From the NCBI GenBank assembly GCA_041483895.1, contig JBGPGO010000007.1, forward strand, positions 131,378-195,377: 64,000 nucleotides of DNA, written 5' to 3'. The notes beneath the pieces are model-generated. The model was not told the origin of the DNA. It ran no database searches and saw nothing but the letters and a program-made list of their open reading frames with translations. The position numbers were made by a program, and so were the translations under genes. This stretch comes from Fimbriimonadia bacterium. GTDB lineage: Bacteria; Armatimonadota; Fimbriimonadia; Fimbriimonadales; JABRVX01. Positions 1 to 64,000 of this stretch are shown here, piece after piece. Within the stretch, counting starts at the first letter, position 1, and each line of letters opens with the position of its first letter.

Positions 1-1
1 G

Positions 2-1030
2 TTCGGAACCTATGTCAATCCATATGTGACGAATTTCTTCGCGGCAATTGTGCCTTGGGAATCGATCCGAATGCTGTTCGTGGGCGAGTACGGCATTATC
101 ACGCTTGGCGTCACCTACGCGATCGCATTGATCCTTCCGCTGGTCACGTTCTACTTTCTGGTCTTCGCGGTTCTGGAGGACAGCGGCTACCTGCCGCGCC
201 TCGCGATGCTGGTCGACCGGGTATTCAAGAAGCTAGGGCTCAACGGCCGCGCGGTGATTCCGATCGTGTTGGGATTCGGCTGCGATACGATGGCAACGAT
301 CGTGACGCGGATTCTGGAGACGAAGCGCGAACGGATCATCGCCACAGTTCTACTCAGCCTCACCATCCCCTGCTCCGCACAGCTCGCCGTAATCATGAGT
401 CTGCTGGCGATGCGGCCCGCGAAACTCCACCTGCTGGGTCTATCCATGGCTACGGGCCTGCTGGTTTGGGCATCCGTGCTGGTCATTGTTTTCTTGTTCG
501 CGGGATTCCTCGCCGCGCGCCTCACGCCGGGAAAAGCGACGCCCTTCTTCCTGGAGTTGCCGCCCATGCGCTGGCCGAGCTTTGCGAACGTTGTCGCAAA
601 GACGCTCTCACGGCTCCACTGGTATTTCCTGGAGGTCTTTCCGCTCTTTATCTGGGCGAGCGTGATGATCTGGATCGGCCAGATCACGGGCCTATTCGCG
701 ATCGTCGTCAACGGCCTAGAGCCGCTTGTCCGGTTCATCGGGCTGCCAAACGAAGCCGCGACGGCGTTTCTGTTCGGTTTCTTCCGAAGAGACTATGGAG
801 CGGCCGGGCTCATGAAGGTCGCGGGCGAAGGCGGCCTAACCGGCACGCAGATCGTGGTGGCATGCGTGACACTGACGCTTTTCCTGCCATGCGTGGCGCA
901 GTTTCTGATTGTGAAGAAAGAGCGCGGCTGGAAGATGGCGATCGGGATGGCTCTGACGACCTTCGTGGTGGCAATCTCCGTTGGCGCTGGATTGTCACGA
1001 CTTCTTGCCGTGTGGACATTATCACTGTGA
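2..1030 (+). CDS. feoB: Ferrous iron transporter FeoB, C-terminal polytopic membrane part (5' end outside window)
   Basis: Frame is open from nt 2 with no stop before the GTG at 26, so the gene enters from upstream. Multi-TM translation carries FeoB gate-region signatures (LEDSGYLPRLA, GLNGRAVIPIVLGFGCDTMA, RILETKRER). feoA lies downstream. Confidence 0.85.
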   Translation, partial: FGTYVNPYVTNFFAAIVPWESIRMLFVGEYGIITLGVTYAIALILPLVTFYFLVFAVLEDSGYLPRLAMLVDRVFKKLGLNGRAVIPIVLGFGCDTMATIVTRILETKRERIIATVLLSLTIPCSAQLAVIMSLLAMRPAKLHLLGLSMATGLLVWASVLVIVFLFAGFLAARLTPGKATPFFLELPPMRWPSFANVVAKTLSRLHWYFLEVFPLFIWASVMIWIGQITGLFAIVVNGLEPLVRFIGLPNEAATAFLFGFFRRDYGAAGLMKVAGEGGLTGTQIVVACVTLTLFLPCVAQFLIVKKERGWKMAIGMALTTFVVAISVGAGLSRLLAVWTLSL

Positions 1031-1043
1031 GGTCCGCTCCCGG

Positions 1044-1436
1044 ATGATGACCTGCGCAGGATGCGGCAGACAGTTCAGCGAAAGGGATGCGGACGCCGGC
1101 TGTCAGGGGTGCGGCGCGCACGGAGGCTGCCACCTGATCAAGTGCCCCTACTGCCACTACGAGCAGGCGGCGATGCCGAGATGGGTGGCCAAACTCAAGG
1201 ACCTGATGACCGGCAAGAAGGGCAACTTCACACCGCTTTACCAGAACCGCCCGGCGCCTGACCGGTCAGGAGACCCCGGAAGAACTTGCGACTCGGTCGG
1301 GAGACCGGTCGCATCCAGCGGACCGGTCGCATCGGGGGAGCCAGGCGAACTTGCGACTCGGTCAGGAGACCGGTCGCATCCAGAGCATCCAGAACGGTCG
1401 CATCCAGAGCATCCAGAACCGGAGATACCGGAATAG
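1044..1436 (+). CDS. Small cysteine-rich (zinc-ribbon-like) protein with repeat-encoded Pro/Glu/His tail, feo-associated
   Basis: ATG at 1044 lies 13 nt after the feoB stop. N-terminus is CxxC-x12-CxxC-x5-C-x4-CxxC (MMTCAGCGRQF...CQGCGAHGGCHLIKCPYCH). The stop TAG (1434-1436) overlaps the feoA GTG by 1 nt (TAGTG). Confidence 0.55.
   Translation: MMTCAGCGRQFSERDADAGCQGCGAHGGCHLIKCPYCHYEQAAMPRWVAKLKDLMTGKKGNFTPLYQNRPAPDRSGDPGRTCDSVGRPVASSGPVASGEPGELATRSGDRSHPEHPERSHPEHPEPEIPE
1261..1430. repeat. Nested tandem/direct repeats (37-bp unit x2 at 65-bp spacing; perfect 24-bp tandem x2; GACCGGTCGCATC x3)
   Basis: GAACTTGCGACTCGGTC(G/A)GGAGACCGGTCGCATCCAG occurs at 1282-1318 and 1347-1383. CGGTCGCATCCAGAGCATCCAGAA occurs at 1371-1394 and again at 1395-1418. 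The region lies inside the 3' part of ORF 1044-1436. Confidence 0.9.
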
Positions 1437-1654
1437 TGCGTCTCGATCAGCTTCCAAAAGGCGTCGAGGCGACGGTAACCGCTGTTTCGCAAGAAGACGG
1501 TCATTGGCGTAAGTTCATGGCATTCGGCATCCGTCCCGGCGCTCGAATCACGGTAACCCAGCGCTTTCCGGCGTTTGTCGTCCGAGCCGGCCACACGCAA
1601 GTGGCGATCGATCGACAGGCCGCCGCCCTTGTCACCGTCGAGCCTACCTGCTAG
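1436..1654 (+). CDS. feoA: FeoA-family small SH3-like iron transport protein
   Basis: GTG start at 1436. The 72-aa product VRLDQLPKGVEATVTAV...FGIRPGARITVTQRFPAFVVRAGHTQVAIDRQAAALVTVE matches the FeoA pattern. The long N-terminal extension in ORF 1286-1654 is repeat-derived. Confidence 0.75.
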   Translation: MRLDQLPKGVEATVTAVSQEDGHWRKFMAFGIRPGARITVTQRFPAFVVRAGHTQVAIDRQAAALVTVEPTC

Positions 1655-1662
1655 ACACCGCC

Positions 1663-1980
1663 TTATTCGGCGTCTCCGAGAACGTCCTGAACCCACGAAA
1701 GACCCTTCATCATGTTGGGGAAACCGCAACCGGTGAGGGTCAGGATCGCGGCGTGACGAATCTCCGCCGGCGAGGCCCCGGCCTCCAGCGCCTTCCGGAC
1801 TTGACTATGAGTTCCGCCTTCCAGCCCGGCGGCGATAGCGATGCCTATCTTGATCAGTTGCCGCGTCTTTCCATCGAGGGGTCCCGCCGCCGAAACGGCT
1901 TTGCCGAGCGAGCCGTATGCGTCCGAGATCTCCGGATACTGTCGCATGAATTCTTTGAATTGCTTTGGTACGTTGTCCAT
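1663..1980 (-). CDS. Carboxymuconolactone decarboxylase (AhpD-like) family protein
   Basis: The internal ATG at 1980 gives 105 aa: MDNVPKQFKEFMRQYPEISDAYGSLGKAV...GKTRQLIKIGIAIAAG...AEIRHAAILT, a typical CMD-family layout. The upstream 37 codons of ORF 1663-2091 look non-coding. Confidence 0.7.
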   Translation of the reverse strand: MDNVPKQFKEFMRQYPEISDAYGSLGKAVSAAGPLDGKTRQLIKIGIAIAAGLEGGTHSQVRKALEAGASPAEIRHAAILTLTGCGFPNMMKGLSWVQDVLGDAE

Positions 1981-2035
1981 AACTTGGGATGATACTACGC
2001 GCCAATCGGAAAAAGGGCTATGATTCGCGTCACAT

Positions 2036-2557
2036 ATGATCGAGGCATTTCTTCTCACGGGCGGCGGAGGAAAGCGGATGGGGAGGGACAAAGCCTCGCT
2101 TCCTATCGATGGTGTTCCGATGGCGGAGCGAATTGCGTTGGCTCTCGGCGGGCTGCCTGTGACGGTCCTGGGGAGGAGCGCTATCGAGGGCTTCGACTTC
2201 CTGCCGGACGCAGAGGAGTTTCAGGGCCCGGCTGTTGCGTTGAGCCGCGCGAAGCCTAAACGGGAACTGGTTTTCGTGGTCGCTTGCGACCTGCCGCGTT
2301 TCGACGCGCGCATCGTTGCCCTATTAGAATCCCATTTGGGCGGAAGTGAGGCAGCCGTTCCCTTGGTTGGGGGCAAGTTGCAGCCTTTGTGCGCCCTATA
2401 CCGCGAGCGCGCCTTTGAACGGTTAATCGGTTGCCGTTCGATGATGGCGTGGCTGGATCGACTGAACGTCGTTGCCGTCGAAGAGAGTGAGATTTGGAAG
2501 GAAGGCATTGACCCGGCGTCCCTCCGGGGCGCCAATAAGCCGTCCGAGTTGGGCTAG
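2036..2557 (+). CDS. mobA: Molybdenum cofactor guanylyltransferase (MobA-like NTP transferase)
   Basis: N-terminal LLTGGGGKRMGRDKASLPIDG matches the MobA signature (GG..RMG.DK). Size is 173 aa. Confidence 0.8.
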   Translation: MIEAFLLTGGGGKRMGRDKASLPIDGVPMAERIALALGGLPVTVLGRSAIEGFDFLPDAEEFQGPAVALSRAKPKRELVFVVACDLPRFDARIVALLESHLGGSEAAVPLVGGKLQPLCALYRERAFERLIGCRSMMAWLDRLNVVAVEESEIWKEGIDPASLRGANKPSELG

Positions 2558-3288
2558 CTTTGAACCGCCTCCGCCAGCGAATGTGGGTCAATGATTGCGA
2601 TGTGCTTGTTGTTCGTGCTGATAACCCGATCTTTCTGCCATCGCGACATCACGCGAATGGTCGTTTCTACCGTTGTTCCGGCCATCTCCGAAATGTCTTG
2701 GCGCGTGAGCGGGACGGCGATTTCCACGCCCGTACCAGTGTCGAGACCATACGAGTCCGCAAGAATGAGCAGCACCGCCGCGATCCGGCTTTCGACCCGG
2801 CCCGACGAAAGCCGAGACATCATGTCGTGGGCTCGACGCAACCGGGGACCGATGGCCCGCACCACCTGATCCTTCAGCCCCGCGCTGGCCTGATAGATCG
2901 GCTGCAATATTCTTGTCGGGATTTTCAAATACCACGTGTTCGTAGCCGCTATGGCATTGAGCGGAAAGGCGCGGCCCTCGATCGCCGCGAGCAGCCCAAA
3001 ACACTGGCCGGGTCCAAGCAGCTCCATCGCCACTTCCTGTCCTTTTGGAGAGTACTTTGTCATTTTCAGGAAACCCGCCCCAACAATCCCAACAACATCG
3101 GAGGGCGATCCGGCGGCCCAGAGCATCTCTCCTCGAACCGCGTAGGCCATGAACGAGTGATCGGCAAGCTCGGCCCGTTCGCGTTCCGTCAACGCATTCA
3201 GCAACGTGCATGCTTCCAAGGCCGCAAGGTTCGACGGCCTTTCCGGCACTTCACCGAAAGTGGTGCGGGCAGTTTCTCGTTTAGGCAT
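2554..3288 (-). CDS. Crp/Fnr-family transcriptional regulator, Dnr/NnrR-like (no N-terminal Cys cluster)
   Basis: A cNMP-binding-like beta-roll is followed by a C-terminal HTH (LTRQDISEMAGTTVETTIRVMSRWQ). The N-terminal region has only one Cys, so it is not an Fe-S FNR type. The gene overlaps the nnrS-like gene by 8 nt. Confidence 0.8.
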   Translation of the reverse strand: MPKRETARTTFGEVPERPSNLAALEACTLLNALTERERAELADHSFMAYAVRGEMLWAAGSPSDVVGIVGAGFLKMTKYSPKGQEVAMELLGPGQCFGLLAAIEGRAFPLNAIAATNTWYLKIPTRILQPIYQASAGLKDQVVRAIGPRLRRAHDMMSRLSSGRVESRIAAVLLILADSYGLDTGTGVEIAVPLTRQDISEMAGTTVETTIRVMSRWQKDRVISTNNKHIAIIDPHSLAEAVQS

Positions 3289-4612
3289 GAGAGAGTCTCC
3301 TCGATCTGAGCATCGGACGCGCGACGCACCACGCCCAAATGGCTATTGCCGTCAGTTCAATGAACCCCGTGATGCTCATTGGCGCGAACGCATGAGGAGT
3401 ATAGTCGCTCGCGACCTCCAGGACAACTCGCAGCGCATTGCCGAGATTGAGTAGTACAAATACGATCCAGAGGGACGGAGCGGCATTTTCGGTAATATCG
3501 TTCATCCGGGTGACGACGTGCATACTTACGCCGACGATCATCTGGGAGATGAAACCGACGGTCAGCGCGTGGCGAATCGCGCCGATAAAGGCGTGGGAGA
3601 AAGGCTGACCGATCAAGCGTAGGTGCAAGGGTTCCATCACCATAAGGAATCCGCTGACAATCAGCCAAATCATGGCCGCCCGGATGAATTTGTGCGATGG
3701 CAGCCTGGTCTCAAGCGCCTCGAACATCCGCGTGTTTGCAACCAGCACCATCGCGCCCAACGCGATCAGCGCGCCGCCTAGGAAATAAATATTTCCTGCA
3801 CCTGGCGCCATATCGCTGTCCATGTACCGCAGCCAACCCACCATCCTGCACAGCAAGCCGCCGTTCCACAGGGCGAAGCCAATGAGCCCCATGATGCGGG
3901 ACGGTTTGGCGGCGCCAAAACAGCTGTTCATCTTGACGAGGGCAACGCCGAAGATCATCATCGGCACAAAGCCTAGAAATTGCGCTTCTCGATAAGGAGG
4001 AAACCAGCGAGCGACGAACGCAATGCTCGCGGTCGGATCCACTTGGTGCGATAGCGCAAAGTAGAACGGCTCAGCAAGCGCGACGAGCATCCACCATCCG
4101 AGCGAGGCGAAGACGAACACCGTCTGCCATGTCAGTCCTTCGCCGGATTTGTGCCGCGTAATGCCGATTGTCGCGATGAAAAGGGCAACTCCTAATGCTT
4201 GCAAAACCGACGACAGGACGCCAACGGGCAGCCATACGGTCCGGTCGACGGCGACGAGCGGTTCGGCGGCGAAACGAAGTCCGATCCCGACGGCCAGCAG
4301 AACCAGAATCCAGGCGGCCAATCTATGGAACAACTCTGAACGTCCTATGCTCGGTGGGTGCTGCTGCAGCGCGAAACCGACGATGAAGAAGCCGACCCAT
4401 CCGTAAAGCTGGGAGTTCGCATGAGCGAGGACATATGGCGTCCAAACGCTCGCCGCATAGTTGCCCCGCATTGCGATCCCGAACAGAGCCACCGCGCCCA
4501 ATAGGCATCCGGCTGTGAGAGCGGCGAGCATGCCGCTGAGGAAGAACGGCCGGTAGATGGCGACGTTTGCGCGCGTATTCGGATTAATTGCCAGCGTGAT
4601 GGGCGTTCTCAA
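3281..4612 (-). CDS. NnrS-like polytopic membrane protein (about 12 TM)
   Basis: N-terminal YRPFFLSGMLAAL and ...LAHANSQLYGWVGFFIVGFALQ resemble NnrS-family motifs (RPFFL, H.HE..FG...GFLLTA). TTG start. Probably co-transcribed with the Crp-family gene. Confidence 0.55.
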   Translation of the reverse strand: MRTPITLAINPNTRANVAIYRPFFLSGMLAALTAGCLLGAVALFGIAMRGNYAASVWTPYVLAHANSQLYGWVGFFIVGFALQQHPPSIGRSELFHRLAAWILVLLAVGIGLRFAAEPLVAVDRTVWLPVGVLSSVLQALGVALFIATIGITRHKSGEGLTWQTVFVFASLGWWMLVALAEPFYFALSHQVDPTASIAFVARWFPPYREAQFLGFVPMMIFGVALVKMNSCFGAAKPSRIMGLIGFALWNGGLLCRMVGWLRYMDSDMAPGAGNIYFLGGALIALGAMVLVANTRMFEALETRLPSHKFIRAAMIWLIVSGFLMVMEPLHLRLIGQPFSHAFIGAIRHALTVGFISQMIVGVSMHVVTRMNDITENAAPSLWIVFVLLNLGNALRVVLEVASDYTPHAFAPMSITGFIELTAIAIWAWCVARPMLRSRRLSHA

Positions 4613-4764
4613 CCGAACATGGCCTCTCTGCGCCTTTTCGCGCTAAGAACCGTCAAGCCATTGAACATCGAACAAGACTCGATGACGGCAATGTTGGCCG
4701 GCCGATCAGGCGGCAAATCGTAAACTTCAGAATGAGTTTGCATCACACACCCCCAATCTTCATG

Positions 4765-6258
4765 TCACTTGGCCTCGGCCTGCGACTGATCCAGTGGTCC
4801 AGTCGGCTTCATCCCCCGCGTCATTCTCAGAATTACCAAATGCATCCAAACAAGGGAAATCAGAGCCAACATACTAAGGAATGCCCAGCAGGAAGTCCAA
4901 AGGCCGCTTGACTTCAACATGTACCCAAAGATGACGGGCAGGAAAAAGCCGCCGAGCCCGCCGATCACCCCGACCAGACCGCCAACGACCCCGACATCCT
5001 TGGGGAAATACTCTGGAATGTGCTTGTATACGGCAGCCATCCCGATTCCCATCGAGATACCGACAAGAAGCGCGAATATCGTAAAAATCCAGCGGTTCGC
5101 TTGGAAGTAAATTTGAGTCGTACCTCGCGCGAGAACTTCCCTCCGTTTCACCGTTTCCCCAATGGAAACGACAGGTTCCTGCCATGTCTGCAACTTCGGC
5201 AAGACAAGAAGCTGGTCATCGCGAAATCTAAGCGCTTGTGGAGGCCTTAGCGAGTAGGGTTTTTCACCAACCCTGACTTCGGACGCCGATACAAATGTGA
5301 CGGGTCCAGGCGAATCCGCCATCACCCCCTCGCCAGGCGAACTGATCTCCATCCTTGGCGCCGAAAGCAATAGAAATAGGACGACGCAAAAACTTAGCAC
5401 CCAATACATGGTCGTCCGCGCGCCGATCCTGTCCGAAATCCAACCGCCGAATGCACGGACCAACCCCGTGGGCAGGCTGAAACATGCCGCAAGAAATCCG
5501 GCGCCGGCAAGCGTCATGCCGTACACGTTTAGGTAATACGGGATGAGCCATTGTGAAAGAGCCACGAAGGCACCGAACAGCACAAAGTAGTACAGCCCAA
5601 AACGCCATACTCGAATGTCGCGCAGAGGGTGCAGCATCTGGCCGATTGTCTTTTGACCGGCCCCCTCAACTCGTTTTGGGATGGCCAGCAGGGCGAACAA
5701 AATCACAGTCGCCAGCAGCGCCCCCGCATAAATCTGGGGCAGCAACCGCCATGCGTCCACGTTCTGTCCATCCCGTGTGAGCGATTTCAACAATAAGGGC
5801 GCACCAATGCTCGTCAGAGCCGCTCCAATATTGCCGACGCCAAAAATCCCAAGCGCGGTGCCCTGTCTTTCCTTGGGAAACCAGACCGATGAATAAGCAA
5901 TTCCAACCGCGAAGGACGCGCCGCTCAACCCAAATGCCAATCCGCCGAGCATGAAGCCGGTGAAACTATTGGCGAAACCGGTCAAATACGCCCCAATGGC
6001 CGCAAGCAACATGACTCCAATGTAGACCGGCTTACCACCAAATCGGTCGGTGAGCATTCCAACCGGGAGGCGTAGAATCGATCCTGTCAAGACCGGTATC
6101 CCGATCAGCCAGCCCATTTGGCCCTTGTCCAAATGGAGAACCTGATGGTCAACGAGGAAGGTGATCAGCACGCCATACATTGTCCAGACGGCAAAGCAGA
6201 CGGTGAACGCGAATGTGTTCATGAAGAGGACGCGATTGGCCTGGCTTCGCTGGCTCAT
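4765..6258 (-). CDS. narK: MFS nitrate/nitrite transporter NarK/NasA type, with large loop insertion
   Basis: FMNTFAFTVCFAVWTMYG... and GWLIGIPVLTGSILRLPVGMLTDRFGGK are NarK-like, with 12 hydrophobic segments. Start chosen at ATG 6258 (MSQRSQ...). The longer ORF to 6306 would run through a regulatory palindrome. Confidence 0.8.
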   Translation of the reverse strand: MSQRSQANRVLFMNTFAFTVCFAVWTMYGVLITFLVDHQVLHLDKGQMGWLIGIPVLTGSILRLPVGMLTDRFGGKPVYIGVMLLAAIGAYLTGFANSFTGFMLGGLAFGLSGASFAVGIAYSSVWFPKERQGTALGIFGVGNIGAALTSIGAPLLLKSLTRDGQNVDAWRLLPQIYAGALLATVILFALLAIPKRVEGAGQKTIGQMLHPLRDIRVWRFGLYYFVLFGAFVALSQWLIPYYLNVYGMTLAGAGFLAACFSLPTGLVRAFGGWISDRIGARTTMYWVLSFCVVLFLLLSAPRMEISSPGEGVMADSPGPVTFVSASEVRVGEKPYSLRPPQALRFRDDQLLVLPKLQTWQEPVVSIGETVKRREVLARGTTQIYFQANRWIFTIFALLVGISMGIGMAAVYKHIPEYFPKDVGVVGGLVGVIGGLGGFFLPVIFGYMLKSSGLWTSCWAFLSMLALISLVWMHLVILRMTRGMKPTGPLDQSQAEAK

Positions 6259-6292
6259 GGCGCTATTGTCGACCCCGGCTGCAGAGACCGCT

Positions 6293-6306
6293 ATGATCAA
6301 GATCAT
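6293..6306 (-). promoter_or_regulatory. Candidate Crp/Fnr-type operator (ATGATCAAGATCAT; core TGAT-N4-ATCA)
   Basis: Inverted repeat ATGATC/GATCAT centred at 6299.5, which is 41.5 bp upstream of the narK ATG (6258). A -10-like GACAAT (complement of 6265-6270) sits between them. A Crp-family regulator is encoded 3 kb away. Confidence 0.4.
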
Positions 6307-6574
6307 ATTGCGTCGGCGGCCATGGCAATTCGCTCAGCAGTGCGTGACGTCGGGTTGGTCACCGGTTGTCTCCTCAACCGTAGATTTGTTACTTCGCGTC
6401 GAGGCCGCTATGACGTTCGTCATATCTTCGAAAAGGTTCCTCAGGGACAGCACGACCGGCTTGGTAGGTACCGCCCGTTATGGTCGTTGCCTCAGCAAGC
6501 GAATCCCCAATGAGGAGACCTCGTAGTAAGGGATTGAATCAACGCTCCTGAAACCTTCCAGTGGCACGATTTCT

Positions 6575-7831
6575 TTGGTAGAATGGGTCATGATCGGCAC
6601 AATTCTCGCGATCGCAACCTCAAGCTGCTTTTGTCAACTGCAGGGAGACGCGCTTCTCGACGACCTCTCGTACAAAGCGTTTCGCTATTTCTGGGAGCAG
6701 TCCAACGTCGCCACAGGTCTCACGAAGGACCGGGCGGCCAACCTCACCACGACCGATGGCTACAACGTGGCCAGCATCGCCGCAACGGGTTACTCCTTGG
6801 TAGCCTACGCGATCGGCGCGGATCGTGGCTGGATAGGGAAATCTTCCGCTCGGACCCGCGTCCGGCTCACGCTCCAATACTTGAACACCAGCGGGGCGAA
6901 AAAGAATGGCTGGTTTTACCACTTTGTCAACTGGCAGACCGGGCAGCGCGTTTGGAACAGCGAGGTTTCGTCCATCGACACGGCGATTCTGATTGCCGGA
7001 ATGTTGGTTGCGGAACGATACTTCGCCGACAGCCAAATTACAGCCAGCACGAATTCGATCTTAAAAGCAATCGACTGGCATTGGATGCTGACCGACGGCG
7101 GCGCGAAGCCCAATTCGCTTACGTTCTGTCATGGATGGACGCCCGAAAGCGGTTTCATACCATATCGCTGGGACACTTATTCGGAAGAGATGATGTTGTA
7201 TGTTCAAGCTTACGGCGCCTATCCGGCGTTACCGCTTGGTTGTTGGGCTGCGGTGTCAAAGCCGATGGTGACGTATGGCGGATATACTGTGATTTCCGGC
7301 GGACCGTTGTTCATGCACCAGATGTCCCATGGATTCTTGGATATCAAGGGGATAAAGCAAGGCTCGTACGACTATTGGGAGAATAGCAGGCAGGACACCT
7401 TGGCGAGTCGCCAATATTGCATCAACAATCCAAAGCATTACACTGGCTACGGTGCGAATTTTTGGGGACTTTCCGCAGGCGATACGCCGGACGGATACAT
7501 GGCGCTCGGCGCGCCAGGTTGGGGAAGCGATAACGGAACGATTATTCCGACGTCCGCGATCGCTAGCGTGATGTTCACCCCGACAGAAAGCAAGGCCGCT
7601 GCGGATTATATATACTCCTACCGGCCAGCTGCATATGGGCGATACGGCTTTAGCAACGGCATCAACCCATCGCGAAACTGGATCGATCCGGACGTGATTG
7701 GGATCGACCTTGGCATGATGCTCGTCGGCATCGCGAACTACAAGGATAATTTCGTTCACAAATGGTCGACAGCTCATCCCATCATCAAATCGGGAATCTT
7801 GCGCATGTTGTTGCTTACGAAAAAGTCGTAA
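6575..7831 (+). CDS. GH144-like (former DUF3131 / putative glucoamylase) endo-beta-1,2-glucanase family protein
   Basis: DDLSYKAFRYFWEQSNVATGLTKDR...ASIAATGYSLVAYAI...GWFYHF... recalls the PF10091/GH144 family. The TTG at 6575 or the ATG at 6590 could be the start. Confidence 0.6.
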   Translation: MVEWVMIGTILAIATSSCFCQLQGDALLDDLSYKAFRYFWEQSNVATGLTKDRAANLTTTDGYNVASIAATGYSLVAYAIGADRGWIGKSSARTRVRLTLQYLNTSGAKKNGWFYHFVNWQTGQRVWNSEVSSIDTAILIAGMLVAERYFADSQITASTNSILKAIDWHWMLTDGGAKPNSLTFCHGWTPESGFIPYRWDTYSEEMMLYVQAYGAYPALPLGCWAAVSKPMVTYGGYTVISGGPLFMHQMSHGFLDIKGIKQGSYDYWENSRQDTLASRQYCINNPKHYTGYGANFWGLSAGDTPDGYMALGAPGWGSDNGTIIPTSAIASVMFTPTESKAAADYIYSYRPAAYGRYGFSNGINPSRNWIDPDVIGIDLGMMLVGIANYKDNFVHKWSTAHPIIKSGILRMLLLTKKS

Positions 7832-8689
7832 TCACTTCAGCCCGCTGGTCACGAACCCGCGGACAAAATATCTCTGACCCAGCAGGAACAGTAGGATGAG
7901 CGGCAACATCACGAGCACAGAACCCGCCATGATTAAATGCCACTGCTCGCTGTTAAGAGTCTGATAGGATCGCAACCCTAATTCCAGCGTCTGTTTGTCA
8001 GGATCATTCAAATAGAGCAGCGGTCCAAGAAAATCGCGCCAGCTCCAGATGAAGGAGAAGAGCCCGACCGTTGCCAGCGCCGGGCCGGACAGCGGCATGA
8101 TCAATCGCCAGAAGATTGTAGAATGCGATGCGCCGTCCAGCATGGCGGCCTCTTCCAATTCGCGCGGGATGGTCGCAAAAAACTGGCGCAGCATGAAGAT
8201 GTTGAACGCGCCGCCACCCAGCCAAGACGGCACGATCAGCGGATAGAACGTATCCACCCAGTGTAGATATTTGTAGAGAACATAGGTGGGAATCATCGTG
8301 ACTATCCCTGGGAGCATCATGGTACTGAGCAATAGGATGAATAAGCGATCCCTTCCTCGAAAGCGTAACCGCGCAAAGGCGTATGCCGCGAGGCTGGAAG
8401 TGATCAGTGTGCCGATCGTGGAGAGTGTGGCAATCAGAGCGCTGTTGCGGAAGAGAAGGCTAAACTTCACGTTCGGGTTGTCCAGCACTTGTCGAAAATT
8501 GTCCCACGACGCCATCTTTGGCCAAGCCCAAGCCGATGTCGTCGCAATCTCCGCCGGTGTCTTATAGGCCGTCGAGAGCATGATGTAGAATGGCACCAGC
8601 ATGCCAACCGCGCCCGCGACAAGCACCAGCCACACGATAGCATGCGACGTCCGTTTCGCCGTCCGCGCTTTGCGGTCTAGAGAATTCAC
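7832..8689 (-). CDS. Carbohydrate ABC transporter permease (MalG-like)
   Basis: Six TM segments and an EAA loop (ELEEAAMLDGASHSTIFWRLIMPLSGPAL). A 4-nt overlap with the upstream gene indicates coupling. Confidence 0.85.
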   Translation of the reverse strand: MNSLDRKARTAKRTSHAIVWLVLVAGAVGMLVPFYIMLSTAYKTPAEIATTSAWAWPKMASWDNFRQVLDNPNVKFSLLFRNSALIATLSTIGTLITSSLAAYAFARLRFRGRDRLFILLLSTMMLPGIVTMIPTYVLYKYLHWVDTFYPLIVPSWLGGGAFNIFMLRQFFATIPRELEEAAMLDGASHSTIFWRLIMPLSGPALATVGLFSFIWSWRDFLGPLLYLNDPDKQTLELGLRSYQTLNSEQWHLIMAGSVLVMLPLILLFLLGQRYFVRGFVTSGLK

Positions 8690-11130
8690 TTCGAGTCCGC
8701 CTCATAATACACCCACTTGCTCAGTCGGAACTGCAGCAGCGTGAATATCAATATGATGACAAACAGCACCCAAGCGAGCGCGGAGGCGTACCCCATTCGA
8801 AGCCCGTCGAACGCCTGTCGGTACAGATGCAGCATATAGAACAGCGTCGCATCGTTGGGGCCGCCGCTCGTCATCACGAACGATTGCGTGAACACTTGAA
8901 AGCTGCCAATCACTCCCGTTACCAAGCAGAAGAACAGCGCCGGGCTAAGCAACGGGATCGTAACGGCTCGGAACCGTTTCAGTGCGCCCGCTCCATCTAC
9001 CACGGCCGCTTCGTAGTACTCCTGCGGAATATTCTGCAGCCCGGCCAATAGGATCACCATGCCGCCACCGATACCCCACAACGACATGATGATCAATCCG
9101 GTTAATGCCGTGCTCTCATTGCCTAACCAGTTGATCTGCTGTCCGGCAGGAGACAAAGGCCGCAAAAGCGACGCGAGTCCAAGAAAGTCGCCCTTTCCAT
9201 TTGCGCCATAGATGATTGTGTTCAGCAGGCCGCCTTCCGGTTGGAAAATCCGTCTCCAGATCAGCGATGCCGCCACCACGCTCGCAAGGGATGGCAAATA
9301 GTAAACGGCGCGAAATAATGCCATTCCTCGCACCTTCGCATTGAGCAGCAGCGCCAGCATCAGCGAGCCGAAAAGGCCAAGCGGGACGGCAACCAGGGTG
9401 TAAACGAAGGTCACTCGCAATGAAAGCCAGAACCGAGGATCGGCGGTGAGGGCATCGGCGTAGTTCGCCGCACCGCGCCATCTTGCGGGCTGAATGATGT
9501 CCCAATCGGCCATGCTCATGAAAAACGAAAGAGCCATCGGACCGAATGTGAACACAACGATCCCAATCAGCCATGGAGCGATGAACCAATACGCGCTGCG
9601 ATTCTCTCGCTTCTCGCGATTGGAGTACCGCACGCCTCGCTCCGGCCAATAGACCCACAGGAGGATCCCCGACGCCAGCAAGAGCCCACCCAGGATCGCG
9701 GGCCCCCATGCAAACGGGGGAAGGCGCTCCTGTTTTCGCAGCGCGTCGAGGCGGGCCTGGGCCTCCGCGGTTCCCTCGTGCAGCGCCTGCTGTGCCGACT
9801 TCGTGCCGAGCCAGATAGTATCCAGGCGAGAAGTGAGCAATCCGTACACTTCAGGCCAAGCGTCACCCGAGGGGGCGAAGTGCACATACGGGATCGCCTC
9901 GTCCGTCACGATCCGATGTGCGGGATAGCGCATTTCAACCGGTGTGTTCGGTCCCGGAATCCAAACGTCTGATAGGGCGATGCGGCGGATCGCCGGCTGG
10001 CCCAGCCCCGACTCCGCCAGGTTCTTCATCCCTTGCGGGCCGGCGAGCCATTGGACGAGCAGCCAGGCCTCCCAAGGGTGCTGGGTTGAGCTTGCGATGG
10101 AATAGCCGGAGCCGCCGGTCGGGAATCGCCTCGTCCCATCCTTGTATGCCGGAAAAAGAGTGATGTCGTAATCGAAAAATTCCTTCGTCCCGGGCTTCAG
10201 AAACTTGCGAAGGTTGGGAACTTCCCAAATTCCGGTCTGGTACATTGCCACCTTTTGCGATACGAACAGCATGGTGGCGTTGGTCTGCATCACGCTCGAC
10301 ATTTCAGTCGGGCTCGGCTCAAATCCGTACTTGAATATCAGGTCTGCCGCCAAACCGTACCCGCGCCGCATCGCGGGGCTATCGAATAGGATCTTGGTCG
10401 GGTTCTCATAATCATCGGTGAACCTTCCTCCCAATGAAAGTGAGAAGCAGTCCGCCGTCAGGCTCGGCCATCCGGGGCTGTATCCCCACTGAATCGTTTT
10501 GCCCTCTTGGTTCTTTTTGGTGAGCTGCCGCATAACCCATAGGAAATCCTTGTCCCGCAATTCCGGCCGCACCTTATCATCCCATGTCCAGCTTCCATCC
10601 GGATACGGAATCCCCGCTTCGTCAAACAGCCGCTTGTTGTAGTAGATCAGGCCGATGGGCGCGATGTCGCGAGGAAGAACGTACAGCCGGCCTTTCCGCC
10701 GGTGCGCGCGGACGATCGGTTCATAGTATTGTTTGATGTCGAATCCCGGTGTTTTCGCGATAAAACCGTCCAGGGGCAGCAGCGCCTTTCGCTTGGCGAA
10801 TTGCTGGAACCGCTCGAAGCCCATCATGAGGACGTCCGGTGCGACGTTGGCGGCATACTGTGCCAGCATCTTCTGCTGATACATACCGTAGTCCACGTTC
10901 TCCAGCTTCACTTTTATGTAGGGGTAGCGCTGTTCAAACTCCGCGATGGTCTTGCGTTGCACGCTCAGGGCTTGGTCGCCTTCCCAGGACGCCAATCGGA
11001 GGACGATTGGGTTCGGCGCCGCCACTCCATGGCCAGCTGCAAGCAAGAAAAGGAGGTAGATGACAGTCAGGCGGAACACTTTGCTTCGCGCGACATACGT
11101 CACGCGATTAAGGCTGGTTCCGTGCTTCAC
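8686..11130 (-). CDS. Fusion protein: extracellular sugar-binding protein (family 1 SBP) + MalF-like ABC permease
   Basis: The N-terminal ~480 aa have a signal peptide plus an SBP_bac_1-like sequence (LRLASWEGDQ...FEQRYPYIKVKLENVDYG...). This is followed by a TM anchor and a permease with an EAA loop (YYEAAVVDGAGALKRFRAVTIPLLSP). One uninterrupted ORF. Confidence 0.75.
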   Translation of the reverse strand: MKHGTSLNRVTYVARSKVFRLTVIYLLFLLAAGHGVAAPNPIVLRLASWEGDQALSVQRKTIAEFEQRYPYIKVKLENVDYGMYQQKMLAQYAANVAPDVLMMGFERFQQFAKRKALLPLDGFIAKTPGFDIKQYYEPIVRAHRRKGRLYVLPRDIAPIGLIYYNKRLFDEAGIPYPDGSWTWDDKVRPELRDKDFLWVMRQLTKKNQEGKTIQWGYSPGWPSLTADCFSLSLGGRFTDDYENPTKILFDSPAMRRGYGLAADLIFKYGFEPSPTEMSSVMQTNATMLFVSQKVAMYQTGIWEVPNLRKFLKPGTKEFFDYDITLFPAYKDGTRRFPTGGSGYSIASSTQHPWEAWLLVQWLAGPQGMKNLAESGLGQPAIRRIALSDVWIPGPNTPVEMRYPAHRIVTDEAIPYVHFAPSGDAWPEVYGLLTSRLDTIWLGTKSAQQALHEGTAEAQARLDALRKQERLPPFAWGPAILGGLLLASGILLWVYWPERGVRYSNREKRENRSAYWFIAPWLIGIVVFTFGPMALSFFMSMADWDIIQPARWRGAANYADALTADPRFWLSLRVTFVYTLVAVPLGLFGSLMLALLLNAKVRGMALFRAVYYLPSLASVVAASLIWRRIFQPEGGLLNTIIYGANGKGDFLGLASLLRPLSPAGQQINWLGNESTALTGLIIMSLWGIGGGMVILLAGLQNIPQEYYEAAVVDGAGALKRFRAVTIPLLSPALFFCLVTGVIGSFQVFTQSFVMTSGGPNDATLFYMLHLYRQAFDGLRMGYASALAWVLFVIILIFTLLQFRLSKWVYYEADSK

Positions 11131-13504
11131 AGCTCGTTGCCGATACGGAGTGGATTGCGCCGGAACCGGCAGAGGTCAGCAAATTTCCATCGAGCGGCTC
11201 GCCATCCACATGGAGTTGCAGCGCTTTCTCCAACCCGGTGATGTTGAATCGTATGTCGAACCGTTCTCCTCGGAATCGCCGCATCACGCGGTAGGTCTCC
11301 CAGGCGCCCGGCTCGATGAGCAGGCCTTTTCGAGTCGCCCGCACCCCGCACAGCCAATCGAGCGCGATCCGGTACATCCAGGCGGAAGAGCCCGTGTACC
11401 ATGTCCAGCCGGCTCTGCCCTCATTTGGCGAGTCAGGTCCATCCACGTTTCCTGGCATGACATAGGGTTCGGCGGCGTACCGCCCTGCATCCTCCGCCGC
11501 TCGGCAAGGCGGAGACATTGACCGGTAAATGGAGTAGGCGGTTTCCATTTCGCCCATCATGGCGAAGGCTTGAATCGCCCACGTGGAAGCATGGCTGTAC
11601 ACCCCGCCATTCTCCCGAAGTCCGGGCGCGTATCGCGTTATGTAGCCGAGGGACGGATCGACGGAGTCAAACGCCGGCGCGAGGAGCAGCGCCCCGTACG
11701 GCTTGACCAGACGTTCGCGGACCGACTCCATGGCTGTCCGTACCCGCTCCGGGGTACCGCTGCCGCTGATTGCGGCCCAGGTCTGCGGATTGAGGAAGAT
11801 GGAACCCTCTTTGCACTCGTGGCTGCCGAACGGCCTCCCGTCGTCGCGGAAACCGGCGACGTACCAATCGCCATCCCATCCGTGCTTGTTGATCGCTGTG
11901 AAGAGCTCTTCGTTTGCCAAATCGTAACCCGCAACGAGGTCGCAGCGCCCCAATTCTTTGAGCGTTGGAGTGAGCCGCCGAAGAATGTCGACAAGGAACA
12001 TCGCCAGCCAGACGCTTTCCCCTTTCCCGTCGATCCCCGCATGGCTGAGGCCGTCGTTCCAGTCGCCGGCTCCGATCAGCGGCAATCCCCGCGCCGATCG
12101 TCTTTCCAGAGCGCGATCGATGCCGCGCAGAACATGATCCAACACCGTTCCCTTCGCCCCGAATCGCTGTGTGGTTCTCGATAGGAAACGGCATGGTTCC
12201 TCGGCAAAGTCGAGGTCGTTCGACTCATCAAGATAGGCGAGGAATCCATAAGCGGGCCACAAACTGGTGTCGCTGTGGCGGCTTTCGGAGAATATCTCGG
12301 TACCCGGATGCCACCAGTGCCGGACACCGCCGTCTTCATACATGGCTTCCAGGTGCGTCCGCAACTGCTGCTTGGTCTTCTCCGGATGCAAGGAGCACCA
12401 AAGCAGGCTGTCTTGCAGTTGATCCCGGTACCCGTATGCGCCGCCCTGCTGATAGTAGCCGCATCGAGCCTGCAGGCGGCCGACAATCGTTTGATATTTC
12501 ATCCAGTGGTTGGTCAGTAGGTTCACGCCTTCGTCCGGAGTTTCGATGAACGTCTCTTGCAACAACCGACTCCAATGGTCCTTCAGCCGGTCCAATTCTC
12601 GCTGTGCCTGGCAGATCGTCCATCCCTCGCTCGCCTGCTCGGCCGCGGCACGGTCGGTTTCCGCTCCCAGCACAAATAAAAGAGTCTTCGTTTCGCCCGG
12701 TCCTAAACTCAATGGGACAATCACTGAGGCGATTGGGTCTTGCCACCGTGTTCCAGCACAGGAGGGATCTTGCCGTCGAAGCGAGTCGGGGTTTGCAAGG
12801 CTTCCACCCGGACCGATGAAGGAGGCTTTGCTGGTGTTCCACGCGACGGACTCCGCTCCCTTGACGGCGTGAAATGCGAATAGCTCGCAATCCTCCGGTT
12901 CCCGAATGTTCTCCTTCATCCCCGGGTGCTTCCAAGCCAAGCATCGATCGGATGCGCAGGAGGTTTCTATGAACAGCCGATGGAATTCCCGGTGCCATTC
13001 GCCGACAGCTCCCAGAAACCAATCGACATAGGAAGCGACGCGCAAGGAGCGCGTTTCGGCGCCAATGTTCGTCACCTCTAACAGCCAGAGTTCGCAGTTG
13101 GCTTCGAGAGGGACGAAGCAGGTCTGGCGGGACCGAATGCCGAACAGCTCACGCTCGAATATCGTGTACCCGAGCCCGTGGGTCACCGCTTCAATATCTG
13201 CCCGCAGCCGCGTCGGCCCCCAGGTTGTTGACCAAGGTGGGCCCGGCTGGTCGAGGTCCTGGAGGTAGATATAACGGCCGTAGGCGTCGGCAACCAGATC
13301 TTGCTCCCACCTGGTGATTCGGTGGAGCTGGCAATTGTCCAGCCAGGAGAACCCGCCTCCCGCCTGGCTCACGATGGCGGAATACCGTCCATTGCTGAGA
13401 ATATTGACCCAAGGCGTCGGGGTTCGGGGATCGGTGATAATGAACTCTCGGCCGTCTGGGGAGAAAAATCCGAATTCGTTGGGCATGACACCCTGGTGAG
13501 GCAT
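11108..13504 (-). CDS. GH94-family glycan phosphorylase (cellobiose / chitobiose / beta-1,2-oligoglucan phosphorylase-like)
   Basis: N-terminus FGFFSPDGREFIITDPRTPTPWVNILSNG and central QQGGAYGYRDQLQDS are GH94-like. Length is about 800 aa. The start is uncertain (ATG 13504, ATG 13486 or TTG 13564). Confidence 0.75.
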   Translation of the reverse strand: MPHQGVMPNEFGFFSPDGREFIITDPRTPTPWVNILSNGRYSAIVSQAGGGFSWLDNCQLHRITRWEQDLVADAYGRYIYLQDLDQPGPPWSTTWGPTRLRADIEAVTHGLGYTIFERELFGIRSRQTCFVPLEANCELWLLEVTNIGAETRSLRVASYVDWFLGAVGEWHREFHRLFIETSCASDRCLAWKHPGMKENIREPEDCELFAFHAVKGAESVAWNTSKASFIGPGGSLANPDSLRRQDPSCAGTRWQDPIASVIVPLSLGPGETKTLLFVLGAETDRAAAEQASEGWTICQAQRELDRLKDHWSRLLQETFIETPDEGVNLLTNHWMKYQTIVGRLQARCGYYQQGGAYGYRDQLQDSLLWCSLHPEKTKQQLRTHLEAMYEDGGVRHWWHPGTEIFSESRHSDTSLWPAYGFLAYLDESNDLDFAEEPCRFLSRTTQRFGAKGTVLDHVLRGIDRALERRSARGLPLIGAGDWNDGLSHAGIDGKGESVWLAMFLVDILRRLTPTLKELGRCDLVAGYDLANEELFTAINKHGWDGDWYVAGFRDDGRPFGSHECKEGSIFLNPQTWAAISGSGTPERVRTAMESVRERLVKPYGALLLAPAFDSVDPSLGYITRYAPGLRENGGVYSHASTWAIQAFAMMGEMETAYSIYRSMSPPCRAAEDAGRYAAEPYVMPGNVDGPDSPNEGRAGWTWYTGSSAWMYRIALDWLCGVRATRKGLLIEPGAWETYRVMRRFRGERFDIRFNITGLEKALQLHVDGEPLDGNLLTSAGSGAIHSVSATSCEARNQP

Positions 13505-13628
13505 TCGAGTCTCAATTCTTGGAGGAAGTTGGTCAATTCTACCAGAACTGAAACCTTTCTGCAACCCGCATTTTTCCTTAAGTCATAGAAAATACCTACC
13601 CCGAAAGGTTGCTGTGTGGCACAAGTTG

Positions 13629-13637
13629 TGATATCAT
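13629..13637 (+). promoter_or_regulatory. Candidate extended -10 promoter element (TGaTATCAT)
   Basis: TG-n-TATCAT lies 51 nt upstream of ATG 13688, in the divergent intergenic region between the GH94 operon and the secreted tandem-domain gene. Confidence 0.35.
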
Positions 13638-13648
13638 GAGGTAGCAAC

Positions 13649-13666
13649 TGCTGAAAGGCTTCAGCA
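13649..13666. promoter_or_regulatory. Candidate LacI-family operator palindrome TGCTGAA-aggc-TTCAGCA
   Basis: Perfect 7-bp inverted arms sit just downstream of the candidate -10. A LacI-family regulator is encoded at 16296-17330, and the related sequence TGCTGAAACCTTTCA lies at 17334-17348. Confidence 0.3.
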
Positions 13667-13687
13667 AAACATCAAAAAAATCGGAGC

Positions 13688-15406
13688 ATGAACGTCATGA
13701 AGACGCGTACCCTGCTTTGTGCGGCTGTTGGCATCTGTCTGGTGGCAACAGGCTCCGCGCAAAGGTTTTCATCAATCTACAAGTCCGAAAGGTACTTCAA
13801 CGACAACCCCTTATCGGTCCTCAAGTCGACCGACCAATATCCGAAAAGTTTGAAGATGGACGAAAGCAACCTCAATGTCAATATCAATCGGCACGTCTAT
13901 TACTTTTCGGAAGACGGCGGCGCCAATCCGTCGTTATTCAACAACACCGAGTATTGGAATATTTCAACGGATGTCACGATCAATCATGATCCTGTGGTTT
14001 ACCGGCAGGAAGCGGGAATCTACTTCAACTACAACGGTTGGGACGGCCAGATGATGGTGGCCTCCGACGGCGAAGTCGCTGTCTTCGGCTACATTCTTCC
14101 GTTCCACACATTCGGCAACATTTATACAGAAGGCACCACGATCCGAATCGGGATTCGCTATTTCAACGATCCCAATGACGGACTCAACAAGCTGGAGTAT
14201 TACGCCGGGAACAACAGCGTGGTGTACACACCCGGTAACACGGAACAGGGTTTGCTGGACGGCACGAAGCTAGGCTTCTACGCTCAGGACCGGGGCGATG
14301 CAGGCAACCCGACCGAGACTCACATTCGATTCAGCCACATCGTCGCGGGGTTAGATCCCGATCCGTTCGCCAATGTCCAGATCAACGAGAGAGTTTTCAA
14401 CGACACCCCGGGCAGTGTTTTGACAACAACGAACAGCTATCCGGACAGCATTCAGTTCGCCGAAACGGGACTCAACAATGGTCTCAATCGGCACCTTTGG
14501 TACTTCTCTCCGAACGGAGTTGACGCGAGTCTGTTCGGCAACACGGAGTATTGGAACGTCGCGATGGATGTGACAATCCAGCCGACGCCGAGCGGACCGA
14601 GACGCCAGGAAGCCGGCATGTACTTCAACTACAACGGCTGGGACGGCCAGTTCATGGTGGCCTCCGATGGGGAGATAGCCATATTTGGCTACATTCTGCC
14701 GTTCTACAAGTTCAAGACGACGTACGCGGTCGGCACGACGATCACCATAGGGATGCGCTACTTCAACGATCCCTGTGATGGCAAGAACAAGCTGGAATAC
14801 TACGCAGGCAACGAATCCAAGGTCGTCACACCGGACAACGGCGAACAAGGACTGTTGACCGGAACCAAATTGGGCGCGTATTGCCAGCATGGCGGCAGCC
14901 TGGCCGAGCCGCACGACGTGACCTCGACCTTTAGCCATATCGTCGGCGTCCACTGGTTCAATTCGACGGCCTCGTCAATCGGTGGCGCGGTATCGCTCGA
15001 CCTGTTCTCCGGCGATCCAAGCATACTTTCCGGTGAGCTCGAGCTCCGAGATCCGGACACCAATGCAGTTCTCAACACCTATGGCGTCACCCTGGAAAGC
15101 GATGGCACGTACACGGTTCCTTCCGTCGTTCCCGGCACATACGACGTCGCCTTCAAGCTGGACCACTTCCTAAGAGAAGTGAGTTCCTCGGTCGAAATTG
15201 GCGCCGGCTGCGCAACGGCGGACTTCAATCAAATCAACGGAGATGCGGACGGCAACAATCAGGTCGCCCTCCCGGACCTCAACCAACTGTTCATCAACTT
15301 CGCTTCCACCACCGAACCCGGTTCGGATCTGGATGGAAGCGGACAAGTGGACCTGGGAGACATCAATGCCGTCTTCCTGAACTTTGCCATGGTTGGAGCG
15401 CCTTAG
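13688..15406 (+). CDS. Secreted protein: 2x ~200-aa unrecognised domain + beta-sandwich + dockerin-like C-terminus
   Basis: Signal peptide (MKTRTLLCAAVGICLVATGSAQ). Internal duplication between aa ~34-233 and ~234-420, with shared blocks NRH.YYFS, TEYWN, RQEAG.YFNYNGWDGQ.MVASDGE.A.FGYILPF, RYFNDP.DG.NKLEYYAGN and FSHIV. C-terminal paired DxDGxxxVxxxDLN motifs. An alternative start is the ATG at 13697. Confidence 0.8.
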   Translation: MNVMKTRTLLCAAVGICLVATGSAQRFSSIYKSERYFNDNPLSVLKSTDQYPKSLKMDESNLNVNINRHVYYFSEDGGANPSLFNNTEYWNISTDVTINHDPVVYRQEAGIYFNYNGWDGQMMVASDGEVAVFGYILPFHTFGNIYTEGTTIRIGIRYFNDPNDGLNKLEYYAGNNSVVYTPGNTEQGLLDGTKLGFYAQDRGDAGNPTETHIRFSHIVAGLDPDPFANVQINERVFNDTPGSVLTTTNSYPDSIQFAETGLNNGLNRHLWYFSPNGVDASLFGNTEYWNVAMDVTIQPTPSGPRRQEAGMYFNYNGWDGQFMVASDGEIAIFGYILPFYKFKTTYAVGTTITIGMRYFNDPCDGKNKLEYYAGNESKVVTPDNGEQGLLTGTKLGAYCQHGGSLAEPHDVTSTFSHIVGVHWFNSTASSIGGAVSLDLFSGDPSILSGELELRDPDTNAVLNTYGVTLESDGTYTVPSVVPGTYDVAFKLDHFLREVSSSVEIGAGCATADFNQINGDADGNNQVALPDLNQLFINFASTTEPGSDLDGSGQVDLGDINAVFLNFAMVGAP

Positions 15407-15431
15407 GCGTCACCATACTTCGCTAGTGACT

Positions 15432-15468
15432 AGCCCCCGGCCATGAAGCAATGGCTGGGGGCTTTCTT
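15432..15468. terminator. Bidirectional hairpin terminator between convergent genes
   Basis: AGCCCCCGGCCAT-gaagca-ATGGCTGGGGGCT forms a 13-bp stem with one G-T pair, followed by TTCTT. It lies between the stop at 15406 (+) and the stop at 15533 (-). Confidence 0.6.
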
Positions 15469-15532
15469 GAGCCTGGAATACGAACGAACCCCGGCGGATA
15501 CCGCCGGGGTCGTCGGACCGGACGCTGCGAAT

Positions 15533-16279
15533 CTAGAATGGAAGGGAATTACAGAATGTGTCGAGCCAGGGAATCGATGTCGGCGAGCCGTTGATATCGT
15601 AGACCCATTGGCCGCGCGTGTATTGCCACATGTTTTCCGCATTATCCGGCTGGCAGGTCAGTCGGAGAGGGATGTTTTTCGAGTGGCCATCCATGAAGAG
15701 TGTGACCATGGAGCGATCATCACGGCGGCCGCCACCCCAGTTCGGGATGTTCCAACCGCCTTTTCCGTTGTAGAGATACTCAATCCATGGACCGTAGTCC
15801 GGGTACACGTCCTTGTTTTCCGCAACGACAATCGCTTTCGCCGGTTCGTGGACGGACCGAGCGGTGTAATTGGCCACGTCCTGCCAATTCCCGGTTTTGA
15901 AGAACGGTCTGTAGTAAAAGTAACCGCGATAGAAGCGTGGTTTTACCGGGTTTGTCATAACGGCTTGCTCATCGAAGATGCGCGCGCCCGGATTCAGAGG
16001 ATCCTTGAAAACTTCGGCGCTTTTCGCGTACGGCTGCAAACCGTGCTTCCAACTCCGGCGCCCGTCATCGTCTCGGATCTTGAACATGACGCCGTTCTGA
16101 TCGTCCACGTACATCTGAATTGCGGTGCCGATCTGCTTCATGTTCGAGATGGTAACTGTTCCCATCGCGGAAACCCGCGCGCTGGCAAACACTGGGAAAA
16201 GAATGGCTGCCAGAATGGCAATGATAGCGATTACCACGAGAAGCTCGATGAGAGTAAAGGCCTTTTTATTCAATTTCAT
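15533..16279 (-). CDS. Prepilin-type N-terminal cleavage/methylation domain protein, DUF1559-like pseudopilin
   Basis: N-terminus MKLNKKAFTLIELLVVIAIIAILAAILFPVF is a class III signal/methylation motif. The C-terminal part has the ...LFMDGHS... pattern seen in the DUF1559 family. Confidence 0.85.
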   Translation of the reverse strand: MKLNKKAFTLIELLVVIAIIAILAAILFPVFASARVSAMGTVTISNMKQIGTAIQMYVDDQNGVMFKIRDDDGRRSWKHGLQPYAKSAEVFKDPLNPGARIFDEQAVMTNPVKPRFYRGYFYYRPFFKTGNWQDVANYTARSVHEPAKAIVVAENKDVYPDYGPWIEYLYNGKGGWNIPNWGGGRRDDRSMVTLFMDGHSKNIPLRLTCQPDNAENMWQYTRGQWVYDINGSPTSIPWLDTFCNSLPF

Positions 16280-16295
16280 TCGATCACCTCAAGAC

Positions 16296-17330
16296 TTAGC
16301 TTGTATAAAGTTCGGGACGGCTGGTCGAGCCCCGCACGTCAATCGCGAGCGGGAAGACGACCTGCAAGTGGTCTACGGGTTGTTTATGAACAATCGAGGC
16401 CAGCAGGATGGTTGCCCGCCTCGCCATATCTCGAATCGGTTGACGAATACTGGTTAGTTTCGGGTCGACCCGATCGCATGAATCCGTGCTGTCAAACCCC
16501 ACGATTGACACGTCCTTGGGAACCGCCAGACCCAGTTCGCACAGTAGCCGCAGGCAGTTGAACGCCACGTCATCGGACCAGACAAAAAGCGCCGTCGGTC
16601 GGTCCTTGCGGTTCATCAAATCGATGAGCGCCCCAGTGTTCGAAGAAGGGGTTTCCATCGTGACAACCATCTCCGGATCGAACGGCAACGACGCCTCCTC
16701 AAGGGCGCTTCGAAAGCCATGCAGGCGATCCGTGGAACTCCGCGACCCGTGCGGTCCCCGAATCATACCAAGCCGCTTGTGCCCAAGTGAAATCAAGTGT
16801 TCGGCCGCCAGCCGGCCGCCAGAATAGTTATCGGCATCCACAAAGGGTACGTCCGGATCGTCGGTCCGCGTGAAAAACAGAACGCTCGGAAACTTGCGGT
16901 TCAACAGGTCCAGCTGTGTTTGATCGTCGACGTCTCGCAGAACCAAAGCGCCGTCCACACGGCCATCGGAGATCACATCGGCTTCGCTCCCCGCGCCGTT
17001 TACGGCTTTCGTGTGGAGCAGCAGGTCCATCCCAGTCTCCACGCATCCCTCGCACACGCCGTGCATCGCCTCGGCAATGAAATTCGACCACGATGAAAAG
17101 TAGGTGGCATACTGAAAAACGACGGCGATCGTATCGGTCTTCTGTTTCAAAAGCATCTTTGCCAACGCGTTGGGCCGATAGCCTAACTCGCGGGCGACCT
17201 CAATCACCCGTTCTTCCGTGCCGGCACTGATGCGCGCCTCTGTTGCCCTGCCGTTCAGGACGTAGCTGACGGTGACCTTGCTGACCCCGGCAAGGCGTGC
17301 CACATCCTCAATCGTATTTCTCTTCTCCAT
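16296..17330 (-). CDS. LacI-family transcriptional regulator
   Basis: N-terminal HTH TIEDVARLAGVSKVTVSYVLNG plus a periplasmic-binding-protein-like sugar-sensor domain. Size is 344 aa. Confidence 0.9.
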   Translation of the reverse strand: MEKRNTIEDVARLAGVSKVTVSYVLNGRATEARISAGTEERVIEVARELGYRPNALAKMLLKQKTDTIAVVFQYATYFSSWSNFIAEAMHGVCEGCVETGMDLLLHTKAVNGAGSEADVISDGRVDGALVLRDVDDQTQLDLLNRKFPSVLFFTRTDDPDVPFVDADNYSGGRLAAEHLISLGHKRLGMIRGPHGSRSSTDRLHGFRSALEEASLPFDPEMVVTMETPSSNTGALIDLMNRKDRPTALFVWSDDVAFNCLRLLCELGLAVPKDVSIVGFDSTDSCDRVDPKLTSIRQPIRDMARRATILLASIVHKQPVDHLQVVFPLAIDVRGSTSRPELYTS

Positions 17331-17499
17331 CGTTGCTGAAACCTTTCACCTAAAGTGTAACATACTGTCGGGTCGTGCCGTTATTCTCTGTAGCGATTCC
17401 GAATAAACACGTAATTATACCAGGCTATCTCCCGATAGTTACGAGATGGTCCTGGAGCTACAATCAGTGCTGAATGGTTTCAGTTTGGAGAATTGAGCG

Positions 17500-17700
17500 A
17501 TGAGAAAAGAAATTCCAGCGAAAACGATGGCAGTCATCGGCGTTTTGATCGTCGCCGTCTTGGGAATCCTCGTTTGGCAAGTTTTCTTCAAGTCGGGGCC
17601 TACGAGTCCAGCAGAGATCGGAATCGGCGCGCCTGCGCTTCCGGGTGGCGGCACCGTCTCTCCCGGCAGTGGCAGCAACCCGAACGGGTCTGGAAAGTAA
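17500..17700 (+). CDS. Small single-pass membrane protein (66 aa), Gly/Pro/Ser-rich tail
   Basis: ATG preceded by GGAG. One TM helix (MAVIGVLIVAVLGILVWQVFF). Sits upstream of the MoxR operon. No family recognised. Confidence 0.4.
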   Translation: MRKEIPAKTMAVIGVLIVAVLGILVWQVFFKSGPTSPAEIGIGAPALPGGGTVSPGSGSNPNGSGK

Positions 17701-17854
17701 AGCGAGTCAACCGGCCGTTACTATGGGCTTGGCCCTAGGCTCCTTGGCGGAGAGTCGTTCAATCGAATCTCCCATTCGGTTGGCACGGCACTTAACTTCG
17801 TTCGTCAAAGGTATTGTAGAATGCCGGGTATTGGTTGTAATCAGGGGAGGGGAC

Positions 17855-18868
17855 ATGGACGAGCAGGCTCACTTGGCGCAGTTAGACCAGATTCGACAGC
17901 AGTATGAGACGCTGCTCGAGGAAGTTCACAAAGTTATCATTGGCCAAGACGATGTTGTCCGCCATCTGGTGAGCGCGCTCTTTGCGAAGGGACATTGTAT
18001 CGTCATTGGCGTGCCCGGCCTTGCGAAAACCCTTCTTGTGAAAACCCTGGCCCAATGCCTTTCCTGGGACTTCAAACGCATTCAGTTCACTCCCGACCTG
18101 ATGCCCAGCGACATCATCGGCACGGAGATTCTGGACACCGACCCGGCAAGCGGCGGACGCTCTCTTCGTTTCGTCCGGGGTCCGGTCTTCGCCAATGTCA
18201 TCCTCGCTGACGAAATCAACCGCACTCCGCCGAAAACTCAAAGCGCCCTTCTGGAGGCGATGCAGGAGTATGCCGTTACCGTTGCGGGCCACACGATGCC
18301 GCTCGACCCGCCGTTCTTCGTCGTCGCCACGCAAAACCCGATCGAGCAGGAAGGCACCTATCCATTGCCCGAAGCCCAGCTTGACCGGTTTATGTACAGC
18401 CTCTACATCGATTACCCCACCGCCGAGGAAGAGGAAGCGATCGCCGAAAGCACGACGACGAACGAAGTGCCGGAAGCAGGGACCGTGTTCACCAAGGAGG
18501 AACTGCTGAACGCCCAGCGGTTGGTGCGTGAGATTCCCGTCTCGCCGCACGTAGTCAAATACGCCGTCTCCCTCGCCCGTGCCAGCCGGCCCGGTTCTCC
18601 GGAAGCGCCATCGATGATCAAGAAATACTCGCAATGGGGCGCCGGTCCGCGCGCCGCCCAATACCTGCTGCTGGGAGGCAAGGCATTTGCCGTCATGCAA
18701 GGCAAACCAACGCCGACCGCCGCCGACCTGCGCCAGATCGCCCCGCTGGTTCTGCGCCACCGAATCATCCCCAACTACGCCGCGGTTGCCGACGGAATCA
18801 CCGCCGCACACCTCGTCCAGGACCTTTTGCACAATGTGCGGGAGCCCGCGTATGCAACCGAAGGATGA
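17855..18868 (+). CDS. moxR: MoxR-family AAA+ ATPase
   Basis: ATG 17855 follows AGGGGAGGGGA. Walker A GVPGLAKT and Walker B VILADEINR. ...GQDDVVRHLVSALFAKGHCIVIG... is typical of MoxR (AAA_3). The upstream 70 codons of ORF 17645 have no support. Confidence 0.9.
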   Translation: MDEQAHLAQLDQIRQQYETLLEEVHKVIIGQDDVVRHLVSALFAKGHCIVIGVPGLAKTLLVKTLAQCLSWDFKRIQFTPDLMPSDIIGTEILDTDPASGGRSLRFVRGPVFANVILADEINRTPPKTQSALLEAMQEYAVTVAGHTMPLDPPFFVVATQNPIEQEGTYPLPEAQLDRFMYSLYIDYPTAEEEEAIAESTTTNEVPEAGTVFTKEELLNAQRLVREIPVSPHVVKYAVSLARASRPGSPEAPSMIKKYSQWGAGPRAAQYLLLGGKAFAVMQGKPTPTAADLRQIAPLVLRHRIIPNYAAVADGITAAHLVQDLLHNVREPAYATEG

Positions 18869-19787
18869 GATCCCCTCGACTTCGCTCGGGGCAGGTGGCA
18901 CTGGGCGGCGCTTCCTCCAACCCGCGGACCTAAAGCGTCTGCAAAATTTGCAGTTCGCCGCGAAATTGATCGTCGAGGGCTATTTCCAGGGCAAGCACCG
19001 CTCGCCCTATTACGACTTCTCTTCAGAATTCGCCGACTATCGCCCCTACACGCCGGGCGACGAAATCCGTGCCATTGATTGGAGGGCCTTCGCGCGCACG
19101 GATCGCTTCTATATCAAGCTGTATCGCAAAGAGACCGACATGAACTGCTGCGTCCTCGTGGACAAGAGCAATTCCATGGCATTTCGCGGCAGCTCGCCCC
19201 TTACGAAGCTCGAATATGCCAATTTCCTCGCGGCCGCCCTGTCCTATTTAATGATAATGCAGGGGGACAAGACCGGCCTGGCGCTCTGCGACGACAAAAT
19301 GTCCGGCTTCGTGCCCGCCGGCGGCACCATGCGAACGCTCCAGCAAATGCTGGTGACATTGGAGCGCGCCACCCCCGGCGGCCCGACGAAGCTCGCGGAA
19401 GGCCTTCGCGTGCTGTTCAGCCTGCTGAAGCGCAAGGGTCTTCTTGTCGTGATCTCCGATTTCCTGGACGACACGAGCGAGGTCTTTTCCGCCCTCAGCA
19501 TGTTCGCGCATAAGGGCTTTGCTATCTTGCTCTTTCACGTCCTGACCGATGACGAAATGAATCTTCCGCTGGTCAGCAACGCGTTGTTTCAAGACATGGA
19601 ATCGCCCGCGTCCGTTTCCGTGGAGCCGGAACCGATCCGTGCGGCCTATCAGGAGGAGATGCGCGGGTTCATTGCGGAGATGGAATCGAACGCGAAGGCA
19701 CGCAGAATGCACTACCAGCTTGCCACGACAGCCGAACCGTATACCAGAGCTCTCGAAGCCTATCTGACGGCAAGGGCCAGGCTATAA
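18852..19787 (+). CDS. DUF58-family protein (vWA-like, MoxR partner)
   Basis: FADYRPYTPGDEIRAIDWRAFARTDRFYIKLYRKE is the DUF58 signature. MIDAS-like VLVDKSNSM. Overlaps the moxR 3' end by 17 nt. Confidence 0.85.
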   Translation: MQPKDEIPSTSLGAGGTGRRFLQPADLKRLQNLQFAAKLIVEGYFQGKHRSPYYDFSSEFADYRPYTPGDEIRAIDWRAFARTDRFYIKLYRKETDMNCCVLVDKSNSMAFRGSSPLTKLEYANFLAAALSYLMIMQGDKTGLALCDDKMSGFVPAGGTMRTLQQMLVTLERATPGGPTKLAEGLRVLFSLLKRKGLLVVISDFLDDTSEVFSALSMFAHKGFAILLFHVLTDDEMNLPLVSNALFQDMESPASVSVEPEPIRAAYQEEMRGFIAEMESNAKARRMHYQLATTAEPYTRALEAYLTARARL

Positions 19788-21917
19788 ATGTTCTCGTTGC
19801 TAAACGCCGGCCTGTGGCCTTGGATTGCGGCAGCGTCCGTGCCGCTGGTGATCCATTTGTTGACCCGCCGTACTCGCAGACGGATGGACCTGCCGACGGT
19901 GAAGTTTCTGCAGCGCACGCTCGCCCATCAGAGCCGCATCTTTCGCTGGCGGCATTGGCTGCTGCTTGCCCTTCGCACGCTGGCGATTGCCGCGCTGGTT
20001 GTGGCCTTCCTGCGCCCAGCCTTGCTGAGTCCGTTGGCGGCGCAGGGTTTCGAGCGATCCGGCGTGGTTATCGTCCTCGATGTGAGCGAGAGCATGGCCT
20101 ACTCGTCCGGTGGTGTGAGCTCGCTGGCGAAAGCGAAAAGCCAGGCGCTCAGCGTTCTGCAAGACTTGCGGGCCGGCGACCATGCGAACATAGTTTTCTG
20201 CGGCGCTCAGCCAACATCCGCCCAGCCGTCGCCAACCACCGACATCGCCGCTCTTCAGACGAGCGTTCGTTCCATGGAAGCGACCGACGAACGGGCAGAC
20301 GCGGCGTCGGCAATCAATGTGGCGGTCGAGCAGTTGGGAAAGACAAATAGTCGGGCCAAGCGGCTCTATATCATCTCCGATTTCCAGCGAACCAACTGGT
20401 CGGATGTCAAGTTTGACGCGGTGCCCGCCGATGCGAGGGTGCTGTTCGTCAGCGTGGATTCGACCGCGCGCCAAAATGCCGGATTGACCGGTCTCAAAAT
20501 CCGCCCCTCAACTCCGTGCGTCGGCGAGCCGCTGACGGTGCAGGCCGAGGTATTCAACTCTTCCTCCTCGCCCCGCACGGTGCCGGTCACATTCACCCTA
20601 TCGGATCCCTCGGCTCCGCTCGGGACAGGCAGCCGCAACTTCTCGGACAGCGTTCAGCTCGCCCCCTATTCCAGCGGGAACGTTAGCCTGCCGCTCACCT
20701 TCGACGCGCCGCAGCGGATGGAGTGCACAGCCACGCTGCCGCAGGACAATCTGGCCGGCGATAACACACGGCGACTCGTCATCGATCTTGGCCGCATGGC
20801 AACCGTTTTGCTGATCACCGACGAGGACACCAACGCCACCACGAGCGCGGCCTACTATCTGGTTCGTGCCCTCCATCCGGACCCCGGTTCGGTCGCCGGC
20901 TTCCGGGTCTTGCCCGTCCATTCGAACGCGGTCAATAACCCGATGCTGAAGGCGGCGGACGCCGTGATGGTTTGCAATGCGCCGAGCATGCCGCCCGTCC
21001 AACTGGAGGTCCTCGCGAAGTATGCGGTCTCCGGCGGCAGCCTGGTCTGGTTTCTGTACGGCGACCGTGTGGCCGAGCAGATCAAGGGGCTGAGCGCCCA
21101 GTTGCCCAAGTCGGAACCCGCGCCGCTACAGGTGGAGGGGATCGCGAACGTCCAAAGCCGGGCCAAGGGATTTGTGACGCTATCCGAGGCGCGATACGAG
21201 AGCAAGCTGCTGAAGGCGTTTCGCGATCTCACTGCGTCAGATCTCGGCCATATCAAGTTCTACAAATTCAGCCTGACGAGCGAGGTGCAGCCGCGCGCTG
21301 AATTGCTGCTGAAATTTGAGGACGGGACGGCGGCGGCGGTCCGGTGCGGGGAGGGCAGCGGCAACCTGTTGCTTCTCAACATGTCCCCCGCGCCGTCCTG
21401 GAGCGACCTTGCAAGGCAACAGATATTTTTGCCGCTCATGCACGAATTTCTTAAAGGAATCCTCGCCAAAGATTCCGGTGCTTTGGAAGCGTTTCCCGGC
21501 GGCACGGCCTCCACCACGATTGAGCCGACATCCGCCACTCTTACGTGCGTCGATCCGCTTGGACAGGTAGTGCCGGTAACCATGGACAAGACGACCGGCT
21601 CCATCGTGATCGATCCGGCGCGTCGGGCGGGTATCTACCACTTGACCGCGGGCGCGCAAGAGGTGGCCGCTCTCGCCGTCAACCCGCACCCGGACGAGTC
21701 CGATCTCCGCTCAATTGATCCGCGCGAACTTGAGTCGCAGCGGGAGAAGTCCCGCTCCTATCTCACCGGCTCGACAGGCAATGACCCGGACGTCAGCGAT
21801 CTCGACAAGGGCACGCCGATCTGGCACTATCTGCTGATATTCGCGATTGCAGCACTGTTCGCGGAGCAGGCCGTTGGCCGCGTGGGCGTGCGATCGCGCA
21901 AGGGGAAGACGGCATGA
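19788..21917 (+). CDS. BatA-N-terminal-domain + vWA membrane protein
   Basis: N-terminus LWPWIAAASVPLVIHLLTRRTRRRMDLPTVKFL resembles the aerotolerance regulator N-terminal domain. MIDAS VIVLDVSESM. C-terminal TM helix. The ATG abuts the previous TAA. Confidence 0.8.
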   Translation: MFSLLNAGLWPWIAAASVPLVIHLLTRRTRRRMDLPTVKFLQRTLAHQSRIFRWRHWLLLALRTLAIAALVVAFLRPALLSPLAAQGFERSGVVIVLDVSESMAYSSGGVSSLAKAKSQALSVLQDLRAGDHANIVFCGAQPTSAQPSPTTDIAALQTSVRSMEATDERADAASAINVAVEQLGKTNSRAKRLYIISDFQRTNWSDVKFDAVPADARVLFVSVDSTARQNAGLTGLKIRPSTPCVGEPLTVQAEVFNSSSSPRTVPVTFTLSDPSAPLGTGSRNFSDSVQLAPYSSGNVSLPLTFDAPQRMECTATLPQDNLAGDNTRRLVIDLGRMATVLLITDEDTNATTSAAYYLVRALHPDPGSVAGFRVLPVHSNAVNNPMLKAADAVMVCNAPSMPPVQLEVLAKYAVSGGSLVWFLYGDRVAEQIKGLSAQLPKSEPAPLQVEGIANVQSRAKGFVTLSEARYESKLLKAFRDLTASDLGHIKFYKFSLTSEVQPRAELLLKFEDGTAAAVRCGEGSGNLLLLNMSPAPSWSDLARQQIFLPLMHEFLKGILAKDSGALEAFPGGTASTTIEPTSATLTCVDPLGQVVPVTMDKTTGSIVIDPARRAGIYHLTAGAQEVAALAVNPHPDESDLRSIDPRELESQREKSRSYLTGSTGNDPDVSDLDKGTPIWHYLLIFAIAALFAEQAVGRVGVRSRKGKTA

Positions 21918-24124
21918 GCTTCTCCCCCATCTTCCCCCTTCTGCAGGTGATCGTATTTGGTTTGATCGCTGTCGGCATTGCGTTTGCGCTGTATCGAAGG
22001 GATGAAAGAGTCGGCCCGCGCTCGCTCGTACTCGCCGTTCTGCGCGCGGTCGCGGTAGCGGGGATCTTCATGCTGCTGCTGAACCCAATTCTCTCGCGCC
22101 CGGAAGACCAGCCGACCGGCAAGCCGCCGCTGATGGTGCTGGTGGATACGTCTCACAGCATGGCGGTCAAGGATGTCGGGACTGGCAGTCGCTTCGATGC
22201 GGCAAAGCGTCAGGTTTTCGACAACCAGCCCCTCCTCCGCGCCCTGTCGCGCAAATACACGCCGATCTTTTTCCGATTGGATTCCGATGCCACGAGACAA
22301 GACCCGACTGCGCTGGATAAGCTGGAGAATCCCGATGGTACGCGGACGTGCATCGGCGAGGGCATCGCGCATGCCCTCAGCGCCGCGGGGGATTCGCGCA
22401 TGGGTGGCATCTTGCTGCTTTCCGACGGGCGCAACAACGGCGACCTCAGCCCCGCCGATATCGCCAAGCAGGCCAAAATGCGAAAGTTTCCGGTCTTCAC
22501 CGTCTGCCTCGGTCAAAAGTCGAACACGAAAGACGTTGGCGTCGCCGTCCGACGATCGCAGGTGTACGCCGCCCCGGATCAGGAGGTGACGATTGACGCG
22601 GACATCACCTGCAGCGGATACGGGTCTGCGCAGGCTCAGGTCCAGCTCCTCCGGGACGGCAAGCTGATGGCAAATCGGACGGTGGGGATCAGCGACAGCG
22701 CCCATTCCAACGTCAGCTTTCCCGTCAAGGAGTCGCAAAAGGGTCTTTATCGGTATTCCATTGTTGTCCAGAAGCTGCCGGGCGAGGTGATTGCCAGCAA
22801 CAACAGGGCCTCCGCCCTTGTCAACGTGCTCAAAGCCAACACCCGAGTCCTGGTCCTCGAAGGCAGGCCGACCTGGGACGCCAAGTTCCTGATCCAGGCG
22901 CTCCACTCCGATCCGAGCGTGCAATTGGATGCGATCTTCAAGCTGACCGACACTCGGTTCTTTGCGGTGCGCGCCGCCGAGACCGGCGAGACTACCTCCG
23001 CAAGCATGAAGATGCCCACCTCCCCCGCCGAGCTTGCGAAATATGACGTGATCATCATCGGCAAGGGGTTTGAGGAGTTCTTTACCGACGCGACCGCCGA
23101 TTCGATCCGCACCTACGTTACGGAAAGCGGCGGCAATCTAATTTTGTTCCGGGGTAAGGCGGAGGATCGTTCGACGACCCTCGCATCGTTGGAGCCCGTG
23201 ACATGGAGCGACGATCAGGTGCGCGATTTCCGCATGAAGCTGACCGCCGACGGACTCACGAATCCGGCCTTCACATTCAATGGCGAGGGCGATTCTGAAA
23301 CCATTGTCCAGGCCCTCCCGACGCTGATCTCCGCGACAAGGGTGGAGAAGGAGAAGGCGCTCTCGGTGGTCCTTGCCCGCGCAAACGGCGTTGCGAACGC
23401 CGGCCAGCCGAACAAAGAGATGGCGGTGCTGGCGTATCAGGACTTCGGCACGGGTCTCGTGGTTTCACTCATCGGCCAGGGGCTCTGGCGATGGGCTCTG
23501 CTACCGCCGGAGCTGGCCAAGTACTCGAAATGTTATAGCGATTTTTGGACCCAGCTCATTCGGTGGCTGGTCAGTCGCTCCGACTTCCTGCCGGGCCAAA
23601 ACGTCTCGCTGAAAACCGACCACCTGAACTATTCCCCCGGCGAGGCCGTCAACCTGATGGCCTTCGTCCGCGGAAAGAAGCCGGACTCGCTGGCGCCTGT
23701 CTCGATCACGGGCCCGGACGGCCAGCCGGTGAAGGTGTCGCTCAGCAAGGCGGGCGGCAAACAGGCGGATTTCCTCGGAGTTTTCCGGCCAAAGGCGCCG
23801 GGCGACTACATCGCGACGCTGGCGACGCAGACCCGGAGCGGGGGCCAGATCACCGTCCCGTTCGCGGTGTTTGAGCGGCGCGAAGAGGACCTGAATACGT
23901 CGGCCGATCCGGGGCTGATGCGACAGATCGCGATGGCCGGCGGCGGCGAAGAGCTGACGCTTGACCAATTGAACGGTCTGCCGGCCAAATTAAAGGAAGC
24001 GCAGGCCCTGCTTGTGACGAAAACGGAGCCGCAAAGCGCCTGGGATCGATGGTGGGTGCTGGCAATCATCCTTGGTATCCTCAGCGCGGAATGGATCCTG
24101 CGGCGAAGAATGGGTATGGTGTAA
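21914..24124 (+). CDS. Membrane vWA-domain protein with GATase1-like C-terminal region (BatB-like)
   Basis: Two N-terminal TM helices, MIDAS LMVLVDTSHSM, a VLVLEGRPTWDAKFL block and a C-terminal TM helix (WWVLAIILGILSAEWIL). ATGA overlap with the upstream gene. Confidence 0.75.
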   Translation: MSFSPIFPLLQVIVFGLIAVGIAFALYRRDERVGPRSLVLAVLRAVAVAGIFMLLLNPILSRPEDQPTGKPPLMVLVDTSHSMAVKDVGTGSRFDAAKRQVFDNQPLLRALSRKYTPIFFRLDSDATRQDPTALDKLENPDGTRTCIGEGIAHALSAAGDSRMGGILLLSDGRNNGDLSPADIAKQAKMRKFPVFTVCLGQKSNTKDVGVAVRRSQVYAAPDQEVTIDADITCSGYGSAQAQVQLLRDGKLMANRTVGISDSAHSNVSFPVKESQKGLYRYSIVVQKLPGEVIASNNRASALVNVLKANTRVLVLEGRPTWDAKFLIQALHSDPSVQLDAIFKLTDTRFFAVRAAETGETTSASMKMPTSPAELAKYDVIIIGKGFEEFFTDATADSIRTYVTESGGNLILFRGKAEDRSTTLASLEPVTWSDDQVRDFRMKLTADGLTNPAFTFNGEGDSETIVQALPTLISATRVEKEKALSVVLARANGVANAGQPNKEMAVLAYQDFGTGLVVSLIGQGLWRWALLPPELAKYSKCYSDFWTQLIRWLVSRSDFLPGQNVSLKTDHLNYSPGEAVNLMAFVRGKKPDSLAPVSITGPDGQPVKVSLSKAGGKQADFLGVFRPKAPGDYIATLATQTRSGGQITVPFAVFERREEDLNTSADPGLMRQIAMAGGGEELTLDQLNGLPAKLKEAQALLVTKTEPQSAWDRWWVLAIILGILSAEWILRRRMGMV

Positions 24125-24128
24125 TGCA

Positions 24129-26969
24129 ATGATCCGATCGCACGTTTTCCCTGTGACCAACCTCAGAGCGGCCCTCCTGAAGACCGCCGGCCGCATCCGC
24201 GAGACCACCGTCCGCGAGGCATCCTACGGACTCGCTTGGCGCTGGCTTGCCATGCTCGGCGGCCTGTTCCTTCTGGACCTGATGTTCGCATTGCCGGTCT
24301 GGCTGCGATGGGCGGGGCTGCTCGGGCAGGGATGGTTCGTGTATCGTGGCGTGCAGGAGATTCGCCGGTCGGGGCATCGTGCGAAATTGGAAGATCAGCG
24401 GGCGGCCCGCGTCGTCGAGGAGAGCCATCCGGAGCTGGATAACGCGCTGATCAATGCGGTGCAATTTGAAGACAAGATCGACGCCGCTCCTGAAGCGCAG
24501 GCCCCGTTGATGCGGCGCGAAATTGAACGGGCGGAGTCGGCGATTGCCGGCGTTTCGCTCGAGGAGACGGTGTCACGGGACGGGGAGCGGCGGTCCTTCC
24601 GAAAGATGGCGGGTTTCGCGGGCGTGTGGCTGCTTGTGGCGGTTCTGTTCCCTGGGGCGTTCTTTGCCGTCATGCCGCGTCTGTTCGCGCCATGGCTGGA
24701 CGATATCACTCCGCCGTTTTCATTGACCAAATTCGACGTGATGCCGCACGGCGCGTCGGTCCGATTCGGCGACCCGCTCACTTTGAACATCTCGGTCTCC
24801 GGCCCCATTCCGGACAACATCGTCTTGATGACCCGGACGAAGGATACCGATTGGCGCAGCGTGGCGCTTGAAAGCACCGAAGCAGGCCATTACGCGGTCA
24901 CGCTCGATTCGCTGCGAGAGGACACATGGTACTGCGCGCAGGGTGGCGGCGCGCGCAGCGCCCGATGGCTGGCGAAAGTGATCCTCCCGCCTACCGCCGA
25001 ATCCATCACGGCCTCCTACGTCTATCCGCGCTACGTCAACCGCCAATCCAACACGGAAACCGTCGGGGATGCGGGAATTCACGCTCTGTTCAACACGGAT
25101 GTTCGGCTGAAGATCAGCGCCAATCGCGACCTCAGCGGCGGCACGCTGACCCTGACCTTTGCGGACGGAGAGACCGAGCGCGTGGACGTGCTGGTCGATC
25201 CGAAAAGTCATCGCCAGGCGATCACAACGTTCCGCCTCACCCGCTCCGGCAAATTCACGTTGATGCTGGCCGGCGACGACAACCAGGTCAATCCGGAGGC
25301 GGCGAAGGGCAAGCTGACGGTCGAGCACGATCAGCATCCGACGGTTTGGATCGACGCGCCCGGCCAAGAGCTTCTCGTCACGCCGGAAATGAAACTCGCC
25401 ATCGGCGTGGAGGCCGAGGACGATGTCGGGGTTCAGACGCTGGAAATCCATCGCACGATCAACGACCTTGCGGACACGCAGGACATCCTCCACAATGGCC
25501 CGCCGCTCAAGAAGGTCGGCAGCCGGCTGGTGATGGACCTGGCCGATCTCGGCGTTCGGCCCGGAGACCAGATCACCTACTATGCCGCCGCCTACGACAA
25601 CGATCCGGGGCGGCCGAACTACGCCGAAACCGATCCGTACAAGCTGAAGGTGGTATCGAAAGAGGAGTATATCAAGGCGCTCAAGGATCAGCAGGACGCG
25701 GAGCGACTGAGCAAAGACATGCAGGACATTGTCGAAGCGACCCAGGAACTGGCCAAGCAGCAGCGCGAGCTCGCGGAAAAGATGCAGAAAATCAAGAACG
25801 AATTGGCCAAGAAGCCCGGCGATGCAGCCTTGCAAAAGCAGCTTCAGCAGGCACAGGCGGAACAGAAGGAATTGCAACAGGCCGCGCAAGAATTCGCCGA
25901 CCAGCTCAGCGCCTACGCCAAGTCGCCGAGCAACTCCGATTTGGAGGCCGCGTTGAAAAAGAAGATCGGCGAGATGTCTCAGAAGATCGGGCAGGCGGCG
26001 CAAGGGCCGATGCAGCAGGCACAGAGCGGGACCCCGGGCGAGGCCGCGGATGCCGCCAAGAAGGCCGCCGAAATGCTGAGCCAGGTGAACGGCCAGATGC
26101 AGCAGCAGGTGGCCAAGAGCATCCAGAATTTGGAAAAGGTCGCGCCGCTCTTTAATGACGTCGAGCGATTCAAAGAGCTTTTGACTCGCCAAGGACAACT
26201 CGTTCTGCAGGCGCGCCAATTCCAGGATCGCGCCGCCACCGATGCGACGGCCAAGGCGCGCATGGATCATATCGCCACGGAGCAGGAGCAGATTCGACAA
26301 GAGCTTCAACAGCTCCAACAGGATTTCCGCGCCCATGCCACCGCCGCGCAGAAAGATTTCCCCAAAGCCGCCGCGTCCGCGCGAAAGATCGCCGATGAGA
26401 TCGGCCGCCGGCAGATCGCCAATCTGATGCAGGCAGGGACAGACAAGTTCCACGAATACCAAGGACCGGAAGGATTCCAAAACGCCCAGCGCGCCCTCCA
26501 GGAGATGGAGGCGATGATGAGCAATTGCCAAGCATGTCAGAGCAATTGTGAAGGGGAGCTCGACATCGCGCTGGGCCGGAGCCTCGGCCAATCCGGCCTC
26601 GGCGACAGCCTCTCGCAGTGCATGGGAAACAGTCCCGGCACGGGGCAAGGGGGTGGCAACGCATCCGGCCGCGGCGGGATGGGTGGCGGGTCGGTGGGGC
26701 AGACCGGTGGCGGCTATACGATGCGCGGTCCGATGGCATATGTTCCGTCCGTTCGCAGCTTAGGCGGCGCGGCGGGCGTCAAGCGCGCAAAGAATCCAAA
26801 CGGGATGGCGCGAACGCCGGCGGAGCTTGCCCCCGACCATGTCGAGACCATGGGCTCCAATGTCAAGACGCCGCCAAAGGCATCCGACGCCGCGAATCGC
26901 GCATACCCGCCGGAATACCGCAAGATGATCAACGACTACTTCATCTCGGTCTCAAAGGAAAAGCGATGA
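24129..26969 (+). CDS. Large membrane-anchored protein, DUF4175-like, with long Q/A/K/E-rich coiled coil and Gly-rich tail
   Basis: The ATG at 24129 lies 4 nt after the previous stop. N-terminal TM pair (LAWRWLAMLGGLFLLDLMFALPVWL). The central beta-rich region is followed by ~250 aa of heptad-like Q/A/E/K sequence, then a GGGNASGRGGMGGGSVGQTGGG tail. Confidence 0.7.
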   Translation: MIRSHVFPVTNLRAALLKTAGRIRETTVREASYGLAWRWLAMLGGLFLLDLMFALPVWLRWAGLLGQGWFVYRGVQEIRRSGHRAKLEDQRAARVVEESHPELDNALINAVQFEDKIDAAPEAQAPLMRREIERAESAIAGVSLEETVSRDGERRSFRKMAGFAGVWLLVAVLFPGAFFAVMPRLFAPWLDDITPPFSLTKFDVMPHGASVRFGDPLTLNISVSGPIPDNIVLMTRTKDTDWRSVALESTEAGHYAVTLDSLREDTWYCAQGGGARSARWLAKVILPPTAESITASYVYPRYVNRQSNTETVGDAGIHALFNTDVRLKISANRDLSGGTLTLTFADGETERVDVLVDPKSHRQAITTFRLTRSGKFTLMLAGDDNQVNPEAAKGKLTVEHDQHPTVWIDAPGQELLVTPEMKLAIGVEAEDDVGVQTLEIHRTINDLADTQDILHNGPPLKKVGSRLVMDLADLGVRPGDQITYYAAAYDNDPGRPNYAETDPYKLKVVSKEEYIKALKDQQDAERLSKDMQDIVEATQELAKQQRELAEKMQKIKNELAKKPGDAALQKQLQQAQAEQKELQQAAQEFADQLSAYAKSPSNSDLEAALKKKIGEMSQKIGQAAQGPMQQAQSGTPGEAADAAKKAAEMLSQVNGQMQQQVAKSIQNLEKVAPLFNDVERFKELLTRQGQLVLQARQFQDRAATDATAKARMDHIATEQEQIRQELQQLQQDFRAHATAAQKDFPKAAASARKIADEIGRRQIANLMQAGTDKFHEYQGPEGFQNAQRALQEMEAMMSNCQACQSNCEGELDIALGRSLGQSGLGDSLSQCMGNSPGTGQGGGNASGRGGMGGGSVGQTGGGYTMRGPMAYVPSVRSLGGAAGVKRAKNPNGMARTPAELAPDHVETMGSNVKTPPKASDAANRAYPPEYRKMINDYFISVSKEKR

Positions 26970-27637
26970 AAAAGACTCAGCGACTTCTCGCCCTTGCCGT
27001 GTTCCTTCCCCTCCTCGTGATGGGGCATCCGGGACCGGGCGCCGTTCAGGAGGGCGACAAAGTTAAATGCGCCAACCTGACCTACGCGATGAACAAGACA
27101 TCGGTCTGCTTCAGCGATCGCTTCCTGCGCCGCCTGCAGCTTGAGACCAACATCCTGACGGAGCCGCGATTTATGAAGGCCCGCCTCGGAACCAATGAGG
27201 TGTTCGATTATCCGTTTTGCATCATGACGGGCGAGGGGGGCTTTTCGCTAACGCCGAAGGAGAGGATCAACCTCAAGTATTACGTCACGCATGGCGGATT
27301 CTTGCTGGCATCCGCGGGATGCTCCGATCCCGAATGGACCAAGTCGTTTCGCGGCGAGATGGCCCGGATCTTCCCGGATCTCAAACTTAAATCGATTCCG
27401 CTCACTCACCCGATCTATCACACCGTCTACGATATCAAATCCACCCAAACGATCCATGACCACCGCGGCGCGGTCTTGGAAGGCCTGTTTTACAACAACA
27501 AGATCGTCGTGCTCTTTTCCCAGGACGGCCTGAACGACACTTCCCATGCGGAGAACTGCTGCTGCTGTGGCGGTGATGAGCTGGATCAGGCGGAGTATTT
27601 CAACGTCAACATTCTCGGCTATGCGCTTCTCCACTAA
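26966..27637 (+). CDS. Secreted DUF4159-like protein
   Basis: ATGA overlap with the upstream stop. Signal peptide MKKTQRLLALAVFLPLLVMG. YPFCIMTGEGGFSLTPKERINLKYYVTHGGFLLASAGC and ...NILGYALL resemble DUF4159. The longer ORF from 26618 overlaps the previous gene out of frame. Confidence 0.7.
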   Translation: MKKTQRLLALAVFLPLLVMGHPGPGAVQEGDKVKCANLTYAMNKTSVCFSDRFLRRLQLETNILTEPRFMKARLGTNEVFDYPFCIMTGEGGFSLTPKERINLKYYVTHGGFLLASAGCSDPEWTKSFRGEMARIFPDLKLKSIPLTHPIYHTVYDIKSTQTIHDHRGAVLEGLFYNNKIVVLFSQDGLNDTSHAENCCCCGGDELDQAEYFNVNILGYALLH

Positions 27638-28958
27638 GCTCGGAATCGCTTTGTGCTTTCCGCTATCGGCCCTTGTCACTGGTATGGTATTGGAGGGCTG
27701 CGGATCCGGGATGCCGGAGCGGTTGACTCTGTTCGTGTCGGGAGATAGCAGAGGGTATTTAGAGCCGTGCGGCTGCCGGATCGATCAGGCCGGTGGACTG
27801 CCCGGCCGAGCAGTCGCGATCGAGAAGGCAGGGGTGGGGGAGAAGCTGGTGGTGGACGTTGGAAACCTGACATCTGGCAGCCGATCCTACGAGCTGCTCA
27901 AGATGCGCTACCTCTTGGAAGGAATGAAGGCGATCGGATACGACGCGGTCAACCTCGGCAAGAATGAGGCGCAACTCGATCGGGTGACGCTGAGCGACAT
28001 GATGTCCCATTCTGGGCTGCCGTTTTTGTCGGCGAATGTATTGGATAAGAAGGATAAGACCCCGATTGCCGACCGCTATCGGATCATCCGCCGCGGTGCG
28101 CTGCGGGTCGGCGTCACTGGAGTCACGGAATGTGAGGCGCGCGACGCCGGGCCGGGCATCGAGGTCCGGCCGCCGATTGAAGCGCTGGCCGATGTCATCC
28201 CCGACCTGAAGGGCAAGTGCGACTTCGTCGTCGTTCTTGCATTCGTTGACGAAGAAACCATCAAACAGATCGCGGAAAAGTTTCATGAAGTGGACTGCAT
28301 TCTCGGCGGCGACGTCCCGCAATCTTCGGGAACGGCCCAAACGATCAACCGCGCGATCGCGTTCAACGTCGTCGATCGCGGAAAGGTTTTGGGGCAGATC
28401 GATCTGGTGCGCAAGGGGGCCGGCTACTCGGTCGCATCATCCAAGGGGATAAGGATCGCGGCGGACAAAGTGAAGGGACCGCCCGCGATCGCCGACCTTC
28501 TCGCGCGATATAAAAATGAATTGCGCGAGCGAAGATTTGAATTGGCAAGCGCCGAAGGCATGGAGCGGATCGCCGGGCAAGAGACCACATCGGACGAGTT
28601 CGTCGGAGCGCAGGCCTGCCAGAGCTGCCACGCTTCATCTCTGCACGTCCTGCTTGCCTCCGCCCATAGTCACGCGCTCCAAACCCTGAAAGAGAAAAAG
28701 AGCGAATTCGATCCGGAATGCCTTCGCTGCCACACCGTCGGTTACGGTCTTTCCAGCGGCTACATAGACGAAAAGACGACGCCGCAACTGGCCGGAGTGC
28801 AATGCGAGAACTGCCACGGAAGAGCGAAAGAGCATATCGCAAAAGGGGTGAAAACGACGCTGAAGCCGGTGACCCCCGCAACCTGTGTAAACTGCCATGA
28901 TGAGGAGAACAGCGCGAACTTCCGCTTTGCCACCTTCTGGCCGAAGATCGCGCACTGA
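27621..28958 (+). CDS. Lipoprotein: degenerate calcineurin-like/5'-nucleotidase-like domain + C-terminal tetrahaem cytochrome c
   Basis: Lipobox VLEGC. N-terminal LTLFVSGDSRGYLEPCGC, VVDVGNLTSG and AVNLGKNEAQL occupy the positions of the metallophosphatase motifs. The C-terminus has four CxxCH motifs (CQSCH, CLRCH, CENCH, CVNCH). Confidence 0.75.
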   Translation: MRFSTKLGIALCFPLSALVTGMVLEGCGSGMPERLTLFVSGDSRGYLEPCGCRIDQAGGLPGRAVAIEKAGVGEKLVVDVGNLTSGSRSYELLKMRYLLEGMKAIGYDAVNLGKNEAQLDRVTLSDMMSHSGLPFLSANVLDKKDKTPIADRYRIIRRGALRVGVTGVTECEARDAGPGIEVRPPIEALADVIPDLKGKCDFVVVLAFVDEETIKQIAEKFHEVDCILGGDVPQSSGTAQTINRAIAFNVVDRGKVLGQIDLVRKGAGYSVASSKGIRIAADKVKGPPAIADLLARYKNELRERRFELASAEGMERIAGQETTSDEFVGAQACQSCHASSLHVLLASAHSHALQTLKEKKSEFDPECLRCHTVGYGLSSGYIDEKTTPQLAGVQCENCHGRAKEHIAKGVKTTLKPVTPATCVNCHDEENSANFRFATFWPKIAH

Positions 28959-28963
28959 TAGCC

Positions 28964-29740
28964 ATGAAAATGATACCGATTCTGTGCCTGTTCCTTGCTG
29001 CCGCCGCTACAGCCCAAGTTCACTGGGAGACTAGCTACGACCACGCCAAGCAGGTCGCCGATAAAGCCGGAAAGCCGCTCCTTGTTGACTTCGCGGCGTC
29101 CTGGTGCGGGCCATGCCGGATGATGGACGAGCAGACCTTTAGCAACGCGAGCGTGAAATCTCTTCTCGCACGAACCATCTGCCTTCGGCTCGATGTGGAT
29201 CAGCGCCCGCCGCTTGCCGCAAAGTTTGGCGTCAACTCCATCCCGCGCGTGGTCTTGCTGTCCACAACAGGCGTAACGATCATGGATATTCAGGGTTTTC
29301 ATGACGCACAGTCGTTTTCGCAGGAGCTCAGTCGTGCGCTGGGAGTGAAAGCCGATGCCGCCGCACCGACTGAATCCCCCGAGGCAGTTAAGGTGCGTGA
29401 GGCGCTGCGAAATGGCACGTTCAGGCGACTGAAAGCCAGCGATCCGAAAACCGCCGCGCGCGGATTGGATCTGCTCGTGGCACAGCTTGGGGTCTTTGAG
29501 GAAGCGCAATATCGTCCGATCGCGTCGCTGATCAAGAACGCGGGCAGGGATGCCATCCCCGCGCTCATCGCCGGGATGGGGCATAAGCATCTGGCGGTCC
29601 GCGTCGGCGCTTATCGGACGCTGCAGTCAATCCTTGGCGCCAAACGTGGCCTGCCGGTTTACAACCCGTGGGCGTCTGCCAAAGTTCGGCAGCAGCAGCT
29701 CGCCGCGTGGCAAAAATGGTGGCAGAATCAGAGCGGCTAA
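28964..29740 (+). CDS. Secreted thioredoxin-fold protein (WCGPC) with HEAT-like C-terminal repeats
   Basis: Signal peptide MKMIPILCLFLAAAATAQ. Canonical thioredoxin active site (LVDFAASWCGPCRMMD). C-terminus includes AIPALIAGMGHKHLAVRVGAYRTL. Confidence 0.8.
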   Translation: MKMIPILCLFLAAAATAQVHWETSYDHAKQVADKAGKPLLVDFAASWCGPCRMMDEQTFSNASVKSLLARTICLRLDVDQRPPLAAKFGVNSIPRVVLLSTTGVTIMDIQGFHDAQSFSQELSRALGVKADAAAPTESPEAVKVREALRNGTFRRLKASDPKTAARGLDLLVAQLGVFEEAQYRPIASLIKNAGRDAIPALIAGMGHKHLAVRVGAYRTLQSILGAKRGLPVYNPWASAKVRQQQLAAWQKWWQNQSG

Positions 29741-32193
29741 TCCGCATAGCCGCCATATCGTTGACCCTGCCGCATCATGATCTTTGCGATTGCCATATCC
29801 GCCGTGCCGAACTTGGACGGCTTTGACGATTCCAGTTTCCATCCACCCGACTGCCGGAACTTCGCGAGGTACTCCTTGGGCATCTGGCCGCGCATATCGT
29901 ATGGTGAGTAGTATGTTTGACTCCCCGCCATGGGCCGCCAGGACCAGTAATGCACCTCCGCCAAAGAGCGCGAATCGTTGAACAGGACAGGTCCGTCCTT
30001 TGTGAGTATCGTCATGCTGTCGTTCGCGGGGCCGCCGAACTGCAAAACGCGCATCCCGCCCAGATCGTCGACCCGCTTCATGTAGTCCTCTTCCGTTACG
30101 CAGATGACGCGCGCCGCCGCTCCGTGAAACTCCTGCCAAGACGGCTTGTCCAGCACGACGATGATCGGATCGCGGGCTTTGTCACCACCGAAGCAGGCGG
30201 TGAACACGGTTTGGAGAATCTCGCGTCGGTCGGCGTTCCCAGCGAGCGGTTTCCCCTCCGTCCCGTTCGGGGCAGGCGCCAGCGGGTTGGCGTCCTTTCC
30301 GTCCGGCGCTCCGTCTCCATCCGTGTCTTTCTTGCTTGGGTCCGAACCGAGGCGCTTCTCGATCCGGTCCGGCAGCCCGTCGCCGTCCGTATCTTGCCGC
30401 ATCTCTTTCAGCGATAGTGTGATTGGGGTCCGCAGTCCTTTGCTGACCGACTGCTGCAGCTTGCTGGACTTGCGGTACAGTTCCGACCGCCGTTCCGCCA
30501 CTAGGCCGGAATCCCGCAGCGCCGCCTGCACACGCTGCAATTCTAGCGCGTCGGTCTTGTTGGGCGGCGATAGGACTACGCTGTCTCCGTCCACCGAAAT
30601 CGTGCAGCTGCCCGCCTTGGGTCCACCGCCGTAGCTTGAATAGTTGGATCCCGCGACGTACTGTTTGCCGGAGAACAGAAACTCTTGCCATTTGCCTTCC
30701 CGTTCCCGCGCGAGCCAGAGGTCCATCGCGTTCCCCAATCTGGGACAGACGACAACCACCCATCGGTTGCCGTCGGGCGAGAGATTGGAAGCGACGGGTG
30801 ATAGCGTGCCGGTTGGAGCGTCTTTTTCGCCATGAAAAACCGGTAGTTCGAATTCGCCGAGCGCGATCGTGCCGTTGGAGTCTGATTTGAAGGCGGTCAG
30901 ATTCCCGGTGGCAACGAGACCTTGCCGGGCGGTGGCGCGGGCCTCATCCGACGCGTCCGGGCTGGTGGCGATCTCTCCCAGCGCTTCCATTCCGGCTTTC
31001 GTGCCCTTCCTCGCGATCGCGGCGGCGCATTTGGAAAGGAGAAGCGCGGCCATGCCCTTTTGCTTGGGATTCGTTGTGTGCATTGCGCGTTTGGCGAAGT
31101 TCGCGATGGCTGCGTCCGCCGTGGGAAGGTCCATGATTTCCAGTACCCGCAAGGCAGCGTCGGCAGCCGGCGGCTTCGCAACGTCGAGAAATCCGGCAAG
31201 TGTGGGAACGGCGGCGTCTCCGAAAAGGCCGAGCGTCGAGAAGGCGTCGTTCGTCTCTTCTCGCAACGGCGGAATCTCGGTGGGAGATTCTACTTCCGCA
31301 CCGGGTGATGCGCCGGAGCGGCCCGCGTAGGACGAAAACCCTTCCGCAGAAATCTCCGGGCTCCCATCGATCTTCGCCTTTAGGGCGGCGATCTTGTCGG
31401 ATATCTTCTTCGGATCGGTCAGCCGCGATAGCTTCCAGGTCCCACTCTTGTAGGCCGCCTCCCCGCCGAAATAGTCCGCGAGCCGCACCATCAGCTCCTC
31501 CAGCCCAATGCGGTCCACCACTTTGAACTGCAGCATCGCGCGGTGGGTCTGCTGGCTATAGGCGCCGGAATAGGACCGACGGGAGGCTTCTCCATACATC
31601 AATGAAAGCACGCCGCCGCCTTCCTCCTCCGGCTTGGTTTCGCGGCCAAGGAGGTTTTGGCGAAGGGTCAGCAACTGTGGATCGGCATCAATTTTGATCT
31701 GCCAGGTTGAGCTCATGGCCGTCACCATCTGGCCGGCCGTCTCCGCGAAGATTCCAAATCCGGTGATCCCGTCCGGCGGCGACTTCTCTATCGCATGCAG
31801 CTCTTTTTCCGGGCCGAAGTACAGGAGAACATATTCCTTCCCCTGTTTCCAGGCAATCGGGGATTTCTTTGCGCACGTCTCTAGAACCTGCTGGACGGAC
31901 TGCGCTTGGGGCGTGTAGGCCGGCGTCCATTTAACTTCGTCGAGCGGCTTGGGCGCGAACACGACCCAGCAGCCGCCGGCCGATTGGGCCATCGCAGCCG
32001 CCAGAGACAGCGGCTCGCCCGTCCGGCCCGTGCCGACCCAGGACGAAATGTCGAACGGCCGGGACAGATCGGCGTCGTGCGAAACATTCTCTGCTGATGC
32101 ATTTGTGCCCGGCTTTGCCGCATGGCGGCAGGACGGCAACGCTAGCAGCAATACTATGATCGCAACCCAAAACTGGAATCGACTTCGCGACAT
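29737..32193 (-). CDS. Large secreted/lipoprotein with HEAT-like repeats and thrombospondin type-3-like Ca-binding repeats; function unknown
   Basis: Signal/lipobox-like MSRSRFQFWVAIIVLLLALPSC. DTDGDGLPDRIEKRLGSDPSKKDTDGDGAPDGKDANP is TSP3-like. Helical repeat region. RBS GAAGGAG upstream. 4-nt tail-to-tail overlap with the thioredoxin gene. Confidence 0.65.
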   Translation of the reverse strand: MSRSRFQFWVAIIVLLLALPSCRHAAKPGTNASAENVSHDADLSRPFDISSWVGTGRTGEPLSLAAAMAQSAGGCWVVFAPKPLDEVKWTPAYTPQAQSVQQVLETCAKKSPIAWKQGKEYVLLYFGPEKELHAIEKSPPDGITGFGIFAETAGQMVTAMSSTWQIKIDADPQLLTLRQNLLGRETKPEEEGGGVLSLMYGEASRRSYSGAYSQQTHRAMLQFKVVDRIGLEELMVRLADYFGGEAAYKSGTWKLSRLTDPKKISDKIAALKAKIDGSPEISAEGFSSYAGRSGASPGAEVESPTEIPPLREETNDAFSTLGLFGDAAVPTLAGFLDVAKPPAADAALRVLEIMDLPTADAAIANFAKRAMHTTNPKQKGMAALLLSKCAAAIARKGTKAGMEALGEIATSPDASDEARATARQGLVATGNLTAFKSDSNGTIALGEFELPVFHGEKDAPTGTLSPVASNLSPDGNRWVVVVCPRLGNAMDLWLAREREGKWQEFLFSGKQYVAGSNYSSYGGGPKAGSCTISVDGDSVVLSPPNKTDALELQRVQAALRDSGLVAERRSELYRKSSKLQQSVSKGLRTPITLSLKEMRQDTDGDGLPDRIEKRLGSDPSKKDTDGDGAPDGKDANPLAPAPNGTEGKPLAGNADRREILQTVFTACFGGDKARDPIIVVLDKPSWQEFHGAAARVICVTEEDYMKRVDDLGGMRVLQFGGPANDSMTILTKDGPVLFNDSRSLAEVHYWSWRPMAGSQTYYSPYDMRGQMPKEYLAKFRQSGGWKLESSKPSKFGTADMAIAKIMMRQGQRYGGYAD

Positions 32194-32325
32194 TTCCCCA
32201 CTCCTTCACCCGCCAAGAACGTAAGCTATTCTACGCTAAATGAGCCGTCTCGCTGACAACAACTTGAAGCGTGTCTGCTTTCCTCGGCTTCTAACCATGT
32301 CGCCCGACGAAATTTCAATTGCCGG

Positions 32326-32354
32326 TTGACACGCCGGATTCTTGATGCTATAAT
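32326..32354 (+). promoter_or_regulatory. Consensus sigma70-type promoter (TTGACA-17 nt-TATAAT)
   Basis: TTGACA at 32326-32331, an exact 17-nt spacer, and TATAAT at 32349-32354, seen directly in the sequence. It drives the leu leader. Confidence 0.7.
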
Positions 32355-32364
32355 GCTTCCCAAT

Positions 32365-32487
32365 ATGTTCTCTGGCGGAATCACAAGGATCGCGTTCAAG
32401 GGCCTCGACCGCATTGCGGCGGTTGAGGGCGTTTCGCTTGCGCTTATTCTTGGGCTTCCATTGGTCCTTATTCTTGGGCCAACCTAA
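32365..32487 (+). CDS. Candidate leu-operon leader peptide (40 aa, 7 alternating Leu codons)
   Basis: The ATG lies 10 nt after the -10 hexamer. Translation is MFSGGITRIAFKGLDRIAAVEGVSLALILGLPLVLILGPT*. The seven Leu in the last 16 codons are CTT x6 and TTG x1, interspersed with 2 Ile and 1 Val. A terminator follows the ORF. Confidence 0.6.
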   Translation: MFSGGITRIAFKGLDRIAAVEGVSLALILGLPLVLILGPT

Positions 32488-32519
32488 CGCCGGGAACAGC
32501 GCACAAATTTCACAACTTT

Positions 32520-32555
32520 AGGCCTCCCGGAAAACCGGGGGGCCTTTCCGATTTT
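32520..32555 (+). terminator. Rho-independent terminator/attenuator upstream of leuB
   Basis: GGCCTCCCGG-aaaa-CCGGGGGGCC forms a 10-bp stem with one G-U pair, followed by TTTCCGATTTT. It lies 33 nt after the leader stop and 205 nt before the leuB ATG. Confidence 0.7.
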
Positions 32556-32760
32556 GAGCGGCAAACGCGCCGACAGTGTCGTCGGCCTGACATCCCGCCT
32601 GCCCCGCCCGTCCCGAGCGAAGCCGAGGGAAGCGGAGCCGAGGGGATACCGGGAAACGAAAGGACGCGACATGGATAGGACTGGCGCAAGAGTGGTGATG
32701 GAGGCGACGCAATGGGCCGGCGAGCGCTGGGGCGGTCACCCATTCCGGGAGGCGCGGCGC

Positions 32761-33882
32761 ATGACCCACACGATAGCGGTTCTGCCCGGCGACGGTATCG
32801 GCCCGGAGGTGGTCGCCCAGGCCGTCTTGGCGCTCAAGGCGGTGGGCGTCCGATTTGGATTGGAGCTGCGATTTGACGAAGGGCTCGTCGGCGGGGCAGC
32901 CTTCGATGCGACGGGCCATCCTCTGCCGGACGCAACGTTGGAGCTTTGCCGCCGATCGGACGCTGTCATTCTTGGGGCGGTGGGCGGCACGAAATGGGAT
33001 GGACTCGATATGGAGCTGCGACCGGAAACTGGGGCGCTGCTACCCTTGCGCAAACAACTTGGGCTGTTCGCCAACCTGCGGCCCGCGCGGCTGTACGAAC
33101 CGTTGGCATCGGCTTCGCCGCTCAAGGCGGGCCATCGGTTCGATATCCTGATCGTTCGGGAGTTGACCGGCGGAATCTATTTTGGGAAAAAGGAACGGAC
33201 GGCCGGCGGCGCGATCGACGTCTGTTCCTATTCGGTGGAAGAGATCGAGCGAATCGTCCACGTTGGTTTTCGGGCGGCCCGAACGCGCGGACGAAAACTG
33301 TGTTCTGTGGACAAGGCCAACGTTTTGGAAACGTCGCGTCTCTGGCGAGAGGTCGTCGTTCGCATTTCGGCCGAGTATCCGGATGTCTCGGTGACCCACA
33401 TGCTGGTCGATAACTGCGCTATGCAACTGGTGCGCGATCCGAGCCAGTTCGATGTGATCGTCACGGACAATCTTTTTGGCGACATTTTGAGCGATGAGGC
33501 GGCAGCGATGACCGGCAGCTTAGGGATGCTTCCATCGGCCTCTCTCGGCGATGGAAGATTCGGCTTGTACGAACCGGTGCATGGATCGGCACCTGATATC
33601 GCCGGGAAGGACGTCGCCAATCCTATGGCCGCAATCCTTTGCACGGGGATGCTGCTGCGTCATTCTCTCGAATCTCCCGAAGCGGCGGATGCTGTCGATA
33701 AGGCTGTGATCGCGGCGTTGCATGACGGTTGGCGAACGGCAGACATTGCCGGCGACGGTAAGTTCATCGGTACAAAGGAGATGGGTGCAAGGGTCTTGGA
33801 AAAACTGGAATCGCGCTTCCCAATCCCTTCACAGTCGGACTGCGAAGGGATTGGGAAGTCGCACTGTAAAAGCGAGGACTGA
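32761..33882 (+). CDS. leuB: 3-isopropylmalate dehydrogenase, with ~20-aa C-terminal extension encoded by a palindromic element
   Basis: ATG 32761 follows [24 protein letters not shown]...[11 protein letters not shown]...GSAPDIAGK are IPMDH signatures. The 69 upstream codons of ORF 32554 cover the leader/terminator region. Confidence 0.9.
33826..33868. repeat. REP-like palindromic element, family A (21-bp arms, 1 mismatch)
   Basis: CTTCCCAATCCCTTCACAGTC-g-GACTGCGAAGGGATTGGGAAG lies within the last codons of leuB. Related copies are at 47828-47854 and 47946-47996. Confidence 0.85.
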
Positions 33883-33883
33883 T

Positions 33884-35422
33884 ATGGCAACACGCATTAC
33901 TATTTTTGATACCACACTGCGGGACGGGGAGCAGTCCCCTGGCGCCTCGCTCAACGTCGAGGAGAAGATCGAGATCGCGCGGCAACTCGAGCGGCTTGGC
34001 GTGGATGTCATCGAGGCCGGATTCCCGATCTCTTCGCCGGGAGATTTTCGCGCGGTGCAAGAGGTGTGCGCGGTGGTGAAAGAGGCGACGGTCTGCGGTC
34101 TGACTCGCGCCGTCGAAAAGGATATCGACGTCGCGGCGGAGGCTCTAAAAGGGGCGGTCCGTCCGCGAATCCATACGGGTCTCGGCGTTTCCGACAACCA
34201 CCTCCGCTACAAACTGCGAATGACCCGCGACGAGGCATTGGAGCACGGGATAAACGCGGTCCGCCATGCGCGGCGATACGTGGACGATGTGGAGTATTTC
34301 CTGGAAGATTCCGGCCGTGCGGATACGGACTATCTGTGCCGAGTCATCGAGGCCGTCATCGATGCCGGTGCGACCGTGATTAACATTCCTGACACCACCG
34401 GATTTACGACTCCCGACGAGTTCGGCGCGCGGATCCGGACGGTGCTGGAGCGCGTCCCAAACGTGGACAAGGCCGTCATCTCCGTGCACTGTCACAACGA
34501 TCTTGGCATGGCGGTGGCCAACTCGCTGGCCGGCGTCATGAACGGGGCCCGGCAGGTCGAATGCACGGTCAACGGCATCGGAGAACGCGCGGGAAACACG
34601 AGCCTGGAAGAGGTCGTGATGGCGATGAAGGTCCGGAGCGATCTGTTTGCGATGGAGACCGGCATCGTGACGCAAGAGATCTATAAGACGAGTCGCCTGG
34701 TCTCGAATCTCACGGGCATTCTGGTCCAGCCGAACAAGGCAATTGTTGGTTCGAACGCATTTGCCCATTCTTCCGGGATTCATCAGGACGGAGTCTTGAA
34801 AGAGCGCACGACGTATGAGATCATCGACCCGCGGGATGTGGGCATTCCTGAGAGCAAGATTCTCTTGACAGCGAGATCGGGACGGCATGCATTGCGCAGC
34901 CGCCTTGCCGACCTGGGCCACCAACTGGGCGAAGCGGAGGTGGACAAAGTTTATCAGCGCTTCCTCGAAGTTGCCGACAAAAAGAAGATGATTTTCGACG
35001 AGGACTTGGAAGCGATCGTCGCGGATGAGACTTCCAGTGTGCGAGTCACGTACGAGTTGGCTCATGTACAGGTCTCATGCGGCAGCGACAGCATTCCGAC
35101 GGCAACCGTCGAGCTTCTCGGGCCCGATGGCGATCGATTCGTCGATTCCGATCATGGCGCCGGACCGGTTGACGCCATCTACCGATCGATCAACCGGATC
35201 ATCGGCGTGGAGAATGAACTGATCGAGTTCTCCATCCAAGCCGTAACCGAAGGAATTGATGCCTTGGCCGAGGTCACGATTCGGATACGCCGCGGCAACG
35301 ACATATACACCGGCCGCGCCTCTCATTCTGACATCTGCGTCGCGAGCGCGAGGGCGTATATGCAGGCCCTCAATAAGCTGCTTGATCGCGTGGGCGCACC
35401 GGCTTTGGAGCCCGCCGTATGA
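33884..35422 (+). CDS. leuA: 2-isopropylmalate synthase
   Basis: The ATG at 33884 lies 1 nt after the leuB stop. [19 protein letters not shown]...[16 protein letters not shown]... are LeuA signatures, and a C-terminal regulatory domain is present. Confidence 0.92.
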
Positions 35423-36849
35423 AACCGAAAACGATGTTCGACAAGATATGGGATTCGCACGCGATCCCGGCCGAAGGGCGTGGGCATCCGCTGCTGTACA
35501 TCGACCGTCATCTGGTTCACGAGGTCACGTCGCCGCAAGCGTTCGATGGGCTGCGACTCCATGGGCGAAAGGTCCGTAGGCCGGACCTGACCGTCGCCAC
35601 GATGGACCACAACGTCCCGACGACGGACCGCCGACTACCAATAGCGGATCCGATTGGACGCAAGCAGCTTGAGGCGCTCGCCGCCAACTGCGCGGAGCAT
35701 GGCATTGCGCTGTTCGATCTGCACAGCCCGCGACAGGGCATCGTGCATGTGATCGGTCCCGAGCTCGGACTGACGCTTCCCGGCATGACGATTGTGTGCG
35801 GCGACAGTCACACGTCGAATCATGGCGCATTTGGCGCGCTGTCTTTTGGCATCGGCACGTCGGAGGTCGAACATGTGCTCGCGACCCAATGTCTTCCCCA
35901 ATCGAAACCGAAGACGATGGAGATTTGTGTCGATGGATCGCTGCCGCGTGGAGTGACGGCAAAGGATCTGATTCTCGGAATCATCGGCCAAATCGGCACG
36001 GACGGAGCGGCGGGTCATGTGATCGAATACACGGGTTCGGCGATTCGAGACCTTTCCATGGAAGGGCGGATGACCGTATGCAACATGTCGATCGAGGCCG
36101 GAGCGCGGGCGGGGATGATAGCGCCGGACGAGGTTACGTTCGACTACATCGAGGGCCGTCCCCGAGCACCGAAAGGGCAGCATTGGAAGGAAGCGCTCGA
36201 ATCTTGGCGCGGACTGCCGTCTGATCCAGGCTCGACGTTCGATCGAACGGTGGAAATCGATGCGGCGGATCTCGCGCCGTACGTCACATGGGGGACGAAC
36301 CCGAGCCAGGTCGAGCCGGTAGACGGATGCGTGCCGTTTCCCGACAGCTTTGCGACCCCACAGTCCCGGGAAGAGGCGCGGCGGGCGCTGGAATATATGG
36401 ACCTGGTTCCCGGCACGCCCATGCAAGATATCCCCCTCGATCGCGTCTTCATCGGCTCGTGTACCAACGGCCGGATCGAGGACCTACGGGCGGCCGCAGG
36501 TGTCGTGGCGGGGCTACGCGTCGCCGAAGGGGTTGTGGCGCTCGTCGTTCCCGGATCGCAAGACGTCAAACGGCAGGCGGAATCGGAAGGCCTCGATCGG
36601 GTGTTCATGGATGCGGGATTCCAATGGCGCGACGCCGGCTGCTCCATGTGTCTCGGCATGAACCCAGATACTCTTTCACCAGGACAACGGTGCGCTTCGA
36701 CTTCAAATCGGAACTTCGAGGGTAGGCAAGGCAGGGGCGGACGCACGCATTTGGTGAGTCCGGCAATGGCGGCGGCGGCGGCGATTTCGGGCCGATTTGT
36801 TGACATTCGAAAATTTGATTTAGGGAGGCTACAGTATGCAGTCGTTTGA
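35419..36849 (+). CDS. leuC: 3-isopropylmalate dehydratase large subunit
   Basis: [11 protein letters not shown]...[17 protein letters not shown]...GDSHT...CTNGRIEDL...CSMCLGMN are aconitase-family LeuC motifs. ATGA overlap with leuA. Confidence 0.92.
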
Positions 36850-37480
36850 CAAAATAACCGGTGTGGTTGCGCCGCTGAATCGGCCAAACATCGACACCGA
36901 TCAGATCGTGCCGAAGCAGTTCTTGAAGCGGGTGGAACGCACCGGCTTCGGACGCTTTCTCTTTCACGATTGGCGCTATCATCCCGACGGTTCTCCGCAG
37001 TCGGAGTTCGTGCTGAATCAGCGGGAGTATGAGGGCGCCGCCATCCTTGCGGCTGGCAAGAATTTCGGCACCGGCTCATCGCGGGAGCACGCGGCTTGGG
37101 CGCTCATGGATTACGGCTTTCGCGCCATCCTCGCGCCGTCGTTCGCGGATATCTTCTATAACAACTGCCTGCAGAACGGCATTCTGCCCGTCGTTTTGGA
37201 CGAGGAAGCGATAGAGCGGATTCACCATAACGCACAATCCGTTTCCGGTTATCGTCTAACGGTGGACCTCAACGAGCAGCGCGTGAGCGACAACAATGGG
37301 TTTGCCGCCGAATTTGAGATAAATCCGTTTCATCGCCATTGCCTGCTGAACGGCCTTGATGAAATCGCTTTGACGCTGGAATATGAGGACGCGATAGCCG
37401 CCTTCGAGCGTGGCCGCGCCGAGTGGTTGAACTCATCGGAGCCGGACGTGCGGGAGCAGCTCCACGAGGTCTACAACTAG
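36836..37480 (+). CDS. leuD: 3-isopropylmalate dehydratase small subunit
   Basis: [14 protein letters not shown]...[17 protein letters not shown]...FADIFYNN are LeuD motifs. 14-nt overlap with leuC. Confidence 0.92.
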
Positions 37481-37578
37481 CGGAAGCCGTTACCCCAGTT
37501 TAGGAAGCTCTGACTCTCGGGTTTTGGCGCTCAGAACCCAAAAATCCTACTAGGCAATGCCCCTTGGAGGAGTACCCG

Positions 37579-38349
37579 ATGAGCACCCAGACGCTGCCGA
37601 TCCGTCGATTGTCATCCCTATCACTGTTTTTCCCTGCCTATAATGAGGTCGAAAACCTAGAGCCGCTGGTCTCCGAAGCCGACAGTACCTTGCGCCGGGT
37701 GGCGGAAAAGTACGAAATCATCATCGTGGATGACGGCTCCACGGACGGCACCGGGGAGCTGGCCGACGAGCTGGCCGAGGAGTACACGAACGTCCGGGTG
37801 ATCCACAACCGACCCAATCGCGGCTATGGCGGCGCGCTCCAGGCCGGTTTTGAGGCGGCCAACAACGACTGGATCTTTTTCACAGACGGCGACCGGCAGT
37901 TCCACCTGGACGAGCTCGCCAACCTGGTCGCCGTGAGCCAGGGCGTGGATATGGTGCTCGGCTACCGGATGAAGCGGAGCGACCCGCCGCATCGGCTGCT
38001 CAACGCCCTTATGTATAAGACGATGATCCGGATCTTGTTTGGCCTAAAGTTGAGAGATATTGACTGCGCATACAAGCTGATCCATCGAAGAGTGTACGAC
38101 GCCATGGAATTGCGGAGTGAGGGCGCACTGATCTCGGCCGAGCTGCTGATCAAGGCGAATAAGATGGGCTACACCTTCACCCAGGTCGGCGTGCATCACT
38201 ATCCCCGCATCGCCGGAAAGCAGTCGGGCGCCAATCTGTCAGTGATACTCCGAATGTTCCGTGAGCTGTTCCGGATGCGCAAGAACCTGGCCACCTACAC
38301 CGGAAAGGCCGTGGTTTCTGTGGAGACGGATCGAGAGAGGGTGGCTTAG
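37579..38349 (+). CDS. Family 2 glycosyltransferase (polyprenyl-phosphate sugar synthase-like)
   Basis: ATG 37579 follows GGAGGAG. LSLFFPAYNEVENL...IIIVDDGSTDGT...FTDGDRQF are GT2 (DxD-type) motifs. Confidence 0.8.
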   Translation: MSTQTLPIRRLSSLSLFFPAYNEVENLEPLVSEADSTLRRVAEKYEIIIVDDGSTDGTGELADELAEEYTNVRVIHNRPNRGYGGALQAGFEAANNDWIFFTDGDRQFHLDELANLVAVSQGVDMVLGYRMKRSDPPHRLLNALMYKTMIRILFGLKLRDIDCAYKLIHRRVYDAMELRSEGALISAELLIKANKMGYTFTQVGVHHYPRIAGKQSGANLSVILRMFRELFRMRKNLATYTGKAVVSVETDRERVA

Positions 38350-39692
38350 TGCAACACGTTATCGTTGTCGGCGGAGGCTTTTCGGGTCTCGGTACCGCTT
38401 ATGAGCTCTTGAAGCGCGGCGTTCCTGTGTCGATCTATGAGGCGACGGACAGCCTGGGCGGGTTGGCGGGATCCTTCCCCGTCGGCGGTACGAGGCTGGA
38501 GAAGTTCTATCATCACTGGTTCAACAACGACACCACGGCCCTGCAATTGGTACACGAATTGGGGCTGGAAGATAATCTGATTCGGAAGAACAGCAACACC
38601 GGGACGTACTACGCGAACAGCATACATCGGCTTTCCGGTCCCAAGGACCTGCTGAAGTTTAAGCCGCTGCCTCTCATCGATCGCGTGCGATTGGGCAAGT
38701 TGGCATTGATGGCGCGCCGGGTTAACGACTGGCATGCGCTGGAGAAGATCACGGCGGAAGAATGGCTGATCCAGATGGCGGGGCGCAATGTGTACGACGT
38801 CATGTGGAAGCCGCTGCTGGTCGGCAAGTTTGGGGACTACTCCAACCAGGTGGCTGCGGTTTGGATATGGAACAAGCTGCGGCTTCGGGGAGGGTCGCGC
38901 GGCAAAGGGCAAAAAGAGGAGTTGTACTATCTTCGCGGGGGATTCCAACGCCTGACCAATGCGCTGGCGGAGAAGATTGTGGAGATGGGCGGGGAGATTC
39001 ATCTCCAATCACCCGTCGCCAAAGTGCGGACCGCCATGGATCAGGTGCGCGGGATCGAGCTGACGGATGGCAAGCGGGTGGATAGTGATACGCTTGTAAT
39101 TACGTTGGCGCCGGAATTGGCCCATGCGCTGCTGCAAGACCCGCCGACCAAGTTGGCGATGTCACTCAAATCGATTCCGTATCTGGCTGCGCAATGCGTG
39201 ATTCTGGAGATGGATCGCAGTCTCAGTTCCACCTACTGGCTTAATGTCAATGATATGGAAGCGCCATTTGTCGGCGTCATCGAGCACACGAACTTTGAGG
39301 AGTCGAGCGAGTACGAGGGACGTCATATCGCCTATCTCGGAAAGTACCTTCCCCGGACCGCCCGGCACTATACGATGGGCGAGGGGCCGGTGGTAAACGA
39401 GTATCTGGAGTATCTGCCGCGCATGTTCCCTGAGTTCGACCAAAGTTGGGTGCAGGATTGGCATGTGTGGCGGGCGGACTACGCGCAGCCGGTGGTGCTG
39501 CCGTTCTACCGCGACCTTGTGCCCCCCATGCGGACGGAAATCAATGGACTGTGGCTGTGCAACATGGCCCAGGTCTATCCGGAGGATCGAGGCACCAACT
39601 ACGCGCTCCAGTACGGCTATCGGTGCGCGCGTGAGATGGTGGAAGTCGCGCGGAAAACCGTATCCCATGACGTTCCGAACGTCAAGGGATAG
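38349..39692 (+). CDS. FAD/NAD(P)-dependent oxidoreductase (amine oxidase / phytoene desaturase fold)
   Basis: The GTG start overlaps the GT2 stop by 1 nt (TAGTG). The N-terminus has the dinucleotide-binding motif VIVVGGGFSGLGTAYELLKRGVPVSIYEATDSLGG. Confidence 0.7.
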   Translation: MQHVIVVGGGFSGLGTAYELLKRGVPVSIYEATDSLGGLAGSFPVGGTRLEKFYHHWFNNDTTALQLVHELGLEDNLIRKNSNTGTYYANSIHRLSGPKDLLKFKPLPLIDRVRLGKLALMARRVNDWHALEKITAEEWLIQMAGRNVYDVMWKPLLVGKFGDYSNQVAAVWIWNKLRLRGGSRGKGQKEELYYLRGGFQRLTNALAEKIVEMGGEIHLQSPVAKVRTAMDQVRGIELTDGKRVDSDTLVITLAPELAHALLQDPPTKLAMSLKSIPYLAAQCVILEMDRSLSSTYWLNVNDMEAPFVGVIEHTNFEESSEYEGRHIAYLGKYLPRTARHYTMGEGPVVNEYLEYLPRMFPEFDQSWVQDWHVWRADYAQPVVLPFYRDLVPPMRTEINGLWLCNMAQVYPEDRGTNYALQYGYRCAREMVEVARKTVSHDVPNVKG

Positions 39693-39697
39693 TTCCC

Positions 39698-40189
39698 ATG
39701 GCTTTCGATCCGGGTCTTGCCGTTGGGGAGCCTGCGCCTGTGTTTGGGTTGCCGGATCATGGTGGCGCTGTTCGCCAATTGGCTGACCTGTGTGGTCGTC
39801 ATGGATTGGTGGTCGTGTTTATTCGCTCCGCTGCCTGGTGTCCGTTTTGCAAAATGCAGTTAGCGCAGTTGGTTGCGGACTCCGATCGGATTGCGTTGGC
39901 CGGTTTGGGAATCGCGGCCGTTTCAAAGGATTCCGTGGACGTATTTCGGACTTTTGCCAACGCCGTTTGCGCGCCGTTTCCTCTGCTCTCCGATTCAGAA
40001 GGCCGGTTTATCCGTGAGGCCGGATTGCGCAACGAACAGATATCGATCGAACGGAGCATCTACGGCATTCCGTATACCGGTCTTTGGGTTCTCGACTCCT
40101 CCGGTATCATCCGCGAGAAGGAGTTTCAGGAGGACTATCGTTACCGGCCCCGGATTTTGGAATCTCTCCAGAAAATGGGAAAAATCTAG
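39698..40189 (+). CDS. Redoxin / AhpC-TSA family thiol peroxidase-like protein
   Basis: GEPAPVFGLPDHGG...LVVVFIRSAAWCPFCKMQL shows a thioredoxin-fold redoxin pattern with a WCPFC motif. Size is 163 aa. Confidence 0.65.
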   Translation: MAFDPGLAVGEPAPVFGLPDHGGAVRQLADLCGRHGLVVVFIRSAAWCPFCKMQLAQLVADSDRIALAGLGIAAVSKDSVDVFRTFANAVCAPFPLLSDSEGRFIREAGLRNEQISIERSIYGIPYTGLWVLDSSGIIREKEFQEDYRYRPRILESLQKMGKI

Positions 40190-41770
40190 CTATTGCTTTG
40201 CTCGCTGCTTCGTCAATGTTGAGATCAAATCGATCGCCGGAATGTGAATCCCAAATCGAAATTCCCCCGGGTTCTGCCGCCAGACAAAGAACGGTTCGAT
40301 GCAGTGGAACAGAGATTTGAACGATATCTCGACGTCGAACAGGTCCTTGCGATCCGGATCGTATTTGGTCAGCAGAGATACGTGGCTGCCGCCGACCGCG
40401 ACGTCCAATCGCGAATGCACGGTCCTGCGGCGCGCCGGCTCGTCAAAACGCAGCACCGGCGCACCCGTTATATATGTTTTGGCCAGCCCAAATGCAAATC
40501 GGAGCCGGTCGGAACGCTCCAACACGATTTCGCCGATCGGCCGCACCCACTCCAAATGTTGGCTATTATCATAACGGAACAATGCGCCATCACCGCGCAG
40601 ACGGAATGACAGCCAGGGAGTAAATTGCCACGATCCAATCGTTGCTGTGCCTTGCAGCGCCAGTCGATCAGACGCCCGATCCGACGGCTGCTCGCTCACC
40701 CGGCCCAACCGGACCGTTCCGGTGCCGAAGACCGATCCGATGCGGCCGTTCGCTTGGACACCGAACTCCCAATCCTTGCTAACGAACAGATCCTCTTCGA
40801 TGCGTGCGAATACAGGCAGATTGGAAGAGTTTTCGAAGAAAACTGACGCGCGAGCGGACTTCAACCGACGATCCTCTTCCTCGGGCGTCGGCACGTTTAC
40901 ATTATCGAGGTATGAATTGGTAAAGCGCTCCCCCTCTTCCGTATCCGGAAGGAACAGTGAGTCAGGTCGGTTCGGGGAAAGAAAGGAGTGAGCAAGAAGC
41001 TCACGGCGTTCCAGTGGCGCCAGTGTGAATGCGCCGATTTGCGCCAGCAGCTCGGTCTGCGGCGCCGGAGTAAACATGCTTCCCCAAGCGATGGAAACCC
41101 CTTGGTGCCGATTGAAACCGACCGCCGGAACGGAAAACTGATTCTCTACCTGGCGGAGAGAGAATCCAAACCAGGGAACGGTAACAATATTCTCATTGAA
41201 GAATCGAACCCTCGCGTCATAGATTCGGCCTTGCTCCCCAGGACGAATTCGCAGCTTTTTGAACCCGATGGAATAGTCCGGACGGATCAGGTTGCACGTG
41301 GTCGCTTCGCCGTCAAATGCCTGCCACTCCCCTTGATTGAGCTCCACACGCTTAGCGATAAATCGCGCTCCTTGAGCGACGATAACGGCGTTTTCCGCGA
41401 ACCCGTTGTGGTTGCCAAAGTCATACCAAAGATTTGTGGCGGTCATCGTGCCGATCGGATCGGTGACAAACACGCGGCCGCTCGCATGGATCACGGTCGT
41501 ATCGTCCTGCCAGGTCATCTCGTCCGCGGAGAACGTGTCGATCCCATACGTGGCAACGGCCTGTGACGCGACGTACCGATATCTCTTTTGCCGAACAATT
41601 GTAACGGACGAGGGGATTCCCCAATGCGACAGGGGGCCGAGTTTGACGGTCTGCGACGGGATCTCGGTCACCGTTATTTTGGCGTATCCAAGGTCGATCG
41701 GTTCTTGAGCGGAGCAATGCCCGGCGATGCCCGCACAGATCACCCAGGTCCAAAGATACCGGCATCGCAT
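40190..41770 (-). CDS. Outer-membrane LptD/OstA-like protein
   Basis: Signal peptide (WVICAGIAGHCSAQ). An N-terminal OstA-like segment (ADEMTWQDDTTVIHASGRVFVTDPIGTMTATNLWYDF..) is followed by alternating beta-strand-like sequence ending in an aromatic-rich C-terminus. The assignment is tentative. Confidence 0.4.
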   Translation of the reverse strand: MRCRYLWTWVICAGIAGHCSAQEPIDLGYAKITVTEIPSQTVKLGPLSHWGIPSSVTIVRQKRYRYVASQAVATYGIDTFSADEMTWQDDTTVIHASGRVFVTDPIGTMTATNLWYDFGNHNGFAENAVIVAQGARFIAKRVELNQGEWQAFDGEATTCNLIRPDYSIGFKKLRIRPGEQGRIYDARVRFFNENIVTVPWFGFSLRQVENQFSVPAVGFNRHQGVSIAWGSMFTPAPQTELLAQIGAFTLAPLERRELLAHSFLSPNRPDSLFLPDTEEGERFTNSYLDNVNVPTPEEEDRRLKSARASVFFENSSNLPVFARIEEDLFVSKDWEFGVQANGRIGSVFGTGTVRLGRVSEQPSDRASDRLALQGTATIGSWQFTPWLSFRLRGDGALFRYDNSQHLEWVRPIGEIVLERSDRLRFAFGLAKTYITGAPVLRFDEPARRRTVHSRLDVAVGGSHVSLLTKYDPDRKDLFDVEISFKSLFHCIEPFFVWRQNPGEFRFGIHIPAIDLISTLTKQRAKQ

Positions 41771-41809
41771 GCATCCTCGGTTCGAGGAACAGCTACGGGC
41801 TCCTGCCGT

Positions 41810-44245
41810 CTAGTCGTCTCCAACGAGATCGAAATTGCTAAAGACCGTATTGAGATCGGGAAGATTGACGACGCCGTCGCCATCGAGATCCGCGTTCTGG
41901 TCTTGGGTACCGAAGCTGGAGAACACGGAGTTCAAATCCTTCACGTCTACCCGGTTGTCGGCCACCTCCGCATTGCCGTTGCTCAACACGATGTTCAAGC
42001 CGGGATTGTTGTCGGGCTGATAATCGACTTCGAGTGTCCGACGCAGCCAGTGGGACGGCTTTACAGAAACCGTGAATCGGGTGACGGGGACGTCGAGATT
42101 CAGGACAAAGCGGCCCTCGTTGTCGAGCGGAACTGAATAGTCGTGGGAAGATTTGCCCAACGGCGTGACGGTCATATCAACGGATGATGGTCGCGCGCCA
42201 TGTTGGCTAAGACCTTGGAATTCCACGGCGCCTCTTACTGACATGATTTTCGTCGACTGAACAACTGGGTCAAACACTTCGACAAATTCCCAGCTCAATG
42301 GCGGCATGGTAAAGGTCAATTTTAGCGTGCTTCCACTATTGAATTTGATCCACTTCCCTCGCAGCCCTTTGTATGCCGCCTTGAGAATATCGTCAGGCAG
42401 GAAGAAATCGGAAGGGGTGATGTTTACAGTAACAGTTTTCGCGGTTTCGCTTGGGTTCCAGAAACAGAGGTATCCGTACTTTCCGTTCAACTTTGGCCGC
42501 AGATGGTACATGCCATCGACCCACTCACTCCCGAAATTGGAGGAGTTGGTTGGGTCGTAGCATCGCTTCGTGCTATCGTCAATTTGGGTGTAGGCTGTGT
42601 ACTCTTGGTTTTCTCTGAACCAGGCGACCCACTTCTTGCAAAGAGCCATTTCGGAGGCGGTGATACCATCGAGCGAGCCGCTAAACTCCAAATTGCAGTA
42701 CGAACCGACGATGGATGCCAGACTATATTCCAGCGCGTCCAACGCAGTCTCAATGCCAGGCAGATGCGCGGGCGTCGTACCCGTCCGGCCCCAATTCGGC
42801 ATCAATGCGTTCGTCCAACCGGTTCCGTTTCGTGTGGAATCCGCCGAGCGGTACCACCAACGCGGGTCCTGGCGACGCGGATCGTTGAGGCCGGCGAGAA
42901 TCCAATCCGTTTGCCAACCCATATCGTTGTAACCGAGCGTTGGTGTCGTGGAATAGCCGCGGTCCAGGACGATTTCGGGTCTCGCTGCTCGAAGCTGCTC
43001 GCAGGTCAGCTTCCAGTTCGCCAATTGACCCATCAATGCGGAGCCCGGAGCGTGGGGATGATCGATGGCCCAGCAATAGTCGCGCTCTACGACAAAGTCA
43101 AGTTTCAGAAAATCGGCTTGAGTCTCATTCACCCAGGACAGTATCTTATTGGTGATCGTTTGCTGCCAATCGGTTGCAAAGCAGTATGCCGGCATGCCGG
43201 GACTCCAGATGGCGCCTCCAGGGTTCAAGATTAGCCGACTTGGATCGATGTTTGGCGCACTGGGATCCGTAAGCGCGGGCGCAATCCAGAAGCCAAACTT
43301 CATTCCATTGTTCCGGATGTTCTGCGAACAGGCGCCGAGTCCGTGCGGAAACCCAAATATATCCAGCCCCCAAGAGCCGTATAAATTCTCCCAGCCGTCA
43401 TCCACGACAAAATAATCTGCGCCGAGCTGCTTGGCGGTGGGGGCGATACGGGCACAATCGTCCTCGGTGACATTCGTCTTGTACCCATACCAGGTGTTGT
43501 AGATCACCGGTCTGTTCATCCGTGAAGCATGCGCGAGGTATGTCCCCCAAAACAGTTGGAGACCAAATGCCGCCGTGTATTTGGTGCCCTTTGCCAAACA
43601 GAGAACAGCCTGTTCCGTGTGGTCCGTTTCTTGCTGTACCCGCATCGACGCGGTAATCGCGTTATTGGCGCGATCGCAGACTCCGGCGGGGCGAGGGAGG
43701 TTGCACTCCAAACCGATCGCATACCCCTGTCCCGCGACCGCGATGCCGTTGTCGTCCCAGACGCCAAACGAGCCGTTGACCACCGGCGATGTGATCGTTA
43801 GCTTTTCTACCAGAGCCGATTCCACCCGCTGCTTGGGCAGGAACTCGAACCACTTTGCGATCCAGGGCCGGTTGCCCTTGAATATCCGATAGTGGATCAC
43901 GAAGTTCAAACCGTTTTTCTCGGCGATCACCCGGACGTGCTTGGCTTCCACCTCATCTTCAACCTGAATATCTTGAATGGTCGAGCCGACGAGATCGACG
44001 GTTCCGGATGGAAGAGTGATCGTCCCTTCGCTGTTCTGCTGAGCGATCATCTCTTGACCCCGAATCTTCAATGAGGTAGTTATCAGGTCCAAGGACACGA
44101 CGCGGCTGCAGACGTCGTTCTCCATGGTGATTCCGGTAGTCCCAATCGTAACTTTGGCGTAGTCGCCGGAAAAGAAAGGATTGGAATTATAGGCCTGCGC
44201 CGTAGCGGTTACCAAGAGTGGCGTTAGCATCCAGAAACGAAACAA
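41810..44245 (-). CDS. Secreted alpha-galactosidase-like TIM-barrel glycosidase (GH36/GH27-like) with C-terminal beta-sandwich + dockerin-like module
   Basis: TTG start lies 7 nt after AAGGAG. Signal peptide MFRFWMLTPLLVTATAQA. YNTWYGY...YFVVDDGWEN...GMKFGFWIAP...DFLKLDFV are melibiase-type motifs. The C-terminus is ...VDVKDLNSVFSSFG...DLDGDGVVNLPDLNTVFSNF. Confidence 0.6.
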   Translation of the reverse strand: MFRFWMLTPLLVTATAQAYNSNPFFSGDYAKVTIGTTGITMENDVCSRVVSLDLITTSLKIRGQEMIAQQNSEGTITLPSGTVDLVGSTIQDIQVEDEVEAKHVRVIAEKNGLNFVIHYRIFKGNRPWIAKWFEFLPKQRVESALVEKLTITSPVVNGSFGVWDDNGIAVAGQGYAIGLECNLPRPAGVCDRANNAITASMRVQQETDHTEQAVLCLAKGTKYTAAFGLQLFWGTYLAHASRMNRPVIYNTWYGYKTNVTEDDCARIAPTAKQLGADYFVVDDGWENLYGSWGLDIFGFPHGLGACSQNIRNNGMKFGFWIAPALTDPSAPNIDPSRLILNPGGAIWSPGMPAYCFATDWQQTITNKILSWVNETQADFLKLDFVVERDYCWAIDHPHAPGSALMGQLANWKLTCEQLRAARPEIVLDRGYSTTPTLGYNDMGWQTDWILAGLNDPRRQDPRWWYRSADSTRNGTGWTNALMPNWGRTGTTPAHLPGIETALDALEYSLASIVGSYCNLEFSGSLDGITASEMALCKKWVAWFRENQEYTAYTQIDDSTKRCYDPTNSSNFGSEWVDGMYHLRPKLNGKYGYLCFWNPSETAKTVTVNITPSDFFLPDDILKAAYKGLRGKWIKFNSGSTLKLTFTMPPLSWEFVEVFDPVVQSTKIMSVRGAVEFQGLSQHGARPSSVDMTVTPLGKSSHDYSVPLDNEGRFVLNLDVPVTRFTVSVKPSHWLRRTLEVDYQPDNNPGLNIVLSNGNAEVADNRVDVKDLNSVFSSFGTQDQNADLDGDGVVNLPDLNTVFSNFDLVGDD

Positions 44246-44522
44246 TTCAACTCTCCTTAACGGTAGTCGGCAAACTGCCAGAGAACCTTGCGAGGTAATG
44301 ATATCACATAGTGGCCAATTTTGCCATCGTGTAAAGTCCGGTTGTCGCGGGCATCCGAGCGCGAATTGCCTGCATGGTTTGCCGGGCCGAAGTAGGAGAA
44401 CGGCAACCAGTTTTCCCGAACCGTTGGCAAAATCCCAGAAATCTCCCGGAAATTTCGGCAGGAAGTGGCGGGCCGCTAGAGAACCTCACTTTTCCTAGAA
44501 TCTAATCGAGGCAGGTCCGAAC

Positions 44523-47500
44523 ATGAGATTAATCGCAGTCACCGCAGCCCTACTCGCCGCCGGAATGGCCCTTTCGCAGGATCAGTTGGCGAAGAGTTTC
44601 CTCAATCCACCCGATTCCGCCAAGCCGCACACCTGGTGGCACTGGATGGACGGCAACATCACCAAGGAAGGTCTGACGGCCGACCTGGAGGCGATGAAGA
44701 AGGCCGGGATCGGCGGCGCGCAAATGTTCACAGTAGCCGTCGGTATTCCGCCGGGACCGGTCGGATACATGAGCGACAAGTGGCGGGAGATGGTCAAGCA
44801 TGCGGTGAAAGAGGCAGGCAGGCTTGGGATCGAACTGTGTATCCACAATTGCGCCGGTTGGTCAAGCAGCGGCGGTCCCTGGATCGATCCCGCGCACGCG
44901 ATGCAGCTGATCGCCTGGTCGGAGAAAGCAGTCCACGGCCCCATGCACTTCGATGACAAGTTGGCCATGCCGAAACCGCCCTATTCCTACAAAGTCATTG
45001 ACTATCACAAGGATATAGTCGTGCTCGCCTTCCCGACTCCCAAGCCGTTCAAGGTCGAGGGGTTGAACGGGAGGTCCGGCGCTTCCCGCGGACCGGACAA
45101 CCTGTATCCGGACGTAACCCCCGTTCCCGACGGAGTGGCAATTTCGCGCGAAAAGATTCTGGTAATCAGCGAGAAGATGGACGAGTCCGGCCGGCTGGTG
45201 TGGGACGTGCCCGATGGCGATTGGACGATTTTGCGAATCGGATACACCCCGACCGGCAAGGACAACCATCCCGCGCCGCCGGAGGGCGATGGGTTGGAAG
45301 TGGATAAGCTGAGCCGCGAGGCCCTCGACGTGCACTGGAACGGGATGATGGCGAAGATCATCGCCGACCTCGGGCCGCTTGCCGGCAAGGTGCTCAACAA
45401 CTCGCTCATCGACAGCTATGAGGTGGACAGCCAGAACTGGACGCCCAAAATGCGGGAGGAGTTTCAGCAACGGCGGGGATACGATCTTCTCACGTACCTG
45501 CCTGTCGTTTGTGGCAAGATTGTTGACAGCCATGAGATGAGCGAACGGTTCCTGTGGGACTTGCGGCGAACGATCGGCGACCTGTTCGCGGACAACTACT
45601 ACGCTTACTTCCGCGATCTCTGCCACAAGGCGGGGCTCAAATTTTCCACCGAGCCTTATGGCAATGGGACGTTTGACAACGCGCAGTGCGGCGGAATAGC
45701 CGACATCCCAATGGGCGAATTTTGGGTCGGCGGCGGGGCGATTGAAACGACAAAGCTTGCCTCCTCAATCGGCCACGTCTATGGCCATCCAGTTATCGGG
45801 GCGGAATCATTCACGGCGGACGACAACGTCGGCCGATATCTGGTTGAGCCGTATGGCATCAAGGCTCTGGGCGACAAGATCTTTTGCAACGGAATCAACC
45901 GTTATATTTTCCATAGATATGCGCACCAGCCGTGGATGAATTTGAAGCCGGGAATGACCATGGGCCCGTGGGGAATGCATCTGGACCGCACGGAGACATG
46001 GTGGGACGACGCATCCGCCTGGCTGAAGTACGTCGCGCGCTGCCAGTACCTGTTGCAGCAGGGCCACTTCGTGGCGGACGCGCTCTATTTCTATGGCGAA
46101 GGCGCCCCCAATGATCTTCCCTACGGTGATGCGCTGCTGCCGGCGATGCCGAAGGGATATGATTACGACGGCTGCGACGCCACGATCGTCATGAATCGCA
46201 TCACCGTCAAGAACGGGCGCATTGTTCTTCCCGACGGCACATCCTATTCCATCCTCATCCTGCCCGATTCGCAGTTCATGACCCCGCGGATGGCGCGAAG
46301 GGTCCGCGATTTGGTTCGGCAGGGTGCGGTCGTCTACGGTCCGAAGCCGACGATGTCGCCAAGTCTCAACGGATACCCAACCTGCGATGATGAGGTCGCG
46401 AAGATTGGCGACGAGGTTTGGGGGAAATTCAACGGGAAGACAGTGTTAATCGGCTCCTACGGAAGCGGGCGCGTCATCTGGGGCAAATCGCTCAACGAAG
46501 TCCTCACCGATTTGGGTGATGATCCGGATTTGCAATATCAGGGATTGAACGGCGGCGCGAATCTGGCGCATATCCATCGAAATATCGACGGCGCAGACGT
46601 CTATTTTGTTGCCAATCAGCAAAATCGCGCCGTGCGGGTTGATTGCAGCTTTCGTGTGGCGGGCAAGGCTCCTGAGCTTTGGTTTCCAGAAACGGGCAGG
46701 ACCATGCCGGCCCCGATCTATCGTCCCGACAAATATCGCACGTCGGTGACCATGAATCTCGGTCCCGTGGAGTCGGTCTTTGTTATTTTCCGAAAGGGTG
46801 ATTCGGCAGACCACTATCCGAACCTGACCTTTGTTCCGCAAGGACAGGAATCGGAGACGCCTCAAACCATCGTCATCAAGTCCGCCCGATATGGAACGGA
46901 GGACGGACGCGGGGTAGATGTGACGGCAAAGGTGCAGCAGATGGTGTCGGAAGGCCAATACGAGATTCACGCGACGAATGGCATGTTTGGCGATCCGGTG
47001 GTCAACGTTCAGAAGCGATTGGTCGTGCAGTACGAGCTGAATGGCAAGCCGATGGACAAGACGGTCCCCGAGAACGGGACAATCGCGATTCTCGTAACCA
47101 ACGACAATCCTTACACGTTCCCGGAATTTGATCTGATTCGGGACAGCAAAGGAATGGTTGCGGCGTTGCCGTGGAAAGCCGGGACGTTCGAGTGGACGCC
47201 ATTGGTAGCCGCACAAAAGAAGATACCGGTTGCGAACGATGCGGACGCTGTGAACATTGCTGGACCGTGGACAGTCAATTTCGCGAAAGGGTGGGGCGCG
47301 CCGCCGACGGTGCACTTTGCCGACCTGCATTCATGGCCAATGGATACGGATGATGGCGTAAAGTATTTTTCCGGCACCGCAACGTACATCAAGCAATTTT
47401 CGGTACCGGCAGCCATGATCGGCCAGGGCCGCTCCGTTTGGCTCGACCTTGGCAAAGTGAAGAACTTTGCGCGGGTTCGCGTGAACGGTAAGGATTTGGG

Positions 47501-47819
47501 GATTCTTTGGAAGCCGCCGTTCCGCGTCGAGGTGACCGGAATCGTGAAGGCCGGTTCCAACAATCTAGAGATTGCAATCACCAATCTGTGGCCGAACCGG
47601 CTGATTGGGGACGAGCAGCTTCCGCCGGACGTGGAGTGGGCGGGGGCGCGGCTGAAGGAGTGGCCCGACTGGCTGAAGAACGGCAAGCCTCGCCCAAAGA
47701 CCGGCCGGCTGGCGTTCACCACTTGGCACTTTTACAACAAGGATTCTCCGCTGTTGGAGTCGGGGTTGATCGGTCCGGTTGCGTTGCGATCAGCGCGGGT
47801 CTTGTCATTGAATCCGTAG
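44523..47819 (+). CDS. Large secreted glycoside hydrolase, GH106-like (alpha-L-rhamnosidase-type N-terminus, galactose-binding-like C-terminus)
   Basis: Signal peptide, then FLNPPDSAKPHTWWHWMDGNITKEGLTADLEAMKKAGIGG, which recalls the GH106/BT0986-type N-terminus. Size is 1098 aa. Confidence 0.55.
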   Translation: MRLIAVTAALLAAGMALSQDQLAKSFLNPPDSAKPHTWWHWMDGNITKEGLTADLEAMKKAGIGGAQMFTVAVGIPPGPVGYMSDKWREMVKHAVKEAGRLGIELCIHNCAGWSSSGGPWIDPAHAMQLIAWSEKAVHGPMHFDDKLAMPKPPYSYKVIDYHKDIVVLAFPTPKPFKVEGLNGRSGASRGPDNLYPDVTPVPDGVAISREKILVISEKMDESGRLVWDVPDGDWTILRIGYTPTGKDNHPAPPEGDGLEVDKLSREALDVHWNGMMAKIIADLGPLAGKVLNNSLIDSYEVDSQNWTPKMREEFQQRRGYDLLTYLPVVCGKIVDSHEMSERFLWDLRRTIGDLFADNYYAYFRDLCHKAGLKFSTEPYGNGTFDNAQCGGIADIPMGEFWVGGGAIETTKLASSIGHVYGHPVIGAESFTADDNVGRYLVEPYGIKALGDKIFCNGINRYIFHRYAHQPWMNLKPGMTMGPWGMHLDRTETWWDDASAWLKYVARCQYLLQQGHFVADALYFYGEGAPNDLPYGDALLPAMPKGYDYDGCDATIVMNRITVKNGRIVLPDGTSYSILILPDSQFMTPRMARRVRDLVRQGAVVYGPKPTMSPSLNGYPTCDDEVAKIGDEVWGKFNGKTVLIGSYGSGRVIWGKSLNEVLTDLGDDPDLQYQGLNGGANLAHIHRNIDGADVYFVANQQNRAVRVDCSFRVAGKAPELWFPETGRTMPAPIYRPDKYRTSVTMNLGPVESVFVIFRKGDSADHYPNLTFVPQGQESETPQTIVIKSARYGTEDGRGVDVTAKVQQMVSEGQYEIHATNGMFGDPVVNVQKRLVVQYELNGKPMDKTVPENGTIAILVTNDNPYTFPEFDLIRDSKGMVAALPWKAGTFEWTPLVAAQKKIPVANDADAVNIAGPWTVNFAKGWGAPPTVHFADLHSWPMDTDDGVKYFSGTATYIKQFSVPAAMIGQGRSVWLDLGKVKNFARVRVNGKDLGILWKPPFRVEVTGIVKAGSNNLEIAITNLWPNRLIGDEQLPPDVEWAGARLKEWPDWLKNGKPRPKTGRLAFTTWHFYNKDSPLLESGLIGPVALRSARVLSLNP

Positions 47820-47827
47820 GTTGCATC

Positions 47828-47854
47828 TCCCTTCATAGTACGACTATGAAGGGA
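47828..47854. repeat. REP-like palindrome, family A copy (12-bp arms, 3-nt loop)
   Basis: TCCCTTCATAGT-acg-ACTATGAAGGGA begins 9 nt after the stop of the GH106-like gene. Confidence 0.85.
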
Positions 47855-47945
47855 TGTTCCTATCTCTTTCCTCTCCCTCAACGCGGGTCTTGGTGTGAGC
47901 CAAATGCAAGGGACCGGCAAAACGACCCGCGTCTACTATGCCGAA

Positions 47946-47996
47946 ACTGTGAAGGGATGGGATTCACTTCGATACCTTCACAGTCGCACTGTGAAG
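47946..47996. repeat. REP-like family A cluster (half-site + full palindrome)
   Basis: ACTGTGAAGGGA...CCTTCACAGT-cgc-ACTGTGAAG shares the core CCTTCACAGT / ACTGTGAAGG with the element inside the leuB 3' end. Confidence 0.8.
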
Positions 47997-48004
47997 AGCA
48001 ATCG

Positions 48005-48898
48005 CTATTTTTCGCTCTTCGGGTTCGGTTTGCAGCCGCCTTCTCCGGTGGCGCGGACGTGGGCTTTGTGCTTATCCTCGATGCCCTTATACGCATACGG
48101 ATCGATGCCGGCGATAAGCACGATGTCGCGATTATCCGTGTTCGCGAAGTGCCTGCCTTCCTCTACCCGTCCCCAAGGGAGGAGCGACTCCGCGCTCATA
48201 TAATGGTTGACCAGCACTCGCCGATACCCGGCTGCCGCCCGATTCGGCTGCGAGCGATGGAGCAGATAGCCGTTGAAGAACAGAATGGTCCCCGCCTCGA
48301 CCTCCACCGGGATCTCATCCTTCTCCGAGTAGGGAAATCCAAAGGTTTCCTCGGCGCAGTCGAAGCGGCGGTCATCGTGCTCGTGCTGCGGCCACAGGAT
48401 GCCGTGCTTGTGCGATCCCGGGATGACCCAAAGGGTGCCGTTCTCGACGGTCGCATCGTCTAAGGCGATCCAAGCGCCGGTAAGTGACCGGTCGCGCGTT
48501 GGAATATAGACCTCATCCTGGTGCCATGCCTGTCCGGGCTTGCCTGCCGCCTTGATAAACAGCATGCTTTGCATGCACTTTACATTCGGGCCGATCGCCT
48601 TGGTCAAGACATCGCCGATGACCGGATGACCGAGATACTTGAACATGACCTGCGAAATCTTGTGCGGGAAATGGATGCAGAGGAAGCGCTTGAGGATGTC
48701 GTCCTCTCTGTCGCCCGCCTCGGTCGGGACGAAGCCGTGATAGTCGCCGTAGTCTCCCCGGCAGATTTGGGTCGCATCTTTTCGCAACTCCTTAATTTCT
48801 TCTATGCTCAGGGCGCCGGGCACCGCGAGGAAGCCGCTTTCGCGGAAGAAAGCGATGTCATTATCGGTGATCGTCGGGTAGGCGTGTGTTGTTGGCAT
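48005..48898 (-). CDS. Phytanoyl-CoA dioxygenase (PhyH) family Fe(II)/2-oxoglutarate oxygenase
   Basis: FFRESGFLAVPGAL...WHQDEVYIPTRDRSLTGAWIALDDATVENGTLWVIPGSHK...HRS follow the PhyH-family HxD...H pattern. Confidence 0.8.
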   Translation of the reverse strand: MPTTHAYPTITDNDIAFFRESGFLAVPGALSIEEIKELRKDATQICRGDYGDYHGFVPTEAGDREDDILKRFLCIHFPHKISQVMFKYLGHPVIGDVLTKAIGPNVKCMQSMLFIKAAGKPGQAWHQDEVYIPTRDRSLTGAWIALDDATVENGTLWVIPGSHKHGILWPQHEHDDRRFDCAEETFGFPYSEKDEIPVEVEAGTILFFNGYLLHRSQPNRAAAGYRRVLVNHYMSAESLLPWGRVEEGRHFANTDNRDIVLIAGIDPYAYKGIEDKHKAHVRATGEGGCKPNPKSEK

Positions 48899-48930
48899 GT
48901 TGTTTCCTCATTCTATCACGAAAAGTTACT

Positions 48931-49042
48931 TTGTCATTCCGAGCCTGTCGAGGAATCCCTCTCTGGAGGCTATGTGATCTGACAGCGTTCGCTGAAGTCG
49001 AGAGGTTCTGAAAGAGATTCCCCGACAGGCTCGGAATGACAA
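48931..49042. repeat. MITE/REP-like element with 27-bp terminal inverted repeats (1 mismatch), family B
   Basis: TTGTCATTCCGAGCCTGTCGAGGAATC (48931-48957) pairs with GATTCCCCGACAGGCTCGGAATGACAA (49016-49042), with a 58-bp interior. It lies between the trpA stop and the PhyH start. Confidence 0.85.
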
Positions 49043-49073
49043 CTTCAACGTGTTCAGAATGACAGCTCCGTTA

Positions 49074-49847
49074 CTATTGAAGAAGTGCCCTTACAAACGC
49101 CTCTGCCTGTGCCGGTAGGTCGCCGGCCTCACGCATGTCGTGGAGGAACTGGACGAGAGCGCTGCCGACGACCGCGCCGTCGGCGAAGGCCTGAATGGCG
49201 CGAACATCGTCTACCGTGCGGATGCCAAAACCGACCACCGCAGGGGTCTGCGTCGCGGCTTCTACCTGTTCGACAAGGGCCTTCGTGTCATCGAGCGCTG
49301 CGGAACCGACGCCGGTGACCCCGGTTCGAGAGACGCAATAGACAAAACCCGTCGACAGCCGGCACGCCAATTCGATGCGATCCGGCGTGCTGGTGGGCGC
49401 GAGGAGAAAGATGGTGTCGAGTCCGGCGCCGTTCGCCGCCGTCTTCCACGGACCGGCCTCCTCAGGCGTGAGGTCGGTGACGATGACTCCGTCGGCGCCC
49501 GCCTCTTTCGCGCGGTTGGCAAACGCTTCCAGGCCGATGCGAAGAACCGGATTGTAGTAGGTCATCAGCACAATCGGCACATCGGTCTTCTCCCGTGTTT
49601 CGGCCAATTTATCAATGATCTGCCCCACGCGCACGCCACGATCGAGGGCCCGTTGGGAGCTTGCCTGGATGGTCGGTCCATCGGCTATCGGGTCGCTGAA
49701 CGGGATGCCGATCTCCACCGCGTCCGCTCCACCCTTGGCGAGCGACGCGACGATCTCCGGCAGTTGCGCGATATCCGGATCGCCGGCGGTGACGAAGCAG
49801 ATGAGGGATTTCTTTCCAGGCTGGGCGAGGCGTTCGAGTCGGGACAT
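49074..49847 (-). CDS. trpA: Tryptophan synthase alpha chain
   Basis: The ATG at 49847 gives MSRLERLAQPGKKSLICFVTAGDPD...VEIGIPFSDPIADGPTIQ...YYNP, a TrpA signature. No trpB is adjacent. Confidence 0.9.
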   Translation of the reverse strand: MSRLERLAQPGKKSLICFVTAGDPDIAQLPEIVASLAKGGADAVEIGIPFSDPIADGPTIQASSQRALDRGVRVGQIIDKLAETREKTDVPIVLMTYYNPVLRIGLEAFANRAKEAGADGVIVTDLTPEEAGPWKTAANGAGLDTIFLLAPTSTPDRIELACRLSTGFVYCVSRTGVTGVGSAALDDTKALVEQVEAATQTPAVVGFGIRTVDDVRAIQAFADGAVVGSALVQFLHDMREAGDLPAQAEAFVRALLQ

Positions 49848-49857
49848 GGGCTTCAGT

Positions 49858-50940
49858 TTACTCGGCAGCAAGCATATCCATGAGGCGGTCGTTGATAAAG
49901 AGCACATCGCGGCCCATTTGACGGCGTCTGAGCACTCCGATATCTTCCAGTTGAGATAAATATCTGGCAGCGGTGTTTCGCGAGGCTATTCCCGCGCGTT
50001 CCAATGTCGTTGACCGAATATATGGCAATTGGAAAACGAGATCGATTAGCTCGCGACTGTATCGGCGTCCCAACTTTTCCATTGCCAGTTCGCAGGTCTC
50101 CTTTATCGCTGCTCGAATTTGCTCCAAACGTCTGCGTGTCCCGGTGGCGGTTTCGCGAATCGCTTCCAACAAATAGAGAATCCAGGGTTCCCACATTTCC
50201 AGTTCCGTCACGTCTCGCAGATGGCGATAATATGCCGCACGATTTTCTAAGATGTAGTGACTCAAGTACAGCACAGGTACTTCAAGCAGTTTGTTCTGAA
50301 GCATCGTGAGAATATTTATCACCCTGCCGACTCGACCATTTCCATCCGGAAATGGGTGGATGGCTTCGAATTGATAATGCGCCACCGCCATTTTGATCAA
50401 TGGATCCACACCGTCGTCAATTGCGAGATAATCACAGAGGTTCTGTAGAAGGCTACTTATCAGGTCCTTTCCAAAGGGAGGCGTATAAACGATATCGCCT
50501 GATACGCTAGCGGCAAGTCTTGTTCCGGGGCCCGCGCGAAGATCGAATACGGGAGACTTAATGATCTTGGCCAACTCGATAATTAAGGACGTATCGATTG
50601 CGGGCTGCTGGTGCAACGTGCGATAGCCATGCCAGACCGCCTGCTCGTATCTAAGGACTTCCTTTGCTTGAGGACTTTTGGCATCGGTGTTGTCTGCCAG
50701 GGGAACGTATAAAGCATCGTTTGTGGTTACGACGTTTTCTATCTCGGAAGATAGTTTCGCCTCTTGAATTACGGCGGCTCTCAATAGAATGGATTGATTC
50801 GGGATGGACTGACCGAGGGTGTTCAACTCCGCGAGCGCCAAACGAGCCGGCAGTAGTTCGAGAAGAATCTGTTTTGTTACCACGTCCTTCGTCGGAGGCA
50901 ATGGCGGTAAATCGTTGTATGGTTCTTCGCGATCGAACAT
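49858..50940 (-). CDS. Fic-family AMPylase-type protein with N-terminal inhibitory motif and C-terminal wHTH-like domain
   Basis: Fic motif HPFPDGNGRVGR. An upstream SSEIEN matches (S/T)xxxE(G/N). Start taken at ATG 50940 (MFDREEPYNDLPPLPP), with a TTG at 50988 as the alternative. Confidence 0.85.
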   Translation of the reverse strand: MFDREEPYNDLPPLPPTKDVVTKQILLELLPARLALAELNTLGQSIPNQSILLRAAVIQEAKLSSEIENVVTTNDALYVPLADNTDAKSPQAKEVLRYEQAVWHGYRTLHQQPAIDTSLIIELAKIIKSPVFDLRAGPGTRLAASVSGDIVYTPPFGKDLISSLLQNLCDYLAIDDGVDPLIKMAVAHYQFEAIHPFPDGNGRVGRVINILTMLQNKLLEVPVLYLSHYILENRAAYYRHLRDVTELEMWEPWILYLLEAIRETATGTRRRLEQIRAAIKETCELAMEKLGRRYSRELIDLVFQLPYIRSTTLERAGIASRNTAARYLSQLEDIGVLRRRQMGRDVLFINDRLMDMLAAE

Positions 50941-51114
50941 GCACACAAAATACCTGGTTTTTTCAATCAAAGGGCGGAATCCGCGCAAATCTTAGGCATA
51001 TGCAAGTCAATCTGCCCAGAAAATACCTTGTTTTTGGGCAGATCGGTCCGGACATGCCCAGAACTTGGGCATGTTTCCATGCTTATGCACAGCAAATACT
51101 GGGTTTTTGGGCAC

Positions 51115-51143
51115 TTCAACCGAAAGGAGCCACCGAGTATAAT
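51115..51143 (+). promoter_or_regulatory. Candidate promoter TTCAAC-17 nt-TATAAT immediately upstream of the dCMP deaminase start
   Basis: The perfect TATAAT at 51138-51143 ends 10 nt before ATG 51154. -35-like TTCAAC at 51115-51120 with a 17-nt spacer. Confidence 0.4.
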
Positions 51144-51153
51144 CCCAGCCAAG

Positions 51154-51603
51154 ATGGACCGGCCAAGCTGGGATGCTTATTTCATGCGGATCGCCCACGA
51201 TGTTTCCACCCGGGCGACATGCCTGCGGAGGAAGGTCGGGGCGGTAATCGTGGCGGAAAAGCGGATTTTGACGACCGGTTACAACGGCGCGCCGCACGGC
51301 CTGCCCCACTGCACCGAGGTGGGCTGCAAGCTGGATAACGGACACTGCATCCGCACCCTGCACGCGGAGCAGAACGCCATCGCTCAGGCCGCGCTCTTCG
51401 GCGTCAGCTGTTTGGGTTCCGGTCTTTATGTCACTTGTCAGCCCTGCAACAACTGCGCCAAGATGATCATAAACGCCGGCATCAAGAAGGTGGTTTTCGA
51501 GGGCGATTATCCCGACCCGTTCGCCTTGGAGCTATTCGAGTTCGCCCAGGTGGAGCTGTTTCGGTACGGGGAAGACACTATTGAAAAGGTGCCGCTCGGA
51601 TGA
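51154..51603 (+). CDS. dCMP deaminase (ComEB/CDA-type zinc deaminase)
   Basis: RPSWDAYFMRIAHDVSTRATCLRRKVGAVIV...HAEQNAI...CQPCNNCAKMIINAGIKKVVF contains the HAE and PCxxC zinc motifs. Confidence 0.85.
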   Translation: MDRPSWDAYFMRIAHDVSTRATCLRRKVGAVIVAEKRILTTGYNGAPHGLPHCTEVGCKLDNGHCIRTLHAEQNAIAQAALFGVSCLGSGLYVTCQPCNNCAKMIINAGIKKVVFEGDYPDPFALELFEFAQVELFRYGEDTIEKVPLG

Positions 51604-52706
51604 TCGTCCAGATACTGATCATCGGCTTTGTCTCCCTACTGACCTCTCTGTTGCTGACCCCATTCGTCCGGAGGTGGGCGGTCGCAAAGGGGATCACGGA
51701 CGATCCGGCTGACCCGCGCCGCATGCACAAGACGGCGATGCCGCGTTGGGGCGGGCTGGCGATCGGCGCGGCTACCCTGGTTGGGGCGACGGTGGCCCGT
51801 TTTGGATTTGGTTTCGGTCAGGGACCGGAGAGCACGGCATTCGAGGGCGTTCTGCTGGTCGGGGTTGCGGTCCTCCTGATGGGGGCGCTCGACGATAAGC
51901 TCGACTTCTCGGCAGGCACTCAGGCAATCTTCCTCCTGCTTTGCGGCCTCGTCGTGCAGCTATTTGGGGTTCAAATCACCGGAGTCTCAAGACCTTGGCA
52001 TGGGCCAGGCGAATCGAATTGGTTCCCGCTCGGCAACTGGGCCTGGCCGGTCACCGCGATCTGGATGTTCGTCGTCTCCAAGACGATGGATACGATTGAT
52101 GGATTGGACGGCTTGGCTGCGGGGATTGCCGCTATTTCCGCCACAACGCTTGCCATCTTGGCCCTTCAATATCACCCGCCCATGGCAGCCGCGGCGGCGC
52201 TGGCGGCTGCGGTTTGTGGGGCCTGCATCGGGTTTTTGCGGCACAATTACAATCCGGCAAAAATCATCATGGGCACTGGGGGAGCGCAGTTCCTCGGGTT
52301 TACCTTGGCGGGTCTGAGCGTCATCGGGGCGTCCAAGACCGCGGCGGTGGTTACCGTCGGGATTCCCGTCCTGATCTTCGCAATTCCGATTTTCGACGCA
52401 TTTTTCGTGGTTTTTCGGCGCATTTTGCACCGACAACCGATATATAAGGCGGACAAACGCCACATTCACCATCACCTGATCAGCAAGGGACTTTCGCAAC
52501 GCCAGACGGTTCTGGTGCTGTATGCTGTTGCAATCGTCCTTTGCGCCACAGCGTTATGGATATTTGGGAAATCACGCGATGACAGACATTCAACCGGGCA
52601 GGTCGCCTCTTTCGGTACTAACAGTTTTCGGGACCCGGCCGGACGCCATCAAGATGGCGCCGGTTATCAAGGAGCTGGCGCGATTTCCCGATCAAGTACG
52701 GCTTAG
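51600..52706 (+). CDS. MraY/WecA-family polyprenyl-phosphate N-acetylhexosamine-1-phosphate transferase (GT4)
   Basis: Polytopic protein with ALDDKLDF and TMDTIDGLDGLAAG motifs. ATGA overlap with the upstream gene. The last ~40 codons overlap wecB out of frame. Confidence 0.8.
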   Translation: MIVQILIIGFVSLLTSLLLTPFVRRWAVAKGITDDPADPRRMHKTAMPRWGGLAIGAATLVGATVARFGFGFGQGPESTAFEGVLLVGVAVLLMGALDDKLDFSAGTQAIFLLLCGLVVQLFGVQITGVSRPWHGPGESNWFPLGNWAWPVTAIWMFVVSKTMDTIDGLDGLAAGIAAISATTLAILALQYHPPMAAAAALAAAVCGACIGFLRHNYNPAKIIMGTGGAQFLGFTLAGLSVIGASKTAAVVTVGIPVLIFAIPIFDAFFVVFRRILHRQPIYKADKRHIHHHLISKGLSQRQTVLVLYAVAIVLCATALWIFGKSRDDRHSTGQVASFGTNSFRDPAGRHQDGAGYQGAGAISRSSTA

Positions 52707-53733
52707 GCTGGTCTCCAGCGGCCAGCATCGAGAGATGCTGCGGCAAGTGATGGACACGTTCGAAATCGAGCCGGATATCGATTTGGACATCATGCAGCAT
52801 GGGCAGACGCTTGCGGGCATCCTCACTCGCTCGCTCAACGGTCTGTCCGAGGTTATTGCGGAGGGGAAGCCGGACCTTGTGATTGCCCAGGGTGACACAA
52901 GCACCACTTTCGCCGCCTCCCTCGCCTCCCATTATAATCGCACCAAGTTCGCCCATGTGGAGGCGGGGCTGCGCACCCACGATCTGTACAATCCGTTTCC
53001 GGAAGAGGCCAATCGCCGTCTGACCGCCCAGATTGCGGATTTCCACTTTGCGCCCACCGATCTTGCCCGCCGAAACCTGATTGCCGAGGGGATTTCAGAG
53101 GATCGAATCTGGGTCACCGGGAATACGGGGATTGACGCTGTGAAGATCGCGGCCAACCGAATTCCGGACGCGGCGACGGGCAGCCGAATGGTGCTGGTTA
53201 CCGCCCATCGCCGGGAAAACTGGGGAGAGCCGATGCGTGACATCTGCCGAGCCATTTTGCAGCTTCTCGATCGGTTCGAAGATATCGAGGTCGTGCTGCC
53301 GATGCACAAGAATCCCGATGTGCGGGCGATCCTTACCGACGAACTTGGGCATCATCCTCGCGTGAGTTTGACCGAACCGCCCGAATATGCGGAATTCGTG
53401 GCCCTTATGAAACGGGCGACTCTGATCCTCACCGACTCCGGTGGCGTGCAGGAAGAGGCGCCGGGGTTAGGGAAACCTGTGCTCGTGCTGCGAAAAACAA
53501 CGGAACGGCCGGAGGGTTTGGGCGCGGGCGTCGCTCGGCTGGTCGGCACCGATCCGGCGGCTATCCTTTCGGAGGCCTCGGAACTTCTCTCTTCGGAAAC
53601 GGCCTATCATCGCATGGCGCAGGCAGTCAACCCGTATGGCGATGGCCTTGCCTCGGCCCGAATACGGACCGCGATTTTCCAGGAATACAGCATCGCCTGC
53701 GATGCTGAACCGGTGGCGCAATGGCAATCATAG
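52579..53733 (+). CDS. wecB: UDP-N-acetylglucosamine 2-epimerase (non-hydrolysing)
   Basis: LSVLTVFGTRPDAIKMAPVIKEL...GDTSTTFAA...HVEAGLRT...TDSGGVQEEAP are WecB signatures. Confidence 0.9.
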   Translation: MTDIQPGRSPLSVLTVFGTRPDAIKMAPVIKELARFPDQVRLRLVSSGQHREMLRQVMDTFEIEPDIDLDIMQHGQTLAGILTRSLNGLSEVIAEGKPDLVIAQGDTSTTFAASLASHYNRTKFAHVEAGLRTHDLYNPFPEEANRRLTAQIADFHFAPTDLARRNLIAEGISEDRIWVTGNTGIDAVKIAANRIPDAATGSRMVLVTAHRRENWGEPMRDICRAILQLLDRFEDIEVVLPMHKNPDVRAILTDELGHHPRVSLTEPPEYAEFVALMKRATLILTDSGGVQEEAPGLGKPVLVLRKTTERPEGLGAGVARLVGTDPAAILSEASELLSSETAYHRMAQAVNPYGDGLASARIRTAIFQEYSIACDAEPVAQWQS

Positions 53734-54854
53734 ACACTCGCTCCTCTATGGGCTGGTTCGCGCCGCTGTGGAACGTGGTGTGGCGGGTTGCCATTGCCGT
53801 CGGCATCCTTTGGTTTTTATCCCGGATTCTCGGTGTTGTCGCGATGTTCTTGGTTTCCGGAGCCTTCGCCTACTTCGTCTGGCTCGGCGTCGGGTTCCTC
53901 ATCCGCCTGAACTGGGGTCCGTTCAACCACTGGGGCGGAAAAGTGAAGCGGGTGATTGCGTGCATCCTCTGCTACATATTGCTAATTCTCTTCCTCTGGT
54001 TTGTGGGGGTTCAGATCTCCAAGCCGGTGAAGCAGGGTTTTGCCACTCTGAAGGATAATTGGTCGAGCTACTCGGCAAGGTTTGCGGAGTACACGGCGGA
54101 CGCGACGGACTTTTATGAAAAGAATGTGCCGGAGCCGATTCGAAGTTTCCTTGGCGACTGGAGGCTGCATTTCTTCGACGAGCGCGCATCGGTCCCCGGG
54201 CAAGCTCCGCGTTCCCCGTTTGCATGGATTTCAACGGTCGTGGAGTTGGTGCTGGTGCCGGTCCTCGCATTCTTTTTCATCGTCGATGGCCGGTCCATCA
54301 AGAAGGAAGTTCTTGAGCTGATACCCAGAAATCGCGTCCGAAAAGCGCTCAAGATCTCCCAGGAAACAAACCAAGTGATGATCGCATACACCAAGAGTCA
54401 GGTCATTCTATGCGTACTTGCCGGACTGGTTACGTATGGCATCTTCTTGCTTCGCCCGGAATGGCGGCCGTATGCGGCGGTGGTAGGGATATATGCCGGA
54501 TTGACCCGCGCGATTCCCCTCGTTGGACCCATCATAGGCGGCATTCCCATCATTTTGCTCGCGGGGGTGTCATCCGGCAGCCCCGTTGTGGCGGCATGGG
54601 TCACCGGCGGCTTTACAGCCATGCACTTCTTGGAGAGCAAGGCCGTCTTCCCTCTCATCGTCGGGCATCGGGTGGAGATGCACGCGGTGCTTGTCATCAC
54701 ATCGCTTCTTGTCGCCTACGAATTCTTTGGAATTTTCGGGATGTTTTTCGGACCGCCGGTCGCCGCTATCGCGCGCAACGTGATCGTGGGATCGATACGC
54801 AAGCGGCGGAGCGTCGAGGCGAGGGTGACTCCGGAGCTTATGCGTGCCGGCTGA
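53721..54854 (+). CDS. AI-2E family transporter (PerM/UPF0118)
   Basis: A protein of about 8 TM helices with the ...LVLVPVLAFFFIVDGRSIKKEVLELIP... and ...IGGIPIILLA... patterns typical of this family. Confidence 0.75.
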   Translation: MAIIDTRSSMGWFAPLWNVVWRVAIAVGILWFLSRILGVVAMFLVSGAFAYFVWLGVGFLIRLNWGPFNHWGGKVKRVIACILCYILLILFLWFVGVQISKPVKQGFATLKDNWSSYSARFAEYTADATDFYEKNVPEPIRSFLGDWRLHFFDERASVPGQAPRSPFAWISTVVELVLVPVLAFFFIVDGRSIKKEVLELIPRNRVRKALKISQETNQVMIAYTKSQVILCVLAGLVTYGIFLLRPEWRPYAAVVGIYAGLTRAIPLVGPIIGGIPIILLAGVSSGSPVVAAWVTGGFTAMHFLESKAVFPLIVGHRVEMHAVLVITSLLVAYEFFGIFGMFFGPPVAAIARNVIVGSIRKRRSVEARVTPELMRAG

Positions 54855-54968
54855 CCACAATGCTCGTAGCAGCGGGTTCGATCCCCGGCCCCTTCCTCGG
54901 CCACCCACCCTCATACCCGCTGAATGGGGAGTTATGATGCGACACATGGATCCGCGACTACAAGGGGT

Positions 54969-55793
54969 ATGTTGATGGAGAGTTGGCTTGCGGCATCGCT
55001 GCTCGGACTGATTCAAGGTCTCACAGAATTTCTTCCCGTCTCGAGCTCCGCTCACCTTATCCTCGCCCGTGACTATTTTCACTGGTCGCTCGGCAGTGAG
55101 AACCTCGATCTCACTTTCGACGTAATGCTGCATCTAGGCACTATGCTGGCGGTCGTCGCCTATTTTCGCAAAGACATCTGGCGATTGTTGACCGGCCTTT
55201 TCTCTTCCGATCCCGAACGGCGGCCGGACAAGAAGATGGCGATCTACATTCTTCTGGCCACCATTCCGGCGGGCCTTTTCGGCGCGCTGTTCGAGCAAAA
55301 GATCGAGGATTATTTCCGATCGCGCGTGCCGGTCATCCTGATTTTCCTCGCGGTCATGGGAATCGTTATGTGGCTTGCCGACCGGTATGGAAAGAAAGCC
55401 CGGGACGAAGAGAGTGTCGGATTCGGGGATGCCATGTTGATTGGCATTGCGCAGGCGGCCGCGTTGATGCCCGGCGTGTCTCGATCGGGTGGGACGATCA
55501 CGATGGGCCTCTTTCTGGGGTTGAACCGAGCATCCGCCGCGCGGTTCAGCTTTCTGCTGTCTACGCCCGCCGTTATTGGGGCGGGACTTTGGAAGCTGAA
55601 GGACCTGCGGGGTATGCAATTGCCGCCCGGCGCCGGCCTGAATATGGTGATCGGCGTGATCGTATCCGCGATCGTTGGCTTTGCCACCATCGCGTTGCTT
55701 CTCCGGTTCCTGCGGGAGCGGACAGTGCTTGTCTTCACCGTCTACCGGGTCCTACTAGCCGTGGTCCTGTATTTTGCCTTGGTTGCTAGATAA
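54969..55793 (+). CDS. uppP: Undecaprenyl-diphosphate phosphatase
   Basis: LGLIQGLTEFLPVSSSAHLIL and ...PGVSRSGGTI... are BacA/UppP motifs. The start (ATG 54969 or 54975) is uncertain by 2 codons. Confidence 0.9.
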   Translation: MLMESWLAASLLGLIQGLTEFLPVSSSAHLILARDYFHWSLGSENLDLTFDVMLHLGTMLAVVAYFRKDIWRLLTGLFSSDPERRPDKKMAIYILLATIPAGLFGALFEQKIEDYFRSRVPVILIFLAVMGIVMWLADRYGKKARDEESVGFGDAMLIGIAQAAALMPGVSRSGGTITMGLFLGLNRASAARFSFLLSTPAVIGAGLWKLKDLRGMQLPPGAGLNMVIGVIVSAIVGFATIALLLRFLRERTVLVFTVYRVLLAVVLYFALVAR

Positions 55794-55821
55794 TCGCCCA
55801 GCGGGTTATAATATTAGAAGT

Positions 55822-56097
55822 ATGAAAAGTTACGATGAGGTAGTGGCGGCGGCTCGTAGCCTGCCGAAGGCCGATCAAGCAAGACTCTTGCGTGAACTGC
55901 AGGTTGAGTTGCACAATGAATCGGTTAGTCGCCGTGGCGGCCTTACAACCGACCATCCTCGAACACCCGAGCTGCAGGTCAATCCTAGGGCAAGTTGGCT
56001 GGATTACATGGGCATTGCACCATACCCCTTGGTAGGGATGGACGCGCAGGAATGGGTCACGAAACTGCGTGAAGAATCTGATCGAACCATTCCGTAA
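55822..56097 (+). CDS. Putative type II antitoxin (addiction-module-component-like)
   Basis: 91 aa. The N-terminus (EVVAAARSLPKADQARLLRELQVEL) resembles short antitoxin modules. The stop overlaps the downstream PIN-domain ATG (TAATG). Confidence 0.5.
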   Translation: MKSYDEVVAAARSLPKADQARLLRELQVELHNESVSRRGGLTTDHPRTPELQVNPRASWLDYMGIAPYPLVGMDAQEWVTKLREESDRTIP

Positions 56098-56537
56098 TGC
56101 AACCCTCCATGTTTGATGGCATCGATTCCATTTTGATAGACACCGCGCCTGTGACATACCTCATCGAAAGACATCCCACATACGAGGCGCTGGTAGCTGC
56201 GCTTTTTGCGTAGTTGGAGCAACGAGACATCCGTCACATTACGACACCCATCACATTGTATGAGTGCATTCGCGGGGTCGTTTCACAGGCCATTGAAAGC
56301 GAATTCGTCGCATTGTTGACTGACGGGCCGCAGACAGTCTTCACAGCAATTGATGTGGTTACATCTCTCAATGGGGCGAAGTTAGGCCAGAAGTATGGTT
56401 TGCGATTGCCCGATGCGATGCAAGCGGCTATCGCCATGGATACCGGCTGTCAAGCTATTCTGACGAACGATAAGGAGTTTAGGAAACTGCCCATGATCAA
56501 GTCTTTCGTTCTTGATGAACTGATGCAAAATCCTTAG
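56097..56537 (+). pseudogene. vapC: PIN-domain (VapC-like) toxin gene interrupted by an in-frame TAG at codon 39
   Basis: Conceptual translation is MQPSMFDGIDSILIDTAPVTYLIERHPTYEALVAALFA*LEQRDIRHITTPITLYE...LRLPDAMQAAIAMDTGCQAILTNDKEF. PIN motifs lie on both sides of the TAG (56211-56213) in the same frame. Confidence 0.7.
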
Positions 56538-57904
56538 TCCTGCCTTAATTCACGGAGCAAGCTGGGCGCGGCGTGGGGTGGTGGATTGTTCAGGCCCTTG
56601 AACTCCTCCTCAAACACGCCCCACAGATTGTCCTTGATGATATAGCTGGCATCGAAGACGCTGATGCCAAGGGTATTCTCGCGCGCCGCCCGGATCGCTT
56701 TGCGGAGCTGATCGGGAGTCTTGTAGTCGTTTAGGTAGATCGTCCCGTAGATAAACGCCGATGCTCCGGCCACTTCGACGGCTCGCTGACAGGCCCCGGC
56801 AACCGTCTGCAGCTTGTTGTCCGGCTGCTCGTATGGCTCGGCGGAGGAATAATATGCGCCGACGCAAAGAAAGTCCAAGAAATCGGCCTCGCCGGTAAAT
56901 CGCATCTCCGGTTCGGCATTCGGATACTGGACGGGTAGCAGGTCGCTCGCCCAGTTCACACCGACACTCTCATACTTATCATACCAAGCCCCGACATAAC
57001 ATCCGACGGGCACAGAGCTTCCGGCAGCGTACAGTTCTTGCCGGAGATCGCCGACAAAATCGCGGATGATGGAGGTTCGCAGAAGCTGATATTCCGGCCA
57101 GCGCGGACCCCGCCGTGGTGGTTCGCCATGCTTCAGCGGTGGGAGCAGAATGCTGCCCGGCCAGAACCCCGGCTCGCCAAATCTCCCGGTAAACGCCTGG
57201 TGCATCTCCGCGCTAAAGTCGCCACCAATGCCTTCGAAGCGAAGGCGGTCGTCCATCACCAGCCCATCCACGGGGTAGTTCTTCGCGACCTCAATCATAA
57301 TCGCCATCTCGCGCTTGCGGACGGCTTCATTAAGTGGATTCACGAAGAGAGGAATATTGCGCTTCGGCTGCTTGAGAACCGATTCAAGCTCTAGCCGGGC
57401 TACGCCATCTGTCCAATACGGAACCGCGACGATGGAAGCCCATTCCGGGTGATTCCAAATGTCGCCCGCACGATCGAATGACGAATGGCCCTCGCTGAAG
57501 ATGGCGAAGTTGGCGAGGCAGCGCAAGCCAACTGCGTGCGCCTCTCTTACCATCGTACCCAGGACGTCCATCCCCGCCGGCATCTGGATGCCCTTCCACG
57601 TGGTCATCTGTGTCGCGATGGCCGACGGATAGAGCGTATAGCCGACAATCGGCTTCGCGTCGATGATTACCTCGTTGAATCCCGCCTTTTTGGCATTGGC
57701 GCAGAATTCCTTGATTTTCTCCGGGTACACCAGCCAATACCAGTTCGCGGAAGCGTCGACCCAAATTTGGCGAGCCTCAAGACCGATTTTCTTGGCGCGC
57801 TGAAAAAGGGCGGGAGGCCCCTGTGAAAAACACTGGGTACCGACGAGCGCAGCCAGCGCCGACAAACCTAACGAGTACAGCCTGATGATGACCCTTCCCC
57901 ACAT
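56534..57904 (-). CDS. Glycosyl-hydrolase-like 10 (GHL10 / YngK / DUF187-like) secreted protein
   Basis: Signal peptide MWGRVIIRLYSLGLSALAALVGTQCFSQ. WVDASANWY...AKKAGFNEVIIDAKPIVGYTLYPS...REAHAVGLR follow a GHL10-type TIM-barrel pattern. Confidence 0.55.
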   Translation of the reverse strand: MWGRVIIRLYSLGLSALAALVGTQCFSQGPPALFQRAKKIGLEARQIWVDASANWYWLVYPEKIKEFCANAKKAGFNEVIIDAKPIVGYTLYPSAIATQMTTWKGIQMPAGMDVLGTMVREAHAVGLRCLANFAIFSEGHSSFDRAGDIWNHPEWASIVAVPYWTDGVARLELESVLKQPKRNIPLFVNPLNEAVRKREMAIMIEVAKNYPVDGLVMDDRLRFEGIGGDFSAEMHQAFTGRFGEPGFWPGSILLPPLKHGEPPRRGPRWPEYQLLRTSIIRDFVGDLRQELYAAGSSVPVGCYVGAWYDKYESVGVNWASDLLPVQYPNAEPEMRFTGEADFLDFLCVGAYYSSAEPYEQPDNKLQTVAGACQRAVEVAGASAFIYGTIYLNDYKTPDQLRKAIRAARENTLGISVFDASYIIKDNLWGVFEEEFKGLNNPPPHAAPSLLRELRQD

Positions 57905-58394
57905 TCTGTCTGGAGCCGCAATCGGCCGCCGGGTCCGACCGACCTGGATCGCGTGCATCGCCGCTTACTCCAGCCACTTCATTTTGGACCATTATCCGCA
58001 TCTGGAACCACTGCGCGAGTGGCCTATGTGGCAACGAACGCTATTTGGCTATTCGGATGCCGCCATAGCCATCATCATGCTTGCTCTGGTTATCCGATGG
58101 AATCGGGAGCGATGGCTGCCCATTGTTCTCTGTGCTTTTCTGGCCGATTGGCCGGACATTATGCGCTCCATTCCCGTCGTGTCTCCGTGGCTTATCGAAA
58201 TGCCGATATGGAAGCAGATGAACGACTTTCACAACAGCTTCCACGCGCAGACCGTATGCGCGACATGGTACACGGGACTCTGGGGACAGGTGTTGGTGAT
58301 ATGGATCTCCATGTGGCTATTGCGGCCCAAATCGAGGGATTCGCACCCTCAGCTCTTAGCGGTGGCGAAGCGTTCGACCGGAGATGGAACCTAG
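57885..58394 (+). CDS. Small polytopic membrane protein, possibly YdjM/DUF457-like metal-dependent hydrolase
   Basis: Four hydrophobic segments and a His-rich N-terminal pattern (PHILSG...SSHFILDHYPH). The assignment is weak. The 5' end overlaps the divergent upstream gene start by ~20 nt. Confidence 0.35.
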   Translation: MMTLPHILSGAAIGRRVRPTWIACIAAYSSHFILDHYPHLEPLREWPMWQRTLFGYSDAAIAIIMLALVIRWNRERWLPIVLCAFLADWPDIMRSIPVVSPWLIEMPIWKQMNDFHNSFHAQTVCATWYTGLWGQVLVIWISMWLLRPKSRDSHPQLLAVAKRSTGDGT

Positions 58395-61367
58395 CTGGCT
58401 CCGGCGCACAAATGCCGGCGCTTCGGCAAAGTCCGCCGAAACGTTAACTGTCACCGCAAGGGCGTCCGCAACCGTCCAATCCGCGGTAAGATTGCCGGCC
58501 GCCTCGACGATCGCCGCATCGCACTTCGATTTGAAGTCGTCGAAATATGTTTTGAGGAGCGCCATCGCCTTCTTGTCTCCCAGCAGCGGCGAGCCTTTTT
58601 TCGTGGCAAAATTGAACAGTTGCGCCGCCGTCTCGGCATTCCCCTTGAGCCACTCCGCCGCCGCGACGATGGCGACCTTCCGATATCGCCACGGACCCAA
58701 GTGCAGCCACTCCAGATCGCCGGGGATTCCCGACATCATCGATAGGGCGTCGTTCGGCCGTCCGCGGGCCAAGGCGACGTAGGAGCATGCGAACAGATAC
58801 GGTAGGCGAATGATCAGGGTTTCCGAATTTGCCAGCCACCGATAGGCTTTCTGGCAATGGGACTCGGCCAGCTCGACATTTTCTTGCAGCAGAGCCAATT
58901 CCGCGGCGCGTGAATAGGAGGAGCACGCCACGACGGCATCTTCCATCTCCTCCCCCATCGCGATCGCTTGCATGCACCATTCCGAAGACCGATCGTAGTT
59001 CCCCAAGATCATCTCGCAATCCACATACAGGTTGAGCGCCCAGTAGGCCACAGCCTGGTCCAGCTCCTCTATATCCGAAAGGTCGGTGTTGTCCAGGATT
59101 CGCTTGGCGTCTCTGGCATCCCCGCGAAGCAGCGACAGTTCCGCCATGCGAACCTGCGCTGCCGCAACGACACTGGCATCGCCGCACGACTTGGCGGCCT
59201 CGACCGCAATCCGCATGGATTCAACTGCCTCATCGATGCGGTTCTCCTCGGCATGAAACAGGCTTTCGTAATGCTTGTGTTGGAAGACCAGCAATGCTTC
59301 CCCGGTTTCTTCCGCCATGGCCGCAACTTCGCCGAGCAAGGAGAGCCGAAGGTCCGGTAGGAGCACGGAACCGACGGTCAGATAGGCAGAGGTTCTCCAG
59401 TTCTGAGCCAGCTCTCTCAGCAAGGCCAGGGCCTCCTCGATCGCCGCCCCAGCCTGATCTTCCTTGATATGAGTAGTCAGGCACAGAGCGCCGTACATGA
59501 ACAGGCAATGCGCTGTGTCCTCCGGTGGGCGATGGGTTCGAATCTTATCTAGATTTTCTTCCAACATCTTCCGGCTTTCGCTTAGCGGGAACGGAAGGTG
59601 GGGCAATCGGAGCTTCATGACTGCCGCAATGTAGTCCGCGATGAGCTTATCATCGTCCAATTCGAAGGCATACCGGCCGGCTGCCCGAATCTGGTCGGCG
59701 GCCCGGACCAACTTCTTCACGCCGCTTACCGTCAACCCGTCGAGTTCTCTGCCACAGATTTGCTCGATCAGATTCGTAAAGTACATGATATGCCGGCGCT
59801 TGAGCTCTTGGACCCGCTCATGGTCCTTTACTTTTCCCAGACCGTATTCCCGCAGGCTTTCCAACATGCTAAACCGCACTTCGCCGCCCAACTCCACTGT
59901 CCTCACCAGCGACTTATCGCGCAGCGCCGCCAGATCTTCCAGGATCTGATCGCACCCGGTAACCGCCTTGGCGGCTTCGATGGAGAAGGGTCCGTCCAGG
60001 ACGCTCAGCTCGCGAAAGTTGAGCTGCTGCGATTCCGTGAGACCATCGTAACTCCAATCGATGGCTGCCATCAGCGAGCGCTGCCGTTCCTCGACATCGC
60101 GGGCGCCGGTCGCCAAGAGGGCAAATCGGTCGTCGAGCCGCTCCAATATCTGCTTCGGCGTGAAAATTCGGGCTTGGGCGGCGGCAAGTTCGACGGCAAG
60201 GGGCAGACAATCGAGGCGGCGGCAGATCTCCTCGACAGTCCATCGCTGGTCGGCGCCGAGGCTGTAGGACGGCCGGGAGCGTTGGGCGGTGGCTTCGAAC
60301 AGGCGTACAGCATCGACCGTGTTGAGAACATCGACAACGTATTCATGTTCGCCCGTCAATTGAAGCAGTTCCCTGCTGGTCACGACCTGCTTGATCCCTT
60401 GGCAGCTTCGCATCAAGGCGGCAACCAGAGATGCCGTGGCCATCTGGTGCTCGAAGTTATCCCAGATGAGGAGCGATTCTTTGCCACATAGCCGTTCTGC
60501 CAAGGCTTCCACCGGATCACCCTCCGGAGCGCTCATGTGCATCGCCGCCATCGCGCGGGCGGCCAGTTCGGCGTTACCGGCATTTGGGGGAATGTGCGAT
60601 AGTGATACCCACCAAACACCGTGTTGGAAATGGGGCAGAACATCTTCCGCCGCTCGGGCGGCCAACCGGCTCTTGCCAACGCCCCCCGGTCCGGTGAGAG
60701 TAATTATGGGGGTTTCCGGTTTTCGGATCAGCTTCGCCAATCGCTCCACGTCTTCATCGCGACCGAGAAAAGTCGTCACGTCAACCGGTAGGTTGTTCGG
60801 TTGGACTTCCGGCGTGCGAAGCGGGGGGAAATCCAGAGGCTCTCCGGCCGTCTCCAATTGAAAGATGCGTTGCGCCTCGGCAACTCCAGGCAGCCGGTGC
60901 CTGCCCAAATCGCGCAATCGCCACCCGCTTGTTGTGTCCAGCAAGTTGGCGGTCGTATCGGAGACAAGGACTTGACCACCGTGGCCGGCCATCACCATCC
61001 GGGCCAATCGATTGACCGGAGGACCGTAGTAGTCGTTCGCTTCCGGAGTAAGAAAGCCGCTGTTGAGCGCCATTCGCACCCGGATCGGTTCCGGCGTGGG
61101 CCATTCGATACCCGCCAACTGCGCTTGAATCGTGGCTGCCGCCCGGGCCGCCGACTCGGGGCTGGAAAATGCCGCGAAGCAGCTATCGCCCCCGGTTTTT
61201 ACGATCTGTCCGTGTTCCCGTTCGATGACGGTCCGGAGAAGATCATCGTGAATAGACACCGCCTGCCGCATCGAGCCCAGGTATCTTTCCCACTTTTCGG
61301 TGCTGGCCTCAATATCGGTCATTAGCAAGGTTACGGTGCCGGTAGGTAAAGGTGATTGCACAGTCAA
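58356..61367 (-). CDS. Class III adenylate/guanylate cyclase domain + STAND (NB-ARC-like) P-loop NTPase + TPR-like C-terminal repeats
   Basis: N-terminus VTLLMTDIEASTEKWE...IVKTGGDSCFAAF...YYGPPVNRLARM carries the cyclase catalytic motifs. P-loop ITLTGPGGVGKSRLA. About 500 aa of helical repeats follow. Size is 1003 aa. Confidence 0.8.
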   Translation of the reverse strand: MTVQSPLPTGTVTLLMTDIEASTEKWERYLGSMRQAVSIHDDLLRTVIEREHGQIVKTGGDSCFAAFSSPESAARAAATIQAQLAGIEWPTPEPIRVRMALNSGFLTPEANDYYGPPVNRLARMVMAGHGGQVLVSDTTANLLDTTSGWRLRDLGRHRLPGVAEAQRIFQLETAGEPLDFPPLRTPEVQPNNLPVDVTTFLGRDEDVERLAKLIRKPETPIITLTGPGGVGKSRLAARAAEDVLPHFQHGVWWVSLSHIPPNAGNAELAARAMAAMHMSAPEGDPVEALAERLCGKESLLIWDNFEHQMATASLVAALMRSCQGIKQVVTSRELLQLTGEHEYVVDVLNTVDAVRLFEATAQRSRPSYSLGADQRWTVEEICRRLDCLPLAVELAAAQARIFTPKQILERLDDRFALLATGARDVEERQRSLMAAIDWSYDGLTESQQLNFRELSVLDGPFSIEAAKAVTGCDQILEDLAALRDKSLVRTVELGGEVRFSMLESLREYGLGKVKDHERVQELKRRHIMYFTNLIEQICGRELDGLTVSGVKKLVRAADQIRAAGRYAFELDDDKLIADYIAAVMKLRLPHLPFPLSESRKMLEENLDKIRTHRPPEDTAHCLFMYGALCLTTHIKEDQAGAAIEEALALLRELAQNWRTSAYLTVGSVLLPDLRLSLLGEVAAMAEETGEALLVFQHKHYESLFHAEENRIDEAVESMRIAVEAAKSCGDASVVAAAQVRMAELSLLRGDARDAKRILDNTDLSDIEELDQAVAYWALNLYVDCEMILGNYDRSSEWCMQAIAMGEEMEDAVVACSSYSRAAELALLQENVELAESHCQKAYRWLANSETLIIRLPYLFACSYVALARGRPNDALSMMSGIPGDLEWLHLGPWRYRKVAIVAAAEWLKGNAETAAQLFNFATKKGSPLLGDKKAMALLKTYFDDFKSKCDAAIVEAAGNLTADWTVADALAVTVNVSADFAEAPAFVRRSQLGSISGRTLRHR

Positions 61368-61554
61368 GTCAGTTTACCGCTCCGGCAGCCTGGCGGTTGC
61401 GACGGAACTTGGAACCTTTTAAGCCCGTTCACCATCATTACGAGTAGCAAAAACAGTCGCTCCGGGATATATTGGAGATGGCGAGCATATTCAGTGATTT
61501 AGACGAAGTGCACTGGCCCTATCTTTGCAGGGAGAGACCAGGAGGTTTCGCGAC

Positions 61555-63198
61555 ATGCGAATTCGAGCAGCAATTCTAGGTATTCTTGCTAGCGCCTTTG
61601 CCGTTGCGTCTGCTCAAACAACTATCCGAACGGTCTTTGGACCAAGCATTCAGGAGGTTGTGCCGGGTGAGATTCTGATCAAGTTTCGGCCCGGAGTGAC
61701 CTCACTCGACCAGAGCCGTTTGGCAGCCCAGCTCGGCGGGACCATTAGACCCTCCATTGGCGGCAACGGCTTTCAGAAGATCCTCCTCTCGAAGTTTGCC
61801 AACGTCGTAGGATTGGCCGATTATCTGAAGACATTGCCGGGAGTTGAAGTGGCAGAGACCAACGGCTATGTGTACGCAGCCTCGAATCCTAACGATCAGT
61901 ACTATCCTCAGCAATGGAACCTGCCAAAAATCAATTGGCCGACCGCCTATGCACAATATTGGGGGAAGTCCACCGTAATTATCGCCAGCGTCGACACGGG
62001 TGTTAATCCCAATCAGGAAGACCTGGTCGGCAAAGTACTGGCTGGGCGCGACTTCGTAAACAACGACGACAATCCGATGGATGACAACGGGCACGGGACA
62101 TTTGGCGCCGGCATTGCCGCCGCTTGGACGAACAATATGGTTGGCATTGCGGGGACCGCGCCCGGCGTGACTATTTTGGCTGTCAAGGTCTTGAACTCGG
62201 CCGGCCAGGGCACCTGGGAGAACCTGGCGGCAGGGATCGACTATGCTGTTGCCCACGGAGCGCAAATCATTAATATGAGCTTAGCCGGAGCGGGAGGCAA
62301 GGCCATCACTCAGACGGCGGTGGAAAACGCGGCCAATGCCGGTTGTATTCTGTCGGTCGCGGCCGGCAACGGGGGATCAACGACTCCGCAATACCCTGCC
62401 GCCTACGAGCAATGCATTGCCGTGGGAGGCACCGACCAGAACGATGCCCGATGGTCCGGTTCCAACTACAACGCGGGGATGAGTCAATGGGTTGACGTCG
62501 CCGCCCCTTCGGTAACCATTTGGGGCTGCCAATTGACGAACAACTATAACGCCGGCAACGGAACATCATACGCAACGCCGCAGGTGTCGGCGGAAGCCGC
62601 GCTACTTTACTCCGCGCTTACCGAGCCGAACCCGCAAACGCCGCGTTCGACATCCATTGCAGCACAGGTGAGGCAGATCATTGAAGCCAATGTGGTGGAT
62701 GTTGGGGCGTGGGTGATTAAGGGCCGCATCAATTTGGGCGCAGCGGTGAGTTCCGTTGTGAAAGTATGGCTGACCGGCACCGTGACGTTGGACAATCATG
62801 TCGCTCCCCAGACGATTCCAGTGACGGTCCAGGTGCTGCAACCGGGGACCGGCACAGTGGTGGAAACCGAGGTTTTCAACACAAACCCTGCGGGAAATTT
62901 TCAGGTGGCACTCAAGTTCACCGGTCTCAAAGACTTGCGATTTTCCTCAGGGGCGCAGTTCTTGGCGAGACGGTTGAACGGAGCGGCGCTGAATAGCTTT
63001 TCGCCGACGTTTGTCGATATCGAATTGCCCAACGGCGACGTGACGCACAACGGAGCCGTTGATACGTTTGACCTGAACAATGTGTTTATGGAATTTGGAA
63101 ATTCAGGCACCGATGCGGACCTCAATGGCGACGGAGTAGTGGACCTCAGGGACCTGACAAATGTATTTCTGTTCTATGGACTGACGGCGGACAGTTAG
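61555..63198 (+). CDS. Secreted subtilisin-like (S8) serine protease with C-terminal beta-sandwich + dockerin-like module
   Basis: ATG 61555 follows AGGAGG. Signal peptide MRIRAAILGILASAFAVASAQ. Catalytic triad contexts are VASVDTGV, GHGTFGAGIAAA and GTSYATPQVS. C-terminus is ...VDTFDLNNVFMEFG...DLNGDGVVDLRDLTNVF. Confidence 0.88.
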   Translation: MRIRAAILGILASAFAVASAQTTIRTVFGPSIQEVVPGEILIKFRPGVTSLDQSRLAAQLGGTIRPSIGGNGFQKILLSKFANVVGLADYLKTLPGVEVAETNGYVYAASNPNDQYYPQQWNLPKINWPTAYAQYWGKSTVIIASVDTGVNPNQEDLVGKVLAGRDFVNNDDNPMDDNGHGTFGAGIAAAWTNNMVGIAGTAPGVTILAVKVLNSAGQGTWENLAAGIDYAVAHGAQIINMSLAGAGGKAITQTAVENAANAGCILSVAAGNGGSTTPQYPAAYEQCIAVGGTDQNDARWSGSNYNAGMSQWVDVAAPSVTIWGCQLTNNYNAGNGTSYATPQVSAEAALLYSALTEPNPQTPRSTSIAAQVRQIIEANVVDVGAWVIKGRINLGAAVSSVVKVWLTGTVTLDNHVAPQTIPVTVQVLQPGTGTVVETEVFNTNPAGNFQVALKFTGLKDLRFSSGAQFLARRLNGAALNSFSPTFVDIELPNGDVTHNGAVDTFDLNNVFMEFGNSGTDADLNGDGVVDLRDLTNVFLFYGLTADS

Positions 63199-63200
63199 GT

Positions 63201-63302
63201 CGGGTAGCCGCAGGCTTTAGCCTGCTCTGAGATTTGGTCAGGTCGCCGCAGGCTTTAGCCTGCGCCTCGATTCGGACGCAAGCTAAAGCTTGCGGCTACC
63301 GG
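63201..63302. repeat. Cluster of three REP-like hairpins, family C (GCCGCAGGC-TTTA-GCCTGC), two direct and one inverted
   Basis: Copies at 63201-63225 and 63241-63264 are direct. The copy at 63277-63302 is inverted and carries paired G->A and C->T changes that keep its own hairpin (GCAAGC-taaa-GCTTGC). The cluster starts 3 nt after the S8 protease stop. Confidence 0.85.
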
Positions 63303-63511
63303 GCGAAGGTAGAATCGGTTTATGGCCACCCTGCGGCGTTTGTGATTTGCCCTAGGTGTTCGGAGCCGACAACAATATCTAGGGGGCCGTTCTCGGGTCG
63401 TACAATGGAGCCTCACGGCTCTCGCGGCGGACCGGACGCCACCAATTTATGTTCGGGGTTCCTGAACATCGGCGGTACACGGCGGTTGCGGGGTGGTATT
63501 CTATTTATGTT

Positions 63512-64000
63512 ATGAGTCGAATTACATGGTTAGCGATAGGGATTGGCGCGGTTGCTGGGGGCGCCTGGACGGCTTGGCGCGTCGGGAATACTTCCACGCC
63601 TGCAGGCGGCGACACTATCGATCAGATCATGGCGGCAGCGGAATTGGTCGTGCTGGATCCGAAATACACGGAACTGGATGTCAATGAGAAACCGGTTCCG
63701 TTGGCGCTAAAGCGAAAAGTGCTTGCCGACAATGCAAAAGTATTCGAAAAGGTTCGATCAGCCCTCCAAAATCCGACCTTTCGAACGAATCGCGATGAAA
63801 CAGACGTTCCCAAATTTGCCGCCGTACGCGAATTTGCCCGCCTGGTCGCCCGCAAGGAAGAGGTGGAGATCGAGGAGGGCAACGATCATGGCGCGATCGA
63901 AACACTTGCATTTGGGCTTCATCTTGCCAACGCAATGGAACGGGGCGCTCTTATTTCCGGCCTTGTTGGCATGGCGATTGAGTCGATCGTTTTGAAACCG
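63512..64000 (+). CDS. Membrane-anchored protein of unknown function (3' end outside window)
   Basis: The frame from ATG 63512 stays open to the window end (163 codons), so it is absent from the ORF track. N-terminal TM helix ITWLAIGIGAVAGGAWTAW. No family recognised. Confidence 0.5.
   Translation, partial: MSRITWLAIGIGAVAGGAWTAWRVGNTSTPAGGDTIDQIMAAAELVVLDPKYTELDVNEKPVPLALKRKVLADNAKVFEKVRSALQNPTFRTNRDETDVPKFAAVREFARLVARKEEVEIEEGNDHGAIETLAFGLHLANAMERGALISGLVGMAIESIVLKP

Follow-up and report, generated by a model that had tools for sequence, protein, structure and literature searches.

A metal-free 5'-nucleotidase fold with a conserved Cys pair and a fused tetrahaem domain, encoded in a MoxR/Bat-like operon of a Fimbriimonadia bacterium

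The gene at 27621–28958 on the forward strand of the analysed DNA (the window, a stretch of 64,000 nucleotides) encodes a protein in which a 5'-nucleotidase-type fold carries an invariant Cys pair and is joined to a cytochrome c554-like domain that holds four haem motifs. We propose, with about even chances of being right, that it is an exported and probably lipid-anchored two-domain redox protein whose Cys pair acts as a dithiol/disulfide centre that is wired via the four haems and serves its thiol-rich neighbours. We favour redox over phosphatase work because the Cys pair (with selenocysteine, Sec, in relatives) replaces the metal site, because four haems are present and because the gene lies in a conserved operon next to a thioredoxin gene. 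The architecture itself is already known as the curated family NF041198 and has been listed since 2008; the conserved operon setting of the Cys-only subfamily is not mentioned in the papers that we searched.

Architecture of the protein

The gene and the parts of its product are as follows.

27621–28958, + strand: gene for the UshA-like Cys-pair/tetrahaem protein (open reading frame list, NCBI identity, NF041198 match)
27621–27701, + strand: signal peptide ending in L-E-G-C27, a probable but atypical lipobox (sequence)
27711–28535, + strand: metal-free 5'-nucleotidase-type metallophosphatase-fold domain, residues ~31–305 (profile against PDB, Foldseek, AF2)
27765–27776, + strand: P49-C50-G51-C52 motif (C50 and C52 invariant in 281 relatives)
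28536–28595, + strand: flexible interdomain linker, residues ~306–325 (AF2 pLDDT <50 for residues 315–324)
28596–28955, + strand: cytochrome c554-like tetrahaem domain, residues ~326–445 (Pfam PF13435, 2.6e-13; c554 structure matches)
28617–28631, + strand: haem motif 1, CQSCH, residues 333–337 (invariant)
28719–28733, + strand: haem motif 2, CLRCH, residues 367–371 (sequence and conservation)
28803–28817, + strand: haem motif 3, CENCH, residues 395–399 (sequence and conservation)
28884–28898, + strand: haem motif 4, CVNCH, residues 422–426 (sequence and conservation)

The product of 445 aa, with its stop codon at 28956–28958, is matched over its full length by an identical protein already present at NCBI (P0001), and close homologues are named there merely 'multiheme c-type cytochrome'. 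A longer reading frame from 27546 exists, yet 27621 was taken as the start because the homologues begin at this Met. A first-pass annotation, made by eye from the sequence, had described a lipoprotein with a degenerate N-domain, a Cys pair and four haem motifs at 27621–28958, and this description is confirmed apart from the lipoprotein assignment, which stands in part. A signal peptide and Cys27 are present, and a canonical L-[AS]-G-C is seen near the N-terminus, in the signal region, in about 40 of the 120 homologues listed, but the protein's own box reads L-E-G-C27, and compared with the pattern [LVI][ASTVI][GAS]C the Glu at −2 is atypical. Lipidation at C27 therefore appears likely, though not certain. 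The AF2 model predicts two domains with confidence (pLDDT 89, pTM 0.86), the pLDDT being mostly >90 across the metallophosphatase-fold domain, and suggests a defined interface between the N-domain and the cytochrome domain.

The calcineurin-like fold proposed for the N-domain was recovered by profile and structure searches, although Pfam Metallophos (PF00149) and 5_nucleotid_C (PF02872) give no match to the 445-aa protein at E<0.1. A 42-sequence profile searched against the PDB finds solved 5'-nucleotidases with an E-value of 7e-24 (E~1e-23), and in Foldseek the top match of the N-domain is 3ivd (E 4e-20, ~310 columns, rmsd 3.4 Å), further structural matches being UshA, SoxB and CD73. Taken together, the 5'-nucleotidases (E. 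coli UshA 1USH, E. coli c4898 3IVD and human CD73) share the fold with Foldseek E-values of 4e-20 to 1e-18 over ~310 columns at an rmsd of 3.2–3.8 Å, and they have GGxxR, D-x-G, S-x-N and, following motif I, E-P in common with the window protein. The altered motifs that had been read by eye as GDSRG, VGN and GKNE are also found in the 42-sequence profile alignment to the solved enzymes: the D-x-H of motif I has become D42-S-R44, with the Asp kept and the His lost, G-D has become G81-N82, and G-N-H-E has become G113-K-N-E116. The metal ligands are thus replaced, with only D42 and E116 retained, the later His motifs have likewise been lost, with L206-A-F and G-G-D in their place, and the former ligand positions vary freely among 281 four-haem relatives. 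As the metal-holding residues and the catalytic His are gone, the N-domain is, judged by its sequence, not a phosphatase. Other conserved N-domain positions (GGxxR, D79, G81, G113, S-x-N139) align with positions kept by solved 5'-nucleotidases and are probably inherited fold positions. Unlike these enzymes, the window protein has neither dimetal ligands nor catalytic His nor 5_nucleotid_C and has gained the Cys pair and four haems, with the cytochrome (residues 326–445) standing in place of the absent C-terminal substrate-binding domain.

SoxB thiosulfohydrolase (2WDC, 4UWQ) has a homologous fold and is periplasmic like the window protein. Its substrate is a sulfur adduct bound to a cysteine of a carrier protein, and in its pathway it works alongside c-type cytochromes (SoxAX). 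In contrast to the window protein, SoxB needs a dimanganese site; no sox genes were found near the window gene, and the window protein scores 43.1 bits against the SoxB equivalog TIGR04486, whose cutoff is 550.

The four haem motifs noted earlier in the C-terminal ~120 aa were found as CXXCH at residues 333, 367, 395 and 422, and the domain scores 51.2 bits for Pfam Cytochrome_C554 (PF13435), whose gathering cutoff is 20.8. Cytochrome c554 (1bvb) is matched with E 2e-18 by profile and 7e-10 by single sequence. With c554 of Nitrosomonas europaea (1BVB/1FT5) the domain shares four CXXCH, similar spacing and similar sequence around haems 1–3, but c554 has 211 residues against ~120 here, and the window domain is fused to an enzyme-like domain and has no hydroxylamine-oxidation context. 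Exactly three distal His (H349, H405, H445) are conserved for the four haems in 281 sequences, a ligand count that we take to be the same as in c554, with its three distal His and a five-coordinate haem 2. The domain would thus probably hold three bis-His haems and one five-coordinate haem, and since the five-coordinate haem of c554 is presumably haem 2, haem motif 2 (CLRCH) is by analogy the probable site. Fold, ligand loss and the tetrahaem domain all support the earlier idea of a phosphoesterase scaffold repurposed as a redox or ligand-binding module.

The P-C-G-C motif and selenocysteine in relatives

The protein matches NCBIfam NF041198 "UshA-like (seleno)protein" (UshA_like_PCGU, named for the motif PCGU) over both domains with E 4.3e-77, and its C-terminal 135 aa alone match the tetrahaem part of the model (positions 398–518, E 5.4e-33). 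Its score of 259.8 bits falls narrowly below the curated cutoff of 275; the close homologue P0002 reaches 265.4 bits, whereas P0110 (296 bits) and P0111 (314 bits) pass. We therefore place the protein in what is probably a Cys-only sister subfamily. The window protein and the family share the degenerate UshA-like domain with P-C-G-[C/U] and the C-terminal tetrahaem domain, but the window protein has 445 aa against a 519-position model, is Cys-only and belongs to a clade tied to the MoxR/Bat-like operon, while the members above the cutoff (P0110, P0111) and their clade adjoin DUF1573 genes instead. In a neighbour-joining tree the basal split separates the Bat-context sequences from all DUF1573-context sequences. 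Relatives occur in at least 577 stretches of species-representative genomes, mostly from Planctomycetota, and also in Armatimonadota, Hydrogenedentes, Poribacteria, Krumholzibacteriota and Fibrobacteraceae. In selenoprotein lists the family stands as 'COG0737, UshA-like' with the motif CxU (Zhang & Gladyshev 2008, PMC2398784), and it also appears in PMC9312934 and PMC13188914; the searched literature, including searches for COG0737, yielded no functional study of it. The first-pass annotation had overlooked this curated family, the loss of the nucleotidase C-domain and the MoxR/Bat-like operon with its thioredoxin.

The Cys pair placed by the earlier reading directly after motif I is indeed found there, as YLEPCGC at residues 46–52; the corresponding stretch of Sec forms is EPCGU. 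Among relatives P49, C50, G51 and C52 show little or no variation, with C50 and C52 invariant in all 281, and they are the sole family-specific invariants of the N-domain. The motif is located on the loop after strand β1, where real nucleotidases carry their first metal ligands.

In the window gene the codon for C52 (27774–27776) is TGC, so that an in-frame UGA with a SECIS element is not present, and all Bat-operon (type-1) members examined are Cys forms. Using the pattern Y-x-E-P-C-G-TGA-x5-G-G we scanned metagenome contigs and found TGA at the C52 position in at least 119 of them, the frame being open in 119 of 120 among the matches listed. Wherever the contig is long enough, the frame stays open for 240–490 codons, with '...GGLARRA', and about 45 of the TGA-form stretches among the matches listed end in four CXXCH motifs. 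EPCG-TGA was also found in 9 species genomes from Krumholzibacteriota and Fibrobacteraceae. A SECIS-like hairpin follows 24 nt after the TGA, with 82% of its positions paired, compared with no more than 47% once the partner columns are shifted, and its covariation amounts to 46 double-change cells against 12.8 in shuffles. With the in-frame TGA at the second Cys codon and the covarying hairpin, C52 is, as read from these alignments, the selenocysteine position of relatives, and this strengthens the redox reading, as the second Cys of CGC is Sec in many of them. For the Bat-operon subfamily the Sec argument would hold by homology alone: Sec forms sit outside the Bat-type operon, and around Sec-containing homologues we found no Bat-operon genes as conserved partners, just local synteny of related contigs. 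Two proteins with short N-termini, P0050 and P0065, were considered as possible Sec forms and rejected, since their upstream frames read EPCGC and the starts are therefore miscalled.

The N-domain is also found standalone, in Cys or Sec form, without a fused cytochrome, and no cytochrome gene lies next to the standalone Sec forms that were checked. As the domain occurs alone without haems, the haems would not be essential to its core chemistry.

A conserved operon with secreted thiol proteins

The gene is part of an operon with the order MoxR, DUF58, BatA/VWA, VWA, ~960-aa protein, DUF4159, UshA-like gene and thioredoxin-HEAT, which is conserved in ~44 genomes from several phyla.

17645–26969, + strand: operon start to the ~960-aa gene (Pfam)
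17645–18868, + strand: MoxR AAA_3 (Pfam)
18687–19787, + strand: DUF58 (Pfam)
19788–21917, + strand: BatA and VWA (Pfam)
21914–24124, + strand: VWA protein (Pfam; conserved upstream in 34 loci)
24072–26969, + strand: 965-aa DUF4175-like protein (Pfam; ~960-aa gene conserved upstream in 41 loci)
26960–27637, + strand: secreted DUF4159 protein, upstream neighbour (Pfam PF13709, 4e-26)
28964–29740, + strand: secreted thioredoxin-fold protein, downstream neighbour (Pfam Thioredoxin_7, 5e-17)

The order DUF4159, UshA-like gene, thioredoxin is seen in the window, in loci L001, L002, L007 and L131–L143 and in others. Blastopirellula marina DSM 3645 also carries the operon (L182). The DUF4159 gene overlaps the start of the UshA-like gene by 17 nt and is directly upstream in 44 loci, while the thioredoxin gene starts 5 nt past its stop and is directly downstream in 39, and signal peptides are present in all three proteins. 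The DUF4159 neighbours have six invariant Cys (44/44), including C-C-C-C-G-G at 27557–27574, all six of which are missing from the solved DUF4159 structure 4i66; a functional study of DUF4159 was not found in the searched literature. The thioredoxin neighbour shows W-C-G-P-C at 29102–29116, a CxxC kept in ~85% of loci, and a weak HEAT_2 match (0.011). In a search for internal promoters or terminators of the operon, the counts of promoter- and terminator-like sites in 16000–33000 were at chance level. Reading the MoxR/VWA operon as anti-phage defence was rejected, as PADLOC gives just a weak MoxR-DolB match (E 2e-4) and no defence-system match for the UshA-like protein and its neighbours. The 818-aa reading frames at 11108–13564 and 29737–32193, considered as paralogues, turned out not to be paralogous.

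Like the Bat (Bacteroides aerotolerance) operons, the window operon opens with MoxR (AAA_3), DUF58 and BatA/VWA, but it adds three secreted Cys-dependent proteins; to our knowledge the classical bat operons contain no DUF4159, cytochrome or thioredoxin genes. As quoted in PMC3557215, the original proposal was that Bat proteins either reduce periplasmic proteins that have suffered oxidative damage or send reducing power out to the periplasm. The operon type is named for aerotolerance, and Leptospira bat mutants showed no oxidative-stress phenotype (PMC3557215).

Proposed function and its alternatives

The C50/C52 pair would most likely cycle between dithiol and disulfide (selenenylsulfide in relatives), with the c554-like domain replacing the nucleotide-binding C-domain on the same hinge. 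The two electrons that the Cys couple exchanges could travel singly over the haems, to or from periplasmic or respiratory carriers, and the likely job of the protein would be to supply or drain electrons, in either direction, for periplasmic thiol-disulfide chemistry on its DUF4159 and thioredoxin-HEAT partners. Redox cycling, electron path and partners are what we infer from sequence and context, and gene adjacency is an association, not a redox relay. As a functional analogy alone we propose the routes from DsbD/CcdA to TlpA/CcmG-type thioredoxins and from DsbB to DsbA, in which a membrane-associated recycler acts on a periplasmic CxxC thioredoxin-fold protein; there is no homology, and the route proposed here would use c-type haems instead of a transmembrane Cys cascade or quinone.

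An unlikely alternative is a redox-assisted metallochaperone that uses the Cys pair to hold a thiophilic metal or metalloid such as Cu(I); the haems would set the oxidation state of the metal, and MoxR/VWA would help to load it onto the CCCC site of DUF4159. Motifs of the C-x-C type are known to bind metals, MoxR/VWA pairs go together with the insertion of metal centres in other systems (CoxD, NorQ/D, chelatases), the invariant CCCCGG of DUF4159 looks like a metal site, and some listed selenoproteins handle metals, such as the Cu/Zn efflux transporter SO_0444 with the motif UxC. Against this, the N-domain offers just two conserved ligands and no further conserved Cys, His or Met, Sec mostly serves as a redox nucleophile, and the classical WCGPC thioredoxin next door fits thiol-disulfide exchange better.

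Similarly doubtful is a small-molecule substrate for the same Cys/Sec pair and haem chemistry, either a peroxide, with a thiol/selenol peroxidase re-reduced via the haems, or polysulfide, thiosulfate or selenite. The structural relationship to SoxB, a sulfur-cycle enzyme, the name of the operon type, a possibly five-coordinate haem and the standalone Sec forms without a conserved partner gene would all suit such an enzyme, and in published selenoprotein family tables it is peroxidase-like enzymes and small-molecule redox enzymes that typically have Sec as the reactive residue. However, the conserved operon contains no genes of sulfur or selenium metabolism, apart from the Cys pair no residue of a substrate pocket is conserved, and the tight conservation with thioredoxin-fold and Cys-rich proteins points to protein partners.

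An inactive N-domain, serving as a pseudoenzyme scaffold just for binding or anchoring in a plain tetrahaem electron carrier, would agree with the loss of every ancestral catalytic residue and with the cytochrome name given to close homologues at NCBI. We nevertheless consider it improbable, because neither C50 nor C52 varies in 281 sequences drawn from distant phyla, because the recurrent Sec at C52, with its SECIS-like hairpin, comes at a cost and indicates a reactive role, and because the N-domain is also found on its own, lacking haems. That the protein is still a 5'-nucleotidase or phosphodiesterase working with metals held by unusual ligands can practically be dismissed despite the fold and the retained D42 and E116, since the former His, Asn and Asp ligand positions are now Arg, Asn, Lys, Phe and Asp and differ freely across the family, the Metallophos and 5_nucleotid_C profiles give no match and the nucleotide-binding domain is absent.

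Returning to the thiol-disulfide redox protein, a far-reaching version, which is speculative and rather unlikely to hold, would make it together with thioredoxin-HEAT the missing redox arm of the Bat/MoxR-VWA operons. The two would form a haem pathway, connected to the respiratory chain, for passing reducing equivalents to periplasmic thiols or taking them away without the help of DsbD/CcdA or DsbB, with the four-Cys DUF4159 protein as dedicated client, and the Cys/Sec pair might work directly against the five-coordinate haem.

In summary the protein is a clean example of an enzyme fold losing its metal site and gaining a thiol/selenol site. The UshA-like (seleno)protein family is widespread, and the window gives it a concrete and testable context, with one subfamily firmly built into a MoxR/Bat-like operon, a type of operon whose biochemical role has stood in question since 1999. 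The role of Bat-type operons in the periplasm could thereby be reduced to experiments on three soluble proteins.

Family membership and fold of the window protein

The 445-codon ORF at 27621-28958 (+ strand) encodes a protein identical over its full length to P0001, which was already predicted in an NCBI assembly. Fimbriimonas, Fimbriimonadales, Chthonomonadales and other Armatimonadota supply its nearest named homologues (at most 65% identity), which makes this phylum the probable source of the window. It matches the NCBIfam model NF041198 ('UshA_like_PCGU', UshA-like (seleno)protein) with E 4.3e-77 and 259.8 bits, missing the curated cutoff of 275 bits; its close relatives also score slightly below this cutoff, and the more distant relatives P0110 (296 bits) and P0111 (314 bits) pass it. 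The last 135 residues suffice for a match to positions 398-518 of the model (E 5e-33), so the tetrahaem domain is part of the curated family. PMC2398784 reported this family as 'COG0737, UshA-like' with the motif CxU, counting 76 forms with selenocysteine (Sec) and 92 with Cys in the GOS data, and two later reviews relisted it, none of the three papers assigning a function, and our literature search found no experimental work on it. The window protein is a Cys-form member, or a close sister, of this catalogued but uncharacterised family.

The first-pass annotation had described a lipoprotein in which a degenerate 5'-nucleotidase domain is fused to a tetrahaem cytochrome c. In a Pfam search (E<=0.1) the protein matched neither Metallophos nor 5_nucleotid_C. 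A profile from an alignment of 42 sequences, compared with solved structures, matched 5'-nucleotidase N-terminal domains with E ~1e-23 and also UshA (8e-19) and SoxB (4e-18). The AlphaFold2 model from the same alignment is confident (mean pLDDT 89, pTM 0.86) and its top Foldseek match is the 5'-nucleotidase 3ivd (E 4e-20, with 19% identity and an rmsd of 3.4 A across 310 columns), after which come UshA, the T. thermophilus 5'-nucleotidase, SoxB and CD73, so that profile and model both bear out the calcineurin-like/5'-nucleotidase fold. The 5'-nucleotidase C-domain is absent and the cytochrome domain stands in its place, preceded in the model by a long helix at residues 288-304 and by a disordered linker at 315-324 (pLDDT <50). 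The metal motifs, previously judged altered by eye, are indeed altered in a residue-level alignment to solved 5'-nucleotidases.

Metal motifs of solved 5'-nucleotidases and the aligned residues of the window protein
D-x-H: D42-S-R44
G-D: G81-N82
G-N-H-E: G113-K-N-E116
Two later His motifs: L-A-F and G-G-D

Among 281 four-haem relatives these former metal-motif positions are free to vary, with R, A, L, D or Q at position 44, N, G or D at position 82 and a wide variety of residues at 114 and 115. Two groups of N-domain positions are conserved in this set, the first (GGxxR, D79, G81, G113 and S-x-N139) being also kept by real 5'-nucleotidases and the second consisting of P49, C50, G51 and C52, with both Cys at 100%. 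Since the other conserved positions are common to real 5'-nucleotidases, the Cys pair is the entire family-specific signature of the N-domain.

The signal peptide ends in L-E-G-C27, and a canonical lipobox was found in the N-terminal signal region of about 40 of the 120 homologues listed. With its atypical Glu at -2 the protein's own box departs from the canonical one, and lipidation is likely rather than certain.

Haem domain and selenocysteine relatives

All four haem motifs named earlier are present, at residues 333, 367, 395 and 422, and Pfam Cytochrome_C554 scores 51.2 bits (cutoff 20.8). Nitrosomonas cytochrome c554 (1bvb) aligns with the domain through the first three haem motifs, a stretch that includes the His after haem motif 1. 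The 281 sequences share four proximal His, but just three distal ones (H349, H405 and H445) are conserved, and no conserved Met, Lys or Tyr was found as a possible sixth ligand. Cytochrome c554 has the same ligand count and its haem 2 is five-coordinate; from this equality we infer by analogy one five-coordinate haem, probably at C367-x-x-C370-H371.

With the N-domain as query, a phmmer search of 1.84 billion representatives gave 5461 matches at E<=1e-3, of which 1278 reached E<=1e-10. Among the best 150 of the 5461, the C-x-C (PCGC, PCEC, PCDC, PCAC, ACGC) is retained together with the GG after it.

Architectures of the wider family
About 450 aa, four haems
About 330 aa, no haem, stand-alone, with PCEC, PCDC or PCAC (homologues P0128-P0150)
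About 1200 aa, four C-terminal haems (homologues P0133, P0147, P0173)

In the forms of about 1200 aa phmmer finds two stretches matching the N-domain.

Scanning metagenomes with the pattern Y-x-E-P-C-G-TGA-x5-G-G yielded at least 120 stretches, where a rough estimate predicts only a handful by chance. The frame stays open past the TGA in 119 of the 120 listed, with the translation ...EPCGU.....GGLARRA. Among these listed matches it spans 240-490 codons where the contig is long enough; about 45 complete TGA-containing ORFs end with four CXXCH motifs and about 20 stop after ~250-295 residues without a haem motif. EPCG-TGA was also found at the same site in nine species-representative genomes (Krumholzibacteriota, Fibrobacteraceae). 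Downstream of the TGA, at a distance of 24 nt, the Sec-encoding homologues have a 7-bp hairpin capped by a GGN triloop (columns 25-41 of the alignment of these stretches), overlapping the codons for L-A-R-R-A (contigs L011-L130, e.g. L021:1400-1447, minus strand). Its columns pair in 82% of cases versus at most 47% with the partner columns slid, it shows 46 double-change cells versus 12.8 in shuffles, and one pair is seen as G-C, C-G, U-A and A-U. This hairpin is probably the bacterial SECIS element of these homologues. A GGLPRRA subgroup of Sec forms apparently has another hairpin further upstream. Short homologues were also considered as Sec forms and rejected, as they merely have miscalled starts.

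No cytochrome gene adjoins the standalone Sec forms examined. Together with the haem-less architectures this argues that the Cys/Sec domain is a self-standing module, to which the haem domain adds an electron conduit.

Operon context and thiol neighbours

The gene is the seventh of eight in a tight run, overlapping the DUF4159 gene by 17 nt and ending 5 nt before the thioredoxin gene.

Genes of the run
17645-18868, +: MoxR AAA_3
18687-19787, +: DUF58
19788-21917, +: BatA+VWA
21914-24124, +: VWA protein
24072-26969, +: 965-aa DUF4175-like protein
26960-27637, +: DUF4159
27621-28958, +: window protein
28964-29740, +: secreted Thioredoxin_7 protein, WCGPC, weak HEAT match

Promoter-like and terminator-like sites across this stretch are no more frequent than by chance. 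The 965-aa protein, kept upstream of DUF4159 in 41 loci, has N-terminal membrane segments, a long Q/A/E/K-rich, probably coiled-coil region and weak DUF4175 and TgpA_N matches. Convergent with the operon end lies a gene (29737-32193, minus strand) whose secreted 818-aa product contains bacterial TSP3 repeats; it is unrelated to the other 818-aa ORF of the window (11108-13564), and at the same position the related locus L001 has a gene of similar size (824 aa, no Pfam hit). A perfect match to a sigma-70-type promoter (12/12; TTGACA, 17-nt spacer, TATAAT, extended TG) at 32326-32354 precedes ORFs 32554-33882 and 33722-35422, leuB- and leuA-like by eye.

ORF clustering of 91 relative-encoding loci (the window, 10 exact-look-up contigs and 80 genome loci) revealed two contexts. 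Type 1, the Bat context, has the order VWA, ~960-aa protein, DUF4159, target, thioredoxin(CxxC)-HEAT and then often SIMPL/DUF541. DUF4159 is present at 44 loci, the gene for the ~960-aa protein at 41, that for thioredoxin at 39 and that for VWA at 34. The carriers of this context are Armatimonadota, many Planctomycetota (Blastopirellula marina DSM 3645 among them), Hydrogenedentes, Sedimentisphaerales and Kuenenia. In type 2 (27 loci) longer forms are paired with a DUF1573/HYDIN-Ig protein. The type-2 clade is NF041198 proper (L004 7331-13356, L006 7635-13587, L005, L009, L010, L144-L146, L160, L167, L174-L207), and in L004 and L006 the family gene is followed by DUF2092-like, Peptidase_C39+DUF1573 and STT3-type oligosaccharyltransferase genes. 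The basal split of an NJ protein tree parts Bat-context from all DUF1573-context sequences, the window protein falling among the former; in the loci compared, Sec forms lie outside the Bat context.

DUF4159, the window protein and the thioredoxin all carry signal peptides. The thioredoxin's single CxxC is retained in ~85% of loci, as WCGPC in Armatimonadota (~260-290 aa) and mostly WCxWC in Planctomycetes (often 1100-1300 aa). These giant forms (L137, L138, L143, L147, L155, L163, L182 at 7332-10754 and others) join an N-terminal thioredoxin fold to many HEAT repeats, usually with SIMPL/DUF541 next. DUF4159, of GATase1/ThuA-like fold, has six Cys (SxC, A-G-C-S[-D], C-C-C-C-G-G) invariant in 44 of 44 sequences (window, L001, L002, L007, L131-L208); in the window CCCCGG lies at 27557-27574. 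In contrast, the one solved DUF4159 structure, 4i66 (Hoch_4089, E 9e-16), has E-G-A-L and A-C-V-P-D-G at these positions, so the Cys set is special to the operon-linked subfamily; it might bind a metal or form an unusual redox site. Strongly conserved Cys are absent from the VWA and ~960-aa proteins.

Proposed function

With the fold kept, the metal ligands lost and a tetrahaem domain present, the earlier idea of a repurposed redox or ligand-binding module is supported, and the most economical reading is that the protein is not a phosphatase. The reactive centre would be the C50/C52 pair, acting as a dithiol/disulfide couple and in the Sec relatives as a selenenylsulfide, and the c554-like domain would shuttle electrons, in either direction, between this couple and carriers of the periplasm or the respiratory chain. 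For the type-1 subfamily the adjoining thioredoxin-HEAT protein and the Cys-rich DUF4159 would be the clients. Alternatively, the substrate could be a small molecule such as a peroxide, sulfur or selenium species, the Cys pair could handle a metal, tied to MoxR/VWA-type metal insertion, or the N-domain could be a passive scaffold. Residual phosphatase activity is effectively excluded by the altered and freely varying metal-motif positions.

The proposed thiol redox role would echo an old proposal, as outlined in PMC3557215, that Bat proteins repair oxidatively damaged periplasmic proteins by reduction or send reducing power into the periplasm; the same source describes Leptospira bat mutants as lacking an oxidative-stress phenotype. 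To the catalogued family the present analysis adds direct evidence placing Sec at the C52 position, a haem-ligand pattern like that of c554, and a conserved operon from which candidate partners can be named.

Follow-up and report, generated by a model that had tools for sequence, protein, structure and literature searches.

A putative leader-peptide transcription attenuator upstream of the leuBACD operon of a Fimbriimonadia bacterium

The question raised by this locus is how the expression of a leucine biosynthetic operon in a member of the Armatimonadota may be adjusted to the supply of its end product. Four genes on the forward strand of the 64,000-nucleotide stretch of DNA analysed in the present study (the window) gave very strong matches to NCBIfam equivalog models and were identified as leuB (32761-33882; TIGR00169, 8e-143), leuA (33884-35422; NF002086, 5e-235), leuC (35419-36849; NF004016, 4e-238), and leuD (36836-37480; NF002458, 6e-87), which bears out the naming of the downstream genes in the initial annotation of this DNA. 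A protein in the NCBI database is 100% identical to the leuA product of 33884-35422. Because the four genes abut or overlap, they are regarded as one operon (32761..37480). The nearest gene on the other side, at 29737-32193 on the reverse strand, is divergent and encodes a putative lipoprotein with a bacterial TSP3 repeat. The initial annotation, which was made from the sequence, placed a leader-peptide attenuator in front of leuBACD, and this core reading was supported by the modelling described below: with fair probability, the leader would act as a ribosome-mediated (leader-peptide) transcription attenuator that ties leuBACD expression to the supply of charged tRNA-Leu. All of its elements lie on the forward strand.

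Transcription of the leader is suggested to begin at a sigma-70-type promoter at 32326-32354, which consists of the -35 element TTGACA (32326-31), a 17-nt spacer, and the -10 element TATAAT (32349-54), with an extended -10 TG at 32346-47. As had been noted in the initial annotation, both hexamers are perfect; the promoter scored 12/12 in a consensus scan and was the sole match of at least 11/12 on both strands of the 64-kb window. From the promoter spacing, the transcription start is expected near 32361-32363. The ATG at 32365 is situated 10 nt 3' of the -10 hexamer, also as first described, and 2-4 nt from this predicted 5' end, and no Shine-Dalgarno sequence was found before it; therefore, translation of the leader open reading frame (ORF) would be leaderless or nearly so, provided that the predicted 5' end and start codon are correct. 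A promoter and, with this predicted start, a transcribed leader thus immediately precede an operon for amino-acid biosynthesis.

The ORF that begins at this ATG (32365..32487) comprises 40 codons followed by TAA (32485-87) and encodes the peptide MFSGGITRIAFKGLDRIAAVEGVSLALILGLPLVLILGPT, for which no Pfam or NCBIfam match was found. It was not called by the gene caller, even on L161, an identical contig. Its most conspicuous feature is the run L-x-L-x-L-x-L-x-L-x-L-x-L at 32437..32475, which was confirmed as originally reported, with six CUU codons (25, 27, 29, 31, 35, and 37) and one UUG codon (33); between them are found AUU twice (codons 28 and 36) and GUC once (codon 34). Stop-free windows of 13 codons with at least seven Leu codons occur in just six ORFs in the six frames of the 64-kb window, and our own arithmetic from this count gives an expectation of approximately 0.009 such runs by chance for a leader of 195 nt read in three frames. 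CUU accounts for 16.8% of the Leu codons in 49 long ORFs of the window versus six of the seven in the run, a bias that is qualified by the 13-mer CTTATTCTTGGGC, present twice in the run (32443-55 and 32467-79) as the initial annotation had pointed out, since this 13-nt duplication makes the CUU codons not fully independent of each other. An ORF enriched in codons for the end product is, consequently, present upstream of the operon for the pathway. Counted against an attenuator were the length of the ORF, at 40 codons, and the lack of a role for the first 24 of them in the model.

The leader RNA is highly structured. The region 32355-32560 folds at -87.7 kcal/mol, compared with -65.6 +/- 4.3 kcal/mol for shuffled sequences (z = -5.1). 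A 10-bp hairpin inside the ORF (32403..32428; codons 13-22; -17.8 kcal/mol) is present as originally described, and we infer that it could possibly act as an RNA-polymerase pause hairpin. Downstream of the ORF, an intrinsic terminator at 32520..32555 (segments 3 and 4) consists of an 11-bp G+C-rich stem with an AAAA loop and a T-tract; the hairpin AGGCCUCCCGG-AAAA-CCGGGGGGCCU occupies 32520-32545, has an energy of -23.0 kcal/mol, and is followed by UUUCCGAUUUU. A strict stem-based scan for hairpins plus T-tracts found two sites in 128 kb of strand, of which that in the leader is the longer and stronger. The initial annotation had called the terminator strong; its T-tract, however, is interrupted and under the threshold of the standard terminator scan, which missed this site. 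The strongest strict terminator of the window, therefore, lies downstream of both the unique promoter and the ORF and ahead of leuB, the first gene of the operon, which supports attenuation. Counted on the other side was the gap of 205 nt between the terminator and leuB, which is longer than in textbook attenuators.

Two further segments offer alternative pairings to this terminator. Segment 2 (32490..32503) begins 3 nt past the stop codon and may pair with either segment 1 or the 5' arm of the terminator. In the latter case, CCGGGA at 32490-95 pairs with UCCCGG at 32525-30, a complementarity that was already recognized in the initial annotation, and GC at 32499-500 pairs with GC at 32522-23, and this 2:3 antiterminator helix has an energy of -11.5 kcal/mol. 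Segment 1 (32439..32453), the 5' strand of the anti-antiterminator, overlaps Leu codons 25-30; the region 32437-32503 folds to -27.6 kcal/mol, and the 1:2 duplex alone has an energy of -17.8 kcal/mol. When the spacer at 32488-32519 was subjected to dinucleotide shuffling, the observed 2:3 energy was reached in 2.2% and the 1:2 energy in 3.7% of shuffles, and both were reached together in 0.25% (p = 0.0025). The helices of the E. coli trp leader, at approximately -11, -12, and -20 kcal/mol, are of a similar size to the 1:2, 2:3, and 3:4 helices here. The 1:2 helix (32439-53 with 32490-503) is an addition to the elements described initially.

When the untranslated RNA is folded at full length, the region past the stop codon pairs with both the Leu-codon region and the 5' end, and the terminator forms. 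It is the RNA 5' end, not segment 1, that takes segment 2 in this fold. Folding, thus, predicts an anti-antiterminator state that gives termination without translation. A long-range pairing of 32385-32412 with the 3' arm of the terminator (-21 kcal/mol) was also noted and was set aside as kinetically implausible.

The relevance of these helices to attenuation depends on the position of the ribosome. Nascent-RNA folding was performed on only the RNA between the leading edge of the ribosome and the polymerase, at the point at which the 5' arm of the terminator has just emerged. The probability of the 2:3 helix was 0.97-0.98 when any one of the seven Leu codons from 25 to 37 occupied the A site; it was 0.81 at codon 38 and approximately 0 at codons 39 and 40 and at the stop codon. 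At the isolated Leu codon 14, this probability was 0 and the 1:2 helix formed. The run of Leu codons, therefore, ends exactly where stalling ceases to leave segment 2 free. The stop codon in this model places the terminating ribosome over segment 2, which is the geometry of the trp attenuator, and the proposal that a ribosome stalled at the Leu codons frees the antiterminator and that one at the stop codon masks the segment was reproduced exactly. An antiterminator that depends on the ribosome position and excludes the terminator was, hence, obtained in silico. It covers that half of the terminator arm which is proximal to the loop and in which nucleation of the hairpin would have to start.

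Folding in constrained states had been put forward in the initial annotation as a check. The mutually exclusive 2:3 helix was found in the nascent RNA, whereas at equilibrium with the ribosome footprint masked, the terminator formed at every ribosome position, which a kinetic switch would be expected to show. The attenuator model is, therefore, purely kinetic, and equilibrium folding with ribosome masks was dropped as a test because attenuation is a kinetic process. When pairing across the ribosome was allowed, the occupancy of the 2:3 helix fell to values between 0.1 and 0.9.

Taken together, the following sequence of events is proposed, in which the transcription start, the translation of the ORF, ribosome stalling, pausing at 32403-28, and the response to leucine are all predicted. 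The near-consensus and probably constitutive promoter would give rise to an RNA with its 5' end almost at the AUG of the 40-codon ORF, which would be translated in a leaderless manner. When Leu-tRNA is plentiful, the ribosome would reach the UAA at 32485-87 and cover segment 2 (32490-32503), the terminator hairpin at 32520-32545 would form, and transcription would end at approximately 32550. When Leu-tRNA is scarce, the ribosome would stall within 32437-32475, where six of the seven Leu codons are CUU, and would either cover segment 1 or keep it behind, leaving segment 2 free. Once the 5' arm of the terminator has been made, free segment 2 would pair with UCCCGG in its loop-proximal half, and this 2:3 pairing would block nucleation of the terminator and allow RNA polymerase to read into leuB. 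Without translation, segment 1 or the RNA 5' end would hold segment 2, so that termination would be the default.

Another explanation to be considered is that the promoter, ORF, and terminator represent an independent small gene with a transcript of approximately 190 nt, which specifies a hydrophobic membrane or toxin-like peptide or acts as an sRNA, and that leuBACD is transcribed from a promoter in the spacer that was not recognized. The unit is self-contained in that it has its own promoter and terminator, and its RNA is strongly structured with the 5' end paired to the region past the stop codon, as in some type I toxin mRNAs. The spacer in front of leuB is also long. Its best promoter match at 32556-32760 was 7/12 in the consensus scan; the absence of a consensus promoter is weak evidence because the same scan finds none for the divergent upstream gene, and promoter scans of the window thus miss promoters known to be necessary. 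Consensus promoter scans are unreliable in the host organism, and a second promoter may be present inside the 205-nt spacer. The C-terminal half of the peptide, SLALILGLPLVLILG, is hydrophobic; however, the hydrophobic stretch is just approximately 15 residues long and is broken by two Gly residues and one Pro residue, the peptide matches no Pfam or NCBIfam family, and no antisense promoter was detected by the promoter scan. Tests for a small membrane protein or a type I toxin were negative, and negative results of this kind are weak. Moreover, a small gene of this type does not account for the bias towards Leu and CUU codons beside a leucine operon, for the distance of 3 nt from the stop codon to a segment able to pair with the terminator arm, or for the position-dependent switch to the 2:3 helix. 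We regard this explanation as unlikely.

A conditional terminator may also be operated by an RNA-binding protein, a tRNA, or a small-molecule riboswitch, in which case the ORF would be incidental. This is conceivable because the leader is highly structured, a relative uses an RNA sensor (a T-box) for its branched-chain amino-acid genes, and an 18-nt inverted repeat (32274-91/32619-36) and tandem AGCCGAGGG motifs flank the leader. Nevertheless, no leader, T-box, or riboswitch was detected when the Rfam models were run against the window in full, against 31500-33500, and, with permissive settings, against 32340-32780; the Leu_leader family RF00512 and the other curated leader families gave no match at E <= 10 in 31500-33500 or 32340-32780. 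The T-box model RF00230 had no match in the window and scored 112 bits (E = 6e-26) on the positive control, the locus L170 of a Chthonomonadales metagenome-assembled genome. Control of this type leaves the run of Leu codons, the frame in which it is read, a start codon placed at the 5' end of the RNA, and the geometry of the stop codon to coincidence, and we consider it slightly less probable again than a small gene.

The functional frame has a low chance of being the +1 ORF, which has a Shine-Dalgarno-like sequence (GAGGG, 32425-29) 8 nt ahead of a TTG start codon (32438), encodes 27 residues without a Pfam or NCBIfam match, and ends with TAG (32519-21) at the foot of the terminator. However, GAGGG is buried in the hairpin of -17.8 kcal/mol, a ribosome at the stop codon of this frame would sit on the 5' arm of the terminator, and segment 2 would become available if the ribosome stalled. 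Either state would, thus, give read-through and no regulation, and this frame was rejected because its GAGGG is buried and termination would be prevented whether the ribosome stalls or finishes. A chance juxtaposition of elements without a regulatory function is the least probable explanation of all since, despite conservation that is limited to an identical copy, a unique 12/12 promoter, the top terminator of the window, the Leu run, and the alternative helices are jointly improbable upstream of a leucine operon.

The attenuator that we favour has counterparts among known systems. In enterobacteria, the leucine operon is controlled by leuL, in which, as proposed here, Leu codons in a leader ORF act together with an intrinsic terminator and the Leu codons are minor ones (CUA and CUC in E. 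coli). The leuL ORF has four consecutive Leu codons versus seven alternating codons in the present leader, and a Shine-Dalgarno sequence directs its translation, unlike that of the present leader. As RF00512 gave no match, the present leader is regarded as analogous, not homologous, to the enterobacterial Leu_leader. Interrupted runs of regulatory codons are also found in the thr, pheA, and ilv leaders of E. coli.

A closer resemblance in architecture is seen with the ilvBNC operon of Corynebacterium glutamicum, in which the leader peptide IlvL is translated without a ribosome-binding site from a transcript whose 5' end is 1 nt from the start codon (Morbach et al. 2000, described in PMC11857589). 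The leader of that operon is 292 nt long with a short transcript of approximately 200 nt (PMC11857589), and the two systems share anti-antiterminator, antiterminator, and terminator hairpins, a long leader, a terminated transcript of approximately 200 nt, and the lack of a ribosome-binding site. IlvL differs in its length of 15 codons and in its mixture of Ile, Val, and Leu codons, whereas the present ORF has 40 codons and a run dominated by Leu; furthermore, ilvBNC is a different operon in a different phylum, and there is no sequence similarity. In Deinococcus deserti, 14 predicted leader peptides start at or 1 nt from the transcript 5' end (PMC4007540). They serve amino-acid and tRNA-synthetase genes and are leaderless or nearly so, like the present ORF; they are mostly much shorter, belong to another phylum, and are likewise predictions only. 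The alternating Leu run and leaderless translation had been presented in the initial annotation as departures from classic attenuation, a view that is not upheld: leaderless leader peptides have precedents (PMC11857589, PMC4007540), and these and interrupted codon runs are both already known features. On the other hand, predicted ilvB and leuA leader peptides of Streptomyces coelicolor did not show the behaviour of classical attenuators when mutated (PMC1262725), a result that we counted as a caution against reading the present leader as an attenuator.

In order to place the leader in an evolutionary context, its relatives need to be considered. The window LeuA is 75-84% identical to many Chthonomonadales or Chthonomonas proteins, and the best LeuB relatives, which are from Armatimonadota, show approximately 70% identity; judged by these proteins, the organism resembles the Chthonomonadales. 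LeuB-based scans of GTDB genomes and metagenomes, which were saturated by conserved motifs, gave best matches of 63-67% identity, and the order leuB-A-C-D was found in none of the 160 loci obtained from them. One relative of 99% was recovered by the protein search, on L161, a contig of 3.4 kb. Its DNA is identical to that of the window save for a 9-nt deletion in leuB and, therefore, provides no information on substitutions or covariation. In the LeuB relatives of approximately 70% identity, leuB occurs alone or in clusters of the type leuC-leuD-(GNAT)-leuB-PII-HMGL, and no Rfam family was found upstream.

An ORF with a Leu run followed by a terminator was sought by eye and by script upstream of leuB, leuC, or leuA in approximately 30 Armatimonadota loci, and none was found; a six-frame screen for Leu runs in all loci was too noisy for use. 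An ORF with LLLL in a gut Firmicutes locus (L097) was dismissed as merely the T-tract of a terminator. The ORF, its codons, and its helices are, thus, conserved in the identical copy only, and the distant relatives have neither the operon arrangement nor the leader. The initial annotation had held that a lack of conservation of the small ORF or the terminator in relatives would speak against an attenuator, and no relative with the leader was found. This yardstick is unfair here because the leuBACD order is itself peculiar to this lineage and the one close sequence available is an identical copy.

Orthologues of leuA (75-84% LeuA identity) are located in ilvBNC-leuA clusters, those of 81-84% in the arrangement ilvB-ilvN-x-ilvC-...-leuA. 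In L170, the one relative in which the region upstream of ilvB was examined, this region contains TTGACA-18-TATGCT, a T-box at 719-985, and a terminator, and the specifier of the T-box is probably CUC (Leu). The T-box of L170 (RF00230) resembles the present leader in providing conditional termination for leuA upon tRNA-Leu charging, and the CUC specifier and the CUU codons of the window may address the same isoacceptor family. A T-box binds the tRNA directly and has no ORF, whereas the window leader has no T-box motifs. In view of these arrangements, leuA may have been transferred in the lineage of the window to a new operon, leuBACD, under an ORF-based leader, unlike the T-box-controlled ilvBNC-leuA of L170.

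A comparable situation has been described for the ilv-leu operon of Staphylococcus aureus, which has a Leu-rich attenuator peptide where Bacillus subtilis has a tRNA-Leu T-box (PMC5794164). The window leader and the L170 T-box follow the same pattern of replacement as S. aureus and B. subtilis; the S. aureus attenuator is supported by experiments and conserved among staphylococci, whereas the window leader is a prediction. The leuBACD leader seems to be a new case of a known class of attenuators that was acquired independently in this lineage. As a tentative extension, which we consider possible rather than likely, the attenuator may have originated recently and in this lineage only, when leuB, leuA, leuC, and leuD were re-assorted into one compact operon, and the 13-nt duplication may have lengthened its Leu run. 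The replacement of a T-box by a leaderless leader peptide would then be observed shortly after it took place.

We found nothing in the literature that pairs Armatimonadetes with an attenuator or a T-box riboswitch. If confirmed, the leuBACD leader would represent the first description of a leader-peptide attenuator in Armatimonadota and the second example, after Staphylococcus versus Bacillus, of tRNA-Leu charging being sensed by a T-box in one lineage and by ribosome stalling in a close one. Cases of this kind can help to explain how attenuators originate and are exchanged. The known mechanism is left unchanged by the present case, and no long-standing question is opened by it.

The 205-nt spacer that leads from the terminator to the start codon of leuB (32556..32760) is G+C- and purine-rich, folds no better than shuffled sequences (z = +2.3), and contains the leuB Shine-Dalgarno sequence GGGAGG at 32746-51. 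A second layer of control may reside in this spacer, for which the 18-nt inverted repeat, the tandem AGCCGAGGG motifs, and the complementarity of the terminator arm to the leuB ribosome-binding site are candidate elements. The two arms of the inverted repeat, which match at 16 of 18 positions, bracket the promoter and leader, and the repeat is unique in the window; its right arm (32619-36) belongs to the tandem AGCG[A/G]AGCCGAGGG repeats at 32616-44. The ribosome-binding region of leuB (32743-53) and the 5' arm of the terminator share a perfect complementarity of 11 nt.

Regarding the terminator of the leader, its 5' arm GCCTCCCGGAA (window 32522-32532) is an 11-nt perfect complement of the leuB ribosome-binding region TTCCGGGAGGC (32743-32753), inside which the Shine-Dalgarno sequence GGGAGG is located. 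This complementarity resembles the actinobacterial LEU element, in which the Shine-Dalgarno box of leuA is paired by a leader sequence (PMC1262725). A second candidate start of leuB is the in-frame ATG at 32671, which is preceded by AAGGA and would extend LeuB by 30 residues (window 32671-32760), and the JGI gene call on L161, a metagenome contig nearly identical to the window, begins at the equivalent ATG and gives a product of 400 aa. The family alignment supports 32761 rather than 32671 as the predicted start. The sole difference between the window and L161 (JGI 3300052992) over 3.4 kb is a 9-nt (3-codon) indel in leuB at window 33669-33677.

The whole promoter and leader are enclosed between TCTGCTTTCCTCGGCTTC (window 32274-32291) and GAAGCCGAGGGAAGCGGA (32619-32636), the arms of an inverted repeat of 18 nt, which match at 16 of 18 positions and are found once within the window; the right arm belongs to a tandem repeat, AGCGAAGCCGAGGG / AGCGGAGCCGAGGG (32616-32644). 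The inverted repeat could represent operator sites or a 5' UTR motif common to both divergent transcripts.

In the Fimbriimonadales relatives L022, L025, and L027, leuB is directly preceded by a conserved small membrane-protein gene (L022:2626-2960, L025:2690-2990, and L027:2640-2940), the product of which has a common sequence of roughly IQSTDWLARGGTY...NDGCLYGICNIILAFLGGGxGFLxLIHxYPYF; this gene is unrelated to the leader ORF of the window. In five Chthonomonadales loci, leuB is separated from a second synthase gene, of the HMGL/LeuA_dimer type, by a P-II (GlnB-like) gene (L162:7166-7504, L165:2047-2385, L166:8728-9066, L168:11339-11677, and L170:11048-11386), and this synthase shares only about 27-35% identity with the window LeuA. 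The leuBACD operon of the window lacks this conserved leuB-PII-synthase module.

Locus L170 (Chthonomonadales MAG GCA_049967475.1, JBMFSQ010000013.1) also carries, within 670-997, a leader that matches RF00230 (112 bits, E = 6e-26) and is a bona fide T-box, with a TTGACA-18-TATGCT promoter, a terminator, and the downstream genes ilvB-ilvN-x-ilvC-leuA. Its specifier is likely Leu (CUC). A literature search for T-box riboswitches together with Armatimonadetes found no paper.

Elsewhere in the window, three copies of a 28-nt motif, TGCCCAGAAAATACCTTGTTTTTGGGCA, which is a TGCCCA-N16-TGGGCA palindrome, are spaced exactly 73 nt apart at 50940-51113, where a divergent intergenic region precedes a dCMP-deaminase-like gene (ATG 51155). 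The second strict hairpin-plus-T-tract site of the window (51053-51073) falls among these copies, which probably constitute a regulator-binding array. In addition, Rfam assigned a 6S (SsrS) RNA gene to 63325-63498 with a score of 46.9 bits, barely over the gathering threshold of 46.4 bits.
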